Positions 1 through 64,000 of a stretch of DNA of 64,000 nt are shown in pieces. This DNA comes from Candidatus Parcubacteria bacterium. Lineage in GTDB: Bacteria > Patescibacteriota > Minisyncoccia > Minisyncoccales > JAGMDC01. The stretch spans positions 87,187 through 151,186 of the forward strand of contig JAGMAD010000006.1 in the NCBI GenBank assembly GCA_023130975.1, read 5' to 3'. The notes beneath the pieces are model-generated. The model did no database searches and was not told the DNA's origin. It worked only from the letters and a program-made list of their open reading frames with translations. The translations under genes were made by a program, and so were the position numbers. Every line of letters starts with the position of its first letter. The stretch's first letter is position 1.

Positions 1-330
1 TTTAGCATAGTCAGGATCCATAGCATGTTCGGCATCAATAAAAGCACCCACTCCTCCTCTTTTTTGGGCTTCAGCCAAAATATGCAGTGCCAATGAGGTT
101 TTTCCCGTTGCCTCACCGCCATAAATCTCGATTACTCTTCCTCGGGGAACACCACCTACACCCAAAGCCATATCTAAAGAAATTGAACCAGTAGGAATAA
201 CATCAACATCCACGGCTTCTATGTCTTTTAATTTCATAATCGCACCTTCGCCAAACCGTTGTTTAATCTCATCAACTGCTTCTTCTAAATCCCCCTCTTT
301 CTCTTTTTTTGTTTCTTTTGGTTTAATCAT
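1..330 (-). CDS. recA: RecA recombinase, N-terminal 110 codons (gene runs off the left edge)
   Basis: Not in the ORF track (edge-truncated). Own translation of the minus strand from ATG at 330-328 gives [110 protein letters not shown]. This is the canonical RecA N-terminus with Walker A. Confidence 0.9.
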
Positions 331-385
331 GTTTATTTTATAATACTATTCTTTTTATTGTTCGTCAAAAAATCCTAACGAGCAA

Positions 386-535
386 ATTCTAACTTTTAGT
401 GAAAAGTTAAAAGTGAAAAATGAAAAGTTAAAATTTTAAGTTAAAAGTTTAATTTATTAAATTTTTTCTTGAATTCTAACTTTTAACTTTTAATTGTGAC
501 TTTTAACTTCTAACTTTCTACTTTTAACTTATGAT
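386..535. repeat. Intergenic block of AAAAGTT / AACTTTT heptamer words in opposed orientation (imperfect ~50-nt inverted repeat)
   Basis: 401-458 is gtgaaaagttaaaagtgaaaaatgaaaagttaaaattttaagttaaaagtt. 479-531 is aacttttaacttttaattgtgacttttaacttctaactttctacttttaac. The direct repeat aattctaactttta occurs at about 386 and 472. Confidence 0.6.
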
Positions 536-540
536 ATCGG

Positions 541-582
541 TCATTGGTCATTGGTCATTGGTCATTGGGATTTGAGATTTGA
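541..582. repeat. (TCATTGG)x4 followed by (GATTTGA)x2, spanning the ftsK stop codon
   Basis: Read directly from the sequence. On the minus strand CCAATGA units encode ..NDQ and supply the TGA stop at 557-555. Confidence 0.85.
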
Positions 583-2825
583 TCGTTTTCTCTAATGTAT
601 ACTTCCCTGGGCTTTGCTCCTTCTGCTGGTCCAACCACCCCTCTTTCCTCTAAGGTATCTACCAACCGGGCAGCCCGGGCATAACCAAGCCGCAATCTCC
701 GCTGGAGCAAAGAAGCAGAGGCCTTTTTTGACTCAATAACTATTCTCTTTGCTTCCTCATAAAGAGGATCTTCAGTATAAAAACTTTCTTCTTTTTCCAG
801 GACTTCTTCTAAAGGGCTCACTAAATTGGTCTCTGATATTTTTGAGCTACCTTCAGAAATTTCTTTTTCAACTTTCTCTTTTTCTTCTAAGTCATCGCTT
901 GATGGAGCTTCGCTTTTTTTTAACCAATTACTTACCTTTCTAATTTCTTTTTCGGAAATATAAGCATTCTGAATTCTTCTTGGCTTAACAATTTCGGCAG
1001 AAATAAAGAGCATATCTCCAGCACCCAAAAGTTTTTCTGCCCCAGCCATATCTAAAATGGTCCGTGAATCCACCTGGGAAGCAACCTGAAAAGCAATCCG
1101 ACTGGTAATATTGGCTTTAATAAGACCAGTGATTACTTCTACTGACGGTCTTTGAGTAGCTACAATTAAATGAATGCCTACTGCCCGGGACATCTGGGCT
1201 AAACGGACAATTCCGGCTTCCACATCTCTTCCACGAGCAGCCATTACATCAGCTAATTCATCAATAATCAAAACAATATAAGGCAAAGGTTCTAAAATCT
1301 TTTCTTCTGGTTTGGAATCTTGTGCTTGGGACCTGGAATTTCTGGCTATAATCTCATTATAGCCAGTTATATCTCTTGCCTTTATTTCAGATAAAAGGTC
1401 AAATCTCCTTTCCATTTCTGTAATCAGCCATTTCAAAACATTAACTGTTTTTTGAGGAGTTAAAATCACTGGAGACAGAAAATGAGGTAGGCCGTTATAG
1501 ACGGAAAATTCTACCCTTTTGGGATCAACTAAAATAAATCTTAAACTTTCCGGAGAATTGTGATAAAGCAAACTGATAATAATATTGTTAAGACAAATAG
1601 TTTTTCCACTGCCAGTGCTTCCAGCCACTAAAAGATGGGGCATTTTGCCTAAATCAGCAAAAACCGGATTACCAGCCACATCTCTTCCTAAAGTAAAAAT
1701 GAGTTTAGAAGAAAAATCCTGAAACTCTGGCTGTTCTAATAAATTTCTTAATCCTACTCTGGCCCTGCCTCTATTGGGCAGTTCAATCCCTACCAATGAC
1801 CGGCCAGGAATAGGAGCTTCAATTCTGATGGGATGGGCAGCTAAAGCTAAGGATAAATCACTATTTAAAGCAGTTATTTTTGACAATTTTACTCCTTCTG
1901 CTGGTTTAAAAGTATATTGAGTAACCGTTGGCCCGATATTCACTTCTGACATTTCTACCGCAACATCAAAATTTTGAAGAGTTCTCTTAATGATGGCGGA
2001 ATTGACTTTAGTGTCTCCAGAAGTAGGAGAACCCTCGTCTTTGGCTAATAAATTTAAGGGCGGCGGCTGGTAGATTTCTCCTGGAAAAGCAGCAAAAGAT
2101 TTTGTTTCTAATTTAAAAATAGAAGAATTCTTTCTTTCTCTCTCTGGCATAGAAACTTCAAATTTTTCTTGGACTAACTCAGGTTTAGATTCTTTTTTCT
2201 TTAGAATGCTATTAATTATTGATTTTTCTCCCTCGCCCTCCGGAGCTTTAGCGAAGGAGGGTTCTTTTTCTTTTTCCAAAATTTCTTTCTCTTTTTTGAT
2301 AAGACGAGGACTGATTTGCCAAAGAATCAACCCGCCAATAATAATTACTGCTATGAATATAATAGTTGTCCCTAAAACGCCAAATGCTTTCACCAAAGGA
2401 ACTGATGTTAAATAACCCAGCCATCCTCCTTGTTTTACTTCCTCGTCTAAACTCAAAATTCCAAAAACCCCAGATACGCTTATAATTAAAATAATGATCC
2501 CGAAAAAAATAGCTAATTTATTCTTTTTGGTTTTCATTTCTGGCTCATATTTCTGTTTAAAAAAAACTATGCCTCCTAAAACAAAAAGTAAAGGTAGCAG
2601 AAAAAGCGCCTTGCCAATCAATAAGTCAGAAAGCTCCATAAAAACTCTGCCTGCTTTGCCAAATAAATTAAAGAAAGAAAGAGAGACAATTACTGCTCCG
2701 AAGAACATTAAAACCCCATAGATTTTTCTCTTGGTTTCTTCAAGTAAATCAAGCCGAAAAAGAGGCCTCCTTTTCCTTTCTATCGCGGTTTTTTTATTCT
2801 TTTTGTGTTTCTTTTTTTTAGCCAT
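555..2825 (-). CDS. ftsK: DNA translocase FtsK/SpoIIIE
   Basis: 756-aa ORF with N-terminal TM helices, Walker A GSTGSGKT, Walker B VLIIDELAD and a C-terminal winged-helix gamma domain (LLQRRLRLGYARAARLVDTLEERG). Confidence 0.9.
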   Translation of the reverse strand: MAKKKKHKKNKKTAIERKRRPLFRLDLLEETKRKIYGVLMFFGAVIVSLSFFNLFGKAGRVFMELSDLLIGKALFLLPLLFVLGGIVFFKQKYEPEMKTKKNKLAIFFGIIILIISVSGVFGILSLDEEVKQGGWLGYLTSVPLVKAFGVLGTTIIFIAVIIIGGLILWQISPRLIKKEKEILEKEKEPSFAKAPEGEGEKSIINSILKKKESKPELVQEKFEVSMPERERKNSSIFKLETKSFAAFPGEIYQPPPLNLLAKDEGSPTSGDTKVNSAIIKRTLQNFDVAVEMSEVNIGPTVTQYTFKPAEGVKLSKITALNSDLSLALAAHPIRIEAPIPGRSLVGIELPNRGRARVGLRNLLEQPEFQDFSSKLIFTLGRDVAGNPVFADLGKMPHLLVAGSTGSGKTICLNNIIISLLYHNSPESLRFILVDPKRVEFSVYNGLPHFLSPVILTPQKTVNVLKWLITEMERRFDLLSEIKARDITGYNEIIARNSRSQAQDSKPEEKILEPLPYIVLIIDELADVMAARGRDVEAGIVRLAQMSRAVGIHLIVATQRPSVEVITGLIKANITSRIAFQVASQVDSRTILDMAGAEKLLGAGDMLFISAEIVKPRRIQNAYISEKEIRKVSNWLKKSEAPSSDDLEEKEKVEKEISEGSSKISETNLVSPLEEVLEKEESFYTEDPLYEEAKRIVIESKKASASLLQRRLRLGYARAARLVDTLEERGVVGPAEGAKPREVYIRENDQISNPNDQ

Positions 2826-2915
2826 AATATCATCTGTAGTTTATTTTATCACAAAAACCAAATTTCTACAAAAAAACGACTATGGTTTTACAGCCGTCTT
2901 CATTAAAGATTAAAT

Positions 2916-2953
2916 CTGTCACAAATCAGTACGATCGTTCTATTTTGTGACAG
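2916..2953 (-). terminator. Hairpin downstream of rpoC (10-bp stem CTGTCACAAA/TTTGTGACAG)
   Basis: Perfect 10-bp inverted repeat with an 18-nt loop containing the palindrome ACGATCGT. A moderately U-rich tract follows on the minus strand. Confidence 0.45.
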
Positions 2954-2967
2954 TTTAAAGATCGCTC

Positions 2968-5900
2968 CTATTTCTTAAAGCCTGTGCCGGCCGGGATTAG
3001 TTTGCCGATAATAACATTTTCTTTCAGTCCCTTTAATTTATCTTTTTTGCCCTCTAAAGATGCTTTGATTAAAACTCGTGATGTTTCCTGAAAAGAAGCA
3101 GCAGACAAGAAACTGTCTGTGGTCAAAGACACTTTTGAAATTCCAAGTAAGACCTGCTGGGTCTTGATTGGTTTTTTCCCCTCTTTTTTGAGACGAGCAT
3201 TTTCTTCAGCCACTTCTGCCTGCTCTAAAATTTCTCCTTTAAATAAGAAACTCTCTCCTGGATCTTTAATTTTTAAGCGGGAGAACATCTGGCGGACAAT
3301 GATTTCAATGTGTTTATCATGAATAACTGCTCCTTGGGAAGCGTAAATGTTCTGAATCTCTTTGACAATATAGCGCTGGGTCTCTTTAAGTCCAACTAAT
3401 TTAAATAATTCTCTTAAGTCTAAACTTCCTTCGCAAAGCTGCTCTCCTTTTTCAATATTTTCTCCGACTTTTACCCAGACAGCTCTTTTTCCCGGAAGCT
3501 TGTATTCAACAACTTCAGATTCTTCTTTCTTCGTTTTCAATTTTGGGTTTTGGGATTTGGGATTTGTTTGGGATTTGGGATTTGGGATTTGGGATTTTAC
3601 TCTAATTATCCCTTCTGGCGTTATATCGGTTACTTTCCCATCTACTGAAGAAACTAATGCTTTTCCCGAAGGAACCCGGGATTCAAAAACTTCCTCTACT
3701 CGAGGCAGGCCCTGGGTGATGTCGCCAGCGCTTGCTACTCCGCCAGTATGAAAAGTCCTCATAGTAAGCTGGGTGCCCGGCTCTCCAATGGCCTGGGCAG
3801 CTACAATTCCTACGGCCTGTCCTGTCTTGACTAATTTGTTTTTACCAAGATCCCAGCCATAACATTTTCGGCAAATTCCTCTTTTTGACCTACAGCTCAC
3901 TGGAGAACGGACACTTAATTTTTCAATTCCGGCATCAATAATTTCTTTCGCTTTTTCTTGATTAATAATCTCTTCTGTCTTTACGATAGTTTTGCTTTTG
4001 TCTTTTGATTTAAGACCTGGGACTTTGATATCTTCCAGGGCCACCCTTCCAATAATTTTAAAAAGGAAATCTTGATTGGATTCATCAGCGTCTTTTTTAA
4101 AAACAGTAATTCCTGTTTTATCTTTACAATCTTCCTCTGTTATTATTACTTCATGAGCTACATCAATCAACCGTCTGGTAAGATATCCAGCTGTAGAAGT
4201 TCGCAGAGCAGTATCAGTTGTTCCTTTTCTGGCTCCATGAGTAGAAATAAAATACTCTAAAGCATTAAAACCTTCTTTAAAAGAACTCTTCACCGGCAAT
4301 TCAATAATTTGACCAGCCGGGTTAATGACTAAACCTTTCATACCAGACATCTGAACCGGCTGAGCCCAAGAACCCCTGGCTCCAGAATCAACGATAGAGA
4401 AAACCGAGCCCAAGGGAGGCAGGGCCTGGGGAACCAGTTTTTCTATCTGAGATTTAGTTTTTTGCCAAACCTCAATGGTTTTAGCCACTCTTTCTTCTTT
4501 AGACAACAATCCTTTTTTATAGTGTTTATATATTGTTTCTACATCTTTTTCCGCTTCTTTTACCAGGGTTTTCTTTTCTTTAGGAACAATTAAATCATCC
4601 ATCCCCCAAGTAATACCAGACAAGGTTGAATAATTAAAACCCAAGTCCTTAATTTTATCAAGACAACGTCCAACGGTCTCATTATCGTAGCTTTCAATAA
4701 TATTATTAACTATTTTTTCTATTTTTTTTGCATTCACTCCCTCATTAACAAAAGGATAATTATCCGGAAGAGTTATGTTGAAAAGAATTCTTCCTACCGA
4801 TGTTTCTTTTAATTCTCCTTCTTTGAATCTTACTTTTATTTTCGCCCTTAAATCCACTAAGCCGGTATCTTTAGCTAAAATTGCTTCATTTTTAGAACCG
4901 AATATCTTGCCCTGGCCAAGAGCATCTTCCTTTATTTTAGTAATCCAATAACAGCCAAGAACAATATCCTTATTGGGTGTAGATACCGAGGTTCCGGTAG
5001 CTGGTTTTAATAAATTAACAGTAGAAAGCATCAATTCTCTGGCTTCTTTTTGCGACTCATCTGAAAGAGGTAAATGAACTGCCATCTGGTCTCCGTCAAA
5101 ATCAGCATTAAAGGCGCCGCAAACCAAAGGATGAATTCTAATTGCCTCGCCTTCAATAAGAACAGGTTGGAAGGCCTGAATTCCTAAGCGATGCAAAGTA
5201 GGCGCTCGGTTTAATAAAACCAATTTATCTTTGACAACCTCTTCTAAAATAGCCCAGACATCATCTGTTTCATCTTCAATAAGCCGGCTTGCCCCCCTGA
5301 CATTGTAAGCTAATTCTTTATCTAAAATGCCTTTAATAACAAACGGTTTAAAAAGTTCCAGAGCCATTTTTTTAGGCAAACCACACTGGTTGAGTTTTAA
5401 GTCCGGCCCAACCACAATCACTGACCTGCCGGAATAATCTACTCTTTTTCCTAAAAGATTTTGTCTAAACCTGCCTTGCTTTCCTTTAAGCATATCGGCC
5501 AAGGATTTTAAAAGCCGCTGACCACCGGTAGTTGCCTGAGTCATTGTTCCTTTTCTCATTGTATTATCTATCAAAGCATCTACTGCTTCCTGAAGCATTC
5601 TTTTTTCGTTCCTAACAATAACTTCCGGAGCATTAATTTCTAAAAGATATTTTAAGCGATTATTTCTATTAATTACTCTTCGATAAAGGTCATTTAAATC
5701 AGAAGAAGCATATCTCCCTCCGTCTAACTGAACCATTGGTCTTAAATCCGGAGGCAAAACAGGAAGAACTGTTGAAAACATCCATTCAGGACGGATATCT
5801 GCTTCTAACATTTTTTGGAGCATTCTTAATCTTCTCAAAAATTTTCTCCGCAACAGCAAAGAGCTTTCTTTTTTTTCTCTGGGATCATCTTTTTTTTCTC

Positions 5901-6684
5901 TATCTTTTTCGGAACTATCTATACTGCCTTCTTTTGACTTTATCTTTTGAGGATTAGAGAGCATCAAAGATTTGTATTCTTTCTCCAGTTCTTTCACTAT
6001 TTTCTTTAAATCAATCTCCTCAAAAATTTTTCTTAATGTTTCTGCCCCGGTACCGGCTTTAAAAATTTGGCCATATTTTAGAGAAAGATTATGATAATCA
6101 ATTTCAGAAATAATCTTCAGGGGCTTCAGACCTAAAACTTCCTCTCTTGCCCTATCCTTAGCTATCTTTAACTCTTCTTTTTTAACTTTTAACTTTTCAC
6201 TTTTAACTTTTAACTTTTGTTGGTATTCTTTATCAATTTCCTCTAAGACCTTTTTCTTTGCTTCCTCATCAACTTCTGTAATGATATAGGAAGCGAAATA
6301 TATCACTTTTTCCAACTGCTGGACAGGAATATTTAAAACCGTTCCTATCCTGGAAGGAACTCCTCTTAAAAACCAGATGTGAGAAACCGGACAAGCTAAT
6401 GCTATATGACCCATTCTTTCTCTTCTTACTGATGACTTGGTCACTTCTACTCCACATTTATCGCAAACCACTCCTTTGTAACGAATTCTTTTATACTTTC
6501 CACAATAACATTCATAGTCCTTTTGAGGACCAAAAATTCTCTCGCAAAAAAGACCGTCCTTTTCCGCTCTTTGAGTCCGGTAATTTATTGTTTCTGGTTT
6601 GGTTATCTCACCATGAGACCATTTCAAAATCTCCTCTGGCGAAGCCACTTTTATGATAATTGATTCTAAATCAGCAACATGCAT
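2968..6684 (-). CDS. rpoC: RNA polymerase beta' subunit
   Basis: 1238-aa ORF with the N-terminal Zn-ribbon CxC..C..C and the NADFDGD catalytic motif. Beta'-like along its whole length. Confidence 0.97.
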   Translation of the reverse strand: MHVADLESIIIKVASPEEILKWSHGEITKPETINYRTQRAEKDGLFCERIFGPQKDYECYCGKYKRIRYKGVVCDKCGVEVTKSSVRRERMGHIALACPVSHIWFLRGVPSRIGTVLNIPVQQLEKVIYFASYIITEVDEEAKKKVLEEIDKEYQQKLKVKSEKLKVKKEELKIAKDRAREEVLGLKPLKIISEIDYHNLSLKYGQIFKAGTGAETLRKIFEEIDLKKIVKELEKEYKSLMLSNPQKIKSKEGSIDSSEKDREKKDDPREKKESSLLLRRKFLRRLRMLQKMLEADIRPEWMFSTVLPVLPPDLRPMVQLDGGRYASSDLNDLYRRVINRNNRLKYLLEINAPEVIVRNEKRMLQEAVDALIDNTMRKGTMTQATTGGQRLLKSLADMLKGKQGRFRQNLLGKRVDYSGRSVIVVGPDLKLNQCGLPKKMALELFKPFVIKGILDKELAYNVRGASRLIEDETDDVWAILEEVVKDKLVLLNRAPTLHRLGIQAFQPVLIEGEAIRIHPLVCGAFNADFDGDQMAVHLPLSDESQKEARELMLSTVNLLKPATGTSVSTPNKDIVLGCYWITKIKEDALGQGKIFGSKNEAILAKDTGLVDLRAKIKVRFKEGELKETSVGRILFNITLPDNYPFVNEGVNAKKIEKIVNNIIESYDNETVGRCLDKIKDLGFNYSTLSGITWGMDDLIVPKEKKTLVKEAEKDVETIYKHYKKGLLSKEERVAKTIEVWQKTKSQIEKLVPQALPPLGSVFSIVDSGARGSWAQPVQMSGMKGLVINPAGQIIELPVKSSFKEGFNALEYFISTHGARKGTTDTALRTSTAGYLTRRLIDVAHEVIITEEDCKDKTGITVFKKDADESNQDFLFKIIGRVALEDIKVPGLKSKDKSKTIVKTEEIINQEKAKEIIDAGIEKLSVRSPVSCRSKRGICRKCYGWDLGKNKLVKTGQAVGIVAAQAIGEPGTQLTMRTFHTGGVASAGDITQGLPRVEEVFESRVPSGKALVSSVDGKVTDITPEGIIRVKSQIPNPKSQTNPKSQNPKLKTKKEESEVVEYKLPGKRAVWVKVGENIEKGEQLCEGSLDLRELFKLVGLKETQRYIVKEIQNIYASQGAVIHDKHIEIIVRQMFSRLKIKDPGESFLFKGEILEQAEVAEENARLKKEGKKPIKTQQVLLGISKVSLTTDSFLSAASFQETSRVLIKASLEGKKDKLKGLKENVIIGKLIPAGTGFKK
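3541..3597. repeat. GGGATTT heptamer array inside rpoC
   Basis: Sequence is ttttgggttttgggatttgggatttgtttgggatttgggatttgggatttgggatttt. The minus-strand frame reads VKSQIPNPKSQTNPKSQNPK. Confidence 0.9.
6179..6219. repeat. AACTTTT/CACTTTT heptamer array inside rpoC
   Basis: Sequence is ttttaacttttaacttttcacttttaacttttaactttt. It encodes QQKLKVKSEKLKVKK in the rpoC frame and uses the same words as the intergenic tracts at 480-535 and 15253-15287. Confidence 0.85.
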
Positions 6685-6787
6685 AGTAATTAATTTTTAA
6701 TTTTGTAATTTTTAAATAATTTTTAATGTCTAAATTTTTAAACAAGAATAGAAAAAACAAAAAAGTTTAAAAATTAAAAATTAGGAT

Positions 6788-6835
6788 TTAATTACGAAGT
6801 AATCAAGGTTCTTGAACAAAGCGAAAGGTTCTTAT
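6788..6835 (+). repeat. 48-nt element, copy A (TTACGAAGTAA and CAAGGTTCTTG palindromes) in the rpoB-rpoC spacer
   Basis: Copy A is ttaattacgaagtaatcaaggttcttgaacaaagcgaaaggttcttat. Copy B at 44173-44221 shares 28 identical nt, then a 5-6 nt variable patch, then 15 identical nt. Confidence 0.85.
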
Positions 6836-6867
6836 TTATAAAATTAAAAATTAGAAAATTAGAAATT

Positions 6868-9800
6868 TTATTCCTCTTCCTCTGGTTTTTCTTTTATCTC
6901 TATATTAAGCCCCAGAGATTTTAATTCTAAAACCAAAAGGTTAAAAGAAGCCGGAATATTGGGATTTCTAATTTTCTCTCCTTTTAAAATTGCCTCATAA
7001 GCATTAGCCCTGCCCGTGACATCGTCTGATTTTATGGTCAACATTTCCTGTAAAATATGAGCAGAACCATAGCCCTCTAATGCCCAAACTTCCATCTCCC
7101 CAAATCTCTGTCCGCCAAATTGGGCTTTTCCGCCTAATGGCTGCTGGGTAATCAAAGAATAAGGACCGATAGAACGCATGTGGATTTTGTCTTCCACCAT
7201 ATGAATTAATTTCATTAAATAAGAATAGCCAACCGTAATTTTCTCTGGAAAAGGAAAGCCGTTTCTTCCGTCAAATAATTTAAGTTTTCCATTTTCGGGA
7301 AGACCGGCTTTTTTAAACTCTCCTTTAATATCTTCTTCATTGGCTCCAGCTAAAGAAGGAGTAACCGCTAAATAATTCAATTTTTTAGCCACTAATCCTA
7401 AATGGGTTTCCAGTATCTGTCCAATATTCATTCGCGAAGCAACCCCTAAGGGATTTAAAATAACATCAATAGAAGTACCGTCTTCAAGAAAAGGCATTTC
7501 TTCTTCTGGCATAACTTTAGAAATTACGCCCTTGTTTCCATGTCTTCCGGAAAGCTTATCCCCTGCTCCAATTTTGCGAATTTCGGCAACTTCTACCTGA
7601 ATTCTCTTTATAATTCCCGGCTCTAATTTATCTCCTTTTTCTCTGTCAAAAATTTTCACTTCTACCACTCTTCCTTTTTTACCATGTTCCATCCGTAAAG
7701 AGCTGTCTTTGACTTCTTTGGCTTTCTCTCCAAAAATTGCTCTCAATAATCTTTCTTCCGGTGTTAAATCTACTTCTCCTTTGGGAGAAATTTTTCCGAC
7801 TAAAATATCATTGGGACTAACATCAGCTCCAAGCCGAACTATTCCTTCTTCATCTAAATCCTTTAGTTTTTCTAAACCGACATTGGGAATATCTGAAGTA
7901 GTAATTTCCGGACCTAACTTTGTTTCCCTGACGTCGCAGATAAAACTTTCAATATGGATAGAAGTAAAGTAATCATTTTTTACCAATCTTTCTGAAATAA
8001 TAATGGCATCCTCATAGTTCCCTCCTCTCCAGGGCATAAAAGCTACTAAAACGTTTTGACCCAATGCCAAATATCCTCTATTAATAGAACCGCCGTCAGC
8101 CAAAATATCTCCCCTTTTTACTCTTTGTCCTTTTTCAATAACTGGCTTTTGATGTAAGCAAGTATATTGATTAGTTCGGATAAATGTCCGTAAATCATAT
8201 GTTTTTGGTTTCCCGCTTTTTGGTTTTAAAGTTATATGGCAAGCGTCTACTTCTGTTATTATTCCTTCTTCTTCTGCTACTACTGCCTGTCCTGAATCCT
8301 TGGCTACTTTCTCTTCCAAACCAGTAGCAACCAGAGGTAGTTCCGGCTTCACTAAGGGAACTGACTGCCTCTGCATATTAGAACCCATTAATGCCCGGTT
8401 AGCATCATCGTTTTGTAAAAATGGAATAAGAGAAGTGGCCACAGAAATGGACTGCTGGGGAGAGACATCAATAAAATCAATTCTTTCTTTCTTAATTTCG
8501 CCCGGCTGTCCCTGAATTCTCGCCTCAACTATTTGGGGGATAATATTGCCTTTTTCGTCAATAGGCACTCCGGCATGAGCAATGTTAAATTTTTCCTCCT
8601 CATAAGCAGTAAGAAAATGAAGTTCTGAACTAACTTTGCCTTTTTTTATTTTAAAATAAGGGGTTTCAATAAAACCATAAGGATTAATCCTGGCATAGCT
8701 GGATAGATGGCTCACTAAACCGATATTGGCACCTTCTGACGTCTGAATAGGACAAATTCTTCCATAGTGGGAGGGCTGAACATCTCTTACTTCAAAACCA
8801 GCTCTTTCTCTGGTTAAGCCGCCCGGACCAGTAGCAGTCAAAGTTCGCTTATGTTCAAGTTCAGCCAAAGGATTTTCATTATCCATAAATTGGGAAAATT
8901 GACTGGAAGCAAAAAATTCCTTTGTCACGGCCATAAAGGGTTTGGGATTAATAAGTTGAGTTGGAGTCAAAAGAGAAATATCTAAAGTAGACATCCTGTC
9001 TCTTATAATTCTTTCCATCCTCATCATCCCTACTCTTAAACGGTTTTGAAGCAACTCATTTATGGTTCGCACTCTCCGATTTCCTAAATGGTCAATTTGG
9101 TCTGCTTTTGCTTCTGGGTCATTATTTAAACGGATAATTTCTTTGACTACTTCTATTATATCTTCAAGATGCAAGACCCTGTCTTCTACGGTAATATCTT
9201 CTTTGGGATGAATCTTCTGTGCCTTTTTCAATTCTGGCAGACGTTCCAGGGTCTTCCAGCGCCCTACTTTAGATAAATCATATCTATTAAAATTAAAAAA
9301 CATATTTTCAATCAGCTCTTTAGCCGAATCAGAACTGACTAAATCACCAGGTCTTAATCTCTGATAAACTTCCACTGCGGCTTCCGCTTGACTATGGCTA
9401 AGGTCCTTAGCCAAGGTTTTTTCAATATACTTAATCTCTCCTTTATCAACATCTTTAAAAACCTTTTTAATATCTTCGTCTTTTTCTAAACCGAAAGCCC
9501 TTAATAAAGTGGTAGCCGCTACTTTTCTTTTCCGGTCAATTTTAACGCCGATAAAACCAGAGGACTCAGTTCCAAATTCAAGCCAAGCTCCTCTGTTGGG
9601 AATAATCTTTGCCCCAAAATGACTCTTACCGTTTATGTCTTGACTGGTGAAAAAGGCGCCCGGAGAACGGATAAGCTGGGAAATTACCACTCTTTCAACG
9701 CCGTTAACAATAAAAGTTCCTCTTTCAGTCATCAAAGGAAAATCAGACAAAAAAACTTCTTGTTCTTTTGTCTCTTTTGTTTTAAGATTGACCAGTTTTA

Positions 9801-10068
9801 CTTTTACCCTTAAAGAGGCCTCAAAAGAATCATTATTTCGCTTTGCCTCTAAATCGTTTTTGTATTTTGGTTTTGACAATTTATAATCCAAAAACCAGAG
9901 TCCCAGCTCTTTCCCGGTATGGTCGCGAATGGGTGAGACCTCAGAAAAAAGTTCCTTCAAATCCTTTTCCCAGAATTGCTGCCAATTTCTTTGTTGAACT
10001 TCCAATAAATAAAATAAAGGTAAATGGACTTTTGACTTTCCAAAATTTTTAATTTTTATCTCCTCCAT
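6868..10068 (-). CDS. rpoB: RNA polymerase beta subunit
   Basis: 1066-aa ORF, beta-like along its whole length (e.g. ..GEMEVWALEGYGSAHILQEMLT..). Confidence 0.97.
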   Translation of the reverse strand: MEEIKIKNFGKSKVHLPLFYLLEVQQRNWQQFWEKDLKELFSEVSPIRDHTGKELGLWFLDYKLSKPKYKNDLEAKRNNDSFEASLRVKVKLVNLKTKETKEQEVFLSDFPLMTERGTFIVNGVERVVISQLIRSPGAFFTSQDINGKSHFGAKIIPNRGAWLEFGTESSGFIGVKIDRKRKVAATTLLRAFGLEKDEDIKKVFKDVDKGEIKYIEKTLAKDLSHSQAEAAVEVYQRLRPGDLVSSDSAKELIENMFFNFNRYDLSKVGRWKTLERLPELKKAQKIHPKEDITVEDRVLHLEDIIEVVKEIIRLNNDPEAKADQIDHLGNRRVRTINELLQNRLRVGMMRMERIIRDRMSTLDISLLTPTQLINPKPFMAVTKEFFASSQFSQFMDNENPLAELEHKRTLTATGPGGLTRERAGFEVRDVQPSHYGRICPIQTSEGANIGLVSHLSSYARINPYGFIETPYFKIKKGKVSSELHFLTAYEEEKFNIAHAGVPIDEKGNIIPQIVEARIQGQPGEIKKERIDFIDVSPQQSISVATSLIPFLQNDDANRALMGSNMQRQSVPLVKPELPLVATGLEEKVAKDSGQAVVAEEEGIITEVDACHITLKPKSGKPKTYDLRTFIRTNQYTCLHQKPVIEKGQRVKRGDILADGGSINRGYLALGQNVLVAFMPWRGGNYEDAIIISERLVKNDYFTSIHIESFICDVRETKLGPEITTSDIPNVGLEKLKDLDEEGIVRLGADVSPNDILVGKISPKGEVDLTPEERLLRAIFGEKAKEVKDSSLRMEHGKKGRVVEVKIFDREKGDKLEPGIIKRIQVEVAEIRKIGAGDKLSGRHGNKGVISKVMPEEEMPFLEDGTSIDVILNPLGVASRMNIGQILETHLGLVAKKLNYLAVTPSLAGANEEDIKGEFKKAGLPENGKLKLFDGRNGFPFPEKITVGYSYLMKLIHMVEDKIHMRSIGPYSLITQQPLGGKAQFGGQRFGEMEVWALEGYGSAHILQEMLTIKSDDVTGRANAYEAILKGEKIRNPNIPASFNLLVLELKSLGLNIEIKEKPEEEE

Positions 10069-10205
10069 AGATACTATAAAAACAAAAACTACCCTAATCT
10101 GAGATTTTTAGGGTTGAGAGTTTTACTTAAGTTTTAAAAAAAAGAAGTAATCAATGTGAAAAATTTAATACTTCTAAAAAAATTTTAGAAACCGTTAGTA
10201 TTTAC

Positions 10206-10234
10206 AGTATATTCTATTTCCTTAAAATTGTCAA
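10206..10234 (-). promoter_or_regulatory. Sigma70-type promoter upstream of rpoB
   Basis: The minus strand reads TTGACA (10234-10229), a 17-nt spacer, then TATACT (10211-10206). The start codon lies about 135 nt downstream. Confidence 0.6.
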
Positions 10235-10325
10235 CCCCGCACCTTTTCTGGATATCCAAACTTGATAAACAAGTTTGGTAATCGTCAAACTTTATGTTTG
10301 ACGGAAATCCAGAAAAGGTGCGGGG
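10235..10325 (-). terminator. Perfect three-helix palindromic element (probable terminator or insulator)
   Basis: A 19-bp outer stem (10235-10253 with 10307-10325) encloses hairpins CCAAACTTG-ataaa-CAAGTTTGG and CGTCAAAC-tttat-GTTTGACG. It starts immediately after the upstream stop codon and ends at the -35 box. Confidence 0.6.
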
Positions 10326-10961
10326 TCAAGTTTTTAAAATCATTATTTCCCTTCCTTCTTTTGGCAAGTCCTTTCTTTTTATAGATAATTTATTTTGTGA
10401 CTCAACTGATTTTCCACCCATCACTTTTAAAAAGTCATCTACTTTTTTCAATTTTACTTTTAGCTTTGGAATATGATAAAACATAGGGATGACAATTCTC
10501 GGCTCTATCTGGCTGACAATCTTTGCCGAAACTTGAGCATCTTCGCCTACCGGCACCATTAAAATATCTACATTGCCTATTTTTTCCAATTGTCCGTTTT
10601 TTAATTCTTTCTCTTTGATAGAACCTAAATGGCAGACCCGTATTCCCTCTGCTTCAATAATATAAATATTGGCTGCTTCGTTTTTGCCTTTTTCTTTTTC
10701 ATTTGCTTCTATTGATATTCCTTGGATAAAAACATCTTTTATATCATACTCACCCGGTTCATCAATGAAAAAATAATCTCTCGTTTTAATTTTGCCGGCA
10801 TCGCAGTTTTTATTGGTGAACAATAAAATATCCGATTCCAGTTTCGGCACATTTAAACCAATATCATTCTGAAAAGGGTCAATAACTATTTTTACAGAAC
10901 TATCTTTTCCCTTGGCAGTAATGATTTGAAAACAAGATTGACCAAACCAAGTAATATTCAT
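10326..10961 (-). CDS. MBL-fold (UPF0173-like) protein with a degenerate metal-binding motif
   Basis: 211-aa ORF. The N-terminus MNITWFGQSCFQI..KIVIDPF resembles beta-lactamase-fold hydrolases. The expected HxHxDH position reads FTNKNCDAG. Confidence 0.5.
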   Translation of the reverse strand: MNITWFGQSCFQIITAKGKDSSVKIVIDPFQNDIGLNVPKLESDILLFTNKNCDAGKIKTRDYFFIDEPGEYDIKDVFIQGISIEANEKEKGKNEAANIYIIEAEGIRVCHLGSIKEKELKNGQLEKIGNVDILMVPVGEDAQVSAKIVSQIEPRIVIPMFYHIPKLKVKLKKVDDFLKVMGGKSVESQNKLSIKRKDLPKEGREIMILKT

Positions 10962-10979
10962 AGATTCTTTATTCGTTGA

Positions 10980-12509
10980 TTATTTGGCATATTCTACTAT
11001 TCTCTTTTCTCTAATCACTGTTATCTTAATCTCTCCCGGATATTTTAATTCTTCTTCAATTCTTTTGGCAATCTGCCGGGCCAGCTTATTAGCTGTTAAA
11101 TCATCTATTTCTTCTGGTTTTACAAAAACCCTGATTTCCCTGCCTGCCTGAAGCGCCCAAGCCTTTTCCACCCCGGCAAAAGAACCAGCAATCTCCTCCA
11201 ACTCACCTAACCGTTTAAGATAATTCTCAACCGTATCCTTTCTGGCTCCTGGCCTGGCTCCGGAAATAGCATCTGCTGTTTGGACTAAAACTGCTTCTAT
11301 GCCCTCTACCGGATATTCTCCGTGATGGGATTTCATAGCATCAATAACTTCTTTTTCTATCCCAAATCTTTCTAAAACCTTTATCCCTATTTCAGTATGG
11401 GACCCCTCCACTTTCCAGTCAAGGGCTTTACCAATATCATGCAAAAGACCTGCTTTCCGAGCTACCTGGGAATTTGCTCCAATTTCTGACGCCAGGGCGC
11501 CAGCTAAATGAGAAACCTCAATAGAATGAAGCAAAACATTTTGGCCATAGCTTGTCCGAAACCGAAGTCGTCCTAAAAGCTGGACAATTTTAGGGTCAAG
11601 GCCAACAATGCCTGTTTCGTAAACCGCTTGCTCACCGGCTTCTTTTATCTGGGAAACAATTTCCTCTTCTGCCTTAGAAACCATTTCTTCAATTCTGACT
11701 GGCTGAATCCGGCCGTCCTGAATTAATTTCTCCAAAGCGGTTTTGGCAATCTGCCGGCGAATAGGGTCAAAGCCGGAAATAACTACTACCTCTGGGGTTT
11801 CATCAACTATTATTTCTACGCCGGTTAAACTCTCCAAAGCTCTAATATTCCTACCTTCCTTGCCAATAATTCTTCCTTTTATTTCATCATTAGGCAAAGA
11901 AACATTAGTAGTGGTAATTTCCTGGGCTTGGGAGAAAGAGCATCTTTGAATAACTGAAGCCAAAATTTCTTTAGCTCTCTTTTCCAGTTTTTCCATTCCT
12001 TCTTTTTCCAAATTTCTCATCTTTTCCAAAATCTCCAGCTCGTTTTCCTTTTCTACGCTTTTAAGTAATTCTTTTTTGGCATCCTTTTGGGATAATTGAG
12101 AAATTTTTTCTAATTTTTCTACTGCTTCTTTTTTGTAGTTTTCTAAATTCTCTTTTATCTGTTTTAGCTTTTCTACTTTTTCATAGAATTCCTTTTCCTT
12201 TTCTTCAAAATGAGAAATTTTCCTGTCTAAAATATTTTCTCTTTTCAATAAAACCTGTTCGGTTTTTAAAAGATTTTTTCTTCTTCTATCTTCTTCTCTT
12301 TTGGCTGAATCCAATATAGCAGAATATTTTTCTTTGGCTTCAGAGATTAATTCTTCTGCTTCTTTTTTTGCTTGAGCATGCTTTTTCTGAATTTTCTCTT
12401 CTAAGGTGCCGACTTGTTTTTTGGCAATTGACTGGCGAGCATAGTAACCCAAAACCGAACCCAGCAAAAGACAAACTACGCCCACTAAAAGAGGGATTAA
12501 TGAATTCAT
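10980..12509 (-). CDS. rny: Ribonuclease Y
   Basis: 509-aa ORF with an N-terminal TM anchor, a long coiled coil, a KH domain ([16 protein letters not shown]) and an HD domain (LLHDIGKA). Confidence 0.9.
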
Positions 12510-12626
12510 AATTAAAAATGGATGGCTGGTAATTCAACATAATAATAAATTAGCAATGAATAATTTGATTATCCCTGATGAGATACCAAACTCCATATTA
12601 GTTTTTAAAATTAATTTTAATCAACT

Positions 12627-13214
12627 CTAAACTTTTTTTGTAATTACTTGGTCAATAATGCCGTATTCCTTGGCTTCCTGGGCTGATAAATAAAAATCCC
12701 GGTCAGTATCTTTAGTAATTCTGGTTAAGGGTTGGCCGGTATGCTTAGCTAAAATTTTATTCAGCTTTTCTTTTATCTTGACAATCTGTTTTGCCGTAAT
12801 CTCAATTTCCACTGCTGCTCCGCTGATGCCTCCGCCAGCCACCTGGTGAAGCAAAATCTCAGCGCTGGGCAAAGCAAATCTCTTTCCTTTGGCACCAGCC
12901 GCTAAAAGAGTTGCTCCCATTGAAGCGGCCATGCCAATACAAACAGTGGAAATAGGCGATTGGACATACTGCATTGTATCATAAACCGCCAAGCCGGAAG
13001 TGACTATTCCGCCTGGAGTATTAATATAAAGCTGGATGTCTTTTTTGGGATCTTTGGAAGCCAAAAAAAGCATTTGAGCAATCACAGAATTTGCTACCGG
13101 ATCAGTAATTGGTCCGGTTAAGAAAACAATCCGCTCTTTTAATAATCGGGAATAAATATCAAAAGCCCGTTCTCCATATTTAGTTTTTTCAATAACAGTT
13201 GGAATTAAATTCAT
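12627..13214 (-). CDS. clpP: ATP-dependent Clp protease proteolytic subunit
   Basis: 195-aa ORF containing ..[18 protein letters not shown].. and the GMAASMG active-site Ser context. Confidence 0.93.
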
Positions 13215-13219
13215 AATAT

Positions 13220-14419
13220 TTAAATTTTTTCTTTTTTACTTTTAGTTTTATTTTTAGTTTGACCTTTTTTGTCTTCGATTTTAACTTCTTTCTCTGTTTC
13301 CGGGCTTCTCACATCTATCTTCCAGCCAGTTAATTTTGCTGCTAAACGAACATTCTGACCTTCTTTGCCAATAGCTAAAGAAAGCTGGTCTTCCGGCACT
13401 AAAACTAATGCCTTGTTTTTAGGCATAATCTTTACTTCTAAAACTTTTGCCGGCGACAAAGAATTGGCAATGTATTTTTCCGGCTCATCAGAATATTCAA
13501 TAATATCAATTTTCTCTCCGCCTAACTCATTAATCACTGCCGCCACCCTTGTTCCTCTCTGGCCAACCATGGCGCCAATAGGATCCATTCCTTCGCTGTC
13601 AGAAAGAACAGCAATCTTGGAACGGGAACCTGCTTCTCTGGCAATGGACTTTATAGAAACCTGGTCGGCAGAAATTTCTGGTACCTCCAACTCAAAAAGT
13701 TTTGACACCATCTTGGGATAAGCCCGAGACAAGATTATTTGGGGTCCCTTAGGCGTATTTTCCACATTTAAGATATAAAGCCGAAATCTCTGATTTGGCC
13801 GATAAAACTCTCCTGAAATCTGCTCTTCTCTTGGCAGAATACCTACTGTTTTGCCAATATCAAAAAAAACTGCTCCTGGTTCAATTCTCTGAACTAAACC
13901 AGAAATTATTTCTCCTTTTTTTGATTCGTATTCCTGAAGAATTGATTCCCTCTCTGCTTCTTTAATTTTTTGTAAAATCACCTGTTTGGCTGTTTGAGCG
14001 GCAATTCGGCCATAATCCTCCTGGGCTTCTAAAACCATTTCTATTTCATCTCCGGCTTTTATTTTTGGCTCTATTTTCTTCGCCTCTTCCAGCATAATAT
14101 GCTTTTCTGGATTAAAGCGGATTTTTTCTTTATCCGCCGTAGCTTCAGCGAAGGCGGGCTCCCCTTCTTCCTTTAATTTCTCGAGCTCCTCCTCAGAATA
14201 AATCATTTCATCGGAAACAACTAATTTCACCTGCCAGAACTTTGTATCTCCTGTTTTTGGGAAAAGTTTAGCTTTAACAATCTGACCCTTTTTACCATAA
14301 TCCTTTTTGTAGGCAGCAGCCAGGGCTTGCTCAATAACCTCTATAACTTTCTCTTGAGGAATTCCTTTTTCTTCAGCGATTTGTGCCATAGCTGAAGTAA
14401 ATGACTTGATTTCAAACAT
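13220..14419 (-). CDS. nusA: Transcription termination/antitermination factor NusA
   Basis: 399-aa ORF with an N-terminal domain, an S1 domain ([22 protein letters not shown]) and two KH domains. Confidence 0.9.
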
Positions 14420-14436
14420 AATAATTTTTAAAAAGT

Positions 14437-14456
14437 GTCCGTTGAAAAGAACGGAC
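14437..14456 (-). terminator. Hairpin GTCCGTT/AACGGAC followed by U5 (after tRNA-Ala, in the nusA leader)
   Basis: 7-bp stem with a 6-nt loop. The minus strand continues ACUUUUUAAAAAUU. Confidence 0.45.
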
Positions 14457-14463
14457 TATTTTT

Positions 14464-14492
14464 AGTTTAGCAAACTTCAAAAGCCCTGTCAA
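14464..14492 (-). promoter_or_regulatory. Candidate promoter for nusA
   Basis: The minus strand reads TTGACA (14492-14487), a 17-nt spacer, then TAAACT (14469-14464). Confidence 0.35.
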
Positions 14493-14500
14493 CTTTTTTG

Positions 14501-14574
14501 TGGACCCGAGGGGAGTCGAACCCCTAACCTCCTCGATGCCATCGAGGCGCGCTAACCAGTTGCGCCACGGGCCC
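14501..14574 (-). tRNA. tRNA-Ala (anticodon GGC)
   Basis: Manual cloverleaf: GGGCCCG TG GCGC AACTGGTTA GCGC G CCTCG ATGGCAT CGAGG AGGTT AGGGG TTCGACT CCCCT CGGGTCC A. The G3:U70 Ala identity pair is present and CCA is not encoded. Confidence 0.9.
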
Positions 14575-15084
14575 TTATTTAGTCCTGGTTAAAATCTTTC
14601 TGCTTTTTGTTTCAACGTCTTTGCGAAATGCTGATAAAATTTTTCTTCCCAGAATTATATGTTGTTCAATAATTTTTTTCCAGATATGATTAAGATAAAC
14701 CATATTTAAAAACAGAACAGCAATAATAATTATGGCGTCGTAGCTCTGGCGCAGCAAATAATTATTATCAAGATGAAGCCACATACCAAATTCATCAAAA
14801 GCCAAAGCCAGCCCAATACCATAGATTTTAGCTATCCTCAAATGATTTTCTTGGTTTTTATAGGTTAGTAATAGAAATCCGACAATAGCTAAAATAAAAA
14901 TGCCAAAATTAAAATGATGAATTTCTATCCCTTTTATCATCAAAGATATTTCTGGAATATATCCATAAGTCCAAGCATAAACCAAGACCCTTATTATCAC
15001 AAAAGTGGCAAAAAAATAAACCAAAATAACAAATGGGATTTTTCGGTTATGCTTTCCAAAAAGATTATAATAAAGTTTGTTCAT
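14575..15084 (-). CDS. Hypothetical polytopic membrane protein
   Basis: 169-aa ORF with about four hydrophobic helices. No family recognised. Confidence 0.5.
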   Translation of the reverse strand: MNKLYYNLFGKHNRKIPFVILVYFFATFVIIRVLVYAWTYGYIPEISLMIKGIEIHHFNFGIFILAIVGFLLLTYKNQENHLRIAKIYGIGLALAFDEFGMWLHLDNNYLLRQSYDAIIIIAVLFLNMVYLNHIWKKIIEQHIILGRKILSAFRKDVETKSRKILTRTK

Positions 15085-15092
15085 ATTTATTA

Positions 15093-15164
15093 TGCCCTTG
15101 GGAAGAGTCGAACTTCCATTTTCTCCTTAGGGGGGAGATATTCTATCCATTGAATTACAAGGGC
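15093..15164 (-). tRNA. tRNA-Arg (anticodon CCT) with C at position 33
   Basis: Manual cloverleaf: GCCCTTG TA ATTC AATGGATA GAAT A TCTCC CCCCTAA GGAGA AAAT GGAAG TTCGACT CTTCC CAAGGGC A. Confidence 0.75.
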
Positions 15165-15244
15165 AAAATAGTTGGGAACTATTCTACCTGCCCCGTTGAA
15201 ATTACGAAGTAATTTCTTTACGGGGTCCGTTGAATTACGAGGGC
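15165..15244 (-). pseudogene. tRNA-Arg 5'-half remnant interrupted by a 35-nt palindromic hairpin
   Basis: The minus strand reads GCCCTCGTAATTCAACGGA-[CCCCGTAAAGAAATTACTTCGTAATTTCAACGGGG]-CAGGTAGAATAGTTCC.. and has no T-arm or 3' acceptor. The 19-nt 5' end differs by 1 nt from the tRNA-Arg(TCT) gene at 16516-16587. Confidence 0.5.
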
Positions 15245-15252
15245 AATATTTC

Positions 15253-15287
15253 AACTTTTAACTTTTCACTTTTCACTTTTCACTTTT
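15253..15287. repeat. (AACTTTT)x2 (CACTTTT)x3 heptamer array
   Basis: Read directly from the sequence. Intergenic, upstream of the htrA-like gene. Confidence 0.85.
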
Positions 15288-15346
15288 ACGATAGCATATC
15301 TTTTTCTTGTTGACAATTATATTTTGTGCTACACTAATTATGTATT

Positions 15347-16372
15347 ATGGAAAAATCACCGATTATTGAAATCGTAAAAAGGGCCTGTCCAGCTGTTATC
15401 ACTATTGTTATTTCTAAAGACCTTCCTAAAATAGAGGGCTTTTATATGCTTCCTTTTGGCGGTCAGAGTTTTGTGGTGCCTAAAATAGAAAAAGGCAGGA
15501 AAGAAAAAACAAAAATCGGGGGCGGCTCTGGTTTTATTATTTCTTCTGACGGTTTGGTTCTTACCTCCCAGCATGTAGTCGGAGATCCCCAGGCCGACTA
15601 CACAGTTATTTTAGAACCAGAGAAAAAATATTCTGCCAAGGTGTTAGCCCGCGACCCAATCAACGATATCGCTATATTAAAAATTCAAGCTAAAAACTTG
15701 CCATTTTTAGAGTTGGGCGATTCAAACCAAATTGAACTTGGTCAAAGCGTGATTGCTATTGGCAATGCCTTGGGAGAATTCCATGATACAGTAAGCACTG
15801 GCATTGTCTCTGGACTAAGCAGAACTATTACTGCTTTTAACAGCATTGCCCAGCAAGCAGAGAATTTAAGAGGCCTGATTCAGACCGATGCCGCTATCAA
15901 CCCTGGCAATTCCGGCGGACCCTTGGTTGATATTGAGGGAAAAGTTATTGGCCTTAATACGGCTATGGTCGCTATGGCTCAAAACATTGGTTTTGCTATC
16001 CCCATAAATTATGCTAAAAAGGATTTAGCAGAAGTAGAGAAATATGGAAAAATCAGAATGCCTTTCTTGGGTCTGAGATACATTCTTCTAAATAAAGAAA
16101 TAGCGGAAAAAAATAAGCTGCCGGTTAATTACGGCGCCTTGGTTGTTAGAGAGGCCCTGGGCGAATCAGCTGTGGTTAAAGGTTCAGCAGCTGAAAAAGC
16201 TGGCTTAAAAGAATTTGATATCATTTTGGAATGCGCAGGCAAAAAAATCACTGCCGATAATCCTTTGTCATCTATTTTACAGGAACACAAAATAGGAAAG
16301 GAGATTGGATTAAAAATTTTAAGAAACAAAAAAGAAATATTAACCAAAGTGAAATTAGAAGAAAAAAAATAA
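15347..16372 (+). CDS. HtrA/DegP-family serine protease with PDZ domain
   Basis: 341-aa ORF with a trypsin-like core (..TSQHVV.., DIAILKI, GNSGGPL) and a C-terminal PDZ-like segment. Confidence 0.85.
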   Translation: MEKSPIIEIVKRACPAVITIVISKDLPKIEGFYMLPFGGQSFVVPKIEKGRKEKTKIGGGSGFIISSDGLVLTSQHVVGDPQADYTVILEPEKKYSAKVLARDPINDIAILKIQAKNLPFLELGDSNQIELGQSVIAIGNALGEFHDTVSTGIVSGLSRTITAFNSIAQQAENLRGLIQTDAAINPGNSGGPLVDIEGKVIGLNTAMVAMAQNIGFAIPINYAKKDLAEVEKYGKIRMPFLGLRYILLNKEIAEKNKLPVNYGALVVREALGESAVVKGSAAEKAGLKEFDIILECAGKKITADNPLSSILQEHKIGKEIGLKILRNKKEILTKVKLEEKK

Positions 16373-16431
16373 ATGTTTAGAGGCCGAATCCCTAAACATT
16401 GAAAATCCCGGCTGAAAATGGCTGGGATTTT
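16372..16431. terminator. Tandem hairpins between the htrA-like gene and the tRNA pair
   Basis: The first hairpin is AATGTTTAG/CTAAACATT (16372-16400), overlapping the TAA stop. The second is AAAATCCCGGC/GCTGGGATTTT (16402-16431), flanked by A and T runs, so it looks bidirectional. Confidence 0.6.
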
Positions 16432-16435
16432 TAGT

Positions 16436-16512
16436 TGGGGCGGACGAGGAGATTTGAACTCCCCCTAAAAACTCCACAGGTTTTTGTGCTAAGCCACTAC
16501 ACTACGTCCGCC
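16436..16512 (-). tRNA. tRNA-His (anticodon GTG), with G-1 and encoded CCA
   Basis: Manual cloverleaf: G GCGGACG TA GTGT AGTGGCTTA GCAC A AAAAC CTGTGGA GTTTT TAGG GGGAG TTCAAAT CTCCT CGTCCGC C CCA. Confidence 0.9.
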
Positions 16513-16515
16513 ATA

Positions 16516-16587
16516 TGCCCTCGCGAGGAATCGGACCTCGATCTAGAACTTAGAAGGTTCCTATTCTATCCGTTGAACTACGAGGGC
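16516..16587 (-). tRNA. tRNA-Arg (anticodon TCT)
   Basis: Manual cloverleaf: GCCCTCG TA GTTC AACGGATA GAAT A GGAAC CTTCTAA GTTCT AGATC GAGGT CCGATTC CTCGC GAGGGC A. Confidence 0.85.
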
Positions 16588-16615
16588 AAGATAACTATAT
16601 TATAAAATATAATTT

Positions 16616-16945
16616 TTAATCCGTCAATCCTTCTTCATCTGAAACGATAACTTCTTCCTTAAACAAATCCGGGTAGTTTTTTGTATCGGTTTCATTAAAT
16701 TTTATTTCCCGTTCTATCCATTTATTGGAAACATTTTCTAAAATCTCTTTTTTAAATTGAATTGGTTTTTTAGAAATCTGCGGTTCTTTTTTCTCAATTA
16801 AAATGCTGTATTTATAGAACAAAACCCCGCCAAAAATCAAGGCAAAGACAACCAAAAGCATAAAAGAACGAAAAGCATGTTTTGCTAAATCCCTTGACAG
16901 TTTTTTAAAAAATTTTTCTAATTTGTCTGTTTTTATTTTTTTCAT
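16616..16945 (-). CDS. Small single-pass membrane protein, last gene of the pilus operon
   Basis: 109-aa ORF with one TM helix (FMLLVVFALIFGGVLFY). No family recognised. Confidence 0.45.
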   Translation of the reverse strand: MKKIKTDKLEKFFKKLSRDLAKHAFRSFMLLVVFALIFGGVLFYKYSILIEKKEPQISKKPIQFKKEILENVSNKWIEREIKFNETDTKNYPDLFKEEVIVSDEEGLTD

Positions 16946-16966
16946 ATATTATCTATTATCCAATAT

Positions 16967-17527
16967 CTACTTCGTGTAGACCTTTATCATCAAATCAGCC
17001 CAAACATCTCCTTCTACATTATCGTGAGACCTAAATTCTTTCTCTTTTTCAGATAATTTCCTTATATTTAAATTAGAAATTTCAATAAGATAAGGAGCGG
17101 TTTCTATCTTTTCCAAGAATTTCAGAATATTAGGAAATGAACCGTTAAGAGATAATTGATAATTGCTAAAATTCCATTTTTCTGATTCTGCTTTTTTAGA
17201 AAAAGTAGCGGATATTTCAATCGCCAAAAAAGAATCTTTTGCCTTTTCTTCTAAAAACTCAATAAACTCAATAGGGGTTTCTCGATTAATAAACAAATTA
17301 TCAATTCTTTTTAGTTCTTCTTGACGGCTCTGATAAAAATCTCTTAATTGATTAAAATTCTCTTTCCTGAGCTGCAGTTCAGCAAAATTATTTTTTTGAA
17401 GTATAAAATCTTGGGAATCTTTTTTAATATCAGTCAAAAGAGGACAAATAATAAGAAATATAAAAATTAAAATGACTAAAGCAAAAAATACTAAAGATGT
17501 ATAAATTTTTTTATTTAGAGGCATCAT
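16967..17527 (-). CDS. pilO: PilO-like type IV pilus assembly protein
   Basis: 186-aa ORF with an N-terminal TM helix then a coiled coil. Its position after pilM-pilN and the 4-nt overlap with pilN support the call. Confidence 0.5.
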   Translation of the reverse strand: MMPLNKKIYTSLVFFALVILIFIFLIICPLLTDIKKDSQDFILQKNNFAELQLRKENFNQLRDFYQSRQEELKRIDNLFINRETPIEFIEFLEEKAKDSFLAIEISATFSKKAESEKWNFSNYQLSLNGSFPNILKFLEKIETAPYLIEISNLNIRKLSEKEKEFRSHDNVEGDVWADLMIKVYTK

Positions 17528-18072
17528 ATTTTAAGGTTTAAAGAGAAATCTATATCAATGGGTTTTGTCCAGGTAGCGGAAGGGAAGTCAATTTTACCTT
17601 TGAAGAGTTCTTTTTTTTCTTCAAGATTGGTCTTAAATTCAGATAAAAGTTCCCTGGTAGGAGAAAAACCAGAAAGAGAAACTAAAAACTTACTATCTTT
17701 TTCTTTGCTGGAATTGATGGAAATTGTCTTTAAATAAACCCCGGAAGGCAAAACAAATGAAAGTTCTTCTAAAATTTCAATTAGGGAAATTTGATTTTGG
17801 TAAAAAAGCTCTAATTCCAAGATATCTTTATTAAGGCACCTTATTTTTGTTTCTAATCTTTCAATTTCTGAAAACTCCATTGCTTTTCGGGACCGCTCAA
17901 TAAATTCTTTTTCTACTTCAAGCTGGCTAGAAACATAAATCTTTATAGAAAATAAAATCAAACTCAAAGAAACCAGAAAAAGCAAAACAAAAATTCCCAA
18001 AATGAGAACAATTTTATACTGTTCTTCTCTTAATAATTCTTTTTTATTTTTTGGCGGAAGTAAATTAATCAT
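17524..18072 (-). CDS. pilN: PilN-like type IV pilus assembly protein
   Basis: 182-aa ORF with the MINLLPP N-terminus typical of PilN, followed by a TM helix. It overlaps pilM by 8 nt. Confidence 0.65.
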   Translation of the reverse strand: MINLLPPKNKKELLREEQYKIVLILGIFVLLFLVSLSLILFSIKIYVSSQLEVEKEFIERSRKAMEFSEIERLETKIRCLNKDILELELFYQNQISLIEILEELSFVLPSGVYLKTISINSSKEKDSKFLVSLSGFSPTRELLSEFKTNLEEKKELFKGKIDFPSATWTKPIDIDFSLNLKI

Positions 18073-19204
18073 CTTTTTTTATACCACGAAGGGCTAAGCC
18101 AATGGCAGTAGTGTATTTCAAAGATTCTTCTAACGACATTTCTATTTCTTTGGAAATATTTATCCAAGGATTTCCTGCTTGAGTTAAAGTTTTTAATTCA
18201 AGAGAAAGAAATTTAGAGAGACCTTTCAGATTAGCCCCGTCACCGCATAGAATAATTCTTTCCACCCTTTTTCCGTTTTTAGGAAGATGATTGCTAAATT
18301 CATGCGATTGATAATAATCAAGATACGCCTTTGTTTGCTCAATTAAATCAGTAAGAATAGGAATTAATGCTTCAAAAACTCTTTCTTCGCAAATAATTTC
18401 TTTTTTAAATCGTTTTTCGTTTTTCTTTGCCTTCAAACGAATTCTCTCCGGTCCCTTAAGTCCGTATTTTATTTTTAATTTCTCTGCTTTATTAATATCA
18501 ATTTCTAATGCCCGGGAAACTGCTTCGGTAAATTTTTGGCCAGAAATAGGAATAGAAGAAGTAAATCTTAAAGAATTATTTTTAAAAATTATAAAGCCGG
18601 TTCTGGTAGCTCCTAAATCAATTAAAAGAATGGGTTCCGAGCTTTTTCCCTGTTTTATTAAAGCCCGGGCAATAGAGATGGAATCAACCTCTAACGCCTT
18701 AATCTGAAGCCCGGCTTTTTTAAAACAGGAAACATAACCATCCACTATCTCTTTAGGCATAGCCGCAATCAAAACTTCAAGATAACTCTGCTTGCTGCTT
18801 AAGGGAGGAATAATCTGAAAATCAAGATAAACCTTATGGAGAGGAACCGGGATATAGTTTTCTGCTTCAAACCTAATAGCGCTTTCTATCTCTTCCTTTT
18901 CCATTTTCGGCATTTTAATTATTTGTAAAAACGCTTTTTCCTCTGGCAAAGAAACAATCACATAATTTGTCTTTATTTTTTCTCCTTTCACACTGCTCAT
19001 TGTTTTTCTGATAAGCTTTACTAAACCCGGTTCATTTCTGATTATTCCTTTTCTTATTATCCCCGGCTTTATGCCTGTCTGGCTAAAAGAAGCTAAAGAC
19101 AAGCCATCGCCTTTTTTCTTAAGCTTCACAATCCTTATAGACAAATCAGACATGTCTATGCCAAATGCTTCTGGATTTAAATTTAGATAATCTAATATTT
19201 TCAT
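18065..19204 (-). CDS. pilM: PilM, actin-like pilus assembly ATPase
   Basis: 379-aa ORF with the FGIDMSDLSIRIVKL start and LIDLGATRTGF phosphate-binding-like motifs. Confidence 0.7.
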   Translation of the reverse strand: MKILDYLNLNPEAFGIDMSDLSIRIVKLKKKGDGLSLASFSQTGIKPGIIRKGIIRNEPGLVKLIRKTMSSVKGEKIKTNYVIVSLPEEKAFLQIIKMPKMEKEEIESAIRFEAENYIPVPLHKVYLDFQIIPPLSSKQSYLEVLIAAMPKEIVDGYVSCFKKAGLQIKALEVDSISIARALIKQGKSSEPILLIDLGATRTGFIIFKNNSLRFTSSIPISGQKFTEAVSRALEIDINKAEKLKIKYGLKGPERIRLKAKKNEKRFKKEIICEERVFEALIPILTDLIEQTKAYLDYYQSHEFSNHLPKNGKRVERIILCGDGANLKGLSKFLSLELKTLTQAGNPWINISKEIEMSLEESLKYTTAIGLALRGIKKDD

Positions 19205-19208
19205 ATAC

Positions 19209-20513
19209 TTATTCTATTTCCTTCCAATTAGCTATTTTCCAACCACCAGACGGTCCGCTGGAAAAAGCGGTGTTTTGAAGACCTACTTCGTATTCAACTT
19301 CTGCATTATTATCAAGATAAATTTTGTATCCAGCAGCTTCTCTAATTTTTATATTATTGCGTAATCGAATTAAACCATCAGAAGTATAAAAAACTGCTCC
19401 TTCAGCATTATTATCAACGTCAATAGCAGGACTTGAAGTATCTAAAGATGGATTGGTAGAAAGAAGCATTATATAACTTCCTTCTTCTCCAGACCCTTGA
19501 AGGACAACGCCTGGATTAATATCAATTTTTCCATCAGCAACAATCACACCACTTGTGGAACCATAACCAGAATCCAGTTTTATAGTAGCATTATTTTCGG
19601 TTGTGATATCTTGAGTTACGTAAAGTGTACCAGTCATTATTAAAGTGGCACCGTTGCTCACGATTAAATTTCCTGTGATTTGTTGAGGCCCTAAGGACTT
19701 AGTTTCTCCCACATTTATCGTATAATCCCCAACATAAATACAGCTTGGATTATTATTACAGCTCGCCTCATCTTTCCAATTATTAATTTGCGTATCAGAA
19801 ATTGGTAAAGGAATAGGGTCTATCTCGTTAGGTCGAGTTTTCTTTGCTACTCCAGCATTACAGGTTACTGGATCGGGAGCGCCAGAAACACAGGTTAAAG
19901 TTCCTCCAATATCAGAATGGCTACAGGTATGAACTGTGGCATTTTCCCCAACCCACAACCATTCAATTTTCTTTCCATTATTAGCCACTATAATATCATC
20001 AGTTATATTAAGATTTGCTCCAAATTCTCCGCTTAAATTAACAACGTCTCCGTTTGAAAAAACATTACCCTTAATTCTGCTGTTGCTTCTCATTTCCATT
20101 CCTCCATCACCAACTTGAGCGCCGTAATAAAAAGAGACGTCTATGGTAGAAATGGTTATCACTACGCTAACTTTTCTGATATATCCATCAATGTTTCCTT
20201 CTGAAATTATCTCCCTGGTTCCGGCAATAATATCTCCAACATATCGAGTAGCTGTCCCCTCTCCTATATTTAAACTGCTGGGGTTAAAAACAGGTAGTTT
20301 TATATTTGTATTATTTCTTAGAAGTATATCCTCTATTCCTGCTTCTGCTATATAATAATTTTTTAAAGATTTGACAAAATTCTTAGTTATCTGTCTTTCA
20401 TTTAAAACTAAATTGGAAAAAGCTAAAGTAATAATCAAAGAAAAAGACATTATAATAATAACGGTTGTCATTAAGGCAAATCCTTTTCTGTTGTTTTTAG
20501 GTAAATTCTTCAT
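19209..20513 (-). CDS. Large PilX-like / pseudopilin-like protein (434 aa from the ATG at 20513)
   Basis: The N-terminus is MKNLPKNNRKGFALMTTVIIIMSF, a pilin-like hydrophobic helix without Glu5. The ATG overlaps the upstream TGA (ATGA coupling). The track start at 20615 would overlap the upstream gene by 106 nt. Confidence 0.55.
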   Translation of the reverse strand: MKNLPKNNRKGFALMTTVIIIMSFSLIITLAFSNLVLNERQITKNFVKSLKNYYIAEAGIEDILLRNNTNIKLPVFNPSSLNIGEGTATRYVGDIIAGTREIISEGNIDGYIRKVSVVITISTIDVSFYYGAQVGDGGMEMRSNSRIKGNVFSNGDVVNLSGEFGANLNITDDIIVANNGKKIEWLWVGENATVHTCSHSDIGGTLTCVSGAPDPVTCNAGVAKKTRPNEIDPIPLPISDTQINNWKDEASCNNNPSCIYVGDYTINVGETKSLGPQQITGNLIVSNGATLIMTGTLYVTQDITTENNATIKLDSGYGSTSGVIVADGKIDINPGVVLQGSGEEGSYIMLLSTNPSLDTSSPAIDVDNNAEGAVFYTSDGLIRLRNNIKIREAAGYKIYLDNNAEVEYEVGLQNTAFSSGPSGGWKIANWKEIE

Positions 20514-21025
20514 TTTTTTCTTAAGGCACCGCTTGAAACTAAACTTATTTCTCTTTGATATTTTTCTTTTGGAGAACGGCAACGAGCTGTAATCTCTATT
20601 TTTACTGAAGAACAATCTGTTAAAGAGGACAGATAAGTAAAATTCAAATTAGTAATCTCTATTTTTTCTGATGTTAAAGATTGAGGGTCTTGGCCTTCTC
20701 TTTTTAAATACAATCTTCCGTTATCCAAATAAAAATCAACATAAGTTTTATTTTCTCCAGAAGGAGGATTTAAATTGGTTTCCAAACTAATCTGGTCTGT
20801 AGTGAAGCTGGTTGGACTATAAACAGTTGAAGCATATTTTATTTCTGAAAGCATACTGTTCAAAGCAAAATGAGTATTGTTTAAAATTTCCTTATCAAAC
20901 CGAGAAATATTGTAAAACTCAACCAATCTTAATGCTCCAGTTAAAACAGCTCCGCTGATTATGGAAAAAACTACTAAATAAACCAAAATTTCAACGAGGG
21001 TAAAACCGGTTTTCATTTTATTCAT
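20510..21025 (-). CDS. Type IV pilin-like protein (prepilin motif G|FTLVE)
   Basis: 171-aa ORF starting MNKMKTGFTLVEILVYLVVFSII. Confidence 0.8.
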   Translation of the reverse strand: MNKMKTGFTLVEILVYLVVFSIISGAVLTGALRLVEFYNISRFDKEILNNTHFALNSMLSEIKYASTVYSPTSFTTDQISLETNLNPPSGENKTYVDFYLDNGRLYLKREGQDPQSLTSEKIEITNLNFTYLSSLTDCSSVKIEITARCRSPKEKYQREISLVSSGALRKK

Positions 21026-21541
21026 TTAATAATTAAAATTGGTCAGATAAGAAATTAGGGTCACTTCTTTATCTTTTCCGTTTTCCTGCCAACTTACTAT
21101 TGTAGTAATTTTTCTAGAATTTTCGTCATCATTTACAGAATTGTAAACGTCTTCAATGTCTCCTGTATCAGGGTCTCGAGAGAGTTTTTCAAAAACAATT
21201 TTTCGGCTGAAACGGTTGTCAATAAGGCCAGGATCAATAAAGGTTAATTCCCAGCTATTTGCTGAAATAATCGGGTAATGAGTATCATTGAGGTCAAGGT
21301 CAAGCTCTCCAATTCCAGTTTTTCCATCAGCTGCATCTATCCAAGCCACCTGGTCTCTGATATTGCGAATCGCTTCTATTCCTTCTTTTGCTAAATAAGC
21401 AGCTTTCATCTCATTCTTATTTTCTTTTGAAATATTCAAAGACAAAACAGCAATCTGATAAAAACCTGCGCTCGCTATTGTTAAAACAAAGATGGCGATT
21501 ATTAATTCTGCTGCACTAAAACCTTTTTGATGAAGAATCAT
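21026..21541 (-). CDS. Type IV pilin-like protein (G|FSAAE)
   Basis: 171-aa ORF starting MILHQKGFSAAELIIAIFVLTIA. Confidence 0.75.
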   Translation of the reverse strand: MILHQKGFSAAELIIAIFVLTIASAGFYQIAVLSLNISKENKNEMKAAYLAKEGIEAIRNIRDQVAWIDAADGKTGIGELDLDLNDTHYPIISANSWELTFIDPGLIDNRFSRKIVFEKLSRDPDTGDIEDVYNSVNDDENSRKITTIVSWQENGKDKEVTLISYLTNFNY

Positions 21542-21542
21542 A

Positions 21543-22403
21543 TTATTGTAGTTCAGGTTCGCTTGTAAAAATTGATGTTCCTTTAAATGCCTGGCTGTCT
21601 GGATTATAAATAATTAAACTGCCGGCCTCGCCGCTAATAGAAATAGTCAGTCCTTTATTATTATACCTTAAATCCCGATGAATAGAGAAAAGCGTATCAG
21701 GATTATTTAGCCGATGAGTATGAATATGAAGCAACTGATCATCAGTGCCTACTGTTATTGTCCCCTCCCAATTAAACTGGCTACCTTCTATAAAATCACT
21801 GATTTTAATGTCTTCGGTGGTCAGAGGGTCGTCAAAAGTTAAAGTTATTATTTCATTAACAGTATCTATGTTCCGGCTGTAGACAAAATGCGTATGCCGA
21901 GAATCAGTTATCCGAGTATTCAGGGGTGAAAAATCCTCGCCTTTAATGGTTGCTTCTCCAGAAGATTCTATTTTTATAATCCGGTATTTTTCAGAATTAT
22001 TTTTTAGTTGAATTTTCACAGTGCCAAAATGGGAAGTATTGCCTGTAAGCCGAGCAAAAACTGCTTCACTGCCTCCTTCATTTAGGTCTAATCCTGAATC
22101 AAGGATAGGAATTTCAAGCCGGGAAGAAAAATTATATATTTTATTATCAGAAGCAGCTGGATTATAAGTGTCTCCTTTAAATAAAACGCATTTCTCCTGT
22201 TCAAAATGAACTCCGTAACTGGAAGCTCCTTCTGAAGCTAAAGTTTTTGATTGAGCCAATGTTAAAGCATTTAAAATCATTTGAGCATTAGTATTAAGAT
22301 CGCTTTGAGAACGAAAAGAAAAATAAGAATTTACTGCAGCTGAACATAAAATAACAATAATAGCTATTGCCACCAAAACTTCAATTAAAGTAAAACCCTT
22401 CAT
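21543..22403 (-). CDS. Type IV pilin-like protein (G|FTLIE)
   Basis: 286-aa ORF starting MKGFTLIEVLVAIAIIVIL. Confidence 0.8.
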   Translation of the reverse strand: MKGFTLIEVLVAIAIIVILCSAAVNSYFSFRSQSDLNTNAQMILNALTLAQSKTLASEGASSYGVHFEQEKCVLFKGDTYNPAASDNKIYNFSSRLEIPILDSGLDLNEGGSEAVFARLTGNTSHFGTVKIQLKNNSEKYRIIKIESSGEATIKGEDFSPLNTRITDSRHTHFVYSRNIDTVNEIITLTFDDPLTTEDIKISDFIEGSQFNWEGTITVGTDDQLLHIHTHRLNNPDTLFSIHRDLRYNNKGLTISISGEAGSLIIYNPDSQAFKGTSIFTSEPELQ

Positions 22404-22404
22404 A

Positions 22405-22523
22405 AAATGTCTAATATCTAATTGATCTAATGTCTAATCAATGTCTAATTCCAAAATGCCTAATGCCTAAAATTTTAATTATTTAGTCATTGGGATTTGG
22501 GATTTGATTAGAAATTAGAAATT
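22405..22523. repeat. Intergenic heptamer-word tract (TGTCTAA/TGCCTAA, TCATTGG, GATTTGG, TTAGAAA)
   Basis: The tract reads aaatgtctaatatctaattgatctaatgtctaatcaatgtctaattccaaaatgcctaatgcctaa ... tcattgggatttgggatttgattagaaattagaaatttt. Confidence 0.8.
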
Positions 22524-22528
22524 TTATT

Positions 22529-23773
22529 TTACATTGCTCCCATCATTGAATACATTGGCTGAATCATAGAAACAGCGAAAAAACCGACCGCTCCTCCAAC
22601 AATAAGCATCAAGACCGGTTCTATAATAGAAGATAGATTCTTAGTAGCATTGGAAACCTCTTCTTCGTAAAAATCAGCCATTTTTTCTAAAATCTCTGAT
22701 GTCTCACCGGTTTCTTCTCCGACTTTTATCATCTGGACAATAATCAAAGGATAAATATCCGTATAAGACATTAAAACATCAGACAGCTTTTCTCCTTTTC
22801 TTACTTTTTTCACTGCTTCCAATAATGCCTTTTTGTAATAAAAATTATTTAAAGACTGAGAAGTAATCTCCAGGCCCCGAACAAGGGGAATACCAGCAGA
22901 AATCAGGGAGCTTAAAGTTCTTGATGTAAAAGCAGTATTTGTTTTCTTTACCAAAGAGGAAATAACCGGGATTTTCAGCAAAAAAGCGTCAAGATTCTTT
23001 TTTCCTTTTTTGGTTTTTAATGCTGTCCGAAAAAGAAAACCAGAAACAAGCAAAATCAAAATAAACAGATACCATCTTTCAGTCATAAAAGTGCCGAGAA
23101 AAATCACAAATCTGGTAGTAGCCGGCAGTTCCATCTCTAAATCTGCGAAAACAGCTGCTAAACTTGGCACCACTATAACAAGCATTAAAGCCCCAATACC
23201 GAGCATGGCTACGATAATTACTGCCGGATAAATCATTGCTCCTATTATTTTTGATTTCAACTCTACTTCCCTTTCTATCTGCCGAGTCAAGGATTTTAAA
23301 ACATCCTCTAATGTCCCTGATTCTTCTCCTGCCCTGACCATATTAGAAAAAAGTTCAGGAAAGATATTGGGAAATCTTTCCAGAGATTCAGAAAAACTCT
23401 TTCCTTTTATTATCTCTGTTTTTATTTTCAACAAGGCATCTTTGAATTTTTTGTTTTCAGAAACTGAAGCTAAAGTATTCAAAGCCCCGGGAAGAGACAT
23501 ACCAGCACTAATCATAATGCGCAAATTTCTGGTAAAAAACAATTTTTCTTTTGCGCTTACCCCTAAAAAAGGAAGAGAAATCTCCATCTTTTTTTTCTTC
23601 CGCCAGCTGACGGATTTTTTTCTTGTTTCTGCTTTAATTAAAATATAACCCTGGCCGCGCAAAATCCGAGCCAATTCGTATTCATCTTTGGCTTCGCTTT
23701 TTCCGGAATGCACTTCTCCTTTTAATGATTTGGCTGTATAAAAATAATTAGGCACAATGCTTTTGCTTCGCAA
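22529..23773 (-). CDS. pilC: PilC / GspF-family pilus platform protein
   Basis: 414-aa ORF with two GspF-type repeats and three TM segments. The track start is TTG, so the exact start is uncertain. Confidence 0.85.
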   Translation of the reverse strand: MRSKSIVPNYFYTAKSLKGEVHSGKSEAKDEYELARILRGQGYILIKAETRKKSVSWRKKKKMEISLPFLGVSAKEKLFFTRNLRIMISAGMSLPGALNTLASVSENKKFKDALLKIKTEIIKGKSFSESLERFPNIFPELFSNMVRAGEESGTLEDVLKSLTRQIEREVELKSKIIGAMIYPAVIIVAMLGIGALMLVIVVPSLAAVFADLEMELPATTRFVIFLGTFMTERWYLFILILLVSGFLFRTALKTKKGKKNLDAFLLKIPVISSLVKKTNTAFTSRTLSSLISAGIPLVRGLEITSQSLNNFYYKKALLEAVKKVRKGEKLSDVLMSYTDIYPLIIVQMIKVGEETGETSEILEKMADFYEEEVSNATKNLSSIIEPVLMLIVGGAVGFFAVSMIQPMYSMMGAM

Positions 23774-23776
23774 AAG

Positions 23777-23874
23777 AATTTCTAATTTCTAATTTCTATT
23801 AAATTTCTAATTCTTTAATTTTTAATTGAAAATTTTGGAATTGAAAATTCAATGAAAATTGAAAATTGAAAATT
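23777..23874. repeat. Intergenic heptamer tract: (AATTTCT)x3 ... (GAAAATT)x3
   Basis: Read directly from the sequence. It lies in the divergent region between pilC and rpsT. Confidence 0.85.
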
Positions 23875-23966
23875 AATGCTTGATATTTATATATAGTTTA
23901 TTTTTCTATTTTAACATAATTGCTATTGTCTAACAATCAAAAGAGTGTTATACTCTTGGTAGAAAT

Positions 23967-24233
23967 ATGCCTATTACTAAATCAGCTAAAAAGGCATTGC
24001 GCCAAAATATCAGACGAAGAAAAAGAAATCTAATCTATAAAAATAAAATAAAAGACCTTATAAAAAAGGTTAAAGCTTTGCTTGGAGAAAAGAAAATAAA
24101 AGAGGCGAAAGAACTTCTGCCTCAAATTTATAAAGCATTGGACAAATCAGCCAAAAAGGGAGTAATCAAAAAAAATACTGCTTCTAGAAAAAAATCAAGA
24201 ATAACCAAGATGGTAAACCCTAAATCTCTGTAA
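23967..24233 (+). CDS. rpsT: 30S ribosomal protein S20
   Basis: 88-aa basic ORF starting MPITKSAKKALRQNIRRRKRNL. Confidence 0.9.
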   Translation: MPITKSAKKALRQNIRRRKRNLIYKNKIKDLIKKVKALLGEKKIKEAKELLPQIYKALDKSAKKGVIKKNTASRKKSRITKMVNPKSL

Positions 24234-25152
24234 TAAGCATATCCAAAGCTGTAATGGGTTCTATCCTTCCTGTTTTAATATTCAAATCTACCTCAAATAG
24301 TTTTTGGTAGATTTTTTTTAATTCATCTAACCTGAACTTTTTTGCCTGAAAAAAACTTTTTCTGACAACATAAGGATGAATCCCGGGAATTTTGGGCGGA
24401 TAAAAAGATTGTTTTTCTGAAACAGAACTCTTTACTGCAAGCAGATTCCTGAACTGGAAACTTATCATTGAAAAAAGATATAAAGGAGAATCACCTTTTT
24501 CTAAATGCTTATGTATTAAAGAAAGAGCCAGCTTTTTATTTTTTAGGGCAATGGCATCAATGGTTTTAAAAATATCTGTTTCAATTTTCGGTTTAACCAA
24601 AAAATTGACATCTTTAAACGTAATCATCTCTTTGTTTTTATAACTGACTAATTTATTTATTTCATTTGACATACGCCATAAGTCATCACCGACATAATCA
24701 ATCAGTAATTCCAATGCCTTTGGTTCAATCTTTGTCCTGTGATTGTCAAATTCTTTCTTAATCCAATTTTTTAATTTTAGGCCTTCTAATTGCCTAAATT
24801 CCTGGCAACGCGCCTGTTTTTTAAGTAAATTAAAAAAACTATTATTTTTAGGAAATTGCTGATCCTCATAAAATAAAATTATGTCTTTTAATTCTTTAAT
24901 CTTTTTGATGTTTTTAGAAAATTTTTCTTTAAAATACTGGCTGGAAAAAGCATTTTTCAAAATAATTAATTTTTTCTCTTGAAACATTGAATTTACCTGA
25001 AGATGTCTTTCAAAATCCTCGTATTTCTCTTCTTTAATATCTAAGTATTTCAAATTCAATCCGCTTTTATGGATTTTTCTGTGACTTTCAACTATTTCAT
25101 TTAATTTTTGACCAGACCTATATGTATCCGGACCATACAAAAATATAATCAT
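24220..25152 (-). CDS. holA: DNA polymerase III delta subunit
   Basis: 310-aa ORF with the MIIFLYGPDTY start typical of HolA. It converges on rpsT with a 14-nt overlap. Confidence 0.7.
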   Translation of the reverse strand: MIIFLYGPDTYRSGQKLNEIVESHRKIHKSGLNLKYLDIKEEKYEDFERHLQVNSMFQEKKLIILKNAFSSQYFKEKFSKNIKKIKELKDIILFYEDQQFPKNNSFFNLLKKQARCQEFRQLEGLKLKNWIKKEFDNHRTKIEPKALELLIDYVGDDLWRMSNEINKLVSYKNKEMITFKDVNFLVKPKIETDIFKTIDAIALKNKKLALSLIHKHLEKGDSPLYLFSMISFQFRNLLAVKSSVSEKQSFYPPKIPGIHPYVVRKSFFQAKKFRLDELKKIYQKLFEVDLNIKTGRIEPITALDMLITEI

Positions 25153-25167
25153 ATGAGATATTTTTTC

Positions 25168-27183
25168 TTAATAGGGTAAAGTAAAATAGAATTTTGTTCC
25201 TCTGTCTTCTTTGGATTTAAACCAAATTCTGCCTTTATGTGCCTCAATAATATTTTTGGTAATGTAAAGACCTAAGCCTCTGCCTTCAGTATCAATACGG
25301 ACTACATTACTGGCTCTAAAAAATTTAGTGAACATTCTCTCCTGCTGGTCCTGGGGAATTCCTGTCCCATTATCTTCAATTGAAAACTCTATCTCTTTTT
25401 TAGCCTTTTTTAAAGCGATCATTATCTTGCCGCCAGGTTTTGTATATCTAACAGCGTTTTCTAAAAGATTTTCAACAACCAAGATTATTTTTTCTCTGTC
25501 CGCCATTACTTTTGGCAGTTTCCTTTTTGGTTCTATTAAATCAAATTTGATTTTTTTTGTTTTAATTTCTTTTTGATATGAGTTGACTGATAATTGAACT
25601 ATATCTTTGATATCCACTAAGCTCTTTTTGAGAAGATACTTTCCTTCTTCAATGGAAGTTACATTTAAAAGGTCATTTATTAAAAAAATCATCTTTTCAT
25701 TGGCGTCATAGCTTCCCTTAATAAATTTTTTCTGTTTTCCAGTGATTTTACCTAAATTTCCTTCTAAAAACATCTTTAAAGCCCATTTAATTCCTGAAAG
25801 AGGCGTCCTTAATTGATGAGCAGCTAAAGAGACAAACTCTGTCTTCATATTTTCAATTCTTTTTTCCCGAGTGATATCGTGAAAAATAACTAAAGTTCCT
25901 GATTTTCTTTTTTCTTTCATTATGGGAAGAATACTTATCTCTAAAATTAAATCTTCCTGAATTTTAAATTCTCTTCTTAAAATTTTCTTATTTTTATTAA
26001 GCAATGAAAAACTGTCTCTAAAAATTTCTACTAAAAATTTAAACTTAGGAAAAGAATCCAATTCTAAAATACTTTTGCCAATTAAATCTTGGTTTTTTAT
26101 ATTGAAAAAAATCTCAGCCCGAGGATTAATGAGAGAGATTTCGTCTTTATCATTAAGAACTAACAAGCCATCAGCGAAATTATGAATAATGGATAAAGTT
26201 TTGTTTTTTTCCTCTTCACTAATTGCTTTTGCTCTCTTGGTTTCTTTTAAGGTTTCTTCTAACTGTTTTCTGTTAGAATAAATTTCATTTGCGGTTTTAT
26301 TCAAGCTTTTAGATAAATCAATGACTTCTTTGTCTAAACTACCAGAGAAAAAAGTAGTTTTTTGCCCTTCTTCTAAATTTTTGGCTGATTCTTTGATTTC
26401 TAAAAAAGCAGAATAAATTGAAGAAAAAATCATTTCACTTAAAATACTAAAAATTGTCAGGGATAACAAAGAGAAAAATATCAAGGCCGGAGTTAAGGGA
26501 AAAACAAAGGTTAAAAGCACTACCAAAATAAGGCCTATTAGAACAATAAAAAACTTGGACTTTATTTTTAAAGAGATAAAATGGGATTCTTCAAATGGAA
26601 TACCCCTATCTGCCAAGGCCATTTTACATTCTTTCCTGGCTGGCGCTGTTAATATCTCATAAAGAGGAGAAACACAGATACAAGTGATAAAAAGAGCGAT
26701 AAAACCACCAGTTAAGATAATAGGAATGTTTATTAATTGTTTGCTAAAGAACCATTCGGTCAGGGCAATAAAAAAAATCACGCCTAAAGTAGATCTCCAA
26801 GCAGTATTAAGCATCACAATATTTATTTTAGAGAGAGAATGATGAATATTAAGAAGAGTTTCTTTTGAAAGATAGGAAGAAATATGTCCGTTGATAATAT
26901 TGTCGTTGAGAATTTTTAATTCTTTTTTCTCCCATTTTTTTCCGAAAAGCCGAGATAATCCATATAAAAAAAAGATAAGAATAGATGCAAAACTTACAAA
27001 AAAAATTAAGGATAAGATAAATATCCCTGTTGTGCCAGTTATCTCAAAATTGGCTTGACCAACTATAATTATAATAGAACCCCCAAAGCCGGCTGCTACA
27101 ATACCCCAAAAAATAGTAGGAACTACTACTGCTAAACTATAAGGAGTTCTCTTTAATAGCCAGTTAAATAACCTAAAGAACAT
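25168..27183 (-). CDS. Sensor histidine kinase (polytopic N-terminus, PAS-like, HisKA, HATPase)
   Basis: 671-aa ORF with H-box MKTEFVSLAAHQLRTPL, N-box LLENAVRYT and G-boxes DNGTGI / GRGLGL. Confidence 0.85.
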   Translation of the reverse strand: MFFRLFNWLLKRTPYSLAVVVPTIFWGIVAAGFGGSIIIIVGQANFEITGTTGIFILSLIFFVSFASILIFFLYGLSRLFGKKWEKKELKILNDNIINGHISSYLSKETLLNIHHSLSKINIVMLNTAWRSTLGVIFFIALTEWFFSKQLINIPIILTGGFIALFITCICVSPLYEILTAPARKECKMALADRGIPFEESHFISLKIKSKFFIVLIGLILVVLLTFVFPLTPALIFFSLLSLTIFSILSEMIFSSIYSAFLEIKESAKNLEEGQKTTFFSGSLDKEVIDLSKSLNKTANEIYSNRKQLEETLKETKRAKAISEEEKNKTLSIIHNFADGLLVLNDKDEISLINPRAEIFFNIKNQDLIGKSILELDSFPKFKFLVEIFRDSFSLLNKNKKILRREFKIQEDLILEISILPIMKEKRKSGTLVIFHDITREKRIENMKTEFVSLAAHQLRTPLSGIKWALKMFLEGNLGKITGKQKKFIKGSYDANEKMIFLINDLLNVTSIEEGKYLLKKSLVDIKDIVQLSVNSYQKEIKTKKIKFDLIEPKRKLPKVMADREKIILVVENLLENAVRYTKPGGKIMIALKKAKKEIEFSIEDNGTGIPQDQQERMFTKFFRASNVVRIDTEGRGLGLYITKNIIEAHKGRIWFKSKEDRGTKFYFTLPY

Positions 27184-27190
27184 ATTGGAT

Positions 27191-27556
27191 TCACTCCAGT
27201 ATTTTCTTCAGTTTTTCAATGATTTCATTAGGAGTGAAATGAGCTTTGATAAGATAATCAGTTGCCCCTAAATTTAACCCTTTCTCTATGTCCTCTTTCT
27301 GACCCAAATTAGATAAAATAATAACCGGTATTTGAGACAGTTCTGGCTTTTTCTTGATTTGAGCTAAAACCTCAAAACCGTCTATTCCTGGCAGAATAAG
27401 GTCAAGTAAAATCAAATCCGGTTTTTCTTCTTCAATCTTCTTCACCCCTTCCTCTCCGTCAATTGCTTCAGGCACCTCATAACCCTCACTGGTTAATTTT
27501 TTAACAATCAGTTCTCTTAAAAATTTGTCATCTTCTACAATTAAAATTTTTTTCAT
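27191..27556 (-). CDS. Single-domain response regulator (receiver only)
   Basis: Starts MKKILIVEDD and contains ..DLILLDLILPGIDG... The ATG at 27556 is preferred over the track TTG at 27568, which would overlap the upstream stop. Confidence 0.85.
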   Translation of the reverse strand: MKKILIVEDDKFLRELIVKKLTSEGYEVPEAIDGEEGVKKIEEEKPDLILLDLILPGIDGFEVLAQIKKKPELSQIPVIILSNLGQKEDIEKGLNLGATDYLIKAHFTPNEIIEKLKKILE

Positions 27557-27560
27557 AATA

Positions 27561-27926
27561 TTAGCCAATTTGTTTCTTTACTTTTTCAATTACTTCCATG
27601 GGGTCAAATTCGGTCTTAATCAACCAATCCCTGGCTCCTAACTCCTTCGCTCTTTCTAATTCCACTTCCTGGCCAGAATTAGAAATAATCACCACAGGAA
27701 TATTCTTTAAACTTTCATCTTCCCGCATTTCTTCCATAACCTGAAAGCCGTCTTTCTTGGGCATAACAATATCAAGCAAAATAAGATCAGGCATTACCTT
27801 TCTCATTAACTCAAGTCCTGCTTCTCCGTTTTCGGCAATGGAAACATCGTACCCTTCAGCTATTAATTTTTTTTGAAGTAAACTAAGAAGAATTTCTTCG
27901 TCTTCAATAATTAAAAGTTTTTTCAT
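27561..27926 (-). CDS. Single-domain response regulator (receiver only)
   Basis: 121-aa ORF starting MKKLLIIEDE and containing ..DLILLDIVMPKKDG... It has an ATGA overlap with the upstream kinase. Confidence 0.85.
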   Translation of the reverse strand: MKKLLIIEDEEILLSLLQKKLIAEGYDVSIAENGEAGLELMRKVMPDLILLDIVMPKKDGFQVMEEMREDESLKNIPVVIISNSGQEVELERAKELGARDWLIKTEFDPMEVIEKVKKQIG

Positions 27927-29386
27927 ATTGGTAGTTTAAAGCAAAAAGTAGACCCCTCGCCTTCTTTGGATTCAAACCAAATCCGACCTTTGTGAGCTTC
28001 AATAATATTCTTGGCAATATATAGGCCTAAGCCCGTCCCTTCAGTATCTATTCTCATTACATTAGCCCCCCGAAAAAACTTAGAAAAAACCCTGTCTAAC
28101 TGGTCGCCGGGGATGCCTATCCCAGTGTCTCTGACACAAAGCTCTATACTCATATTAGCACGTCTTAGAGAAACTGTCACCTCTCCATTAGAAGGACTGT
28201 ATCTAATGGCGTTTTCCACCAGATTTTGAATAGCCAAGCTTATTTTTTCATTATCTAATTTAATTCTAGGCAGTTTTTCTCCCGGCTTTTTTAAAACAAG
28301 CTTAATATCCTTTTGCTTGGCTTCCTCTTGAAAAGAATTAACTATGGACTGGCATATTTCTTCAATGTCAAAAAGAAAAACCTTAAAAACATACCTTCCT
28401 TCTTCAATTCTGGTAACATTTAAAAGGTCGTTAATCAAAGTAATCATCCTTTCATTGCTCTTATATGTTTTTTCTAAAAACTCTTTCTGCTTTTCACTGA
28501 TGGCTCCCAAGTCGCCGTCCAGCAACATCCTCAAAGTCCACTTGATGGCTGATAAAGGAGTTCTCAGCTGATGGGCAGAAATACTTACAAACTCGGTCTT
28601 CATATTTTCAATCATTTTCTCCCGAGTGATATCATGCAAGCTAACCAGGGTTCCTATTTTTTCTCTGTTCCTTAAAATAAAAATGGCTGACACCTCTAAA
28701 ACCAAGTTTTTATGCACTACTAATTCTTCTCTAAAAACTTCCTTTCTTTCTTCTCCTAAAATATTAACTAATTTCCCAAAATTTCCAAACCTATGAAGTT
28801 CAGAAATATCTTTATTGGCTACTTCCTCGGTCTCAACATTGAGAAACTCCTTTGCCCGGGGATTAATTAAAGAAAGATTATTCTTCTTATCAAAAACCAA
28901 TAAGCCGTCGCTGAAATTATTAATAATATCCAAGGTTTTGTTCTTTTCCTCCTCTGTTCTTAAACGGGCCTCGTTTAAATAAACATTAAAATTTTTCAAA
29001 CTCTTTATGGTCTCATTAAATGTTTCTGCCAACTCTCCGATTTCTGTGCCAGTAGCAGCTGGAATGCTTACATTTAAATTCCCTTTTCTTATTTCCTGGC
29101 AGGCAAAAGTTATTTCTTTTAACGGCTTTATAACCCTCCTTAAAAATAAAAGCAGGACAGCAACAAAGAGAAGCAATATGCTAAAAATAGTCAAAACATC
29201 CCGGCGCCAGATTTCTCCAATTGTTTCATCTATCTCTACTTGGCTGGGTTCTTGAACCGCCATCTTCATTAAATCAGCCCTATTCTGGTTAAGGGAAAAA
29301 AATATCAGGCCCGAACTTATTACGAGCAGAACAAGAGAAATAAAAATAATCTTGGTATATATAGAATAACGCATAATAATAATCAA
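27923..29386 (-). CDS. Sensor histidine kinase (2 TM, HAMP-like, PAS-like, HisKA, HATPase)
   Basis: 487-aa ORF with H-box MKTEFVSISAHQLRTPL. The core is paralogous to the kinase at 25168-27183. Confidence 0.85.
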   Translation of the reverse strand: MIIIMRYSIYTKIIFISLVLLVISSGLIFFSLNQNRADLMKMAVQEPSQVEIDETIGEIWRRDVLTIFSILLLFVAVLLLFLRRVIKPLKEITFACQEIRKGNLNVSIPAATGTEIGELAETFNETIKSLKNFNVYLNEARLRTEEEKNKTLDIINNFSDGLLVFDKKNNLSLINPRAKEFLNVETEEVANKDISELHRFGNFGKLVNILGEERKEVFREELVVHKNLVLEVSAIFILRNREKIGTLVSLHDITREKMIENMKTEFVSISAHQLRTPLSAIKWTLRMLLDGDLGAISEKQKEFLEKTYKSNERMITLINDLLNVTRIEEGRYVFKVFLFDIEEICQSIVNSFQEEAKQKDIKLVLKKPGEKLPRIKLDNEKISLAIQNLVENAIRYSPSNGEVTVSLRRANMSIELCVRDTGIGIPGDQLDRVFSKFFRGANVMRIDTEGTGLGLYIAKNIIEAHKGRIWFESKEGEGSTFCFKLPI

Positions 29387-29396
29387 TGATTAATAA

Positions 29397-30311
29397 TTAT
29401 GGCAGCCGCTCTGTCAAGCTGTAAAAATTATATTCTTTCAACATTTCAACAATCTTTTCTTTCCTCTTCGGCTCAAGGGAAGGCGGTTTCCATTGGCACT
29501 TTTCTAAATTAAAATCTATATCAGCGTCCATACGCGCTTTTGCCAAGTCATAAGATAAAAACACCTGGTCTTTGTAGTCCAGCAAAATCTCTTTAACCTT
29601 CGGCTTCAAATCCCAAGCCTCTCCTTTTTCTATGGCTTTATAAAGCTCGGTAATACTGCCGTATTCTTGAAGCAGTTCAGCCGCTCTCTTCTTACCAATG
29701 CCAGTGGCGCCCGGAATATTGTCAGAAGGATCGCCGGCCAAGGCCTTAAAATCAACTACCTGTTTTGGCAAAATCCCGAACCGCTCTTTTACTTTTTCCT
29801 CATCATAAATAACTGTTTCTTTTATACCCTTGCCCAAGGCATAAACCTTGACATTTTTATTCACCAGTTGGAGAGCATCTAAATCACCTGTAAGAATATA
29901 AATCTCAATCTCTGGCCCCCCACCACTTTTAGGATAAAAGTGGTGGGGGGTTTGGGCTATTTTAGCAATAGTAGCAATCAAATCATCTGCCTCAAATTCT
30001 TGTTTTTCAAAAAGGGGAATATTAAAACTTTTTAAAATTTCCTTTATTTTAGGAATTTGGGCATAAAGTTCTTCTGGCGCCTTTGGTCTCTTTGCCTTGT
30101 AGCCAGTAAACATTTTTTGCCGAAAGCTTGGTGCCGGAAAATCAAAACAGGCAGCAATATAGTTTGGTTTTAAGTCCTTTAAGGTTTTTAAAAAAACTAA
30201 TAAAAAGCCATAGACCGCATTAACCAAGACACCTTTTTTTGTTGTTAATGGAGGCAAGGCATGATAAGCCCGATGAACTAAAGCATTACTGTCAATAATT
30301 ACCAATTTCAT
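29397..30311 (-). CDS. 5'-3' exonuclease (FEN / Pol I N-terminal-domain family)
   Basis: Starts MKLVIIDSNALVHRAYHAL and contains ..EADDLIATIAK..ILTGDLDALQLV..GIGKKRAAELL. The ATG at 30311 is preferred over the TTG at 30320. Confidence 0.85.
   Translation of the reverse strand: MKLVIIDSNALVHRAYHALPPLTTKKGVLVNAVYGFLLVFLKTLKDLKPNYIAACFDFPAPSFRQKMFTGYKAKRPKAPEELYAQIPKIKEILKSFNIPLFEKQEFEADDLIATIAKIAQTPHHFYPKSGGGPEIEIYILTGDLDALQLVNKNVKVYALGKGIKETVIYDEEKVKERFGILPKQVVDFKALAGDPSDNIPGATGIGKKRAAELLQEYGSITELYKAIEKGEAWDLKPKVKEILLDYKDQVFLSYDLAKARMDADIDFNLEKCQWKPPSLEPKRKEKIVEMLKEYNFYSLTERLP
29916..29950. repeat. GC-rich palindromic element (family 2) inserted in-frame in the exonuclease gene
   Basis: Sequence is CCCCCCACCACTTTT-aggat-AAAAGTGGTGGGGGG. 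The arms are identical to those of the hairpin at 45551-45585. It encodes ..TPHHFYPKSGGGP... Confidence 0.85.
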
Positions 30312-30323
30312 AATCACCAATGA

Positions 30324-30350
30324 AATGATTGATCTCAGAGATCAATCATT
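30324..30350. promoter_or_regulatory. 27-nt perfect palindrome AATGATTGATCTC-a-GAGATCAATCATT
   Basis: Read directly from the sequence. It lies between the stop of the membrane/TPR gene and the exonuclease start. Confidence 0.4.
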
Positions 30351-30357
30351 CCCTCAA

Positions 30358-32673
30358 TTATTCGCGCAACTCCCTTATTTTGTCTCTCACATCCTCATTA
30401 TCCGGATTCAATTCTAAAACTTTTTCAAACTCAGCAATCGCCTTTGCCTTTTCTCCTTTTGAGCTATAAGCCACTCCAAGAGAGTAATGGGCATTGGAAT
30501 GATTTGGCACCAAATCAACCACCCTCTCAAATTGAGAAATTGCCTCGTTTACCCTGTCTTGATTAAAATAAAGCCGTCCAAGCTGAAAAAGAACTTCTGT
30601 ATTAAGAGGAAAAGAACCTGCCAAACCCTCTAATTTAGCAATCGCGCCAGCAATATTTTCTTCTCTTTCCTCCATTAGGACTATTTGAAGCGAAGCACCA
30701 ATATAGTTGCTTTTCAGCTCTTCCCCTTTTCTAAATGATTCTCTTGCTTCATTATTTTTCTCTGAACCCAAATAGATCTTTCCTAATTCAGTATAAAGAA
30801 TAGGATTATTTGGCTCTAACTCAATAGCTCTATTAAAGGATTTTTCCGCCCATTCCAGAGAGCCGGTAACCATGCCTCTGATATCCCGATAGATAACTCC
30901 TAATGTTTCCCAAGCCACTACGCTGTTGGGACTGATTTCCGAAGCCATTTTTGCTTCATCAAGGCATTTTTTTATCTTCTCCTGGGCTAAAACCACATTT
31001 TGCTTTTCTCCGGGCTTCATTGCTTCAGCCAAAACCTCACTCAGGTAAAAACGGGCTAAAACTACTCTATACTGGCTGAAATGAGGATTTAATCTCTTTG
31101 CTTCTTCCAGCAAATCAGTATTTACAGCTATGCCTGTTTGTACTGCCTGGCTATACTTCATATCAGCCCGATAGAACTTCTGGCCAAAATAAAAGCTGCC
31201 CAATATCCCTAAGCCGAAGATAATTAAGCAAGATGTCAGCACCAAGCTCATCTCTGGAAAATTCTCAAAAGAAACTTTTTTCTCTTTGACTGGCGACTGC
31301 CAGGAAACCACTGCTATTGCTAAAACCAGCCAGAAAGTAAATGCTAAAGTAGTATTCTGATAATAAAGCAGCTGCCCTATAAACAAAGCCAAAAAAGTCA
31401 TTAACAAAGGCATTGTTAAATTATTTGAGATTTGGGATTTAATACTCTTCAAGAAAACCAGAGAAATCAGCAAAAAAAATCCGATAATACTCAAATAAGC
31501 CAGCATCCCCAATATCCCTATAGTGCTTAATATTTCTACAATATGGCTTCCCGGACGGTCAAACCTAATTTGCCAAAAACGGCTCTCATTAAATTCAACT
31601 GGCTTTTGCATGGAAAAATCGTGAAAGAAAGTGCCTATTCCTGAACCTATGGCTCCGTTTTTCAGATTATCAGTGACAGTGTTAAATCCAATCTTCCAAG
31701 AAGTCCCTTGGTCTAAAACTTCTTCTTTGACCAGGGGCCCGGTTTTCAATCCTTCCTGCATTACGCCTGAAAAATCAGCATTTAAACCAACCACAGCAAT
31801 AATAATAAAAAATATCGGCACTAAGAGGCGATTAACGTTTTCTTTAAATATCCTTGCTGTCAAAGCCATTGCTAAAAACAAAACCAAAGTTATAAGCAAA
31901 ACCAACCAAGCTGAAGAAAAATCAACAATAAGCAAAATCCCCAAACCAAGAATTAACAAAAGCCAAATCTTTATCTGCTTTAATCCCTTTAAAGAGCAAA
32001 GAAGCAAGCCAATACTTAAAACCGTTAATACCGCAACAAACATTGCCAATGCCTCTAAACTGCCGGCTATCGGATTAAATGTTTTTGGCGACATTATTTG
32101 AGACAATGATAAATTATTAGTAATCAATGATATTTTGCCCCAAACCCCTAAAATTGACAAATAACTTATTAACATTACAAAAAACCCAGAAGCCAAAAAC
32201 GCTTTCAACAACCTCTGAACACTAATCAATGATGAATTATCAATATTCCCTTTATCTTTCAACTTTGAACTTTTAACTGTAACTTTTAACTTCTCCAGAT
32301 TTAATCCTCCATTATTCGTTATCAAAAAATAAAGCGCTCCCAATGACAACAAGCCAATCAATCCATCACTGAATTTTCCATAAAAACCAAATAAACTGGA
32401 CATTTTATCCACTGAGAAAATAGCTGAAAAAACAGCTATTACTAAAAATGCCAAAATCGGCAAGTCCAATGGTGTCCGTCTGAACCGTATTTCTTTATCA
32501 ACAACAACCATCTTTGCCAGCCAGGCAAAAAGAGCAATGCTGACCAAGAAAGACAATAAATACTGCTTGTTAATTTCAAATGCCTCAAAACTAAAAGGCA
32601 GAAAAAATAAAGGCAGCAGAAAAACAAGCGAATAAATGCTTCCTCTTAAAATACGATTCAATACATTTGACAT
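30358..32673 (-). CDS. O-antigen-ligase (Wzy_C)-like polytopic membrane protein with C-terminal TPR repeats
   Basis: About 12 TM helices, then TPR-like repeats (..AHYSLGVAYSSKGEKAKAIAEFEKVLELNPDN). The ATG at 32673 (MSNVLNRIL) is preferred over the track start at 32721. The family call rests on architecture only. Confidence 0.55.
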   Translation of the reverse strand: MSNVLNRILRGSIYSLVFLLPLFFLPFSFEAFEINKQYLLSFLVSIALFAWLAKMVVVDKEIRFRRTPLDLPILAFLVIAVFSAIFSVDKMSSLFGFYGKFSDGLIGLLSLGALYFLITNNGGLNLEKLKVTVKSSKLKDKGNIDNSSLISVQRLLKAFLASGFFVMLISYLSILGVWGKISLITNNLSLSQIMSPKTFNPIAGSLEALAMFVAVLTVLSIGLLLCSLKGLKQIKIWLLLILGLGILLIVDFSSAWLVLLITLVLFLAMALTARIFKENVNRLLVPIFFIIIAVVGLNADFSGVMQEGLKTGPLVKEEVLDQGTSWKIGFNTVTDNLKNGAIGSGIGTFFHDFSMQKPVEFNESRFWQIRFDRPGSHIVEILSTIGILGMLAYLSIIGFFLLISLVFLKSIKSQISNNLTMPLLMTFLALFIGQLLYYQNTTLAFTFWLVLAIAVVSWQSPVKEKKVSFENFPEMSLVLTSCLIIFGLGILGSFYFGQKFYRADMKYSQAVQTGIAVNTDLLEEAKRLNPHFSQYRVVLARFYLSEVLAEAMKPGEKQNVVLAQEKIKKCLDEAKMASEISPNSVVAWETLGVIYRDIRGMVTGSLEWAEKSFNRAIELEPNNPILYTELGKIYLGSEKNNEARESFRKGEELKSNYIGASLQIVLMEEREENIAGAIAKLEGLAGSFPLNTEVLFQLGRLYFNQDRVNEAISQFERVVDLVPNHSNAHYSLGVAYSSKGEKAKAIAEFEKVLELNPDNEDVRDKIRELRE

Positions 32674-32768
32674 ATTTAATATATACTTTTTCTTGAAAAC
32701 CGCCCACAGGCAATTAATCAAGCATTAAATTAATGATAAATGATTAATGATCAATAATCAATGATTAG

Positions 32769-35700
32769 TTATTCAAAGTGTGTCCCTAATCCAGCATTGT
32801 AATCTTGAAGAATTTGTGCTGCAGAACGGGCATAATTGTAAATCCTGACCTCGTCGATTGTGCCGTTAAAATGTTCTGTCCCCCAAATTGGAGCTCTTCC
32901 TATTTGTAAATTAGCTGATAACGCTGAAACTATTGCGCCAGGATTTGTCTTTATTCCGTCTTCAACGCCATTCAAATATATTTTTTTGTAACTCGTTCCA
33001 CTTTGAACAGCCGCCACATGATACCAAACGCCTGTTGTGAGCGCGGTTATGCTATTTACGTCATAAAAGGAAGAGAGAGTTACAAATTGCAATTTGTTAT
33101 CGATTGTCACGCGAAAACCATATCCATTAATTCTCCACATCCCTTGTTTGCCTGCGATATGTTGCCATGCCCCTAATGCATTTAGCTTCACCCACGCTTC
33201 AATCGTAATCGAGTCAGTGATATCCAAAGACGAATCGTTGCCGCAGTTGACATAAGTCGCTGAGCCGTCGAAGTCATACGCTGTGCCGTATTGGCCCTGA
33301 ACCCAGCCGCCAGAACCAGGAGTAATGGTGCCGTCATTATTGTTCCAACTTTCGTCAAACGCGGTGGTACCGTTGCCTTCGTTAAACCGCCAATGGCCCA
33401 CAGGCCGCCCGCGGTTGTAGTGATAGCGGATTTCCTCCGTCCCCAGCGCCCGATTGTAAATCCTGACATCGTCTAAAATCCCTGCCATATAATCGCTATT
33501 TGCCTCGCCCATATTAAAACTCGCTGAGGCAATAGCGTCTGCAACAACAACTACATGATTCCATTTACTGGCAGAAAGAGTTGAGCCTGTCGCCCCATTA
33601 ACATAAGTAGTTGAATTAGTGAAGCCGGCAGTCAAATCAATATCATTGCTGGCAATTGAAATATATTGAGTATTATTTATCAATTCTAAAATTCCGTCAT
33701 CAGCATTAGAATCCTTAATCCAAAATTCTGTTGTTTTGACCGAACCAACATTGCCTGCTAAAACATTAGTGGAACCATCAAAACTAAAGCCAGTGCCGTA
33801 TTTTCCCGAAGTATAAGTTTCGGAACCAGTGACTGTTCCATTATGACCTCCGTCACTAATATCATCAACATTTCCTTCAAAATTCCAGTAGCCATTTAAG
33901 CCATAATCAATCATTGCCGCGTGCCCAGTCCCGTCCCCAAACCGGGCGACAAAACCCTCGTTATAATCCGCGCGTATCTCATCCGCGCTCCGCGCGTAAT
34001 CATAAATCCTGATCTCGTCTATTGCGCCGGTGGTATAATCAGAGTTCGCTTCGCCGATTTTGGTGCTGGCGGCTGAAATACCTGTATCTGTGGTTACGGC
34101 TATATGATTCCAGCCAGAAAAAAGCGAACTCGTTTCAATACCATTGACATAAATAGTTGGGCTGGTGAAATTCGTGGCAGTAATAGCGCTGCTGGCTACT
34201 GAAATATAAGTATCATTGTCAATCAATTCTAAAATACCGTCATCTGTTTGACTGGTATTCAGCCAAAATTCCACTGTTTTTATACCGGTGCCAATATTGC
34301 CGCAGTTGACATAAGTCGCTGAGCCGTCGAAGTCATACGCTGTGCCGTATTGGCCTTGAACCCAGCCGCCAGAACCAGGAGTAATAGTGCCGTCATTGTT
34401 GTTCCAGCTTTCGTCAAACGCGGTGGTGCCGCTGCCTTCGTCAAACCGCCAATGGCCTACAGGCCGCCCGCGGTTGTAGTGATACCTTATCTCGTCAGCC
34501 CCCAACACCCGATTATAAATCCTGACCTCGTCGATTGTGCCGTCAAAACACAAAGCTCTATTCGATCTTAAATCTCCAATAGTAAAAACACTAGTCCATG
34601 GGTTAGTACCAACATTATCAAAAGAAAGTTTTTCTACGCCGTTAACATATACCTTGGACGTTGAACCATATATAGCTGTTGCTACAATATGAAACCAATT
34701 TGTTGTGTTAATATTTGCCCCAGAAGTCAAATGACCATCTGAAGATGATTGATAAGCATGAAAATAAATTTCTGTTCCTTGTATTGAAAACCAAAGAGGA
34801 TAGCCTTGTTCAGCACTTGCTGAAGAAGCCATAATTCCGCAATTAAAACCAGTACAATCTATTCTATCTGTTTTAATCCAGCACTCTGCTGTGTATTCAT
34901 TTCCTATCCCCAAATCACCAATACCAACATAATCATCAACCCCGTCAAACTCCAAGGCCCCGCCTTTTTTGCCAGAAGTCCAAGAAGCGCCGGATATTGT
35001 ACCGTCGTTACTATTTGATGAATAATCATTGATAATTGATCCGCCGCCCTCGTCCATTGACCAATAGCCAACCAGCCCGTTGTTCATCATCGCCGCATAG
35101 CTAGTCCCGTCCCCAAACCGCGCCGCAAACCCGGCATTGTAATCAAGGCGAATTTCTCCTGCGGTCCGCTCATAGGCATAAATTTTAACATCGTCAAGTT
35201 TTCCGTCTAACCCACCGTCAGTATAACCTAATTTAATAGAGGTAAGAGAAACATCAGAAGTAGAAGTTAAAACAACATAATGCCAGTTAGTAGTAATAGT
35301 GTCAGTATCAACGCCATCAACAAAACAATTATCCCAGGCGCCATAAGACATTACTCCAGCGCTTACTGTTATGCCTGTGCCGTCGCCGGAGATAATACTT
35401 TCAGTAGTGGTATCAAGATTTGTCCAAAAACTAATGGTTCTGGCGTTGCTGATATTATTGGCAATGGAAACATAATCACCTGAAGCGTCAGCAAACTGAC
35501 CAGCGCTTCCGAATTTACCAGTAGCCCAATGTGTTCCAGTACCGTTCCAGGTACCGTTGTTGTTATTATCGGTAGTGTCATAAGCGGTGGTACCGGTGCC
35601 TTCGTTGAATTTGTATTCTGCGCAGGGTCCGCCGCGGTTGTAGTGATACCGGATTTCCTCTGTACTCAACGCCCGATTGTAAATCCTGACCTCGTCGATT

Positions 35701-36383
35701 GTGCCGTTGAAATATCTTGTGCTACCACCACGTGAACCTATATAAAAGTTTTCGACACTTGATGGTGGTGCTAAAGGTTCAGAAGCATCTGTTCCTCTAA
35801 CACCATTAACATAAATTATTGTATTTGTTCCATCATATACTCCTGTAATATGATGCCATTGTAATGAACTTATTGATGAACCGACGGCACGCTTGGTTAA
35901 TAGATCCCCATTACTGTAAAAATACGGAGTATTATCTATCATAAGTAAATCATATACGATAGGACTTCTTCCCGCTATTGTTTGTGTGCCCTTCCAACCA
36001 TCCCCTTTCACCCACGCCTCAATCGTAATCGCATCAGTGATATTAAGCGAGGTATCACTACCGCAGTCAATATAATCATTCATGCCGTCGAAGTCCAGCG
36101 CACCGTTGATTTTGCCGTTAGACCAAGAAGGCATATTAGCCACAGTGCCGTTGCCAAGCGCACCGTTGTTGACACTGCCAGTTGCCGCGGCATTGTAGGC
36201 CGTGTCACCCATTCCTTCGTCAAATGACCAATAACCAACCAGTCCCCGGGTCATTGTGTCATCGGGAATAGTTCCTCCGCCCCCGAACCAACCTCCTATT
36301 CCAATAATAAAACCAGCTGTCATTAAAGTTCCGGCAGCAGTAATTATTGATATCCACTTTTTACGGGAAAAGGTTAGTTTCAT
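32769..36383 (-). CDS. Membrane-anchored protein with six LamG/ConA-like lectin modules
   Basis: 1204-aa ORF with an N-terminal TM helix. Six modules each end (I/L)D(E/D)(V/I)(R/K)IY..R.....EI...YN.G, as in Laminin_G_3-type domains. Confidence 0.7.
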   Translation of the reverse strand: MKLTFSRKKWISIITAAGTLMTAGFIIGIGGWFGGGGTIPDDTMTRGLVGYWSFDEGMGDTAYNAAATGSVNNGALGNGTVANMPSWSNGKINGALDFDGMNDYIDCGSDTSLNITDAITIEAWVKGDGWKGTQTIAGRSPIVYDLLMIDNTPYFYSNGDLLTKRAVGSSISSLQWHHITGVYDGTNTIIYVNGVRGTDASEPLAPPSSVENFYIGSRGGSTRYFNGTIDEVRIYNRALSTEEIRYHYNRGGPCAEYKFNEGTGTTAYDTTDNNNNGTWNGTGTHWATGKFGSAGQFADASGDYVSIANNISNARTISFWTNLDTTTESIISGDGTGITVSAGVMSYGAWDNCFVDGVDTDTITTNWHYVVLTSTSDVSLTSIKLGYTDGGLDGKLDDVKIYAYERTAGEIRLDYNAGFAARFGDGTSYAAMMNNGLVGYWSMDEGGGSIINDYSSNSNDGTISGASWTSGKKGGALEFDGVDDYVGIGDLGIGNEYTAECWIKTDRIDCTGFNCGIMASSASAEQGYPLWFSIQGTEIYFHAYQSSSDGHLTSGANINTTNWFHIVATAIYGSTSKVYVNGVEKLSFDNVGTNPWTSVFTIGDLRSNRALCFDGTIDEVRIYNRVLGADEIRYHYNRGRPVGHWRFDEGSGTTAFDESWNNNDGTITPGSGGWVQGQYGTAYDFDGSATYVNCGNIGTGIKTVEFWLNTSQTDDGILELIDNDTYISVASSAITATNFTSPTIYVNGIETSSLFSGWNHIAVTTDTGISAASTKIGEANSDYTTGAIDEIRIYDYARSADEIRADYNEGFVARFGDGTGHAAMIDYGLNGYWNFEGNVDDISDGGHNGTVTGSETYTSGKYGTGFSFDGSTNVLAGNVGSVKTTEFWIKDSNADDGILELINNTQYISIASNDIDLTAGFTNSTTYVNGATGSTLSASKWNHVVVVADAIASASFNMGEANSDYMAGILDDVRIYNRALGTEEIRYHYNRGRPVGHWRFNEGNGTTAFDESWNNNDGTITPGSGGWVQGQYGTAYDFDGSATYVNCGNDSSLDITDSITIEAWVKLNALGAWQHIAGKQGMWRINGYGFRVTIDNKLQFVTLSSFYDVNSITALTTGVWYHVAAVQSGTSYKKIYLNGVEDGIKTNPGAIVSALSANLQIGRAPIWGTEHFNGTIDEVRIYNYARSAAQILQDYNAGLGTHFE

Positions 36384-36460
36384 AGTTGGTTTAATTTTAA
36401 ATGATAAATTATTAAAAGTTCAAACAAAAAACAAAAAAATACAAGTTAAATATTAAATTC

Positions 36461-36509
36461 CAATGACCAAATCCCAATGCCCAACCAAATCATAAATCCT
36501 AAATCCCAA
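36461..36509. repeat. Intergenic 7-nt periodic tract (CCAATGA CCAAATC CCAATGC CCAACCA AATCATA AATCCTA AATCCCA)
   Basis: Read directly from the sequence. Confidence 0.8.
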
Positions 36510-36902
36510 TTATTTCTTTGTATTAGAATTGCGGATTATGGCAGCTAAAATCAAATTTAATTCCTGTGCTTCTTTCCATAAGATTCTTATTTCATCTCTA
36601 AATTGAGGAAAAGTGTGAGCAATTATTCGCAACCAGTATTTTGTCTCTTTTGTTTCTTTCTTAGCAATAGCAATTTTGTTCAAAAAATCCTTTTTAGAAT
36701 TGGCTTCATCTGCTTCACTATAATTTGCTCCTATGCTGGTTCCAGACCTTACCAATTGATTTATTAAAGGTTTAGTGATTGAATTCTGCGGAAGCTTTCT
36801 CAAAAAATCAACAATATCCTTACTAAACTTTATAGTTCTTTCCTCAAGGTCGTATTTTTGTTTGGGATTTATTGAATTGGGATTTGATTGGTCATTGGTC
36901 AT
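36510..36902 (-). CDS. Four-helix-bundle protein (23S rRNA IVS protein / Avd-like family)
   Basis: Contains ..LINQLVRSGTSIGANYSEADEANSKKDFLNKIAIAKKETKETKYWLRII... The probable start is the ATG at 36902 (MTNDQSNPNSINPKQKYDLEER), and the track start is 36974. Confidence 0.7.
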   Translation of the reverse strand: MTNDQSNPNSINPKQKYDLEERTIKFSKDIVDFLRKLPQNSITKPLINQLVRSGTSIGANYSEADEANSKKDFLNKIAIAKKETKETKYWLRIIAHTFPQFRDEIRILWKEAQELNLILAAIIRNSNTKK

Positions 36903-36972
36903 TGGGATTTGGGGCTTAAATAAATAAGTTTTGGCTTTTTTGTTTTGTGTTTTGGATTTGCATAGATTAGAC

Positions 36973-37014
36973 ATTGAAAATTCATTGATAATTGGTCATT
37001 GAAAATTGAAAATT
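36973..37014. repeat. Six heptamers ending in ATT (ATTGAAA ATTCATT GATAATT GGTCATT GAAAATT GAAAATT)
   Basis: Read directly from the sequence. The tract runs up to the stop codon of the 2162-aa gene. Confidence 0.8.
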
Positions 37015-40000
37015 TATTCTTCCGGGGGTGGTCCTTCAGCTGGTGGTTCTTCAGGTGGAACATAGGTTCCGAGTGCTTCTTGCTCTTCTGTTGGTTTTTC
37101 GTCGTCAATCCCGCAATCGCTCAAATCAGTGCAAGTCCGGGTTTGGGTAAAGGGCTCTTCGCTGGCAACTGTTTCTGGCAAAGGCGACCATTCGATGCAG
37201 AACCAATCAGGGATACAGACAGGCGGCTCCGGCTCAGGTTCAGGTTCCGGTTCAACACCATCTTCTGGCGACGTGGTTGTGTCAACTGGAGGAATATCTA
37301 AGATATCTGGAACATCTGGTGGGACATTTGGTTCGCTCCCTTCGGGAGCGGCTGGCTCAGGCGACTGACCATCAGTCACCAATAATTGATCATTGATCTC
37401 TGGACAAGGGCCTTGTTCCTTAACCCATTCGCCGTTTTCAATCCAGGTACACCAGATTTCGCCAGTGGTTTTATCCTGCATCTCAATTTGTTCAGCCACT
37501 ACTGTTTTTGCCTTTAATTTTTGGACTTCTAAAGTGCCGTATTCACTGACAATTAAGCCGAGAGGAAAGAGATTATTGATAATTGATAATTGGTCATCAT
37601 TGAGAATATTACCCTCCTCGTCAGTGATAACTGCCAAGTCATAACCCTGCCAGCTGACATTAACCAGGGTCATTACCTTGCCGATTTCGCTTTCCATTTC
37701 TACGCAATTTTTAACTTTTATATCGCTTCTCCCTTGTTCTTCGTTTTTAATAAAGCTGATTTCACAATTAGTTACTGTGCCGTCAAACGGCTCAAATGCC
37801 CGGCCAATAATTCTGCCAGCGCCAGTGGCTTTCATTGCCACGCCTGGCGACGAAGAAGAAGTCAGGAAATCGCCGATTTCAACAGGCCCATTTTCCAGAT
37901 TAACTTTGACCGGCACTCGACCGATTAAAGAAACCGGTCGGGTTTTAGCTATAACCTCGCCTGCATCAGTGCTAATTTCGCCATAGCCGCCGCCCAGAGT
38001 AGTGGATGGCTGGCTGGCAATCACTCCCACTAAATTAGAATCGTAAGCCGAAGCAGATTTTTCAACAAAGTATTTTGACTCATCAGTGATTTCTTCAATG
38101 GCATTGGTTTTGAGAATAGAAACAACATCGCCTGGCTCAACTGACAGGTCAAAAGTATAATAACTTTCAGCAATATCAGCGCCGCTGTCAGCATGAGTAA
38201 TTTCCAGCCAATTACTACCGTCATAAACAAGCACAGCAGTATCTTGAGTGTTATCCAAAGTAAGATGGCCGCTTAACTGAAGATTTCCAGTAGCGTCTTT
38301 CAAGACCACGCTCCGGTCAGTATGTTCTGCCCGAAGCACTAAAATATCGCCTTCGCTTCCGCCATTGATAGTATCTAAATCATCAGTAGCACCATCGCTT
38401 TCAGTGTCAATCTTATGGTAGGTCTGGGTTGCTGTAACCACCCCTGAAGCAATAGTTAATTCTGTAGCACCAGCGAAGTTTGCCATAGCAATCTCGGAGA
38501 TATCTCCGCCCGTGGCATTAGAGGAAGGCAGAGTACCATTAGTAGTATCGCTGCAGTCATCAGCATAATGGGTGGTCGGCGCAACAATGGCAATGCCGTC
38601 AGCCACGGCTGACGCGGTTTCGCCAGCTGACATAGAAGAAACTCTTCGGTAAAGTTTATAAGAAGTGGCGCCAGGAACCGCACTCCAGGTAACAGTGACT
38701 TTTTCGTCGTCACTATCGCCTGACATTGCCTGGGAGCCCTCTGCGGAAATAGTGGTCTCGCCATTGTCATTTAAAGCAGTGACCCGGTAATAATATGTGC
38801 CGCTACTGGAGCAGGAACCGCCGCTGGCAGTGATGCTGGTAGCAGGCGTGCCGGTCTGGGAAATATCCAGTTTGTTAATAGTAATATTGCCGCCAGTTAA
38901 AGTTAAATTCTGCTTAACTGTTAAGTCGCTGCCGCCGCTTCCAGTGCCGCCAACAGCCACATCGCCGTCAGGTCCGACCATAAACGCGTAGCCGCCGCCA
39001 TCCATACCCAAGACCTTAAACCCGCCGTAGACCAAATCGCTATGCTGAACATTCACCAGAACATCACCGCCTTTGGCATAAGCTAAGTGATAAATAGAGT
39101 TGGCTGCCGGGTCGCCCAAAGTAGCATCCCAGTCAGCCACAGTAATTGTATTATTTGCATTGTCAGTAATTGTTTGGGTCTGGCCCTTGCCAGTTCCGGC
39201 AATAATGGAAATACTGCCGTTAATCCATTCGTCAGCGGTCCAGGATTTATTACTGTCAGTTAAAACAGGATCAGAGAAAGAAGTACATATCCCGGAATCA
39301 CCAGTTGCTTCATTGGAACGGGTAGTCAGGGTTAAGTTTTCTGGATGATTGGGATCGCCGGCAGAAATAGTCAAATTCCCCTGGGAAGTAATATATGATG
39401 TGCCTGTACTTAAGAAAGCCAGGTCATAGTCAATGCCGACATCACCGCCGACATCAACACTCAATGGCCTGCTAAGCACAATATTCGGGTTGCCGATTTC
39501 AATCATTGTTGTCAGGGAACCGCCTGAAGCTGTTTTGAAAAGCATCTTGCCCGTGTAATTTGTATTGTCAATGTTGGTAATAGCTGATTCAATTGCGCCA
39601 ATTATTGTGGCGCCGCCAGTTGTTCTGTTGACAACCATATTTATTTTTGTTCCAGAAGCAACAGTGGCAGTGCCTAAATTTTCTATCCGCAAACCAGCTG
39701 TCACTGCGCCAGCAGAATCAGTTCGAACTGTTAACTTATCAGTCGGCGCCGTTGTACCAATCCCGACATCACCGGCAACAACAATCAAGCCGTAATTAGT
39801 AGTGGCACCGCTGGCAGAAAAGTAGCCAGCAATGTTGGTAGAAGTTGTGCCAGTGTTGGCAACTGAAGAATATAATCCATAAGTAGTATGAGAAGCATTG
39901 GTATTGGCGCCGGAGCGGGCAAGATTGAGAAGTTTTGAGGTCCCACTTGCTCCTCCGGCAGTAGAACTGGAAGTAATATCTAAACCAGTGCCTGTTGTCA

Positions 40001-43000
40001 AACCATCAACTGAAAGAGCTATTCCAGTGCCAGTGGTAATTGAATCACCAGTTAATTCAAGAAGCCCTGTAGTATCATTGGAAACAACATCAAGTTTGTA
40101 ATCTGGGCTGGTGGTGCCGATGCCCAGGTTGCCGCCAAAATAGGCGTCTCCGCTGCCGGAGATGTTGCCGGCGCTGAATAAACCCCCAGAACCGATATTA
40201 ACCCCACCGCTAATCTGGAGTTGGCCCTGAGCGATAATGTCATTTCTTACCTGCAGATTTCCTGCCTCTAAGCTGTGCACCACTCCTGATGTAGCCTCTA
40301 TTCCTGAGACATCGATTACCTTAAGGTCATCGCTGTCCACATCAACCACATAGGCATATCTACCTGAGACATAGACAGAGTAAGGGCCAGTGCCAATGGC
40401 TAAACTCCCGGCTAAGCTGGGTGAAGTCGGGTCTGAGACATCGATTACCTTAAGGTCATCGCTGCCAAGATCAACCACATAGGCATATCTGCCCGAGACA
40501 TAAACAGAGCGAGGCAGAGTGCCAATACCTAAGCTCCCGGCTAAGCTGGGTGAAGTGGGGTCTGAGACATCGATTACCTTAAGGTCATCGCTGTCAGAAT
40601 CAACCACATAGGCATATCTGCCTGAGACATAAACAGAGTAAGGGTCAGTGCCAATGGCTAAACTCCCGGCTAAGCTGGGTGAAGTCGGGTCTGAGACATC
40701 GATTACCTTAAGGTCATCGCTGATAGAATCAACCACATAAGCATATCTGCCTGAGACATAGACAGATATAGGGGCAAGGCCAATGCCCAAACTCCCGGCT
40801 AAGCTGGGTGAAGTCGGGTCTGAGACATCGATTACCTTAAGGTCATCGCTGACAGCATCAACCACATAGGCATATCTGCCCGAGACATAAACAGAGCGAG
40901 GCAGAGTGCCAATACCTAAACTCCCGGCTAAGCTGGGTGAAGTCGGGTCTGAGACATCGATTACCTTAAGGTCATAGCTGATAGAATCAACCACATAAGC
41001 ATATCTGCCTGAGACATAGACAGAGTAAGGGTAACTGCCAATGCCCAAACTCCCGGCTAAGCTGGGTGAAGTGGGGTCTGAGACATCGATTACCTTAAGA
41101 TCATTGCTGCTAATATCAACCACATAGGCATATCTGCCCGAGACATAGATAGAATAAGGGCCAGTGCCAATGCCCAAACTCCCGGCTAAAACAGGGTCTG
41201 CGGGTAATTGAAGGAAATTGCCTTTCTCAATAGTCAATTTCTCACTTGGGCTGGTGGTGCCGATGCCGACATTAGCATTAAGTATGTTAATCTCATCTGT
41301 TGCTTGATTGTCAAACTCTATTCTTCCAGCGCTTCCACCCAATCCAATCCAGGCATCATCTGGCATAACAATATTTCCGCTTGATGATATTGACAATGCT
41401 CCAGCTGTTATAGTTCCAGTTGTTGTTAAATTCTCATCGTCAAAAGATATGTCGCCGCCAGTGGCAGTAAAAGTTAAATCACCGCTGCTGTCCACTGCCA
41501 CAGAAAGATAATTAGAAGCGTCATAGGCGACAGTGAGTTGAGGAGTGCTTGTTGAAGTGATTGTTGTTTGGCCGCCATTAGCAATAACAAAGTTGTCTGT
41601 GCCATCGGTTTGGAAACGAGCAATATTGCCTGTACCTTGCTGATCTACCCGCAAGCCGTCTGATGAAGAAGTTGCTGTAAAAACAGCAGAGCCGGAATAG
41701 GTCTGGGCGCCGCTAACAGTAAGGTCGCCGCCGACAGTAACATTACCGTCTGTTTCAACTGTAAAGTTAGTGTCGCCAACAGTTAGGTCAGCACCAGTAA
41801 CATCCAAGCCAGCAGTAGCATCAACATTTCCGCCAAGTGTAATCTGGCCTGTTGATTGAGTCAAAGTATTATTGATGGTCACTGGTCCGCTAAAAGTAGA
41901 AGTGGCAGCCACGGTTAATTTATCAGAAGTTTCTCCGCCTAAGACAGTATCGTCGCCAACTCCTAAATCATGAACAGCAGCAGAACCAGAAACGCCTAAG
42001 GAAGCAAAAGTGCCATGTCCGCCAACCTGAACTCCTTGCGAACCAATATATATTGGAGCGCTGGAAACAACTGTTTGAGGAGGAGTGGCTTGAAGTTTTT
42101 TAGTAATTTTTTGGAGGGTTTCTATATCAGCTTCCCAACCAGTGATTTCAGCTAATTGGGTTTTGAATTCAGCCAATGATTCCTCGTCAAGAACTTTTAA
42201 TTCTTTAGTGATTTCTTTGATGGGTTCTATTTGGGTAATTTTTTGAATCTCTTTGATAATTTCTTTTTGAGGCAGACCTTCTCTTTCCATTTTTTCAATC
42301 CTTGCCTGAAGGATTTCTAATTCTTGTTTTAACTCCTCATCTATTTTTTCTTTTTCAGCAACGATTTTCTTTTCTGTCCTCCCCCCCCAAGGAGAAACGA
42401 GAAACTCGTATGCTTTAACAAACGGACTTTTGATTGCCTGATATGTCTGGCTTAATTTTTGTTCTATCGCATCATTGGTATTTTGATATCCTTGTTTGAA
42501 AGTAATGCCTGTCTTGACTATTTTCTGGCCAATGTTTGACGGTGCTTCTTTTATTATTTTACCTACAACAACGGCCTGTTCTCCATACCATTGGCTAAAT
42601 CTTTGAAAAACATTAATGCCGTATTTGAGGTCGTCGCCTGTCTCGCCAGTTACCTCGGCTAAAAAGGAGTAAGTACTCTTACTTGTTGACAAAATACTTG
42701 CTCCTAAATCATAAAAGTAATTTTTTGTTTCTGCCTTTAATTTGTCTGACTCTATTATTACTTTTTTCCTCCATTTATTTAATGATCTATTCATTTCTGC
42801 TAAAAATTGACTGAGAAATGTTTTTGAATTTGCTAAAGAGGTATCTATTACTGTTTTTGAGTTTATCACAGAACTGCCTATTATTGTTGTTAATTCATCC
42901 AAAACATTGTCAGCTTTTTGAGAGACAACCGATAGTCCTTTGGAGCTAATGCCGGCAACAAAACTCATTGTTTGTTTGAAATCCTGAACCGGATGCAAAT

Positions 43001-43502
43001 CAATTTCAGACAGGACTGCAGAGGTATTTTCAAAAGTTGCGGAGATACGATCTCTGCTGATTTTTACATCTTCTAAAGCACTGGAAGTAGCAGAGAACAG
43101 TTCTTTGCTGGTTTTTGTCAGAGTATCCTTGACCGACCAAATAGCATCTTTACCAATCCATTCAACAAGTTCAGGATTGTCCTGAACCTGCTGAAGGACA
43201 AAGACAATGCCAGTTGTAAGTAAAGAAAAAACCAAAACTCCAGCTATTGCGTATCGTAAAGCGTATCGGAGTTTTGGTTGCTTGAATAAGCTTGAAAACG
43301 ATATTCCTGCTTTTTTAACCTCTTTGTGTTTCTTTGAATTGCTCTTTAGGTATTCCTCCAGCCATTCTTTTTTAGTTACCCAGTTCCTGCCGAATTTAAT
43401 TGCCTTTAATTTTCCTTGTCTGGCCCTCAATGATAAATACTCCTGTGAGTAATCGCAGTATCGGGTTGCTTGTGTAAGAGAGATATAATCGTTTTCAGAC
43501 AT
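37014..43502 (-). CDS. Giant surface protein: N-terminal HTH, TM helix, coiled coil, beta-helix-like repeats, seven LVIVD repeats, FN3-like domain, Pro/Glu-rich tail
   Basis: 2162-aa ORF. Residues 5-55 (DYISLTQATRYCDYSQEYLSLRARQGKLKAIKFGRNWVTKKEWLEEYL) look like an excisionase/MerR-type HTH. The TM helix is at about aa 84-104 (43191-43253). The FN3-like segment is VTVTWSAVPGATSYKLYRR (about 38650-38700). The tail is EPEPEPEPEP. Confidence 0.6.
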   Translation of the reverse strand: MSENDYISLTQATRYCDYSQEYLSLRARQGKLKAIKFGRNWVTKKEWLEEYLKSNSKKHKEVKKAGISFSSLFKQPKLRYALRYAIAGVLVFSLLTTGIVFVLQQVQDNPELVEWIGKDAIWSVKDTLTKTSKELFSATSSALEDVKISRDRISATFENTSAVLSEIDLHPVQDFKQTMSFVAGISSKGLSVVSQKADNVLDELTTIIGSSVINSKTVIDTSLANSKTFLSQFLAEMNRSLNKWRKKVIIESDKLKAETKNYFYDLGASILSTSKSTYSFLAEVTGETGDDLKYGINVFQRFSQWYGEQAVVVGKIIKEAPSNIGQKIVKTGITFKQGYQNTNDAIEQKLSQTYQAIKSPFVKAYEFLVSPWGGRTEKKIVAEKEKIDEELKQELEILQARIEKMEREGLPQKEIIKEIQKITQIEPIKEITKELKVLDEESLAEFKTQLAEITGWEADIETLQKITKKLQATPPQTVVSSAPIYIGSQGVQVGGHGTFASLGVSGSAAVHDLGVGDDTVLGGETSDKLTVAATSTFSGPVTINNTLTQSTGQITLGGNVDATAGLDVTGADLTVGDTNFTVETDGNVTVGGDLTVSGAQTYSGSAVFTATSSSDGLRVDQQGTGNIARFQTDGTDNFVIANGGQTTITSTSTPQLTVAYDASNYLSVAVDSSGDLTFTATGGDISFDDENLTTTGTITAGALSISSSGNIVMPDDAWIGLGGSAGRIEFDNQATDEINILNANVGIGTTSPSEKLTIEKGNFLQLPADPVLAGSLGIGTGPYSIYVSGRYAYVVDISSNDLKVIDVSDPTSPSLAGSLGIGSYPYSVYVSGRYAYVVDSISYDLKVIDVSDPTSPSLAGSLGIGTLPRSVYVSGRYAYVVDAVSDDLKVIDVSDPTSPSLAGSLGIGLAPISVYVSGRYAYVVDSISDDLKVIDVSDPTSPSLAGSLAIGTDPYSVYVSGRYAYVVDSDSDDLKVIDVSDPTSPSLAGSLGIGTLPRSVYVSGRYAYVVDLGSDDLKVIDVSDPTSPSLAGSLAIGTGPYSVYVSGRYAYVVDVDSDDLKVIDVSGIEATSGVVHSLEAGNLQVRNDIIAQGQLQISGGVNIGSGGLFSAGNISGSGDAYFGGNLGIGTTSPDYKLDVVSNDTTGLLELTGDSITTGTGIALSVDGLTTGTGLDITSSSTAGGASGTSKLLNLARSGANTNASHTTYGLYSSVANTGTTSTNIAGYFSASGATTNYGLIVVAGDVGIGTTAPTDKLTVRTDSAGAVTAGLRIENLGTATVASGTKINMVVNRTTGGATIIGAIESAITNIDNTNYTGKMLFKTASGGSLTTMIEIGNPNIVLSRPLSVDVGGDVGIDYDLAFLSTGTSYITSQGNLTISAGDPNHPENLTLTTRSNEATGDSGICTSFSDPVLTDSNKSWTADEWINGSISIIAGTGKGQTQTITDNANNTITVADWDATLGDPAANSIYHLAYAKGGDVLVNVQHSDLVYGGFKVLGMDGGGYAFMVGPDGDVAVGGTGSGGSDLTVKQNLTLTGGNITINKLDISQTGTPATSITASGGSCSSSGTYYYRVTALNDNGETTISAEGSQAMSGDSDDEKVTVTWSAVPGATSYKLYRRVSSMSAGETASAVADGIAIVAPTTHYADDCSDTTNGTLPSSNATGGDISEIAMANFAGATELTIASGVVTATQTYHKIDTESDGATDDLDTINGGSEGDILVLRAEHTDRSVVLKDATGNLQLSGHLTLDNTQDTAVLVYDGSNWLEITHADSGADIAESYYTFDLSVEPGDVVSILKTNAIEEITDESKYFVEKSASAYDSNLVGVIASQPSTTLGGGYGEISTDAGEVIAKTRPVSLIGRVPVKVNLENGPVEIGDFLTSSSSPGVAMKATGAGRIIGRAFEPFDGTVTNCEISFIKNEEQGRSDIKVKNCVEMESEIGKVMTLVNVSWQGYDLAVITDEEGNILNDDQLSIINNLFPLGLIVSEYGTLEVQKLKAKTVVAEQIEMQDKTTGEIWCTWIENGEWVKEQGPCPEINDQLLVTDGQSPEPAAPEGSEPNVPPDVPDILDIPPVDTTTSPEDGVEPEPEPEPEPPVCIPDWFCIEWSPLPETVASEEPFTQTRTCTDLSDCGIDDEKPTEEQEALGTYVPPEEPPAEGPPPEE
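40304..41206 (-). repeat. Seven tandem 129-nt (43-aa) LVIVD-type repeats, probably a seven-bladed propeller
   Basis: CTGAGACATCGATTACCTTAAG recurs at 40304, 40433, 40562, 40691, 40820 and 40949, with a 2-mismatch variant (..AAGATC) at 41078. The unit is YAYVVDxxSxDLKVIDVSDPTSPSLAGSLGIGxxPxSVYVSGR. Confidence 0.9.
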
Positions 43503-43530
43503 AAATTAATGAGATCCGATATTAAAAATT

Positions 43531-43551
43531 TTGCTTAATTCGGTTAAGCAA
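43531..43551 (-). terminator. Hairpin TTGCTTAA-ttcgg-TTAAGCAA after tsaE
   Basis: 8-bp stem. The minus strand continues AAUUUUUAAU. Confidence 0.45.
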
Positions 43552-43607
43552 TTATTACTTTATTTTCTTATAATCAAGAGGGCTTGTCAAATGAAAACTG
43601 TGGATAA

Positions 43608-44066
43608 CTATCGGACGTCAAAAACAGTAATTTTTCTGGTGTTTTTGTTAATGAACTTGAACTTTATTTTGATAATGTTTTTGGGCAGGATTTTTTCTAT
43701 TTTTTCTGACCATTCTATGGCTATAATATTTTCTGGGTTAGAAATAATCTCCTGAAAACCAATTTCTAAAATTTCCTCTGGTTTTTGAATACGGTAGCAA
43801 TCAATGTGGATTAGATATTGGATATTAGATTTTGGATTTTGGATTTGGAATTTCTTCATTATTACAAAGGTGGGGCTAAGGATTTTTTCTTTAATGCCAA
43901 CTCCTTTGGCAAAGCCCTGAAGAAAAGTTGTTTTGCCTGCGCCCAAATCTCCAACTAATCCAATTAGTAAAGCGCCTTTCTTTTGAGGAAGTTTTAGAAT
44001 TTTTTTTGCCAAGTTTTGTCCCAGCTTTTTTGTTTGAGATGAATTAAAGGTTTGATATTTTTCCAT
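43608..44066 (-). CDS. tsaE: tRNA t6A biosynthesis ATPase TsaE
   Basis: 152-aa ORF with Walker A GDLGAGKTTFLQGFAKG and the typical ..SPTF.. and ..HIDCYR.. motifs. Confidence 0.85.
   Translation of the reverse strand: MEKYQTFNSSQTKKLGQNLAKKILKLPQKKGALLIGLVGDLGAGKTTFLQGFAKGVGIKEKILSPTFVIMKKFQIQNPKSNIQYLIHIDCYRIQKPEEILEIGFQEIISNPENIIAIEWSEKIEKILPKNIIKIKFKFINKNTRKITVFDVR
43808..43853. repeat. Degenerate heptamer array (ATATTGG ATATTAG ATTTTGG ATTTTGG ATTTGGA) inside tsaE
   Basis: Read directly from the sequence. It encodes ..KFQIQNPKSNIQYLI.. on the minus strand. Confidence 0.7.
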
Positions 44067-44130
44067 ATTGACTATATTGATGATTTAAGTTAATTTGAAA
44101 TAATACTTAGTTAGCTTACTGACTATTTTT

Positions 44131-44221
44131 TTGCGAAGCAAAAAATCAAGGTTCTTGCCAAAGGCAAGGTTCTTAATTACGAAGTAATCAAGGTTCTTGA
44201 GCGATAGCGAAAGGTTCTTAT
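44131..44221 (+). repeat. Array of TT(A/G)CGAAG(T/C)AA and (C/A)AAGGTTCTT motifs, including copy B of the 48-nt element (44173-44221)
   Basis: Sequence is ttgcgaagcaa aaaatcaaggttcttg ccaaaggcaaggttctt aattacgaagtaatcaaggttcttgagcgatagcgaaaggttcttat. AAGGTTCTT occurs four times here and twice at 6806-6832. Confidence 0.85.
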
Positions 44222-44226
44222 ATCAT

Positions 44227-45549
44227 ATGAATAAAAAAATAACTGGTCAAATTGTAATATTGCCGACTAAGCTTTCTAATCTTCAAAAGAAAGTAAAAAA
44301 TATTTCTGATTTCAAAAAAAACATTGAAACGGTTTTAGAAAAAAACATTACTGAAATTCTGGAAAATATTTTAGTCGGAGCAATAAATTTAGATGCTTCA
44401 GATATCCATATTGAGCCGAGAAAAAAAGAAACAAAAATCAGGATAAGGATTGACGGCATACTCCAAGAAGTTATTTCTCTCCAGAAAGATATATACCAAG
44501 CCCTGGTTTCCAGGATTAAACTCTTAAGCGGTATAAAACTAAATATTTCTGACCGTGCTCAGGACGGCAGATTTTCTATTATTTTTCAAAAAAGCCAGAA
44601 AGAAAAGGAAGACAAGGAAACCATTGAAATCAGAACCTCTTTCCTGCCTTCTGAGCACGGGGAGTCAATTGTTTTAAGAATTTTAAATCCTAAATCCCTG
44701 ATTGAGATTGAGGCCTTGGGATTAAGAAAGGACTTGCTGGCTATTGTTTTGCAAGAGATAAAAAGGCGGAATGGAATGGTTATTGTGACTGGCCCCACTG
44801 GCTCTGGAAAGACCACCACCCTTTACACTTTTCTAAAAAAAATTCAAAGACCGCAAATTAAAATCATAACCATTGAAGACCCGATTGAATATCATCTCAA
44901 AGGAACTTCCCAGACCCAAGTAAAGCCGGAAAAAGGATATGATTTTGCCAATGGTCTCCGTTCTATTATGAGACAGGACCCGGACGTCATTCTGGTGGGA
45001 GAAATCAGGGATTTGGAAACAACTAAAATTGCTATTCAGTCAGCCCTGACCGGCCATTTAGTTTTGACCACCTTACATACTAACGATGCTGCTGGAACCA
45101 TTGCCCGGTTAATTAATTTGGGCGCTAAAGCGGGCAATATTGGACCGGCTGTCAACGTGGTGATTGCCCAAAGATTGGTAAGAAAAGTTTGTCAGAAATG
45201 CGGTAAATTAGAAAAAGCCTCTAAGATAGAAATGGAAAAAATAAAAAAGGGCTTGAAGGGTATTTCCAAAGAAGTTAAAGTTCCAAAAATTGGCCAGGGG
45301 TTGAAAATTTTAAAAGCAAAAGGATGCCGGCACTGCAACTGGACTGGTTACAGAGAAAGGACAGGAATTTTTGAAGTGATTTTGATTGACGAGGAAGTGG
45401 AAAAATTTATTTTAGAAAATCTTTCTATTGCCGCTTTGAGAGAAAAGGCGCTGAAAAAAGGAATGGTAACAATAAGGCAGGACGGCTTGCTTAAGATTTT
45501 AAGCAAAGAGACCAGCATAGAAGAAGTAGAAAGGGTGACTGGAGAATAA
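44227..45549 (+). CDS. pilB: PilB/GspE-family pilus assembly ATPase
   Basis: Walker A GPTGSGKTTTLY, Asp/His boxes and a C-terminal CxxC..CxxC zinc motif. The ATG at 44227 (MNKKITGQ) is preferred over the track TTG at 44197, which lies in the repeat. Confidence 0.85.
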   Translation: MNKKITGQIVILPTKLSNLQKKVKNISDFKKNIETVLEKNITEILENILVGAINLDASDIHIEPRKKETKIRIRIDGILQEVISLQKDIYQALVSRIKLLSGIKLNISDRAQDGRFSIIFQKSQKEKEDKETIEIRTSFLPSEHGESIVLRILNPKSLIEIEALGLRKDLLAIVLQEIKRRNGMVIVTGPTGSGKTTTLYTFLKKIQRPQIKIITIEDPIEYHLKGTSQTQVKPEKGYDFANGLRSIMRQDPDVILVGEIRDLETTKIAIQSALTGHLVLTTLHTNDAAGTIARLINLGAKAGNIGPAVNVVIAQRLVRKVCQKCGKLEKASKIEMEKIKKGLKGISKEVKVPKIGQGLKILKAKGCRHCNWTGYRERTGIFEVILIDEEVEKFILENLSIAALREKALKKGMVTIRQDGLLKILSKETSIEEVERVTGE

Positions 45550-45719
45550 ACCCCCCACCACTTTTGTTCCAAAAGTGGTGGGGGGAAAAATAGCCCAAGG
45601 CTGGGGGCAAAACTTCAGTTTAAAACCATAGTTCAGAATTTCTCTGAGGAATAATCCGGCACTACCTGGGTTATCCGTTAACTAAGGGAAATTCCTACGT
45701 CCCCAGCCTTGGGCTATCT
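45543..45719 (-). ncRNA. Candidate small structured RNA (about 175 nt), identity unknown
   Basis: It has its own TTGACA-16-TATAAT promoter. A 17-bp perfect closing helix (45590-45606 with 45701-45717) encloses about 94 nt containing short hairpins. It ends with U5, a 15-bp GC hairpin and UUUAUU. Confidence 0.5.
45551..45585 (-). terminator. GC-rich hairpin (family 2 palindrome), U-tract on the minus strand only
   Basis: Sequence is CCCCCCACCACTTTT-gttcc-AAAAGTGGTGGGGGG. The minus strand continues TTTATTCTCC and the plus strand continues AAAAATAG. Confidence 0.65.
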
Positions 45720-45725
45720 ACCTTA

Positions 45726-45753
45726 ATTATAATGGATATTATGAATTTGTCAA
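45726..45753 (-). promoter_or_regulatory. Consensus sigma70-type promoter pointing at the candidate sRNA
   Basis: The minus strand reads TTGACA (45753-45748), a 16-nt spacer, then TATAAT (45731-45726). Confidence 0.6.
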
Positions 45754-45799
45754 CCCCCACACCAAACGAACATAGCTCTGTTATGGTGTGGGGGTTGAC
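45749..45799. repeat. GC-rich palindromic element (family 1): GTCAACCCCCACACCA..TGGTGTGGGGGTTGAC
   Basis: 16-bp arms with a 19-nt spacer. It shares CCCCCACACCAAACGA(A/G)CAT with the element at 48296-48363. Confidence 0.85.
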
Positions 45800-46982
45800 C
45801 CTTTTGTTTTTGTTTGTTGGTTTTTTGTTTTTTGGAGTCGGTTTTAATACCGATTTTATTTTAGCTGATGAATCGTCTAAGGTAGTAATCAACGAAATTG
45901 CATGGATGGGCACAAAAGAGTCGTATAACAATGAGTGGATTGAATTATACAATAATAGTGAGACGTCTGTAAATCTTGACGGCTGGATATTAAAAACTAA
46001 TGACGGCAGTCCGGAAATTGAATTAACAGGCAGAATCTCGGCTAAAAGTTTTTATTTATTGGAAAGAACTGACGACGAAACAGTAGCTAGTATTTTAGCT
46101 GACCAAATCTATAAAGGAGGATTGGCTAACAAAGGCGAATATTTGAAGCTTTTTGATGAACAGGGAAATTTGATTGACGAAGTGGAATGTTCTGATGGTT
46201 GGTTTGCCGGAGACAATAAGACCAAACAAACAATGGAAAGGTCTGTTGAAGTCAAACTTCAACAACCTCATTGGCAGACAAGCCAAAATCCCGGGGGCAC
46301 ACCAAAAAAACAGAATAGTCAGCTAGCTGAGGAAGCGGTTGAGGTCAAGCCTAAACATCCTCAAGGAATTATTACCTATCCTGGTGGTATAGTTGTGAAC
46401 GAAGTACTCCCCTCTCCTGAAGGCCCTGATGCAGAAAATGAATGGATAGAAATTTTCAATGAAAATATCTTTGAGGTTGACATTTCTGGTTGGAAAATTT
46501 CTGACACAGTAGGCAGTGTTAAGAGTTATACTTTTTCCAAAGGAATAAAAATTTCCGGCAAAGGGTTTTTGCTTTTCAACAGGCCAGAAACAAAAATTAC
46601 TTTGAATAATAGCGGTGAAGGAATAAAAATTTTTAACCCTAATGGAGAAATCGCTGATGAGATAAATTTTGGAAAAGCGCTTTTGGGACAGTCGTATAAT
46701 AAGTTTGAGTCTCAATGGCAGTGGTCAGAAAATTTAACACCCGGCTCTGCGAACATCGCTTCTGAAATAAAAAAAGAAATTTCAGAAGACAGTGCCCCAG
46801 AGATTATAGAGAAGAATCTGGAGGAGAACAAAAATCCTCTCTTATTATCTTCGCTGTTAGGATCTCCGTTGTCAAAGAAGAACAAGAATCCTTTATTTAA
46901 ATTGTTAATGATTGCTTTATCTATTGCTGTTTGTTTTGGTTTTTTAATTTTATTTTTAAAAAAGAAATTGAAAACTGATTAA
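45783..46982 (+). CDS. Lamin-tail-domain (LTD) protein with two LTD modules and a C-terminal TM helix
   Basis: Contains VVINEIAWMG..NEWIELYN..LDGW and IVVNEVLPSP..NEWIEIFN..ISGW. The probable start is the ATG at 45783 (MVWGLTLLFLFVGF signal anchor), and the track start is 45732. Confidence 0.6.
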   Translation: MVWGLTLLFLFVGFLFFGVGFNTDFILADESSKVVINEIAWMGTKESYNNEWIELYNNSETSVNLDGWILKTNDGSPEIELTGRISAKSFYLLERTDDETVASILADQIYKGGLANKGEYLKLFDEQGNLIDEVECSDGWFAGDNKTKQTMERSVEVKLQQPHWQTSQNPGGTPKKQNSQLAEEAVEVKPKHPQGIITYPGGIVVNEVLPSPEGPDAENEWIEIFNENIFEVDISGWKISDTVGSVKSYTFSKGIKISGKGFLLFNRPETKITLNNSGEGIKIFNPNGEIADEINFGKALLGQSYNKFESQWQWSENLTPGSANIASEIKKEISEDSAPEIIEKNLEENKNPLLLSSLLGSPLSKKNKNPLFKLLMIALSIAVCFGFLILFLKKKLKTD

Positions 46983-47021
46983 AAATTTGGTAAGATAGAA
47001 GCATAATAGATTAAAAAAATT

Positions 47022-47759
47022 ATGTCAGGCCATTCACATTTTTCAAGTATCAAACATAAAAAAGAGATTACCGATGCTAAGCGGGGCAAGATTTTTTCTA
47101 AATTAGCCCGGCAGATTTCTGTTGCTGTCAGAGAAAAAGGAAGCGATCCAGAAACTAATTCTGGTTTGCGTTTGGTTATTGAAAAAGCCAAATCTGTCAA
47201 TATGCCTAAAGACAACATTGAAAGAGCCATAAAAAGAGGAACAGGCGAATTAGCAGAAGAAAAGTTAGAGGAAGTAATGTATGAGGCCTATGGTCCGGGC
47301 GGAATAGCTATTATTATTGAAGGAATTACTGACAATAAAAACAGGGCTTTAGGAGAAATTAAGCAGATTTTAAATCAGGCAGGAGGGAAATTAGCTGACA
47401 GCGGTTCAGTAAAATGGATGTTTGAAAGGAAAGGAGCAATAATCATAGAAATTCCGAAATCCGAAATCCGAAATCCGAAATTTAAAGAAAATTTAGAATT
47501 AAAAGTTATTGAGGCAGGCGCAGATGATATTTATTGGCATAACGAGACATTAGATGTTTACACCAAACCCGAGGACTTGGAAAAGGTTAAGAAAAATTTG
47601 GAAGAGCAAGGAATCAGGGCTGAGTCCGCTTCATTGGATTGGGTGGCAAAAGATGAAATTAAATTAGAAGAAAAAGAAGCAAAAGCAGCTGAAAGATTAT
47701 TTGAATTATTGGACGAAAACGAAGCAGTTCAAGAAATTTATTCTAATCTTAAAACATAA
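47022..47759 (+). CDS. yebC: YebC/PmpR-family transcriptional regulator
   Basis: 245-aa ORF starting MSGHSHFSSIKHKKEITDAKRGKIFSKLAR. Confidence 0.92.
   Translation: MSGHSHFSSIKHKKEITDAKRGKIFSKLARQISVAVREKGSDPETNSGLRLVIEKAKSVNMPKDNIERAIKRGTGELAEEKLEEVMYEAYGPGGIAIIIEGITDNKNRALGEIKQILNQAGGKLADSGSVKWMFERKGAIIIEIPKSEIRNPKFKENLELKVIEAGADDIYWHNETLDVYTKPEDLEKVKKNLEEQGIRAESASLDWVAKDEIKLEEKEAKAAERLFELLDENEAVQEIYSNLKT
47464..47491. repeat. (CCGAAAT)x4 inside yebC
   Basis: Read directly from the sequence. It encodes IPKSEIRNPKF in frame. Confidence 0.9.
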
Positions 47760-47761
47760 CT

Positions 47762-48256
47762 ATGATTATTATAGGTATTGATCCGGGAACTGCCACAACC
47801 GGATATGGAATTATAAAGGCGAAAAACCTAAAGCGAAAAGCGAAAAATAATTTAAAATGCCTGGGTTACGGCTGCATTAAAACCAGTCCGGAATTTAGCG
47901 ACGGCGAACGATTAAAAAAAATAAATCAGGAACTAAACAAAATAATTCGAAAATATAAACCAAAAGTTTTAGCAGTAGAAAATGTTTATTTTTTTAAAAA
48001 CCTGAAAACCGCCATGCCAGTAAGTCAGGCCAAAGGAGTAATATTATTCACGGCCAGCCGTAAAAAAATTCCTATTTATGAATTTACACCACCCCAGGTT
48101 AAAATGGCGATTACGGGCTACGGAAGGGCAGAGAAAAAAGAGATTCAGAAAACAATAAAAAGCATTCTGAATTTAAAAGAAATACCAAAATCAGATGACG
48201 CGGCAGATGCTTTAGCCATAGCGGTCTGTTATACAATCCTTGTAAAAACGAGTTAA
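47762..48256 (+). CDS. ruvC: Holliday junction resolvase RuvC
   Basis: 164-aa ORF starting MIIIGIDPGTATTGYGII and containing ..AVENVYF.. and ..DAADALAIA. Confidence 0.9.
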   Translation: MIIIGIDPGTATTGYGIIKAKNLKRKAKNNLKCLGYGCIKTSPEFSDGERLKKINQELNKIIRKYKPKVLAVENVYFFKNLKTAMPVSQAKGVILFTASRKKIPIYEFTPPQVKMAITGYGRAEKKEIQKTIKSILNLKEIPKSDDAADALAIAVCYTILVKTS

Positions 48257-48283
48257 TGTTTAGAGTTTGAGCCTCTAAACATT
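48255..48283 (+). terminator. Hairpin AATGTTTAGAG/CTCTAAACATT overlapping the ruvC stop codon
   Basis: 11-bp stem with a 7-nt loop. It uses the same sequence as the hairpin at 16372-16400. Confidence 0.5.
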
Positions 48284-48295
48284 GAAAGGGGTTGA

Positions 48296-48363
48296 CCCCC
48301 ACACCAAACGAGCATAAATTTCATTTGTTTGCGCATAGCGCAATGCTCGTTGTGGTGTGGGGG
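48296..48363. repeat. GC-rich palindromic element (family 1), about 20-bp arms with one bulge
   Basis: CCCCCACACCAAACGAGCAT pairs with ATGCTCGTTGTGGTGTGGGGG. An inner hairpin TTGCGC-ata-GCGCAA is present. GGGGTTGAC flanks both sides. Confidence 0.85.
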
Positions 48364-48391
48364 TTGACAAGATATCTAAAAAAAATATAAT
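48364..48391 (+). promoter_or_regulatory. Consensus sigma70-type promoter for the small acidic protein gene
   Basis: TTGACA (48364-48369), a 16-nt spacer, then TATAAT (48386-48391), directly abutting the 3' arm of the palindrome. Confidence 0.6.
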
Positions 48392-48479
48392 GGTGGTATA
48401 GATAGGAAAAGGTCGATAACAATTAGAATAGAAATTAAAAATCACTCTTTTTTTATAAAGAGTGATATACTTTAAAATT

Positions 48480-48761
48480 ATGATTTACGAATTTATTGGT
48501 CAAGACACAGAAGGAGGAGGAGAAGAGGAAGAAAAAGAGAAAACTCCTGCTTCTACCGAAGAAGAAACTGGTTCTGAAGAAGTAACTAGCCAGGACACAG
48601 GAGTAGGAACTCCTGAAGAAGGTACTACTGAAGGTACTCCTGAAAGCGCTCCTGAAGGCGCTCCTGAAACTGAAGAAGGTAAGAGAGAAGAAGAGAAAGA
48701 GGGTGAAAAAGAAGGTGAAGAGGGCGAAAAAGAAGAAGAGGGAGAAACTCCGGTTGTATAA
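48480..48761 (+). CDS. Small polyacidic low-complexity protein (Glu/Gly/Thr/Pro-rich)
   Basis: Sequence is MIYEFIGQDTEGGGEEEEKEKTPASTEEETGSEEV..EGEKEEEGETPVV. It is bracketed by a consensus promoter and a strong terminator. The track start is the GTG at 48462. Coding status is not certain. Confidence 0.4.
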   Translation: MIYEFIGQDTEGGGEEEEKEKTPASTEEETGSEEVTSQDTGVGTPEEGTTEGTPESAPEGAPETEEGKREEEKEGEKEGEEGEKEEEGETPVV

Positions 48762-48765
48762 TTTT

Positions 48766-48790
48766 AAAACCCCGCTTTCGGCGGGGTTTT
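48766..48790. terminator. Bidirectional intrinsic terminator AAAACCCCGC-tttcg-GCGGGGTTTT
   Basis: GC stem flanked by A4 and T4, lying between convergent genes. Confidence 0.8.
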
Positions 48791-49967
48791 AAAATATTTT
48801 AACAAATCTTCTCTTGCCTGCTTGAATTATCATCCCCTTTTTTGTCTTAATATCTTTCTGCCAGTCATCTTGAACTTTATTATCAATTTTCACTCCTTTT
48901 TGTAAAATTAATCTTTTAGCTTCTGATTTTGAGGGGGCTATTTTTGTTTCAACAAGTAGTTCTAATATATTCAATGACTTTTCTGTAATTTTGATTTCAG
49001 GAATTTTAGAAGGCAGTTTTTTTTCTTTAAAAATCTTGTTAAATTCCTGTTCGGCAGATATGGCTTTTTTTTCTCCATGATGTGTTTTGACTATCTCTTT
49101 AGCTAACCTTGCCTTGGCGCTTCTTGGATTGGTTATTTTCTTAACTTCATCCATTGAAACTCTAGCACAAAGCTCAAAACCTACATTGATTAAACTGTCC
49201 GGCCACCTCATTATCTTGCCATACATTTCTTTCGGACTTTCGTCTAAATTAATCATATTTGCTTCTGTTTTCCCCATCTTTTTCCCTGTGGGATCAACTA
49301 ATAACTTAGTTGTTAAAACAAACTTTTCCTTATTTTTTAACTTTTTCATTAGTGTCCGGCCAGCCAGCATATTAAAGGTTTGATCATTGCCGCCAATTTG
49401 CATATCAACATTCATAGTGACTGCGTCGTAAGCTTGAAATATTGGGTATAAAAACTCATGTAAATGAATATCCTTACCTGCTTTTATCCGTTTCTGAAAC
49501 ATATCTCTTTCTAATAATCGAGCCACAGTAAACTTAGAAGCCAACTCAAGCATGTCTTTGGGCTTCAATTTATTAGTCCATTCTTCGTTGTGTAGAAACT
49601 CAATATTGAACTTTTTAATGTCTAAAATTTTACCAATTTGATTTTTATAATTTTTGGCGTTTTCTAAAACTTGTTCACGGGTCAATGGTTTTCTCGGCGA
49701 GCTCTTATCGGTCGGGTCACCAATGGTAGCTGTAAAATCGCCTATTAAAACAATGATTTCGTGTCCTAAATCTTGAAATTGGCGCAACTTCTCTAAAACT
49801 ACCCCATGGCCAAGATGAAGTTTGCCTGTTGGGTCAATGCCGTTATAAATTCGAAGCTTTTTGCCGGACTTCAAGACTTTTTCCAATTCTCGACGACTTG
49901 GATAGATGCTCTCTACTCCTCGTGTTAAAACCTCTTCAATTTTTTTTGGATTGGTATCTACTTTCAT
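48789..49967 (-). CDS. tyrS: Tyrosyl-tRNA synthetase
   Basis: Contains GIDPTGKLHLGH (HIGH motif), KMGKT (KMSKS motif) and a C-terminal S4-like domain. The ATG at 49967 (MKVDTNPKKIEEVLTRG) gives the usual N-terminal length. The track start at 50042 adds 25 atypical residues. Confidence 0.9.
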   Translation of the reverse strand: MKVDTNPKKIEEVLTRGVESIYPSRRELEKVLKSGKKLRIYNGIDPTGKLHLGHGVVLEKLRQFQDLGHEIIVLIGDFTATIGDPTDKSSPRKPLTREQVLENAKNYKNQIGKILDIKKFNIEFLHNEEWTNKLKPKDMLELASKFTVARLLERDMFQKRIKAGKDIHLHEFLYPIFQAYDAVTMNVDMQIGGNDQTFNMLAGRTLMKKLKNKEKFVLTTKLLVDPTGKKMGKTEANMINLDESPKEMYGKIMRWPDSLINVGFELCARVSMDEVKKITNPRSAKARLAKEIVKTHHGEKKAISAEQEFNKIFKEKKLPSKIPEIKITEKSLNILELLVETKIAPSKSEAKRLILQKGVKIDNKVQDDWQKDIKTKKGMIIQAGKRRFVKIF

Positions 49968-49984
49968 ATTGTCATCATAAAAAC

Positions 49985-50006
49985 CTGCCTTGCTAACGCT
50001 CGGCAG
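49985..50006 (-). promoter_or_regulatory. Terminator-like hairpin in the tyrS leader
   Basis: The minus strand reads CUGCC-gagcguuagcaa-GGCAG followed by GUUUUUAUGAUGACAAUAUG, which ends in the start codon. Confidence 0.4.
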
Positions 50007-50074
50007 AACCTTGTAATTGTTTCGTTCGGTTACCAAACACATAAAGTATTATGTGCTTGGTCTCCTCGCTCACA

Positions 50075-50103
50075 ATTATAGCAAAATTAGAAAAATTTGC
50101 CAA
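50075..50103 (-). promoter_or_regulatory. Sigma70-type promoter for tyrS
   Basis: The minus strand reads TTGGCA (50103-50098), a 17-nt spacer, then TATAAT (50080-50075). Confidence 0.55.
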
Positions 50104-50170
50104 ATCAAGTTGAATAAATTAGAATTAGAAATAAGAATTGATAATCACTAATAACTGATAATTGATCATT

Positions 50171-52147
50171 ATGGCAAGAAGAATTTATCATCGGAAAATT
50201 TTGGGAGAGACAAAAAGGATAAAGAGAATTAAAATAATTTTAAAATTATTTGTTTTTGCTTTTGTTTTTTTTGTGTCTTTTTGTTTGCTCTTGTTTTTCT
50301 ATTATGCTAAAGACCTGCCCAGACCGGAGAAATTTATGGAAAAACAGTTTATTGAATCAACAAAAATATACGACAGAACTGGCGAGGTTCTTTTATATAA
50401 CATTTATGGAGAAGAAAAAAGAACCATTATAGCTATGGAATCAGTGCCAGAACAATTGATCCAAGCCATTATTACAGCTGAAGACAGAAGCTTTTACAAA
50501 CATCATGGCATTGATTATAGGGGCGTTATGCGGGCGATATTAGTAAACCTTAAGTTAAAAAAGCCGGCTCAGGGCGGCTCTACTATTACCCAGCAGTTAA
50601 TCAGGTCCAGTTTTTTAACTCTCAATAAAACTGCTGAAAGAAAAATAAGGGAAATTATTCTAACCATAGAGTTAGAAAGAAAATACACTAAAGACCAAAT
50701 AATGGAATGGTATTTAAATCAAGTCCCTTTTGGTTCTAATGCTTATGGCGTAGAAGCGGCTAGCCAGACCTATTTTAAAAAATCAGTCCAGGACTTATCT
50801 TTGGAAGAATCAGCTATTCTTGCCTCGCTCGTTTGCGGACCGAGCCGGCTCTCTCCTTATGGTCAAAACAAAGACAGATTATTAGGAAGAAAAGATTATG
50901 TCTTGGAAGGAATGGCAAAACAAGGGTATATATCAAAAGAGGAAGCAGAAGAGGCAAAGAAAAGAGAAATATCTTTTGCTCCCAAACTTGTGGAAATCAA
51001 AGCGCCTCATTTTACCCTTTATGTCAAAAGCCAGTTAGAAAGAGAATACGAAAGAGAATACGGTAGTAATTTTTTAAAAGAAAACGGATTAAAGGTCTAT
51101 ACTTCTCTGGATTGGGAGCTTCAGCAATTAGCAGAAAAAGCAGTGGAGGAAAGAGCAAAAATAAACAAGAATTACCGGGCGCATAATGCTGCTTTGGTTG
51201 CTTTAAATCCGAAAAACGGCGAGGTTTTGGCAATGGTCGGCTCAAAAGATTATTTCGCTGAATCCTATCCTGAAGGATGTACTTCAGGAAAAGATTGTTT
51301 ATTTGAACCAAAGGTAAATATTCCTATTTACGGCATTGGCAGGCAGCCCGGCTCTGCCTTCAAACCATTTGTTTATGTTACTGCCTTTCAAAACGGCTAT
51401 GACGATAAAACTATTGTTGTGGACGAAAAAACAAACTTTGGCCTTTGGGGAGATGAAGAATATATTCCTCAAAATTATGATGGAAAATTCAGAGGAGAAG
51501 TAACTCTAAGAGATGCCTTGGCACAATCAATTAATGTACCGTCAGTAAAGGTCTTAGTTAATTTTTGCGGCCCTACAGTACAGGAAAGCATTGAGAACAG
51601 CGTTAAGACCGCTCAAAGATTAGGCATTACTACCTTAAGACCTCCCTACGGACCAGCCATTGTTTTAGGCGGCTGGGAAGTAAGATTACTGGAAATGACT
51701 TCTGCTTATGGTATTTTTGCTACCGAGGGATTAAAAATACCGCCAGTAACTATTTTAAGAATTGAAGATGCTGATGGAAAAATAATTAAGGAAAACAAAA
51801 AAACCAGCCAAAGGGTTTTAGGCATTAATGAAACACGCCTCGTCAATGACATTCTTTCAGACAACGAAGCCAGAGCGCCGCTGTTTGGTTTTAATTCCTC
51901 TTTGTACGTCAAGGGCTATGATACAGCAGCCAAAACTGGAACTACCCAAGAGTATAAAGATGCCTGGACTATTGGGTACAGCCCTTCTTTGGTTTGCGGC
52001 GTCTGGGCTGGAAATAATAATAATTCTCCAACAAATAAAAAGCCAGGGGTAACCCTGTCAGCTCCTATTTGGAAGGCATTTATGTCAGAAGCGCTTCAAA
52101 AATTCCCTAAAGAAAATTTTATACAACCAGAAAAAGAATCTTTATAA
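50171..52147 (+). CDS. Class A penicillin-binding protein (glycosyltransferase + transpeptidase)
   Basis: GT51 motifs (EDRSFYKHHGID, GGSTITQQL) and transpeptidase motifs (SAFKP, KTGTT). The ATG at 50171 is preferred over the track TTG at 50162. Confidence 0.9.
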   Translation: MARRIYHRKILGETKRIKRIKIILKLFVFAFVFFVSFCLLLFFYYAKDLPRPEKFMEKQFIESTKIYDRTGEVLLYNIYGEEKRTIIAMESVPEQLIQAIITAEDRSFYKHHGIDYRGVMRAILVNLKLKKPAQGGSTITQQLIRSSFLTLNKTAERKIREIILTIELERKYTKDQIMEWYLNQVPFGSNAYGVEAASQTYFKKSVQDLSLEESAILASLVCGPSRLSPYGQNKDRLLGRKDYVLEGMAKQGYISKEEAEEAKKREISFAPKLVEIKAPHFTLYVKSQLEREYEREYGSNFLKENGLKVYTSLDWELQQLAEKAVEERAKINKNYRAHNAALVALNPKNGEVLAMVGSKDYFAESYPEGCTSGKDCLFEPKVNIPIYGIGRQPGSAFKPFVYVTAFQNGYDDKTIVVDEKTNFGLWGDEEYIPQNYDGKFRGEVTLRDALAQSINVPSVKVLVNFCGPTVQESIENSVKTAQRLGITTLRPPYGPAIVLGGWEVRLLEMTSAYGIFATEGLKIPPVTILRIEDADGKIIKENKKTSQRVLGINETRLVNDILSDNEARAPLFGFNSSLYVKGYDTAAKTGTTQEYKDAWTIGYSPSLVCGVWAGNNNNSPTNKKPGVTLSAPIWKAFMSEALQKFPKENFIQPEKESL

Positions 52148-52149
52148 AA

Positions 52150-52172
52150 TGTTACGTGTTACGTGTTACGTG
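52150..52172. repeat. (TGTTACG)x3 at the PBP/dnaN convergent junction
   Basis: Read directly from the sequence. It overlaps the dnaN stop codon. Confidence 0.9.
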
Positions 52173-53335
52173 GCTTTAATCGGCATTATGACATAAAGAT
52201 AGGTTGCATCTCCTACTGGTTTTAACACTGATGGTCCTTCCTCTCCGTTCATTTCAAAAATCACTTCAGAGCTTCTTATATTAGCCAGTCCTTCAATCAA
52301 AAACCTCCAGTTAAAAGAAACCTTTATTTCTTTGCCAGTGATTTTAGAAGAAAGAGAAGATTTATTTTCTCCCAGTTCCGAGCTTTGGGAAAAAATTTCT
52401 ATCTCTTTTTTAGAAGGCACGGCTTTTAATCTTATTTCATTTGTCTTGCCGCTGAAAAGAGAAGCGGTTTTTATTTTGTTTAAAAATTCGTTTCTATTTA
52501 AAATAAGCTGTGTTTCGTATTTTTTAGGGATAATTTCTTGATAATCAGGATACTCTCCCTCAATTAATCTGGAAATAAGCTGAATTTGGGGTTTAGAAAT
52601 TTCTGGAAACAACACCTCAAATAAAACCTGATTAGAGGAAAAATATATCCTGATTTTTTTTGAATCTATTTTTTTCGCTCTCTCTCCTTCTTTTTCAGAA
52701 AAGATATTAAGGAGCTCTCTGCTTGCTTTTAAAGGAAGTATAAAAGAATACCCTTTTTCAGAAATTAAATCACTGTTAATTTTATTTTCAAAATATAATG
52801 TTTTTTCTGCCAACCTAAAACTGTCAGTGGCTGTTATTTTCAGCCGTTCTTTTTGAAAATCAAAATATATTCCGGATAATTCCACTCTTGTTTGATTAGG
52901 AGTAGTGAAATTAATTACCTGGGAAATTCCCTCATAAAAAGGAGTGGTCTTTATTTCTAAATAGTCCTTGGTTTCAATCTTAGGAATAATAGGAAATTCT
53001 TCAGGATCCTGTCCTTTAATTTGGGCTTTTTGATTTTTACAATCAAGATGGAGAATATTATTTTTAACTTCTAAATTTATTTTTTCTTCTGGTAAAAAAT
53101 TAATAAAATCAGACAAAAGTTTGGCTGGTATTGCTATTTTTCCTGGTTTTTCTATTTTAGATAAAGCCCAGTATTTTATAGCTATTTCAAGGTCAGTAGT
53201 AATAAGATTTAAAAGATTATTATCAGTAGAAATTAAAACATTATTTAAAATAGGAAGAGTAAGATTTTTTGTTGTTATTTTTTCTGTGATATCTAATCCT
53301 TTTTTTAAGTTTTCTTTTAGAATTATTGTTTTCAT
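52166..53335 (-). CDS. dnaN: DNA polymerase III beta sliding clamp
   Basis: 389-aa ORF immediately downstream of dnaA. Its length and three-domain repeat pattern are typical of DnaN. Confidence 0.85.
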   Translation of the reverse strand: MKTIILKENLKKGLDITEKITTKNLTLPILNNVLISTDNNLLNLITTDLEIAIKYWALSKIEKPGKIAIPAKLLSDFINFLPEEKINLEVKNNILHLDCKNQKAQIKGQDPEEFPIIPKIETKDYLEIKTTPFYEGISQVINFTTPNQTRVELSGIYFDFQKERLKITATDSFRLAEKTLYFENKINSDLISEKGYSFILPLKASRELLNIFSEKEGERAKKIDSKKIRIYFSSNQVLFEVLFPEISKPQIQLISRLIEGEYPDYQEIIPKKYETQLILNRNEFLNKIKTASLFSGKTNEIRLKAVPSKKEIEIFSQSSELGENKSSLSSKITGKEIKVSFNWRFLIEGLANIRSSEVIFEMNGEEGPSVLKPVGDATYLYVIMPIKAT

Positions 53336-53563
53336 ATTTTTGTTTTAATAACTATTAATTATTAATTAAATAGAATTTGTTATTATTAGATATGTGTATT
53401 TCTTTTATTTTTGCTTAATTTAGCTATAAATTTAGATGTGAATAAAATGTTGATGAAGAATAATTTTTATTGGTTTGTTTTTGAGTGCCTATTTTAATTC
53501 CCATATTTCCATTTCTTTTCCCTTAGTTTTCCTCTATTTTCCCACTGTATTTCTCTTGTATTT
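53336..53563. other. dnaA-dnaN spacer with DnaA-box-like sites and a very AT-rich stretch (possible second oriC half with DUE)
   Basis: TGTGaATAA (53437-53445) and TGTtGATgA (53448-53456) lie 11 bp apart. The stretch 53341-53390 is almost pure A/T. Confidence 0.45.
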
Positions 53564-54922
53564 TTAAACAGAATATATCCTGTGTTTTATTAAATTTACC
53601 TCTTCAAAAAGTCTTTCATTTTCTTTTATTTCTCTGGAGATTTTTTCAAAAGCATGGATAGCTGTAGTATGGTCTTTTCCGCCGAATTTCCTGCCAATAA
53701 AAGGAAAAGAGTAATTCAACGATTCTCTTAAAATATACATTGCTATTTGTCTAGGGAAAACGATTTCTTTTTTTCTTGAAGCAGCGATAAGATCTTTTTC
53801 TTTCAAATCGTAAAATTCAGCCACTGTTTGAATAATTTTTTTAGGACTAACCATTTTTGCCGGGCCAGAAATTATATTTTTTAAAAGTGTCTTAGCTATC
53901 TGACAATCAGGAATTTGATTATTTAGTTTTTGGTAGGCAATTAATCTGTTTAAGGCACCCTCTAATTCCCTAATATTTTCTTTAATATTGGAACTAATAT
54001 ATTCTAAAACATCATTGGAAAGATTTATTCCTTTTTCCTGAGATTTGACCTTTAAAATAGCCATTCTTGTTTCATAGTCAGGGAAACCAATATCAGCAAT
54101 CATTCCTCCTTCAAACCGGGAGCGCAACCGTTCTTCCAAACTGGAGATTGCTTTTGGCGGACGGTCTGAGGAAAGGATTATCTGCTTATTTTTTTCATAT
54201 AAGGCATTGAAAATATGGAAAAATTCCTCTTGGGTTTTTTCTTTGCCAGCTAAAAACTGAATATCATCAATAATTAAAACGTCAATTTTTCGGTGATTAT
54301 TTTTAAACTCCTCAATGCTGTGATTTTTAATTGAAGAGACGACGCCGGAAATAAATTTTTCAGATGTAATATACTTTGTTTTCTTGTCAGGAAAATTTTT
54401 AACCGTCTTATTGCCAATGGCTTGGATAAGATGGGTTTTGCCTAAACCTACTCCGCCGTAAATAAATAAAGGATTATAAATTGTGCCTGGATTTTTGGAA
54501 ATAGCCCAAGCCGCAGCATGGGGAAGTTCGTTAAAAGGCCCTACTACAAAGTTTTCAAACAAATAACGAGGGTTTAGATTAGAGATTTTATTAATCTTAA
54601 ATTCTTCAAATTGGAGCTGTTCTTCGTCTGGGTAGTGATCTGTAATTCGGGATCGCTCTTTCTTTACCTCCAGCCCGGTCCTGGGTACTTCATATTTTAT
54701 TTCTTTAACGTTTTCATTTAAACTGTGGGCAATTTTTAAAATAGTTTTATTGTATTTGTTTTCTAACCATTCTTTAGAAAAATGATTAGGGACTGAAATC
54801 ACGATTTTTCCTTCTTGTTTTAAAAGAATTTTAGTGTTTTTAAACCAGGTTGCAAAATTAGCTGGAGAGGTATTGAATTGGATTTGGGCAAGTATTGCTT
54901 GCCAGAGTTCTTCCTTAGTCAT
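53564..54922 (-). CDS. dnaA: Chromosomal replication initiator DnaA
   Basis: 452-aa ORF with Walker A GGVGLGKTHL, an AAA+ core and the C-terminal DNA-binding helix (..GGKDHTTAIHAFEKI..). Confidence 0.95.
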   Translation of the reverse strand: MTKEELWQAILAQIQFNTSPANFATWFKNTKILLKQEGKIVISVPNHFSKEWLENKYNKTILKIAHSLNENVKEIKYEVPRTGLEVKKERSRITDHYPDEEQLQFEEFKINKISNLNPRYLFENFVVGPFNELPHAAAWAISKNPGTIYNPLFIYGGVGLGKTHLIQAIGNKTVKNFPDKKTKYITSEKFISGVVSSIKNHSIEEFKNNHRKIDVLIIDDIQFLAGKEKTQEEFFHIFNALYEKNKQIILSSDRPPKAISSLEERLRSRFEGGMIADIGFPDYETRMAILKVKSQEKGINLSNDVLEYISSNIKENIRELEGALNRLIAYQKLNNQIPDCQIAKTLLKNIISGPAKMVSPKKIIQTVAEFYDLKEKDLIAASRKKEIVFPRQIAMYILRESLNYSFPFIGRKFGGKDHTTAIHAFEKISREIKENERLFEEVNLIKHRIYSV

Positions 54923-55111
54923 AATGTATTTTCATCATATCACATTGTCAAATAAAATAAAATAAATATAAAAATAAAATAATACCTGAAATCTGTTGAT
55001 AAACTGTGGAAAAAATGTGGGGAAAACACATAACACATAACACATAACAATATATTGTTTTTTGTTTTTAAATATGATAATGTTAAAATATTAGAATGTT
55101 AAAACGTTAAA
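54923..55111. other. dnaA-rpmH intergenic region, a probable oriC segment
   Basis: Three same-orientation DnaA-box-like 9-mers at 11-bp phasing: TGTtGATAA (54994-55002), TGTGGAaAA (55005-55013) and TGTGGggAA (55016-55024). The rpmH-dnaA-dnaN synteny is classical. Confidence 0.6.
55027..55049. repeat. (CACATAA)x3, the reverse complement of (TTATGTG)x3
   Basis: Read directly from the sequence. It is an inverted, one-transition variant of the array at 52150-52172. Confidence 0.9.
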
Positions 55112-55246
55112 ATGAGCATCACTTATCAACCTAAAAAAAGAAAAAGGAAAAAAACTCATGGGTTTTTAAATAGAAAGAGAACAAAAGGAGGGAAAAGGGT
55201 TCTGGCGCAGAGGAGAAGAAAAGGAAGGAAGAAACTTACAGTTTAA
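55112..55246 (+). CDS. rpmH: 50S ribosomal protein L34
   Basis: Not in the ORF track (44 aa). Own translation gives [44 protein letters not shown]. Confidence 0.9.
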
Positions 55247-55248
55247 TT

Positions 55249-55587
55249 ATGTTAGTAAAAGAAAACCGTCTTAAAAACAAGAAAGATTTTGATATAGTGT
55301 TTAGAGAGGGGAAAGGATATAAGGGGGATTTTTTATTTTTGAAAGTTAAAAATAATAATTTAGGATTTAGTAGATTTGGCATTGTAGTGGGTAAAAAAGT
55401 TTCCAATAAAGCTGTGATTCGCAATAAAATCAAAAGGCGTCTAAGAGAAATATTAAGAAAGAAAACAGACAGAATAAAAAAAGGCGTGGATATCATATTA
55501 ATAACCCTTCCGGGCATAGAAAAACAAGGGTTCAAGGATTTGGAAAACGAGGTTGAGAAAGTATTAAAAAAAGCAGAAATAATATGA
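55249..55587 (+). CDS. rnpA: RNase P protein component
   Basis: 112-aa basic ORF containing ..[12 protein letters not shown].. and ..[14 protein letters not shown]... Its position after rpmH supports the call. Confidence 0.85.
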
Positions 55588-55793
55588 TTAAAAGTTTAAT
55601 TTTTAGAATTATAAGGTTTTATCAGAAGTTTGTCTCTCCTGCCCTTGGAGAGCATTGTCGCTTTTATCCCAGCTGTTCAGAATATTGTTTTTTAGCTATT
55701 AAAAAATATGGTATACTTAAAGGGTTGTTTTTAGGAATAAAAAGAATTTTAAGATGCCATCCTTTTAATGAAGGAGGAATAGATTTACCATAA
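55584..55793 (+). CDS. yidD: Membrane protein insertion efficiency factor YidD
   Basis: 69-aa ORF containing ..[22 protein letters not shown]... Confidence 0.85.
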
Positions 55794-55796
55794 AAA

Positions 55797-56555
55797 ATGT
55801 TTGAATTATTTACTTCATTTTTTCATATTGTTCTTTATCAGCCATTGTTTAATGGTTTAATTTTATTATATCAATATATTCCGGGCCGCGATTTCGGCAT
55901 TGCTGTAATTGTTTTAACTATTTTAATAAGGTTAATAATGTATCCTTTGGGGACAAAAGGTATTAAAGCCCAAAAAGCTCTTTCTGAACTTCAGCCGAAG
56001 ATGAAAGAAATTCAGGACAAGTTCAAGCAAGACAAAGAAAAGCAAGGCAGGGCAATGATGGAGCTTTATAAAAAAGAAAAAATCAATCCCCTTTCTGGAT
56101 GCCTGCCTCTATTGATTCAGCTTCCAATTATTATCGCTCTTTATCAGGTCTTTTTATCATTTAAAGAAGCAGGTCTAGGACCTGACCAGCTTCATGCCTT
56201 GTATCCTTTTGTCCATTTTGCCAATGACATTAGCACTTCATTTTTGGGCATTATAGAACTTACAGAGCCATTTTGGCCCTTGGCTATTTTGGTTGGTGTT
56301 TTACAATTTTTCCAAACAAAAATGATAACCCCTCAACAAAAAGGCCTTTTTTCTAAATCAAAAAAGCAGGATACAATGGCTCAGTTTTCAAATATGATGC
56401 AAAAACAAATGCTTTACTTCTTCCCTGTTTTTATTGTTCTAATTCTTTGGCGATTAGCTTCGGTGGTCGCTTTATATTTACTGGTCTTTACTTTATTTAG
56501 CATTGTCCAGCAATATTTTACTTTAAAGAAAGATAAACTAAAACCTACAGATTAA
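55797..56555 (+). CDS. yidC: Membrane insertase YidC (short form)
   Basis: 252-aa ORF with five TM helices and the ..MMELYKKEKINPLSGCLPLLIQLPI.. motif. Confidence 0.85.
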   Translation: MFELFTSFFHIVLYQPLFNGLILLYQYIPGRDFGIAVIVLTILIRLIMYPLGTKGIKAQKALSELQPKMKEIQDKFKQDKEKQGRAMMELYKKEKINPLSGCLPLLIQLPIIIALYQVFLSFKEAGLGPDQLHALYPFVHFANDISTSFLGIIELTEPFWPLAILVGVLQFFQTKMITPQQKGLFSKSKKQDTMAQFSNMMQKQMLYFFPVFIVLILWRLASVVALYLLVFTLFSIVQQYFTLKKDKLKPTD

Positions 56556-56564
56556 AATGCTTCT

Positions 56565-57044
56565 ATGATTAAACAAGAAAATTTAGAGATAATTAAAAAA
56601 ACTGCTGAGGAATTTTTCAAAAAGATCTGTTTTGAACCAGAAATTATTGAAGTAAAATCCCTGCCTAATGAGGAAACGGTTTCTATTGATTTAGAAATGG
56701 AAGAACCTCAGATTTTGATTGGTGAAAGAGGTCAGACCTTGGCTGAAATTCAGCATTTATTAAAAGCGATGTTAAGAAGAAAAATAGCAGAACAGTTTTA
56801 TATCAATGTTGATATTAATGATTACAAAAAGAAAAAAAGCGAGTATCTAAAAGAGATGGCTCGTTCAGTAGCTGATGAAGTGGCTTTGTCTAAGAAAGAA
56901 AGAGTTCTTGGGCCAATGCCTGCTTATGAAAGAAGGATTATCCATTTGGAGCTAGCTGAAAGAGAAAATATTGTTGCAGAAAGCATTGGCCAAGAGCCGG
57001 AAAGAAGAGTGGTGATTAAACCAGCTGATAAGCCGATAAACTAA
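56565..57044 (+). CDS. jag: Jag/KhpB-like RNA-binding protein (KH + R3H)
   Basis: 159-aa ORF containing ..PMPAYERRIIHLEL.., which is R3H-like. Its position after yidC supports the call. Confidence 0.75.
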   Translation: MIKQENLEIIKKTAEEFFKKICFEPEIIEVKSLPNEETVSIDLEMEEPQILIGERGQTLAEIQHLLKAMLRRKIAEQFYINVDINDYKKKKSEYLKEMARSVADEVALSKKERVLGPMPAYERRIIHLELAERENIVAESIGQEPERRVVIKPADKPIN

Positions 57045-57064
57045 TAAACTGGTAAGTAGTAAGT

Positions 57065-57090
57065 AAAAAAACCGCTGAGAGGCGGTTTTT
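57065..57090. terminator. Bidirectional intrinsic terminator AAAAAAACCGC-tgagag-GCGGTTTTT
   Basis: GC stem flanked by A and T runs, between convergent jag and the island. Confidence 0.8.
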
Positions 57091-57137
57091 CTGTAATGTC
57101 ATAATATGAAGAATTAGATATATCTATATTTTCCTTC

Positions 57138-58496
57138 TTATTCTACATTTATGATAAAATATGCTCGAGGTTTTACTCCGTCAGGGTTAGGATCATAGAC
57201 ATCCTCTCCTTTTATAGTAGAATAACAATTTGTGTAAGATGGTTTTTCAAAAAGTTGACATATTCTAGGTCTTCCCTCTTCATCTTTCTCTTCACCAAGA
57301 GGTACAGTCATAATTACAACAACATATGGTCCGTTGATTTCAAAGGATTTAATCCGTTTATCTGCAGATTCTCCAGCCAGTTCTCCCTCCTCAAATGTGT
57401 GACCTTCAAGGCTAGCTACCGCCATTACGCTGCCTATTTCACGCTCTACTGTAAACTTACTTCCCTTACAATCAAGCGAGTCATAAAAAACTACATTACC
57501 AGATACATCTTTAGACAAATCCACGGTAAATACATACACAGAAGAAAGATTATTGTTTCCTATTGTAATATTAGAAGAAGGAAAAGGAAGGGGTTTGGAA
57601 AAATCTGATATTTCTGTAACATTTGGTAGTGGCGTATCTTCCATTGCTATTTCCTCTGGTAAAACTATTCCACATAAATGTGTAAAGTTTGGTTCAGTAA
57701 ATAAAACTACCCCCTTAGCTATTTCTTCGTTGACGTGGTTAATTTTTAGTGATTGAGTATTATTATCCCATATGTCGAGATTGGCTGCGCTGCCAGAGAG
57801 ATAGAGCGGATGCCTTGTGCTGCTTCCGAAACCAGTTTCTTTATAAAGATAAACCCCTGGCCTGTTCCAGAGGAAAAAGAAGGATTTTCCCGAGGTAGAA
57901 TCCGTAGAGCCGGTTCCGCTATTCTCAATTTCTGTTACGTTTCCTTTATATCCTTCTTCTGTATAGGCAAAGACCGAATATAATTCTTCGGGAGGACTGA
58001 TAAATTCTATTGATACTACGTCAAAATCTTTAATACTTGGAATGCTTGACGCATAATATCTTTTTTCATCTTCATTATTTATTAAATAAACTCCGTTAAC
58101 CGGCTTTAAGGGCTCCATTTCTTTTAAGATTGCTAATTCTGGATTAATAGTAGTCAAAATTAAATAACATAGAAGTAAAAGAACTAAACCAATTATTCCG
58201 CTGAGTATTCGGGATTTAGCGTCACTAATTTTAGTTGGGTCACCAGCTGAAATTAAATAAACAATTCCTCCATAAACCATCACGGCAAAAGCTAAAATTC
58301 CTCCAAGCATTACAGCAAAGTTAAAAATATATTTTATGTATCCAGGCAGTTTTGTTTCTCCGGTTGGCGCTTCTCCTCCTATTCCAGGATATTCAATTTC
58401 TAAATCCCTTTCAGCAAGACAAAAACTACTACAAAACAAAATTAGTAAAGCAGCGAAAAAAAAGATGAAAATAAATTTTTGACCAGTTTTAGTCAT
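57138..58496 (-). CDS. VirB2/TrbC-like (T4SS-pilin-like) domain fused to a ~330-aa beta-rich C-terminal module (paralogue 1)
   Basis: 452-aa ORF. The signal peptide ends ..FCLA|ERDLEIEYPGIGGEAP. Two TM helices are separated by SAGDPTKISDAKS, followed by TTINPELA. The central part is near-identical to 60839-62170. Confidence 0.55.
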   Translation of the reverse strand: MTKTGQKFIFIFFFAALLILFCSSFCLAERDLEIEYPGIGGEAPTGETKLPGYIKYIFNFAVMLGGILAFAVMVYGGIVYLISAGDPTKISDAKSRILSGIIGLVLLLLCYLILTTINPELAILKEMEPLKPVNGVYLINNEDEKRYYASSIPSIKDFDVVSIEFISPPEELYSVFAYTEEGYKGNVTEIENSGTGSTDSTSGKSFFFLWNRPGVYLYKETGFGSSTRHPLYLSGSAANLDIWDNNTQSLKINHVNEEIAKGVVLFTEPNFTHLCGIVLPEEIAMEDTPLPNVTEISDFSKPLPFPSSNITIGNNNLSSVYVFTVDLSKDVSGNVVFYDSLDCKGSKFTVEREIGSVMAVASLEGHTFEEGELAGESADKRIKSFEINGPYVVVIMTVPLGEEKDEEGRPRICQLFEKPSYTNCYSTIKGEDVYDPNPDGVKPRAYFIINVE

Positions 58497-58517
58497 TTGA
58501 AAATTGAAAATTAATCC

Positions 58518-59492
58518 TTACTTTCCTTCGCAGCAAAAGTAATTATCCATAAAATCTCTAATTGCTTCTCGGCATTCCAGGCTGTCTTTATTTGTTTCGC
58601 AGATTGGTTGAATGTTCTCTTCTATAAATTCCTTAAACATACTGGTTTCAGAAGCATAATAAGGATAGCAATGGGGGAAAGGAATTATTTTATCTTCAAA
58701 ATAACCTAAGATATTAAGTTCACCTAAATATATTTTATCCAAAGCTATTTCACAACTCAAGGTCCTCATATTTGTTTTTGTCTCTTTAAGCGCAAATTCA
58801 TAACCAATAAGACATTCCTCTAATTTTACTCGCGAATTAAGAAGTTTATTTAGAATTTTCCAGCGATTCGGGTCCTCATCCGATAAATTTTCTGCTTCTA
58901 TTAAGTTTATTATTCTCTCAGTAGAATCCGCGATGTTTTGAGGTCTGGGCTCAAGGGAGTTGTAATAATCTTCAATATTATTATAATGATTTTCTATTTC
59001 ATTGTAGGTATTATTTATTTCGTTCATTGGACAAGGTTCACCTGTACAAGGAGTACAAGAGCATTTGACACAAATACCTTCAATTTCTATACAGTTACAA
59101 TCACCGGGATCACAAGGAGTATCAGCGCAATCTTTACAACTGTCTGGGCCGGTCAAGTCAATTAACTTCCATGCCGCTTCTATTTCTAATTCTGCTTCGT
59201 CTCTTTCTGCTAATGCTTCCTCTACTTCTGCTGTTCCTTCATTATAAATATTTTCAAGTTCATCAATTATTTTTTGAGCAAAATCTTCAGTTTCATCAGT
59301 GGTCTCACCAATAGGAATTTTGCCTTTTGGAAACTCGGCATATTTTGTTTCTATAACTGGATCTACTACACACTTTTCTTTTTCTCCCCAAGCAAAAACC
59401 TGGCTATTTTTATTATAGAATAAACTTGAACATAACAAAAGCAAAGAAATCAAGGAAATAAAAATAATTTTGTGGATATTGCTATTTTTCAT
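58518..59492 (-). CDS. Secreted Cys-rich acidic protein
   Basis: Starts MKNSNIHKIIFISLISLLLLCSS (signal peptide) and contains the Cys cluster CKDCADTPCDPGDCNCIEIEGICVKCSCTPCTGEPCP. The ATG at 59492 overlaps the upstream stop by 11 nt. The track start is 59567. Confidence 0.5.
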   Translation of the reverse strand: MKNSNIHKIIFISLISLLLLCSSLFYNKNSQVFAWGEKEKCVVDPVIETKYAEFPKGKIPIGETTDETEDFAQKIIDELENIYNEGTAEVEEALAERDEAELEIEAAWKLIDLTGPDSCKDCADTPCDPGDCNCIEIEGICVKCSCTPCTGEPCPMNEINNTYNEIENHYNNIEDYYNSLEPRPQNIADSTERIINLIEAENLSDEDPNRWKILNKLLNSRVKLEECLIGYEFALKETKTNMRTLSCEIALDKIYLGELNILGYFEDKIIPFPHCYPYYASETSMFKEFIEENIQPICETNKDSLECREAIRDFMDNYFCCEGK

Positions 59493-60831
59493 ATTCTTCT
59501 GCAGGAAAGTAAAAACTAGCTGGTTCGCCGTCAAGATTATATACATTACATAGCTTCCCTTCTTCATTTAAACCGTATTTAAGACATAGCTCCGGATTAT
59601 CCTCGTCAAATGTTATACAATTAAATACTCGGCAATATTCTGAGATGTCAAAATTTTCAAACAACACTTTATCTATTTCTCGCCCAAGCGGTACATTTAA
59701 TTTTTTATATTCATATTTAGCTAAATTGTTTCTTTGACCGTAAGGGAATTTTACTAATTCTTCAGCATCTTTTAGATAATCTAAGTCCGGAATTAACTCT
59801 TCGTCCCTTAACTTTTTTAATCTCTCAAGAGCTTCATTTACTGTTAAAAATTTTGAGTTGTCCGGGTCACCGTCCTCTATTAATATTATAATTTCTTCTC
59901 TTTTTTCCTCCATTTCCTCTATAGTAGCTGGCATAGTATCATTTCTAAGGGTTTCCATTTCTTCCCTATGAGGGCAGGTATCACCTGTGCAATCGCATTG
60001 CTGGTTAGCGCAGCTGCAGCTGGAATCACATTCATTACAGGCGCATTCAGCGGCATAATCTCTTAATTCCTCAGATTCATTTTTCAGTTCCTCAGCTATA
60101 ATTTTCAGCTCCTCGGATTTAACTCTTAACTCCTCGGATTTAATATTGATTGCTCCCAAAAGTTTTTTTATACAATCTAATCGGTCATGGTCTTCTAATA
60201 AGGCAATTTTATTGCCTTCCTCGTCATAATCATAGCAATAGCGAAAATCAGTATCACGAGCAAACTCATCATCCATAGTGTTCTGAATGATTTCTCCGGT
60301 TCGGCAATCTATTAGATTTCTATCCTCATCAAAACAGCTTAAATTTTTAGTTAAAATGATTTCCGCTAAAAGTCCAATTGGAATTTCTTGATAATATGTT
60401 GTTTTTATCTCTGGGGGGCCATATTCTGGCGGTTCATCAGGTTCAAAGGGTTTTAAATCCTCAAGTTTTAAAATAGCCAGTTCAGGGTTGATAGTAGTTA
60501 AAATTAACCAAGAAGAAAGCAAGAGAACCAATCCGATAATTCCACCCAACATCCAGGACTTAGCATCACTTGTTGCTGTTGGAGAGCCAGCAGAAAGGAG
60601 CCAGCGGATTCCTCCAAATAGCAAGACAGCAAAAGCTAAAATCGCTCCCAAGAGCATAGAGAAATTAAAAATGTATTTTATGTATTCGGGCAAAGTCGTG
60701 TCTGCAGTCGGCGCTTCTCCTCCTATTTCAGGATAGGTGAGTTCCTGGGCAGATACAAAATTACTACAAACAAGAGCTGCTATCACAACAGAAAGAAAAA
60801 CTAAAATAATTTTTTGCTTTTTTTTGGTCAT
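59482..60831 (-). CDS. VirB2/TrbC-like pilin domain fused to a coiled-coil / Cys-rich C-terminal module (paralogue 2)
   Basis: 449-aa ORF. The signal peptide ends ..FVSA|QELTYPEIGGEAP and is followed by a two-helix hairpin. It has SEELRVKSEELKIIAEELKNESEELR repeats and the Cys cluster ECACNECDSSCSCANQQCDCTGDTCPH. Confidence 0.55.
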   Translation of the reverse strand: MTKKKQKIILVFLSVVIAALVCSNFVSAQELTYPEIGGEAPTADTTLPEYIKYIFNFSMLLGAILAFAVLLFGGIRWLLSAGSPTATSDAKSWMLGGIIGLVLLLSSWLILTTINPELAILKLEDLKPFEPDEPPEYGPPEIKTTYYQEIPIGLLAEIILTKNLSCFDEDRNLIDCRTGEIIQNTMDDEFARDTDFRYCYDYDEEGNKIALLEDHDRLDCIKKLLGAINIKSEELRVKSEELKIIAEELKNESEELRDYAAECACNECDSSCSCANQQCDCTGDTCPHREEMETLRNDTMPATIEEMEEKREEIIILIEDGDPDNSKFLTVNEALERLKKLRDEELIPDLDYLKDAEELVKFPYGQRNNLAKYEYKKLNVPLGREIDKVLFENFDISEYCRVFNCITFDEDNPELCLKYGLNEEGKLCNVYNLDGEPASFYFPAEEYEK

Positions 60832-60838
60832 TTTAAGT

Positions 60839-62170
60839 TCAATCTGTAAGAGGAAATATTAATATTGAACGGATCTTTACTCCGTCTGGCTCTGGATCAT
60901 AAACACTGGTTCCCTTTAAGGTTGGGATACAGGTGGTCCCTTTTGGTTTTTTGAAAAATTGGCAAACACCAGGATTATTAATATCAGCGGGATATTGAGG
61001 TTCAGTAATAAGAACAACTCCAAAGTTTCCGTTAGTCGCGTTAATTTCAAGAGACATAATGTTTTCATCTAATGGTTCTTCGCTATGGCTAAATTTATAT
61101 CTATAGATACTGTCTTCCTCAAATTTATAGTTGTCAGGGTCTTCAGCAATACTTAAACCCGTTACTTCGGCAGGACCATCAACTACATATTTTTTTCCTT
61201 TACATTCAATTGAATCATAAAAAGTTATATCACCGCTCGGTTTGTTATTAACATCAAGAGAAAATACTATGATTGAAGAAACATCATATCCTATTGGAGG
61301 TTCATTATTACTGCCTGATGATTGTGTTAAATCCGAGATGTCTTGATTGTAAATCAAACTGCATTTACCCATAAATCCCTGCTCGCTAAATGGAATTACT
61401 CCATAAAAGCGCTCATTTGGTACTTCCCTGCATTCAATTGATTTGACTTTTTTGTCCCAGTCGTCAATATTAGTTAGGCTGTTAGAAAGATGTAAGGGCG
61501 GTCTTTGGTCAATGCCAAAATCAGTTTCTTCATAAAGATAGACGCCGGGTCTATTCCAGAAAAGATGAAAAGATTTTCCTGAGGTAGATTCCGTACTACC
61601 TGCCCCGTCATTTTTAATTTCTGTTACGCTTCCTTTATATTCTTCTTCCGTATAGGCAAAGACCGAATATAATTCTTCGGAAGGACTGATAAATTCTATT
61701 GATACTATGTCAAAATCTTTAATACTTGGAACACTTGACGCATAATATCTTTTTTCGCCTTCATTATTTATTAAATAAACTCCGTTAGCCGGCTTTAAGG
61801 GTTCCATTTCTCCAAAGATAACCAGGTCTGGATTGATAGCGGTTAAAATTACATAAGAGCCGAGTAAGAGCACTAACCCAGTAATTCCGCTAAACATCCA
61901 GGATTTCGCCTCTCCAATTGCTGTTGGAGAGCCAGCAGAGAGTAACCAGCGGATTCCTCCAAACACCAAGACAGCAGAAGCTAAAATCGCTCCCAATATA
62001 ATAGAGAAATTAAAAATGTATTTTATGTATTCGGGTAAGGTTGTGTCTGCAGTCGGTGCTTCTCCTCCTATTTCAGGATAGGTGAGTTCCTGGGCAAAAC
62101 AAAAACCCGTTAAGAAAAAAACAAAAAAGAAAATAGTTAATAAAAATAATATTGTCCGTAATATTGCCAT
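60839..62170 (-). CDS. VirB2/TrbC-like pilin domain fused to a ~330-aa beta-rich module (paralogue 3)
   Basis: 443-aa ORF. The signal peptide ends ..FCFA|QELTYPEIGGEAP and is followed by a two-helix hairpin. It is mosaic: the 5' part resembles 59482-60831 and the middle resembles 57138-58496. Confidence 0.55.
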   Translation of the reverse strand: MAILRTILFLLTIFFFVFFLTGFCFAQELTYPEIGGEAPTADTTLPEYIKYIFNFSIILGAILASAVLVFGGIRWLLSAGSPTAIGEAKSWMFSGITGLVLLLGSYVILTAINPDLVIFGEMEPLKPANGVYLINNEGEKRYYASSVPSIKDFDIVSIEFISPSEELYSVFAYTEEEYKGSVTEIKNDGAGSTESTSGKSFHLFWNRPGVYLYEETDFGIDQRPPLHLSNSLTNIDDWDKKVKSIECREVPNERFYGVIPFSEQGFMGKCSLIYNQDISDLTQSSGSNNEPPIGYDVSSIIVFSLDVNNKPSGDITFYDSIECKGKKYVVDGPAEVTGLSIAEDPDNYKFEEDSIYRYKFSHSEEPLDENIMSLEINATNGNFGVVLITEPQYPADINNPGVCQFFKKPKGTTCIPTLKGTSVYDPEPDGVKIRSILIFPLTD

Positions 62171-62175
62171 AGTAA

Positions 62176-62206
62176 TTGGCTGTTGATGTCAAACATCAAC
62201 AGCCAA
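62176..62206 (-). promoter_or_regulatory. Perfect 14-bp hairpin between the small membrane gene and the first pilin-fusion gene
   Basis: Sequence is TTGGCTGTTGATGT-caa-ACATCAACAGCCAA, with no U-tract. It may be an intra-operon processing or stability element. Confidence 0.4.
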
Positions 62207-62211
62207 CAAGT

Positions 62212-62676
62212 TTATTCTTTTATTTCTTCTTTTACTGTTGAACCAATTTCTGAAATAACAAAAATAGTCCAAAACGGCAAGGCGCCTAAAAGAGGAATTA
62301 GTTCTCCTAAGGTAGCTAATCCAAATCTTAATCCAGTTTTAGATCCTCTTTTTCCAGCTTTTTTCAAGAATTTTCTTGTTTTTTTAACCATTCTTTTTCT
62401 TTCTTCTCCTCTTTCTGCCACTTCCCTGATTAATTCTTCTTTTTTTTCTTCGCCTTCTCCTTTCACTGCTTTTTTTATTGCTGAACGAAAAACTAGCCAG
62501 GCTCCAAAAAAGAAAATGCCCATAATATCAGGTATAAAAGAAAAAACTTCCCCAATTCCAACAATCACGTCTAAAATTAGACAAATTATTCCTATTAAAT
62601 CCAATAAAGCAGCCAGAAAAATCATTAAGATTGCTTCTGGGATTAATAAAAGTCCTGTTGGATTAAAAAGAGACAT
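62212..62676 (-). CDS. Small polytopic membrane protein with a basic/acidic linker, function unknown
   Basis: 154-aa ORF with N-terminal TM helices, a KKAVKGEGEEKKEELIREVAERGEERKRMVKKTRKFLKK linker and a C-terminal TM helix. The start-to-stop gap to the ATPase gene is 2 nt. Confidence 0.5.
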   Translation of the reverse strand: MSLFNPTGLLLIPEAILMIFLAALLDLIGIICLILDVIVGIGEVFSFIPDIMGIFFFGAWLVFRSAIKKAVKGEGEEKKEELIREVAERGEERKRMVKKTRKFLKKAGKRGSKTGLRFGLATLGELIPLLGALPFWTIFVISEIGSTVKEEIKE

Positions 62677-62678
62677 AA

Positions 62679-64000
62679 TTATTCCATTTGTTGTTTAGCT
62701 TTTTTGATTTTCAGGACTTCTTCAGGAGAAGTAGTAATGATTTGTTCTTCAGCATAAGAAGCAACAACGCTGATTGCTACATGTTTTTGGCCAGCGAAAA
62801 ATAGTCCCTCCCCAACTGCTGACTCTAAAAGCATATATTTTTCTTGGTCGGTTAAATTAAATGTTTTTTGAACTATATCAATGGTGGCTGGGCTTTGTTT
62901 CATTAAAAGCTGTAAAGATGAATTAGCGATAATCGGCTGGCCGTATTCGGATTTCATAAAGTCAGATACATCTTGGGTAATAGTAGTGACTCCTAACCAA
63001 TATTTCCGCGCTCTCTTACAAACCCCGAACAGGAAAGAAGCGCCGTCTTCGGATTGCATTATCCACCAGGCCTCATCTACTACCAATATTCTTTTTTTAA
63101 GCTCAGCGCGAATTGAATTCCAAATATACCTCATTATGACATACATCGCCATTGGCTTAAGACCTTCTTCCATATCCCTAATTCCAAAAACCACAAATTT
63201 ATTCTTCATTGAAATATTGGAAGGTTGATTAAAAAACTGGGCAAATGTTCCTTTAGTAAATTTTGTTAAACGTTTAACCAAGGATTCAGCCCCTTCCATT
63301 GTTTCCAGGACTGCCTCCAGGTCTTCCATTAAAGGAGTGTTTTGATTCCAAGTAGAAGGATCGCTTTCCGGAGTAATGTCTTTAGCTGCATATGCCTCGG
63401 TAAGAGCTCGGTCTATAATAGCGTCTTCTTCCGGGGTTAAGCCGCCAAGCATAATTCTTAATAATCCTACCAGATTTGTAATATTTGAACGAAGCACATC
63501 TTCGGGTTTTTCATCTTCCCGAGGCATGGACAGTTCAAAAGGATTAATATGATTAGGAGAAGATAAAGAAACATCAATATAAGAACCCCCTACGCTGTCA
63601 GAGAGGACCTTATATTCGTTTTCCGGGTCAATAATGATACAGTCGGTTCCCAACATTAAAGAACGAAGAATCTCCAACTTCACGAAAAACGACTTTCCCG
63701 CTCCGCTTTTTGCGAATATAACCGAGTTTGCATTCTCCAAACTGAAGCGGTCAAATAAAATTAAAGAACTATTGTGCTGATTAATTCCATAGAGAATCCC
63801 TTCGTTTGAGGAGAGGTCAAAAGAGATAAAAGGAAAGATGCTTGATAAGGGGTCAGTATTAACAGTAGTATGAATACCCATCTGGTCTAATTCGTAAGGA
63901 GAGCAGGAAAGAAAAGCTTCTTTTTGTCGATAAAGGGCTGGTTTTATATAGACAAGACGGGATTCTAAAACAGAACGCAAATCCATTTCAACATCTCTTA
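62679..64000 (-). CDS. VirB4/TraC-class type IV secretion ATPase, C-terminal part (ORF open to the right edge)
   Basis: Walker A AKSGAGKSFFVK and Walker B ILVVDEAWW. There is no stop between the track M at 63986 and the window end (..RDVEMDLRS..). Confidence 0.7.
   Translation of the reverse strand, partial: RDVEMDLRSVLESRLVYIKPALYRQKEAFLSCSPYELDQMGIHTTVNTDPLSSIFPFISFDLSSNEGILYGINQHNSSLILFDRFSLENANSVIFAKSGAGKSFFVKLEILRSLMLGTDCIIIDPENEYKVLSDSVGGSYIDVSLSSPNHINPFELSMPREDEKPEDVLRSNITNLVGLLRIMLGGLTPEEDAIIDRALTEAYAAKDITPESDPSTWNQNTPLMEDLEAVLETMEGAESLVKRLTKFTKGTFAQFFNQPSNISMKNKFVVFGIRDMEEGLKPMAMYVIMRYIWNSIRAELKKRILVVDEAWWIMQSEDGASFLFGVCKRARKYWLGVTTITQDVSDFMKSEYGQPIIANSSLQLLMKQSPATIDIVQKTFNLTDQEKYMLLESAVGEGLFFAGQKHVAISVVASYAEEQIITTSPEEVLKIKKAKQQME

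Follow-up and report, generated by a model that had tools for sequence, protein, structure and literature searches.

What is encoded between a GspE/PilB-type ATPase gene and its downstream neighbour in a genome of the Patescibacteria? Members of this group, the candidate phyla radiation, combine tiny genomes with a large share of bacterial diversity, and to our knowledge their non-coding RNAs are barely known beyond rRNA, tRNA, tmRNA, RNase P RNA and SRP RNA. We analysed a 64,000 nt stretch of DNA (the window) from a patescibacterial MAG near Ca. Nealsonbacteria. An initial annotation had postulated that the spacer between pilB and an LTD gene, both on the plus strand, holds a separate non-coding RNA gene on the minus strand, one of unknown class. 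The two flanking genes were confirmed: the GspE/PilB-type ATPase gene at 44227-45549 (Pfam T2SSE, E 1e-112) converges with the RNA, and the gene of an LTD-domain membrane protein at 45741-46982 diverges from it. The postulated RNA gene itself is supported by promoter conservation, covariation, strand-specific scores and the lack of an Rfam match.

The predicted gene begins with a sigma-70 promoter that matches the consensus at 12 of 12 positions. Its -35 hexamer TTGACA (45753-45748, minus strand, an exact match) overlaps the third to fifth codons of the LTD gene on the plus strand and is followed by a 16-nt spacer, which holds the LTD start codon, and by the -10 hexamer TATAAT (45731-45726, minus strand). 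These elements are located exactly where the initial annotation had placed them and were kept in every homologue. Sites of the form TTGACA-N15-19-TAWAAT occur twice in the 64 kb, versus 0.29 expected. As the -10 box sits within the palindrome ATTATAAT, TATAAT can be read on the plus strand too (45728-45733), 7 nt ahead of the LTD start codon at 45741. Among the homologues described below, all 24 members with upstream sequence carried an exact TTGACA. Their -10 box reads TATAAT, TAAAAT or TACAAT at a spacing of 16-17 nt and agrees with TATAAT at five or six of the six positions in 23 of the 24 members (four of six in L006), while the closing helix P1 begins 3-19 nt past the -10 box. We conclude that the predicted family RNA has its own consensus sigma-70 promoter and is presumably expressed.

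Start site and 3' end of the RNA were deduced from consensus elements. With a start 7 nt after the -10 box and an end at the close of the U-run behind P1, covariance model and fold predict a conserved RNA of ~134 nt (45719-45586, minus strand), which replaces the ~175 nt assigned before. Its termini are joined by P1, in which a 5' arm (AGAUAGCCCAAGGCUGGGG, 45701-45719) and a 3' arm (CCCCAGCCUUGGGCUAUUU, 45588-45606), both on the minus strand, form an inverted pair supported by covariation. The 3' arm leads into a U5 tract at 45590-45586. Both this tract and the perfect 17-bp helix enclosing about 94 nt had been described correctly, and the pairing reaches 19 bp (45719-45701 with 45588-45606, including one G.U) around 94 enclosed nucleotides. 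The 17-nt arm ATAGCCCAAGGCTGGGG has exactly two occurrences, namely this inverted pair (45590-45606 and 45701-45717), where 0.08 matches are expected.

The enclosed domain consists of a rod and a hairpin, again read on the minus strand. The conserved rod (45635-45695) is built from P2 (45695-45685 with 45645-45635), P2b (45683-45682 with 45648-45647), a 5' bulge (45681-45677), P3 (45676-45664 with 45660-45649) and an apical loop (45663-45661). P2 is 98.7% paired and P3 96.5%, each with three to four covarying pairs, and two G.U pairs of the rod (45695/45635 and 45675/45650) are invariant. P5, the 3' hairpin of a three-way junction (45612-45632; 45632-45626 with 45618-45612), was found in all members, with variable sequence and loop and a weaker alignment (74% paired). 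Applied to the window, covariance model R1 identified 45585-45725 on the minus strand over its full model length (114.5 bits, E 8e-26; 27.4 bits on the plus strand), and all model helices map onto window coordinates. The energy fold proposed as a check by the initial annotation revealed a strongly structured minus strand (z = -7.45 for 180 nt; z = -5.75 for the 134-nt core). Model, fold and covariation together show 45719-45586 on the minus strand to be a predicted gene whose product, a structured non-coding RNA of ~134 nt, is organised as a three-way junction of P1, the P2-P3 rod and P5.

Other internal structures were considered as well. The three short inner hairpins drawn in the initial annotation are compatible with the sequences; however, they lack covariation, and shuffled sequences gave equal or better ones, whereas the other inner helices named above are supported. 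Pairing of GGAAU with AUUCC is a possible alternative, but it is incompatible with the covarying P3. A pseudoknot joining the P5 loop to the 5' bulge was rejected since no consistent complementarity could be seen by eye in the aligned sequences. A small ORF within the RNA was dismissed too, the sole AUG yielding MVLN*, which is not conserved.

Homologues were collected through protein synteny and through a DNA pattern scan of metagenomes that took no account of synteny (37 loci). The element was found at about 50 loci, and 29 core-type sequences were aligned or scored. They cover Patescibacteria of the Nealsonbacteria/Minisyncoccales and relatives, class Paceibacteria. Each locus holds one copy, as does a closed genome of 661 kb, and the RNA is retained in genomes of about 0.6-0.7 Mb. 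Family members measure 113-135 nt, with a GC-rich P1 of 18-24 bp that joins the 5' and 3' ends. In a MAFFT alignment of 23 distinct sequences, 93.2% of the cells were paired, compared to 35.6-59.0% with slid partners; since a single clade (PilB identity of 50% or more) supplied all sequences, such cell counts represent non-independent events. Changes on both sides affected 26 pairs of this alignment, and none of 500 shuffles attained the observed values. A model-based alignment of 26 sequences had the same outcome. The search of homologous spacers for compensatory changes, suggested at the outset for the long helix, revealed that 17 of the 18 modelled P1 pairs changed on both sides across the family.

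Rod and loops behave differently. The rod hardly changes while PilB identity ranges from 50 to 100%; because most sequences were retrieved with a pattern in which 17 core positions were fixed, this apparent sequence conservation is inflated, yet the rod sequence is conserved also in L006, L044 and L048, which were found through PilB and are independent of the pattern. The apical loops vary among members (GUUU, CGAGAGCG, UAGUG, UUUGCA), and at four loci, L027, L030 and L043 among them, the apical loop contains an insertion of ~95 nt, a tolerance that fits a peripheral loop in a functional RNA. Outside the family, the P2-top/P3 core produced a weak local match of 15 bits in the pilB-ruvB spacer of a Moranbacteria MAG (L047). 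This spacer also has a promoter, a long terminal helix and a U-run; we regard it as a possible distant homologue and did not count it as a member.

An RNA core that is invariant across many lineages likely has an important role. The joint reading that we favour, with confidence somewhat better than even, is a structured RNA of a new family that serves as a stable protein-binding platform, with P1 as a bidirectional terminator. The RNA would be abundant and stable, and its conserved rod would serve to bind a trans-acting partner that is itself conserved and most probably a protein; this putative scaffold role is derived from the conservation pattern. P1 would end the family RNA as well as the pilB mRNA that converges on it, the pilB 3' UTR would be antisense to the family RNA, and the GC hairpin at 45585-45551 would be a later repeat insertion. 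As a perfect helix of 19-24 bp is a normal RNase III substrate, the mature RNA may differ from the primary transcript.

The arrangement relative to pilB bears on this reading. In all 41 loci with enough flanking sequence, and in three further loci, the RNA converges with the GspE/PilB gene, while the gene on the other side varies (LTD, a protein of 335 aa identified in L005 as RuvB, and others). The distance from the RNA end to the pilB stop codon is 36 nt in the window; in most homologues it falls between -7 and +3 nt. This gap leaves pilB without a terminator of its own and, given the convergence, makes an overlap of the two transcripts very likely. The 7 nt ahead of P1 are A-rich (three to six A), and in 17 of 26 members the 8 nt that follow the end of P1 in the model include at least five U; with the A-rich tract on its 5' side and the U-run on its 3' side, P1 could act as a terminator in both directions. 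Members lacking the U-run (L017/L040, L024 and L005 among them) indicate that P1 plus U-run is not a universal 3'-end signal, and in L011 and L039 a separate terminator of canonical form (hairpin plus U6) lies on the RNA strand.

The same arrangement could reflect a function mainly in cis, which we consider a credible, though rather unlikely, explanation. The element would then be an antisense RNA plus bidirectional terminator or insulator for convergent pilB. The pilB mRNA would run into the RNA gene, and its 3' UTR would match an abundant RNA with perfect complementarity; the level of pilB mRNA would be set, and read-through into the next gene stopped, by the formation of a duplex, by RNase III cleavage or by colliding polymerases. 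A purely cis function would account for the constant linkage to pilB at least as naturally as a trans role, and the short stop-codon gap, the tracts on both sides of P1 and a perfect consensus promoter directed at pilB all suit it. Family members indeed share with cis-antisense RNAs and bidirectional terminators the convergent, nearly abutting pilB, the order of A-tract, helix and U-tract, and a pilB 3' UTR that would be complementary over its full length. However, antisense complementarity arises automatically at such a locus and requires neither a rod that stays nearly invariant while PilB identity falls to 50% nor invariant G.U pairs, and the helix encloses a structured domain of ~95 nt that is more conserved than antisense action or termination needs. 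Selection is clearly on the minus-strand fold, as detailed below. In addition, unrelated genes of the region also keep their order (tsaE-pilB-LTD-yebC-ruvC), so that the linkage may be inertia.

A further step beyond the protein-binding platform would be a housekeeping-type RNA of the Patescibacteria that forms an RNP with a conserved partner and whose coupling to pilB would mirror a role connected with the type IV pilus and DNA uptake, possibly as a regulator of ATPase expression or assembly or as a cofactor in either. Episymbiotic Patescibacteria depend on their type IV pilus and DNA-uptake machinery. We consider this version improbable; if true, both the RNA class and its biological role would be new, the latter going beyond that of a regulatory sRNA. 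The covariance model, the predicted transcript ends and the fixed address beside pilB offer a testable handle for metatranscriptomes and co-cultures.

Does the RNA belong to a family already described? The initial annotation had found no match to SRP or 6S RNA by eye and had suggested a covariance-model search of the spacer. With Rfam 15 (4227 families), a scan of the whole window at gathering scores detected four tRNAs only. Permissive scans of the spacer 45450-45850 at E<=10 and of eight other members at E<=1 returned noise only, such as miRNA models and RsaJ/PK-repZ, which matched just GC hairpins. Thus, no Rfam family matched, in agreement with the comparison by eye, and neither strand of the spacer gave the plus-strand cis-regulatory match that would have spoken against an independent gene. 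Nor did we come across an account of this RNA in the literature searched on Patescibacteria/CPR non-coding RNA, 6S, SRP and Nealsonbacteria. On present sequence evidence, the predicted RNA represents a previously undescribed family, as neither Rfam 15 nor the papers searched contain a match. Orphan classes such as raiA, OLE, HEARO and the lineage-named Rfam motifs were likewise defined by covariation, in a conserved context, within one lineage and with function unknown at discovery; they differ from the new family in sequence and structure, and the latter has a clear promoter and a constant convergent GspE/PilB gene.

A known housekeeping RNA, diverged so far that Rfam missed it, seems quite unlikely to us, with a miniature 6S-like RNA that would bind RNA polymerase as the leading candidate and SRP, Y or 5S-like RNAs less likely. 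Several traits invite this comparison: a strong, constitutive-looking promoter, paired termini, an overall rod with an asymmetric mid junction and a 3'-strand hairpin, and one copy per locus even in the closed 661-kb genome. 6S RNA (ssrS, RF00013 and variants) shares the separate transcription, the long closing helix, the rod shape and the mid interruption with a 3'-strand hairpin. However, 6S RNAs measure ~150-200 nt and are longer than the 113-135 nt of the family, and their large central bubble has no counterpart: the P1-P2 segment on the 5' strand spans 0-6 nt in all 26 aligned members and the adjacent P2 covaries, so there is no open-promoter-like bubble that could serve as a 6S-type template. 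Models of 6S RNA did not match at the gathering score, at E<=10 in 45450-45850 or at E<=1 in the eight members. Bacterial small SRP (4.5S) RNA resembles the family in length (~110-135 nt), paired termini, a conserved single-copy gene and a housekeeping-style promoter, but it is a single hairpin and not a three-way junction. SRP RNA is characterised by an invariant apical tetraloop and symmetric/asymmetric loops (helix 8), whereas the apical loop of the family is variable and tolerates 95-nt insertions. SRP models did not match in the window, the spacer or the eight members, and neither did the 5S model; 5S rRNA has a helix I of about 10 bp and conserved loops A-E, in contrast to the 18-24 bp of P1. 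Y models gave no match at E<=10 in the spacer or at E<=1 in the eight diverse members.

Could the functional transcript instead be the plus strand, as a pilB 3' UTR or as a 5' leader or riboswitch of the LTD gene? Both flanking genes lie on that strand, and within the window alone it folds slightly better (-92.3 versus -87.0 kcal/mol, z -10.1), so that the strand cannot be called from the window sequence by itself; single-sequence folding was therefore dropped as a strand test. The family alignment gave a different picture. Read as the minus strand, its helices contained 148 G.U/U.G cells versus 21 A.C/C.A cells, and in P1 a G.U occurred in 25 of the 26 sequences, an A.C in only four. Model scores were 97-131 bits in sense and 16-47 bits in antisense orientation, with antisense 60-100 bits lower. 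This asymmetry and these scores place the RNA on the minus strand, and selection clearly appears to act on the minus-strand fold. Since, moreover, the conserved promoter points in the minus direction, the downstream gene is inconstant (LTD, RuvB, others) and no cis-regulatory Rfam model matched on either strand, we regard a functional plus-strand transcript as very unlikely.

That the locus is a DNA-level feature devoid of RNA function, such as a terminal repeat bounding a miniature mobile element or a recombination site, is the least probable explanation and hardly credible: the inverted repeat of 17-19 bp is perfect and mobile-looking palindromes occur in the window, two of them directly flanking the element, but the element is present as a single copy in the window and once per locus, always at the same genomic site, its arms differ between genomes through compensatory changes, its promoter is conserved, its G.U asymmetry is an RNA-level signature, and its core pattern had 0 matches in 2.9 million viral contigs. 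A MITE reading of the long inverted repeat was discarded on the grounds of single copy, fixed locus and compensatory changes.

The flanking palindromes themselves have a different history. Behind the RNA lies the GC palindrome CCCCCCACCACTTTTG-TTC-CAAAAGTGGTGGGGGG (45551-45585), which on the minus strand forms a 16-bp stem with 10 GC pairs and a 3-nt loop, followed by UUUAUU. The initial annotation had reported this hairpin and its tail, with a stem one pair shorter, as well as the sequence AAAAATAG that follows it on the plus strand, and had interpreted it as an orientation-specific terminator. The form of an intrinsic terminator is indeed present on the minus strand (tail TTTATTCTCC, where the pilB stop codon limits the run to three consecutive U), but the sequence is one of several dispersed copies of a palindromic repeat, and neither the nearest relative nor most members carry it. 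An identical stem of 15-16 nt occurs at 29916-29950, and related stems were found at 45754-45795, 48291-48369 and 10234-10326 and in L005, L016, L027, L030 and L043. At the homologous site, the hairpin is missing in L017/L040, L006 and most members, while L004 and L005 have unrelated palindromes with loops of 27-53 nt in its place; L017, whose PilB is 82% identical, has the RNA and lacks both flanking palindromes. Judged by these comparisons, the hairpin at 45551-45585 is a dispersed repeat inserted recently in this lineage, outside the RNA family, and may at most act as a secondary or back-up terminator.

The second flanking copy (GTCAACCCCCACACCA...TGGTGTGGGGGTTGAC, 45754-45798) lies directly upstream of the -35 box; compared with L017, its insertion adds 45 nt in frame to the LTD gene. 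Altogether, repeat copies sit between genes, in frame inside coding regions and inside the apical loop of the RNA. A further candidate, an in-frame insertion in a 5'-3' exonuclease gene, was set aside, the 7-residue length difference to one homologue falling in a variable region and not being clean. The repeats are presumably comparable to REP/BIME elements with their RAYT, to Correia elements and to Rickettsia palindromic elements, with which they share multiple GC-rich palindromic copies with the same stems and differing loops. They differ from these in their inconsistent target-site duplications, TCAA/TTGA repeats flanking two copies only and none of the other sites, and in having no linked transposase in the window; Y1_Tnp (IS200/RAYT-type) genes occur in two related loci, L052 and L042. 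Mobile GC palindromes that enter genes in frame, an RNA loop and promoter flanks, and that supply -35 boxes and terminator-like hairpins, would bear on the evolution of streamlined genomes. They also call for caution in annotation, as not all GC hairpins in these genomes are native terminators. The related copy at 48291-48369 provides the -35 box of another perfect promoter.

The minus strand between the plus-strand genes for a GspE/PilB-type T2SSE ATPase (pilB, 44227-45549) and an LTD-domain membrane protein (45741-46982) very probably carries a real and conserved gene for a structured RNA, which has a promoter of its own. Its -35 box TTGACA (45753-45748) and, after a 16-nt spacer, its -10 box TATAAT (45731-45726) match the consensus at all 12 positions, and a whole-window scan found only one other such site in 64 kb. 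The perfect 17-bp helix enclosing 94 nt that the initial annotation had described is present as well: there are just two occurrences of the 17-nt arm, inverted relative to each other (0.08 expected), and pairing extends to 19 bp. Transcription would start at about 45719, and the terminal helix (P1) would therefore already contain the first transcribed bases. The minus strand folds far more stably than shuffled sequences (z of -7.45 over 180 nt and -5.75 over 134 nt), but the plus strand of this single sequence folds even better, so that the window by itself does not settle the strand.

A Ca. Nealsonbacteria MAG encodes a PilB with 90% identity to the window's. Three syntenic loci in species-representative genomes (PilB 90, 75 and 66% identical) all carried the element directly after pilB. 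Metagenome contigs, scanned with a 23-nt degenerate core pattern blind to gene context, yielded 37 loci with the same element in each. It was also present beside all six further PilB homologues obtained by protein look-up, one of them from the closed 661-kb Nealsonbacteria genome CP061210.1. Viral contigs did not contain the core pattern.

Aligned with MAFFT, 23 distinct sequences folded with RNAalifold into a three-way junction. P1 (18-24 bp) joins the 5' and 3' ends and corresponds to 45718-45701 with 45606-45589 plus the pair A45719-U45588 on the minus strand of the window. The second arm is a rod of P2 (11 bp; 45695-45685 with 45645-45635), P2b (2 bp; 45683-45682 with 45648-45647), a 2-5-nt 5' bulge, P3 (about 10 bp; 45676-45664 with 45660-45649) and a variable apical loop. 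P5, a hairpin on the 3' side (45632-45626 with 45618-45612), forms the third arm. Standard pairs filled 93.2% of 1098 cells versus 35.6-59.0% when partners were slid by 1-3 columns, counts that are not independent events because all sequences come from one clade. Compensatory changes in homologous spacers, suggested earlier as a check, were found: both sides changed in 26 pairs, including 17 of the 18 in P1, and none of 500 shuffles matched the observed pairing values. A model-based alignment of 26 sequences gave the same picture. The short inner hairpins of the initial annotation can be drawn in the sequence but lack covariation.

The family also settles the strand. Paired cells held 148 G.U/U.G versus 21 A.C/C.A combinations; within P1, G.U occurred in 25 of 26 sequences and A.C in 4 of 26. 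With R1, the covariance model built for the family, sense-strand scores ranged from 97 to 131 bits and antisense scores from 16 to 47 bits; its E-values are rough owing to a shortened calibration. This asymmetry and these scores place the RNA on the minus strand and, together with the promoter and the covariation, support the independent non-coding RNA gene proposed initially.

TTGACA is exact in all 24 members with upstream sequence. A spacer of 16-17 nt separates it from the -10 box, which shares 5-6 of 6 positions with TATAAT in 23 of these members (4 of 6 at locus L006), and P1 starts 3-19 nt after the -10 box. Most members have a U-run immediately 3' of P1; excluding U within P1, at least 5 U stand among the next 8 nt in 17 of 26. 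At L006, P1 is followed by U7 and the pilB stop codon with no extra hairpin, the divergent members L011 and L039 carry, on the same strand, a distinct terminator of textbook form, and L017/L040, L024 and L005 are devoid of a U-run after P1. Based on these features, the length of the conserved gene would be about 113-135 nt; the window's copy (45719-45586), at about 134 nt, would be shorter than the ~175 nt first assigned to this structured RNA.

In the window, the helix is followed by U5, a GC hairpin (45585-45551; 16-bp stem, 3-nt loop) and UUUAUU; read on the plus strand, AAAAATAG follows the hairpin. Having passed a terminator scan, the hairpin may well help termination here, as had been proposed. 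It is not the family's terminator, being a repeat copy that is missing at L017/L040, and the comparison of loci marks it as a recent acquisition outside the RNA family.

As the initial annotation had surmised by eye, the RNA matches no known class: Rfam 15 gave no family matching it at gathering score in the window, at E<=10 in the spacer or at E<=1 for eight diverse members, and we found no description in the literature. The only matches at gathering score in 64 kb were four tRNA genes (14501-16587, minus). 5S rRNA is ruled out by the long P1 and the absence of a model match, and SRP RNA by an apical loop that is variable and tolerates 95-nt insertions. The architecture differs from that of 6S RNA and rules it out, with a 5' junction strand of 0-6 nt, a covarying P2 and a length of 113-135 nt. 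Separately, a pilB-ruvB spacer of a Moranbacteria MAG (L047, JAQUQQ010000096.1, 2240-2490, minus) has a TTGACA-17-TAAACT promoter, a ~21-bp terminal helix around several hairpins and, at the pilB stop, a U-run. Its resemblance to the family is confined to the P2-top/bulge/P3 core (15-bit local match), and the locus is possibly a distant homologue.

In all 41 loci that had sufficient flanking sequence, and likewise in three later ones, the RNA and a PilB-type gene are convergent, mostly at a gap of -7 to +3 nt. The divergent gene on the promoter side differs, encoding an LTD protein in most loci and others in the remainder, among them a ~335-aa protein at L005, L035, L011 and L019, which is RuvB at L005. 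Its start codon always lies within the RNA promoter spacer (window 45726-45753 and the equivalent positions of all related loci), and unrelated proteins therefore share an N-terminus (MNLSTP.. in the LTD protein of the window and in RuvB of L005). Since the -10 box of the window reads as a palindrome (ATTATAAT), TATAAT is present on the plus strand too, ending 7 nt upstream of the start codon of LTD. Both features suggest a bidirectional promoter shared by the RNA and LTD genes, with leaderless LTD mRNA. At the other end, an A-rich tract 5' of P1 (3-6 A in 7 nt), the 3' U-run and the lack of space for a terminator of pilB's own make P1 plausibly a bidirectional terminator, ending both the RNA and the convergent pilB transcript; the pilB 3' UTR would then be antisense to the RNA.

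Such an arrangement is compatible with a purely cis role for pilB, as antisense RNA, terminator or insulator, which is the main rival to the function we propose. It accounts for the strict linkage to pilB but not for the sequence conservation of the rod. Most family sequences were found by a pattern with part of the core fixed; the rod is near-invariant also in members found via PilB, and includes two invariant G.U pairs. Because P1 varies freely in sequence, the rod hardly at all, and the apical loop appears dispensable, we tentatively favour, at somewhat below even odds, a stable RNA whose rod would serve as the recognition site for a conserved partner acting in trans, most likely a protein, and whose P1 would shield the RNA ends and terminate transcription. 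The cis and trans roles are not mutually exclusive.

The stem of the GC hairpin, CCCCCCACCACTTTT/AAAAGTGGTGGGGGG, recurs at 29916-29950 inside a 5'-3' exonuclease coding sequence. Of the relatives that differ in sequence, the closest is L017/L040. Its RNA is nearly identical, and it has neither of the palindromes next to the window's RNA gene (the hairpin 3' of the RNA and a 45-nt insertion in LTD). Both belong to a family of GC-rich palindromes whose stems include CCCCCCACCACTTTT, CCCCCACACCAAA and ACCCCGCACCTTTT and whose loops span 3 to ~70 nt. Copies lie at 10234-10326, 29916-29950, 45551-45585, 45754-45798 and 48291-48369 in the window, and elsewhere at L004 4324-4390, L005 4299-4383, L016 5639-5705, L027 797-896, L030 6832-6931 and L043 625-724. 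They occur intergenically, within genes and within the apical loop of the RNA (L010, L027, L030, L043), two are flanked by TCAA/TTGA repeats, and the family resembles REP/MITE-type mobile elements. At L052, the interval between the exonuclease and tsaE genes holds a gene for a Y1 transposase (IS200/IS605 or RAYT type; 1228-1950, minus), of which L042 has a 48% identical copy (2768-3520) and the window none; the encoded enzyme is a candidate mobiliser of the repeats.

The copy at 29916-29950 is in frame within a FEN-type exonuclease ORF (29397-30320, minus) and encodes TPHHFYPKSGGGP; this region is variable, and in the homologue from the closed Nealsonbacteria genome it is shorter by 7 residues. 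The copy at 45754-45798, a 45-nt in-frame insertion in the first LTD codons relative to L017 (ATGAATTTGTCAACCCTTTTG), abuts the -35 box of the RNA promoter and is decaying in L004. The right end of the copy at 48291-48369 forms the -35 box of the window's second perfect promoter (TTGACA-16-TATAAT, 48364-48391, plus). Downstream lie a very acidic low-complexity ORF of ~93-99 aa (within 48462-48790), more likely starting at ATG 48480, and a clean terminator, CCCCGCTTTCGGCGGGGTTTT, at about 48770-48790.

Units of 7 nt are repeated in intergenic runs, some of them forming long imperfect inverted pairs: (AAAAGTT/AACTTTT)n, (GGTCATT)n and (GGGATTT)n occur at 398-583, 3541-3625, 6162-6232, 15245-15301, 22473-22533, 36448-36509 and 36861-37017; two of the sets lie on either side of a small gene on the minus strand (about 36510-36860). 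Seven units of 129 nt (43 aa) repeat in tandem at 40175-41248 within a 2162-aa ORF (37014-43502, minus) for which an LVIVD repeat match is on record; the central units share 88-92% identity with the reference copy.

Follow-up and report, generated by a model that had tools for sequence, protein, structure and literature searches.

The DNA examined here, a contiguous 64,000-nt stretch of a Candidatus Parcubacteria contig that we refer to as the window, raises the question of why long GC-rich hairpins should be joined without a single intervening base to the -35 boxes of three promoters. An earlier note on this DNA had described three GC-rich hairpins ending exactly at TTGACA with a -10 box downstream, and our analysis confirmed all three, here called sites A, B and C, as they had been described (Table 1). 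The 20-mer CCCCCACACCAAACGA(A/G)CAT that the same note had reported to be common to two of the hairpins is indeed found in both B and C. The motif that makes up the module of arm and hexamer matches three times in the 64-kb window compared with 0.05 matches expected in shuffled sequence, in which no shuffle reached three, and all five occurrences of GGGGTTGAC in the 64 kb lie within the three elements. Predicted folding energies of the hairpins lie between -34 and -61 kcal/mol (z-scores between -6.4 and -12.8), the site A element being folded into a stem of 23 bp with two inner sub-hairpins (-61.5 kcal/mol, z -12.8). Copies in the window measure 41–91 nt; together with the 10 kb beyond the window start, in which no further hairpin copy was found, this amounts to three copies in ~74 kb of this genome.

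Table 1 Coordinates of the hairpin elements and of the promoter features next to them, in positions of the window.
Feature	Position	Strand	Details
Site A module GGTGCGGGGTTGACA	10229-10243	minus	17-nt spacer to TATACT; upstream of rpoB
Site A element, type 1, 91 nt	10235..10325	minus	terminal inverted repeats CCCCGCACC (10325-10317) and GGTGCGGGG (10243-10235)
Site A left TTGA copy	10326..10329	minus	includes the TGA stop of the MBL-fold gene lying upstream (10326-10961)
Site A -35 TTGACA, rpoB promoter	10229..10234	minus	10231-10234 is the right TTGA copy; hairpin-free in L255, L256 and L257
Site A -10 TATACT	10206..10211	minus	17 nt after the -35; resident, outside the element; kept in relatives
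Site B module GGTGTGGGGGTTGACA	45748-45763	minus	then 16 nt, then TATAAT; before a candidate small RNA
Site B element, type 2, 41 nt	45754..45794		repeats CCCCCACACC (45754-45763) and GGTGTGGGGG (45785-45794); strand unassigned
Site B -35 TTGACA, candidate small-RNA promoter	45748..45753	minus	
Site B -10 TATAAT	45726..45731	minus	16-nt spacer; resident; conserved in L124 and L130
Site C module GGTGTGGGGGTTGACA	48354-48369	plus	16-nt spacer to TATAAT, whose last base is 48391
Site C element, type 2, 68 nt	48296..48363	plus	repeats CCCCCACACC (48296-48305) and GGTGTGGGGG (48354-48363)
Site C left TTGA copy	48292..48295	plus	GGGG just before, 48288-48291
Site C -35 TTGACA	48364..48369	plus	first four bases are the right TTGA copy
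Site C -10 TATAAT	48386..48391	plus	16-nt spacer; resident; conserved in L124, L127 and L130

The hairpins belong to an element of 40–110 bp that ends in CCCCGCACC...GGTGCGGGG (type 1, site A) or in CCCCCACACC...GGTGTGGGGG (type 2, sites B and C). On the left side of the hairpin, a TTGA in direct orientation is also present at site A and at site C, which is located between ruvC and an ORF for a 99-aa acidic protein; in RNA of the promoter strand of these two sites, the flanking TTGA/TTGAC can lengthen the stem via G-U pairs. The flanks of site B are inverted rather than direct (TCAA at 45750-45753 vs. TTGA at 45795-45798), so that it reads GTCAA-CCCCCACACC...(41 nt)...GGTGTGGGGG-TTGAC. This element lies inside the called N-terminus of an LTD-domain ORF (45732/45741-46982, plus strand), and the candidate small RNA behind its promoter is conserved and unclassified. 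Sites B and C have opposite orientations relative to their promoters.

Orthologous loci of relatives, retrieved via the MBL-fold protein for site A and via RuvC for site C, display the same promoters without the hairpin. At site A, L256, in which the neighbouring protein is 86% identical, reads AAAAGC-TTGA-CAATTTCAAGGAGATAGAATATACT, i.e., the left flank of the window, one TTGA and the right flank of the window, and its single TTGA is both the stop codon and the start of the -35 box (AAAAGC-TTGA-CAATTTC). A single TTGACA without hairpin is found in L257 as well, and in L255 (90%) the site reads TTGA-TGAAATCA-TTGA-CAATTT, where the sequence between the two TTGA copies is possibly a footprint. 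The hairpin of site C is missing from L124 (90% identical; ...CACTACGGGGG-TTGACAAAATTTCTAAAAAAAATATAAT), L127 (86%; ...AAGGCC-TTGACAAGTTCTCTTAAATAAATATAAT) and L130 (78%; ...AAAGCC-TTGACAAGTTTTTAAAAACACATATAAT), all of which carry TTGACAA, 16 nt, TATAAT and the same conserved leader downstream; the hairpin-free site in L124 retains GGGGG before TTGACA. At site B, L124 harbors a decayed orthologous copy with TCAA on both sides, and L130 lacks the element and keeps GGGGTTGACA; the insertion at site B is older. Empty sites made up of the two flanks and one copy of the duplicated tetranucleotide are thus represented by L256 for site A and by L127 and L130 for site C. Polarity was assigned by parsimony over three or four relatives, and a clean empty site could also be obtained via precise deletion between two TTGA copies. 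The GGGGG in L124 and the TTGA-TGAAATCA-TTGA in L255 hint at repeated gain and loss and not at one simple event. Past TTGACAA, the copies have no sequence in common.

The family extends well beyond this genome. A genome collection containing one genome per species was scanned for CCCCRCACC-N18-48-GGTGYGGGG(N)TTGAC; the right-hand TTGAC was forced in this pattern, and its promoter statistics therefore hold for that subset only. At least 118 loci were found where we estimate about 4 to be expected by chance. The matches listed derive mostly from Saccharibacteria, Parcubacteria and other Patescibacteria, and also from Omnitrophota, Planctomycetota, Elusimicrobia and Nitrospirota, with 3–5 listed loci each from several genomes, and the family ends in CCCC(C)RCACC...GGTGYGGGG(G). 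The arms are complementary over their 9–10 nt ends, which are fixed by the scan patterns, and pairing extends inward through family-specific sequence. The earlier note had proposed a genome-wide search for the module with a downstream -10 box, and the association it anticipated is evident: TANNNT occurs 15–19 nt downstream in 79 of the 108 low-GC loci listed (73%) vs. 12% for other TTGAC in the same loci, and the position profile of these 108 loci is TTGACA-17-TGnTAnAAT. The gene downstream is co-directional in 77 and opposed in 19 of the same 108 listed loci. Given both the -10 enrichment and the direction of the downstream genes, the hexamers abutting the hairpins are very probably true -35 boxes. 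Among the matches listed, the upstream gene could be assessed in 91 related loci, 62 with a co-directional and 29 with a divergent gene, which agrees poorly with a hairpin that acts purely as a terminator.

Metagenomes were scanned for CCCCGCACCTTT-N12-42-AAAGGTGCGGGG with unconstrained flanks, a pattern that covers the type-1 CCTTT...AAAGG subfamily only and yielded at least 111 distinct copies. An outward TTGAC adjoins 18 of the 111 copies listed in this unconstrained sample, and a -10 box follows in 13 of these 18 flanks vs. 11% of the other flanks of the listed copies. Since the share of copies on TTGAC is only 16%, promoter targeting is a bias and not a rule, and we infer that it reflects target preference combined with the survival of harmless insertions. 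Long open frames contain 26 of the 111 copies listed in the unconstrained sample. A search of viral contigs with type-2 arms gave eight matches, all GC-rich with unrelated flanks and none from this hairpin family, and a full-text literature search for the arm sequences found no paper.

The sequences flanking the copies carry the marks of mobility. When only the right TTGAC was forced, as in the genome scan, a left TTGA was present in 76 of 107 copies listed. In the unconstrained metagenome sample, identical 4-mers on both sides were observed for 42 of the 111 copies listed, as opposed to a mean of 6.1 and a maximum of 15 in 2000 permutations, and flank identity among these listed copies peaks at 4 bp (k=3, 8; k=4, 42; k=5, 2). 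All but one of the 42 duplicated 4-mers in the copies listed conform to TNNA, and they comprise TTGA/TCAA (17), TTTA/TAAA (15), TTCA/TGAA (6) and TTAA (3), i.e., a consensus of TTNA; the other TNNA classes, which constitute 35% of the background, are absent from the duplications listed. TTGA/TCAA accounts for 41% of the listed duplications vs. 15% of background TNNA sites (2.8-fold enriched), and a G directly precedes TCAA in 10 of 10 listed copies with TCAA as the left flank, so that the preferred target is TTGAC. Flank 4-mers are not identical in 62% of the copies listed in the unconstrained sample, which could result from decay, from adjacent copies, or from a mechanism without obligatory duplication. 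Furthermore, the asymmetric interior occurs in both orientations within unchanged TTGA...TTGAC flanks: two copies in L074 are 97% identical as reverse complements and 72% identical directly, and the corresponding values for L006 and L070 are 99% and 72%. Adjoining tandem or nested copies have one TTGA or TGAA in common (L015, L027, L117). Terminal inverted repeats, an abutting target duplication, presence and absence at orthologous sites, and a small, non-coding, multi-copy nature are among the defining traits of MITEs, and these four were found in this family, with site B of the window as the exception regarding the target duplication. For a fifth trait, a longer autonomous element that has the same ends and encodes the transposase, the gene-bearing elements described below are candidates.

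Taken together, these observations make it likely that the hairpins are a small mobile palindromic element, similar to a MITE, that was inserted into the -35 boxes of pre-existing promoters. The element would enter at TTNA tetranucleotides and duplicate those 4 bp, and its target at sites A and C would have been the TTGA of an existing sigma-70 -35 hexamer (TTGA|CA), resulting in the order TTGA-element-TTGA-CA. Because the right TTGA copy is placed before the resident CA, an intact TTGACA would be rebuilt, with its spacing to the resident -10 box unchanged. The left copy would be a leftover scar that at site A still provides the stop codon of the upstream gene, and the duplication would thereby have preserved both features, the left copy retaining the stop and the right one the -35 box. 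According to this scenario, the G-rich arm joined to TTGACA marks the point at which the right inverted repeat of the element meets the duplicated part of the target -35 box. The junction would recur because TTGA(C) is the most enriched target and because insertions that regenerate the promoter are harmless and hence survive. Restoration of the promoter by the duplication would explain why the element tolerates or prefers -35 boxes. If the hairpin affects upstream read-through at all, this would be a by-product.

A possible source of the mobility is indicated by longer relatives of the hairpins. Elements of 300–430 bp with the same end repeats enclose an ORF of 85–95 aa (L117, L148/L244, L199, L229), and a further GIY-YIG-bearing copy is cut by the end of its locus (L120). 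The enclosed ORFs all encode single-domain Pfam GIY-YIG proteins (E 1e-16 to 1e-18). Flank duplications of gene-bearing copies are TCAA in L117 and TGGA in L229, exact 4-bp flank repeats being present in only two of six such copies. A profile of the enclosed proteins detects thousands of homologues in Omnitrophota, Phycisphaerae, Sedimentisphaerales and Patescibacteria, a phylum range that matches that of the hairpins. Three homologues were picked by protein similarity alone, and all three are bracketed by CCCCGCACCTT..AAGGTGCGGG or its variant CCCTCACC..GGTGAGGG, with the arms CCCCGCACCTTTT...AAAAGGTGCGGGG in L269 and CCCCGCACCTTCT...AGAAGGTGCGGGA in L273 and the variant arms CCCTCACCTTTT...AAAAGGTGAGGG in L266. 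One arm is located on each side of the GIY-YIG gene, and both arms pair with each other. The nearest solved structures of the protein in the PDB are the UPF0213 proteins 1zg2 and 1ywl, and no NCBIfam family reached its cut-off for it. Across ~74 kb of this genome, comprising the window and an adjoining 10 kb, neither a GIY-YIG gene nor another transposase was detected. The short hairpins appear to be gene-less derivatives of the longer element, and the GIY-YIG nuclease, or a host enzyme together with it, would move the short copies in trans. GIY-YIG nucleases are hydrolases, and we know of no case in which they catalyse transposition. We tentatively raise the possibility, which we regard as somewhat less probable than its opposite, that the hairpins derive, by loss of the gene, from an unrecognised kind of bacterial mobile element that has a single-domain, Ssn-like GIY-YIG nuclease of ~90 aa as its sole gene, inserts at TTNA with a 4-bp duplication, and is spread across Patescibacteria, Omnitrophota, Planctomycetota and other phyla. 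A literature search on GIY-YIG transposons or MITEs returned nothing closer than the Ssn paper (PMC11893778).

The best reading of the hairpin family in terms of known systems is that it resembles yet differs from the Ssn/NTS (CGTC-tagged REP) systems. Ssn proteins are single-domain GIY-YIG nucleases of ~94 aa that cut single-stranded DNA next to NTS/SRM hairpin repeats; these repeats exist in hundreds of copies and flank the ssn gene, an IS-like repeat-gene-repeat layout noted by the authors themselves (Chenal et al. 2025, PMC11893778). CGTC-tagged REPs are the same repeats as NTS/SRM and are without a dedicated transposase (Di Nocera et al. 2013, PMC3733652). By term search, target-site duplication and Patescibacteria are absent from the former paper (PMC11893778), and 'promoter' appears there only in the context of an expression construct; nor does that paper report a 4-bp TTNA duplication, empty sites or insertion into a -35 box. 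Likenesses include a single-domain GIY-YIG gene of ~90 aa accompanied by GC-rich, multi-copy, mostly intergenic hairpin repeats, the succession of tag and stem (CGTC-AT-TCCCGCG in NTS vs. (T/C/A/G)GTC-AA-CCCCGCAC here), and a distribution across phyla including Planctomycetes. However, SRMs are 20–50 nt long with stems of 8–9 bp and loops of 4–5 nt, whereas stems here reach up to 23 bp and loops span 20–75 nt. Complete hairpins flank the ssn gene on each side, whereas here the gene is bracketed by single, mutually pairing arms, a variant form of the gene-flanking arrangement of Ssn. Neither strand of the window matches the published SRM pattern, HGTCWYN(0-2)YYVSBRHN(0-5)WNVSBRGN(0-2)RNCYNB; GTCAAC conflicts with its Y position, and its loop limit of 5 nt is greatly exceeded. 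Ssn proteins (about 90–100 aa) are assigned to the CDD family cd10448, and the best PDB matches of the protein described here are UPF0213 proteins, so that it may belong to either group.

Other repeats and insertion elements offer partial parallels. Correia repeat-enclosed elements of Neisseria are short MITEs with terminal inverted repeats and a short target duplication that form a hairpin when transcribed. They sit beside genes and influence promoters and terminators, and their ends carry promoter hexamers and duplicate TA. In contrast, the element described here carries no promoter hexamer, the -35 box being restored by the target duplication, and it shares neither sequence nor host phylum with Correia elements. 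In the hybrid promoters formed by insertion sequences, an IS end supplies an outward -35 box that is combined with a chance -10 box in the target. The likeness is that the end of a mobile element lies directly beside a functional -35/-10 pair, but in the present case the -35 and the -10 hexamer are both of target origin, and insertion merely breaks up the -35 box and copies its first four bases. Integron attC sites, IS200/IS605 ends, DNA-uptake sequences and Tn3-type GGGG ends, as generally known, were rejected as candidates based on sequence or geometry (R' GTTRRRY unmatched, duplications present, opposite end polarity, no fixed cleavage tetranucleotide). REP/REPIN repeats with their RAYT tyrosine transposases are likewise short, multi-copy, extragenic palindromes, copies of which border a small gene dedicated to them, but their defining GTAG tag is absent here and REPs are without flanking target duplications (described in part in PMC3733652). 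The sole Y1 transposase seen, a Y1_Tnp gene beside tyrS (L124, 12262-12963), was rejected as a RAYT/IS200 lead; it is flanked by a different, unrelated hairpin, and among the loci retrieved by then the gene matched only L124 and L125, the two loci from that relative. RPE-4 and RPE-6, two Rickettsia palindromic elements, are CGTC-tagged REPs (PMC3733652). Such elements are palindromic repeats that may reside in frame within coding sequence, comparable to site B in the called LTD N-terminus, but sequence and host are different and translation of site B is only predicted.

The earlier note had suggested a portable terminator-plus-promoter cassette, in which the hairpin would travel with its promoter, shielding the downstream gene from read-through and driving it strongly. 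Portability of the hairpin family holds up, but the promoter is not part of the moving unit, and we consider the cassette very improbable. The position of three copies of the window at consensus promoters, the -10 boxes that accompany copies in many genomes and the high stability of the hairpins would all agree with it. However, the same -35/-10 pairs exist hairpin-free in relatives, which in our view already refutes it, and nothing past TTGACAA is common to the copies. Moreover, the interior occurs in either orientation relative to the promoter, 84% of the copies listed in the unconstrained sample do not adjoin TTGAC, and the upstream gene is divergent in 29 of the 91 loci considered among the matches listed. 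Hairpins A and C are followed by TTGACAA... without a T-run, so that they are not canonical intrinsic terminators, and both are missing from a terminator scan; a T-rich tail is found only on the plus-strand side of site B. We give equally little credence to the note's second idea, namely that the G-rich arm is a DNA element that activates the promoter, such as an upstream or extended -35 element or a site recognised by a sigma region or transcription factor. GGGG does precede TTGACA at some sites lacking the hairpin (site C in L124, site B in L130 and L124), but GCC or AGC occupies this position in the orthologous promoters of L127, L130 and L256. As these promoters are intact without the hairpin, the arm is dispensable for the promoter, which argues against such an element. 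The same arms are also found away from any TTGAC, and an arm never occurs without its complementary partner, whose distance varies, as is typical of an inverted-repeat element and not of a fixed protein site.

Two further explanations concern the hairpins themselves. They might be kept for a host function as targets of Ssn-type nucleases acting on single-stranded DNA, like NTS/SRM in Neisseria, with their position at promoters being incidental; examples of such functions are modulation of the uptake or recombination of transforming DNA and stabilisation of RNA 3' ends. Reliance of Patescibacteria on DNA uptake would be in line with this explanation, as would the small single-domain GIY-YIG genes bracketed by the same arms and the type-1 hairpin that forms a terminator-like 3' end after the T2SSE gene in L124. 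In addition, arm and flank (GTCAACCCCGCAC) resemble NTS (GTCATTCCCGCG; PMC11893778), and the TGTC/CGTC tag of CGTC-REPs is the reverse complement of GACA/GACG (PMC3733652). On the other hand, the published SRM pattern is without a match in the window, stems and loops are much longer than those of SRMs, the ~74 kb examined of this genome yielded no GIY-YIG gene, and copy density is low (3 in 74 kb). We therefore judge a retained host function unlikely, while noting that it is compatible with a mobile origin. Least probable of all, and barely tenable, is that the hairpins evolved in place as RNA structures, e.g., terminators or processing sites, and are alike by convergence, using G-U pairs (GUUGAC with GUUGAC) of the transcribed strand. 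The G-U extension of the stem by TTGA/TTGAC on the promoter strand at sites A and C would be expected under this explanation, but not the recurrence of exact 9–10 nt arms across phyla (at least 118 loci vs. about 4 expected), direct repeats of varying sequence as flank 4-mers, variable presence at orthologous sites, or interiors inverted between copies. There is also no Rfam match for the hairpins: in the window only tRNAs pass the gathering score, with relaxed thresholds adding weak generic-hairpin matches far below gathering scores, and seven related loci returned tRNA and rRNA genes only.

The probable insertion of a mobile palindromic element into resident promoters replaces the regulatory story of an insulating terminator-promoter cassette with the simpler one of a junction between transposon and target, in which the promoters are ordinary resident sigma-70 promoters. 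Annotation of these hairpins as small RNAs, terminators or regulatory sites is unwarranted without further evidence. Copies on TTGAC point to probable genuine promoters (TTGACA-17-TGnTAnAAT) in organisms for which hardly any have been mapped. Beyond this locus, a cross-phylum hairpin family with hallmarks of mobility exists in CPR, Omnitrophota and Planctomycetota, lineages whose mobile DNA is poorly known, and it is tied to a tiny GIY-YIG gene. The Ssn/NTS literature notes an IS-like layout and shows neither target duplication nor empty sites; the hairpin family could supply both and could offer a tractable test system. If the tentative assignment to an unrecognised kind of element is true, a GIY-YIG nuclease would be the engine of a cut- or copy-and-insert transposon, and the long-orphan palindromic repeats of the CGTC type would gain a mechanism of mobilisation.

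In the closest relative (L124), a copy of the type-1 hairpin family forms a terminator-like hairpin 3' of the T2SSE gene and has TAAA on either side. The position after this gene is occupied by a different hairpin in the window. Two further stretches in relatives may be footprints of earlier element copies: TTGA-TGAAATCA-TTGA at site A (upstream of rpoB) in L255, and CACTAC-GGGGG-TTGACA at site C (the promoter of the acidic 99-aa ORF) in L124. The left flank of site C in the window likewise carries GGGG ahead of TTGA. In metagenome loci such as L142, L156, L160, L190, L204 and L210, a type-1 subfamily is enclosed by a larger palindrome that reads GCGAATTNAA-[element]-TNAATTCGC. The same outer arms also surround the copy in L269 that bears a GIY-YIG nuclease ORF, and the outer palindrome may represent a composite or an older outer repeat.

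Coordinates of the features discussed, by locus
Feature	Locus	Position	Strand	Remark
Candidate small RNA, ~170 nt	window	45551-45720	minus	16-bp closing helix, between promoter and hairpin
Site B	window	45732-45800		in frame in the called LTD N-terminus
Leader of acidic 99-aa ORF	window	48395-48480
Second hairpin family, copy at end of ruvC	window	48255-48283
Second hairpin family, other copy	window	16372-16400
Tandem repeats, ~130 nt	window	40310-40980		within 2162-aa LVIVD-repeat ORF
Type-1 copy	L124	7722-7786		3' of T2SSE gene
Possible footprint	L255	4640-4665		site A
Possible footprint	L124	10520-10545		site C
Palindromic insertion	L257	~2880-3040		rpoB 5' leader
Y1 transposase gene, 233 aa	L124	12262-12963		between tyrS and PBP gene
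Small GIY-YIG gene	L070	4640-5030		no bracketing arms
Small GIY-YIG gene	L094	6480-6880		no bracketing arms
Small GIY-YIG gene	L026	2330-2720		no bracketing arms

Other repeats and palindromes were found alongside this family. The palindromic insertion in the relative L257 has the arms AAGGGTGTGGAGTTCGAACCAGAGTCAA and TTGACTCTGGTTCGGACTCCTCACCCTT and belongs to a different repeat family. A second hairpin family in the window, AATGTTTAGAG...CTCTAAACATT, overlaps or begins at the stop codons of ruvC and of ORF 15347-16372; its ruvC-end copy is also kept in the relatives L124 and L127. These hairpins could be terminators or another repeat family. Tandem repeats (CATCGATTACCTTAAGGTCATCGCTG...) were also observed.

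An IS200/RAYT-like (Y1) transposase gene is present in L124, preceded by a GC-rich palindrome, GGGACAGGGGAGGGAC...GTCCCTCCCCTGTCCC, that is unrelated to the hairpin family; the window contains no such gene. Small GIY-YIG genes also occur outside the arms: those of L070, L094 and L026 lie between duplicated tRNA-like segments, a placement that suggests a distinct mobile or intron setting linked to tRNAs. A 2026 paper reportedly deals with group I introns in the tRNA genes of Patescibacteria.

The candidate small RNA has the consensus promoter of site B on one side and, on the other, the strong hairpin CCCCCCACCAC...GTGGTGGGGGG, after which comes TTTATT. The relatives L124 and L130 also keep the candidate, and a comparison of this minus-strand candidate with Rfam returned no family match. 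The leader of the acidic ORF, which is kept in three relatives and may be regulatory, includes among its conserved parts GGTCGAT and a hairpin, AATCACTCTTTTTTTATAAAGAGTGAT, directly ahead of the start codon. Site B itself falls in frame inside the N-terminus as called for the LTD-domain protein, in L124 as in the window, and an alternative start of this protein (ATG at 45782) falls within the right arm of site B, immediately ahead of a membrane-spanning segment. By analogy, the in-frame placement of site B recalls the in-frame palindromic elements of Rickettsia.
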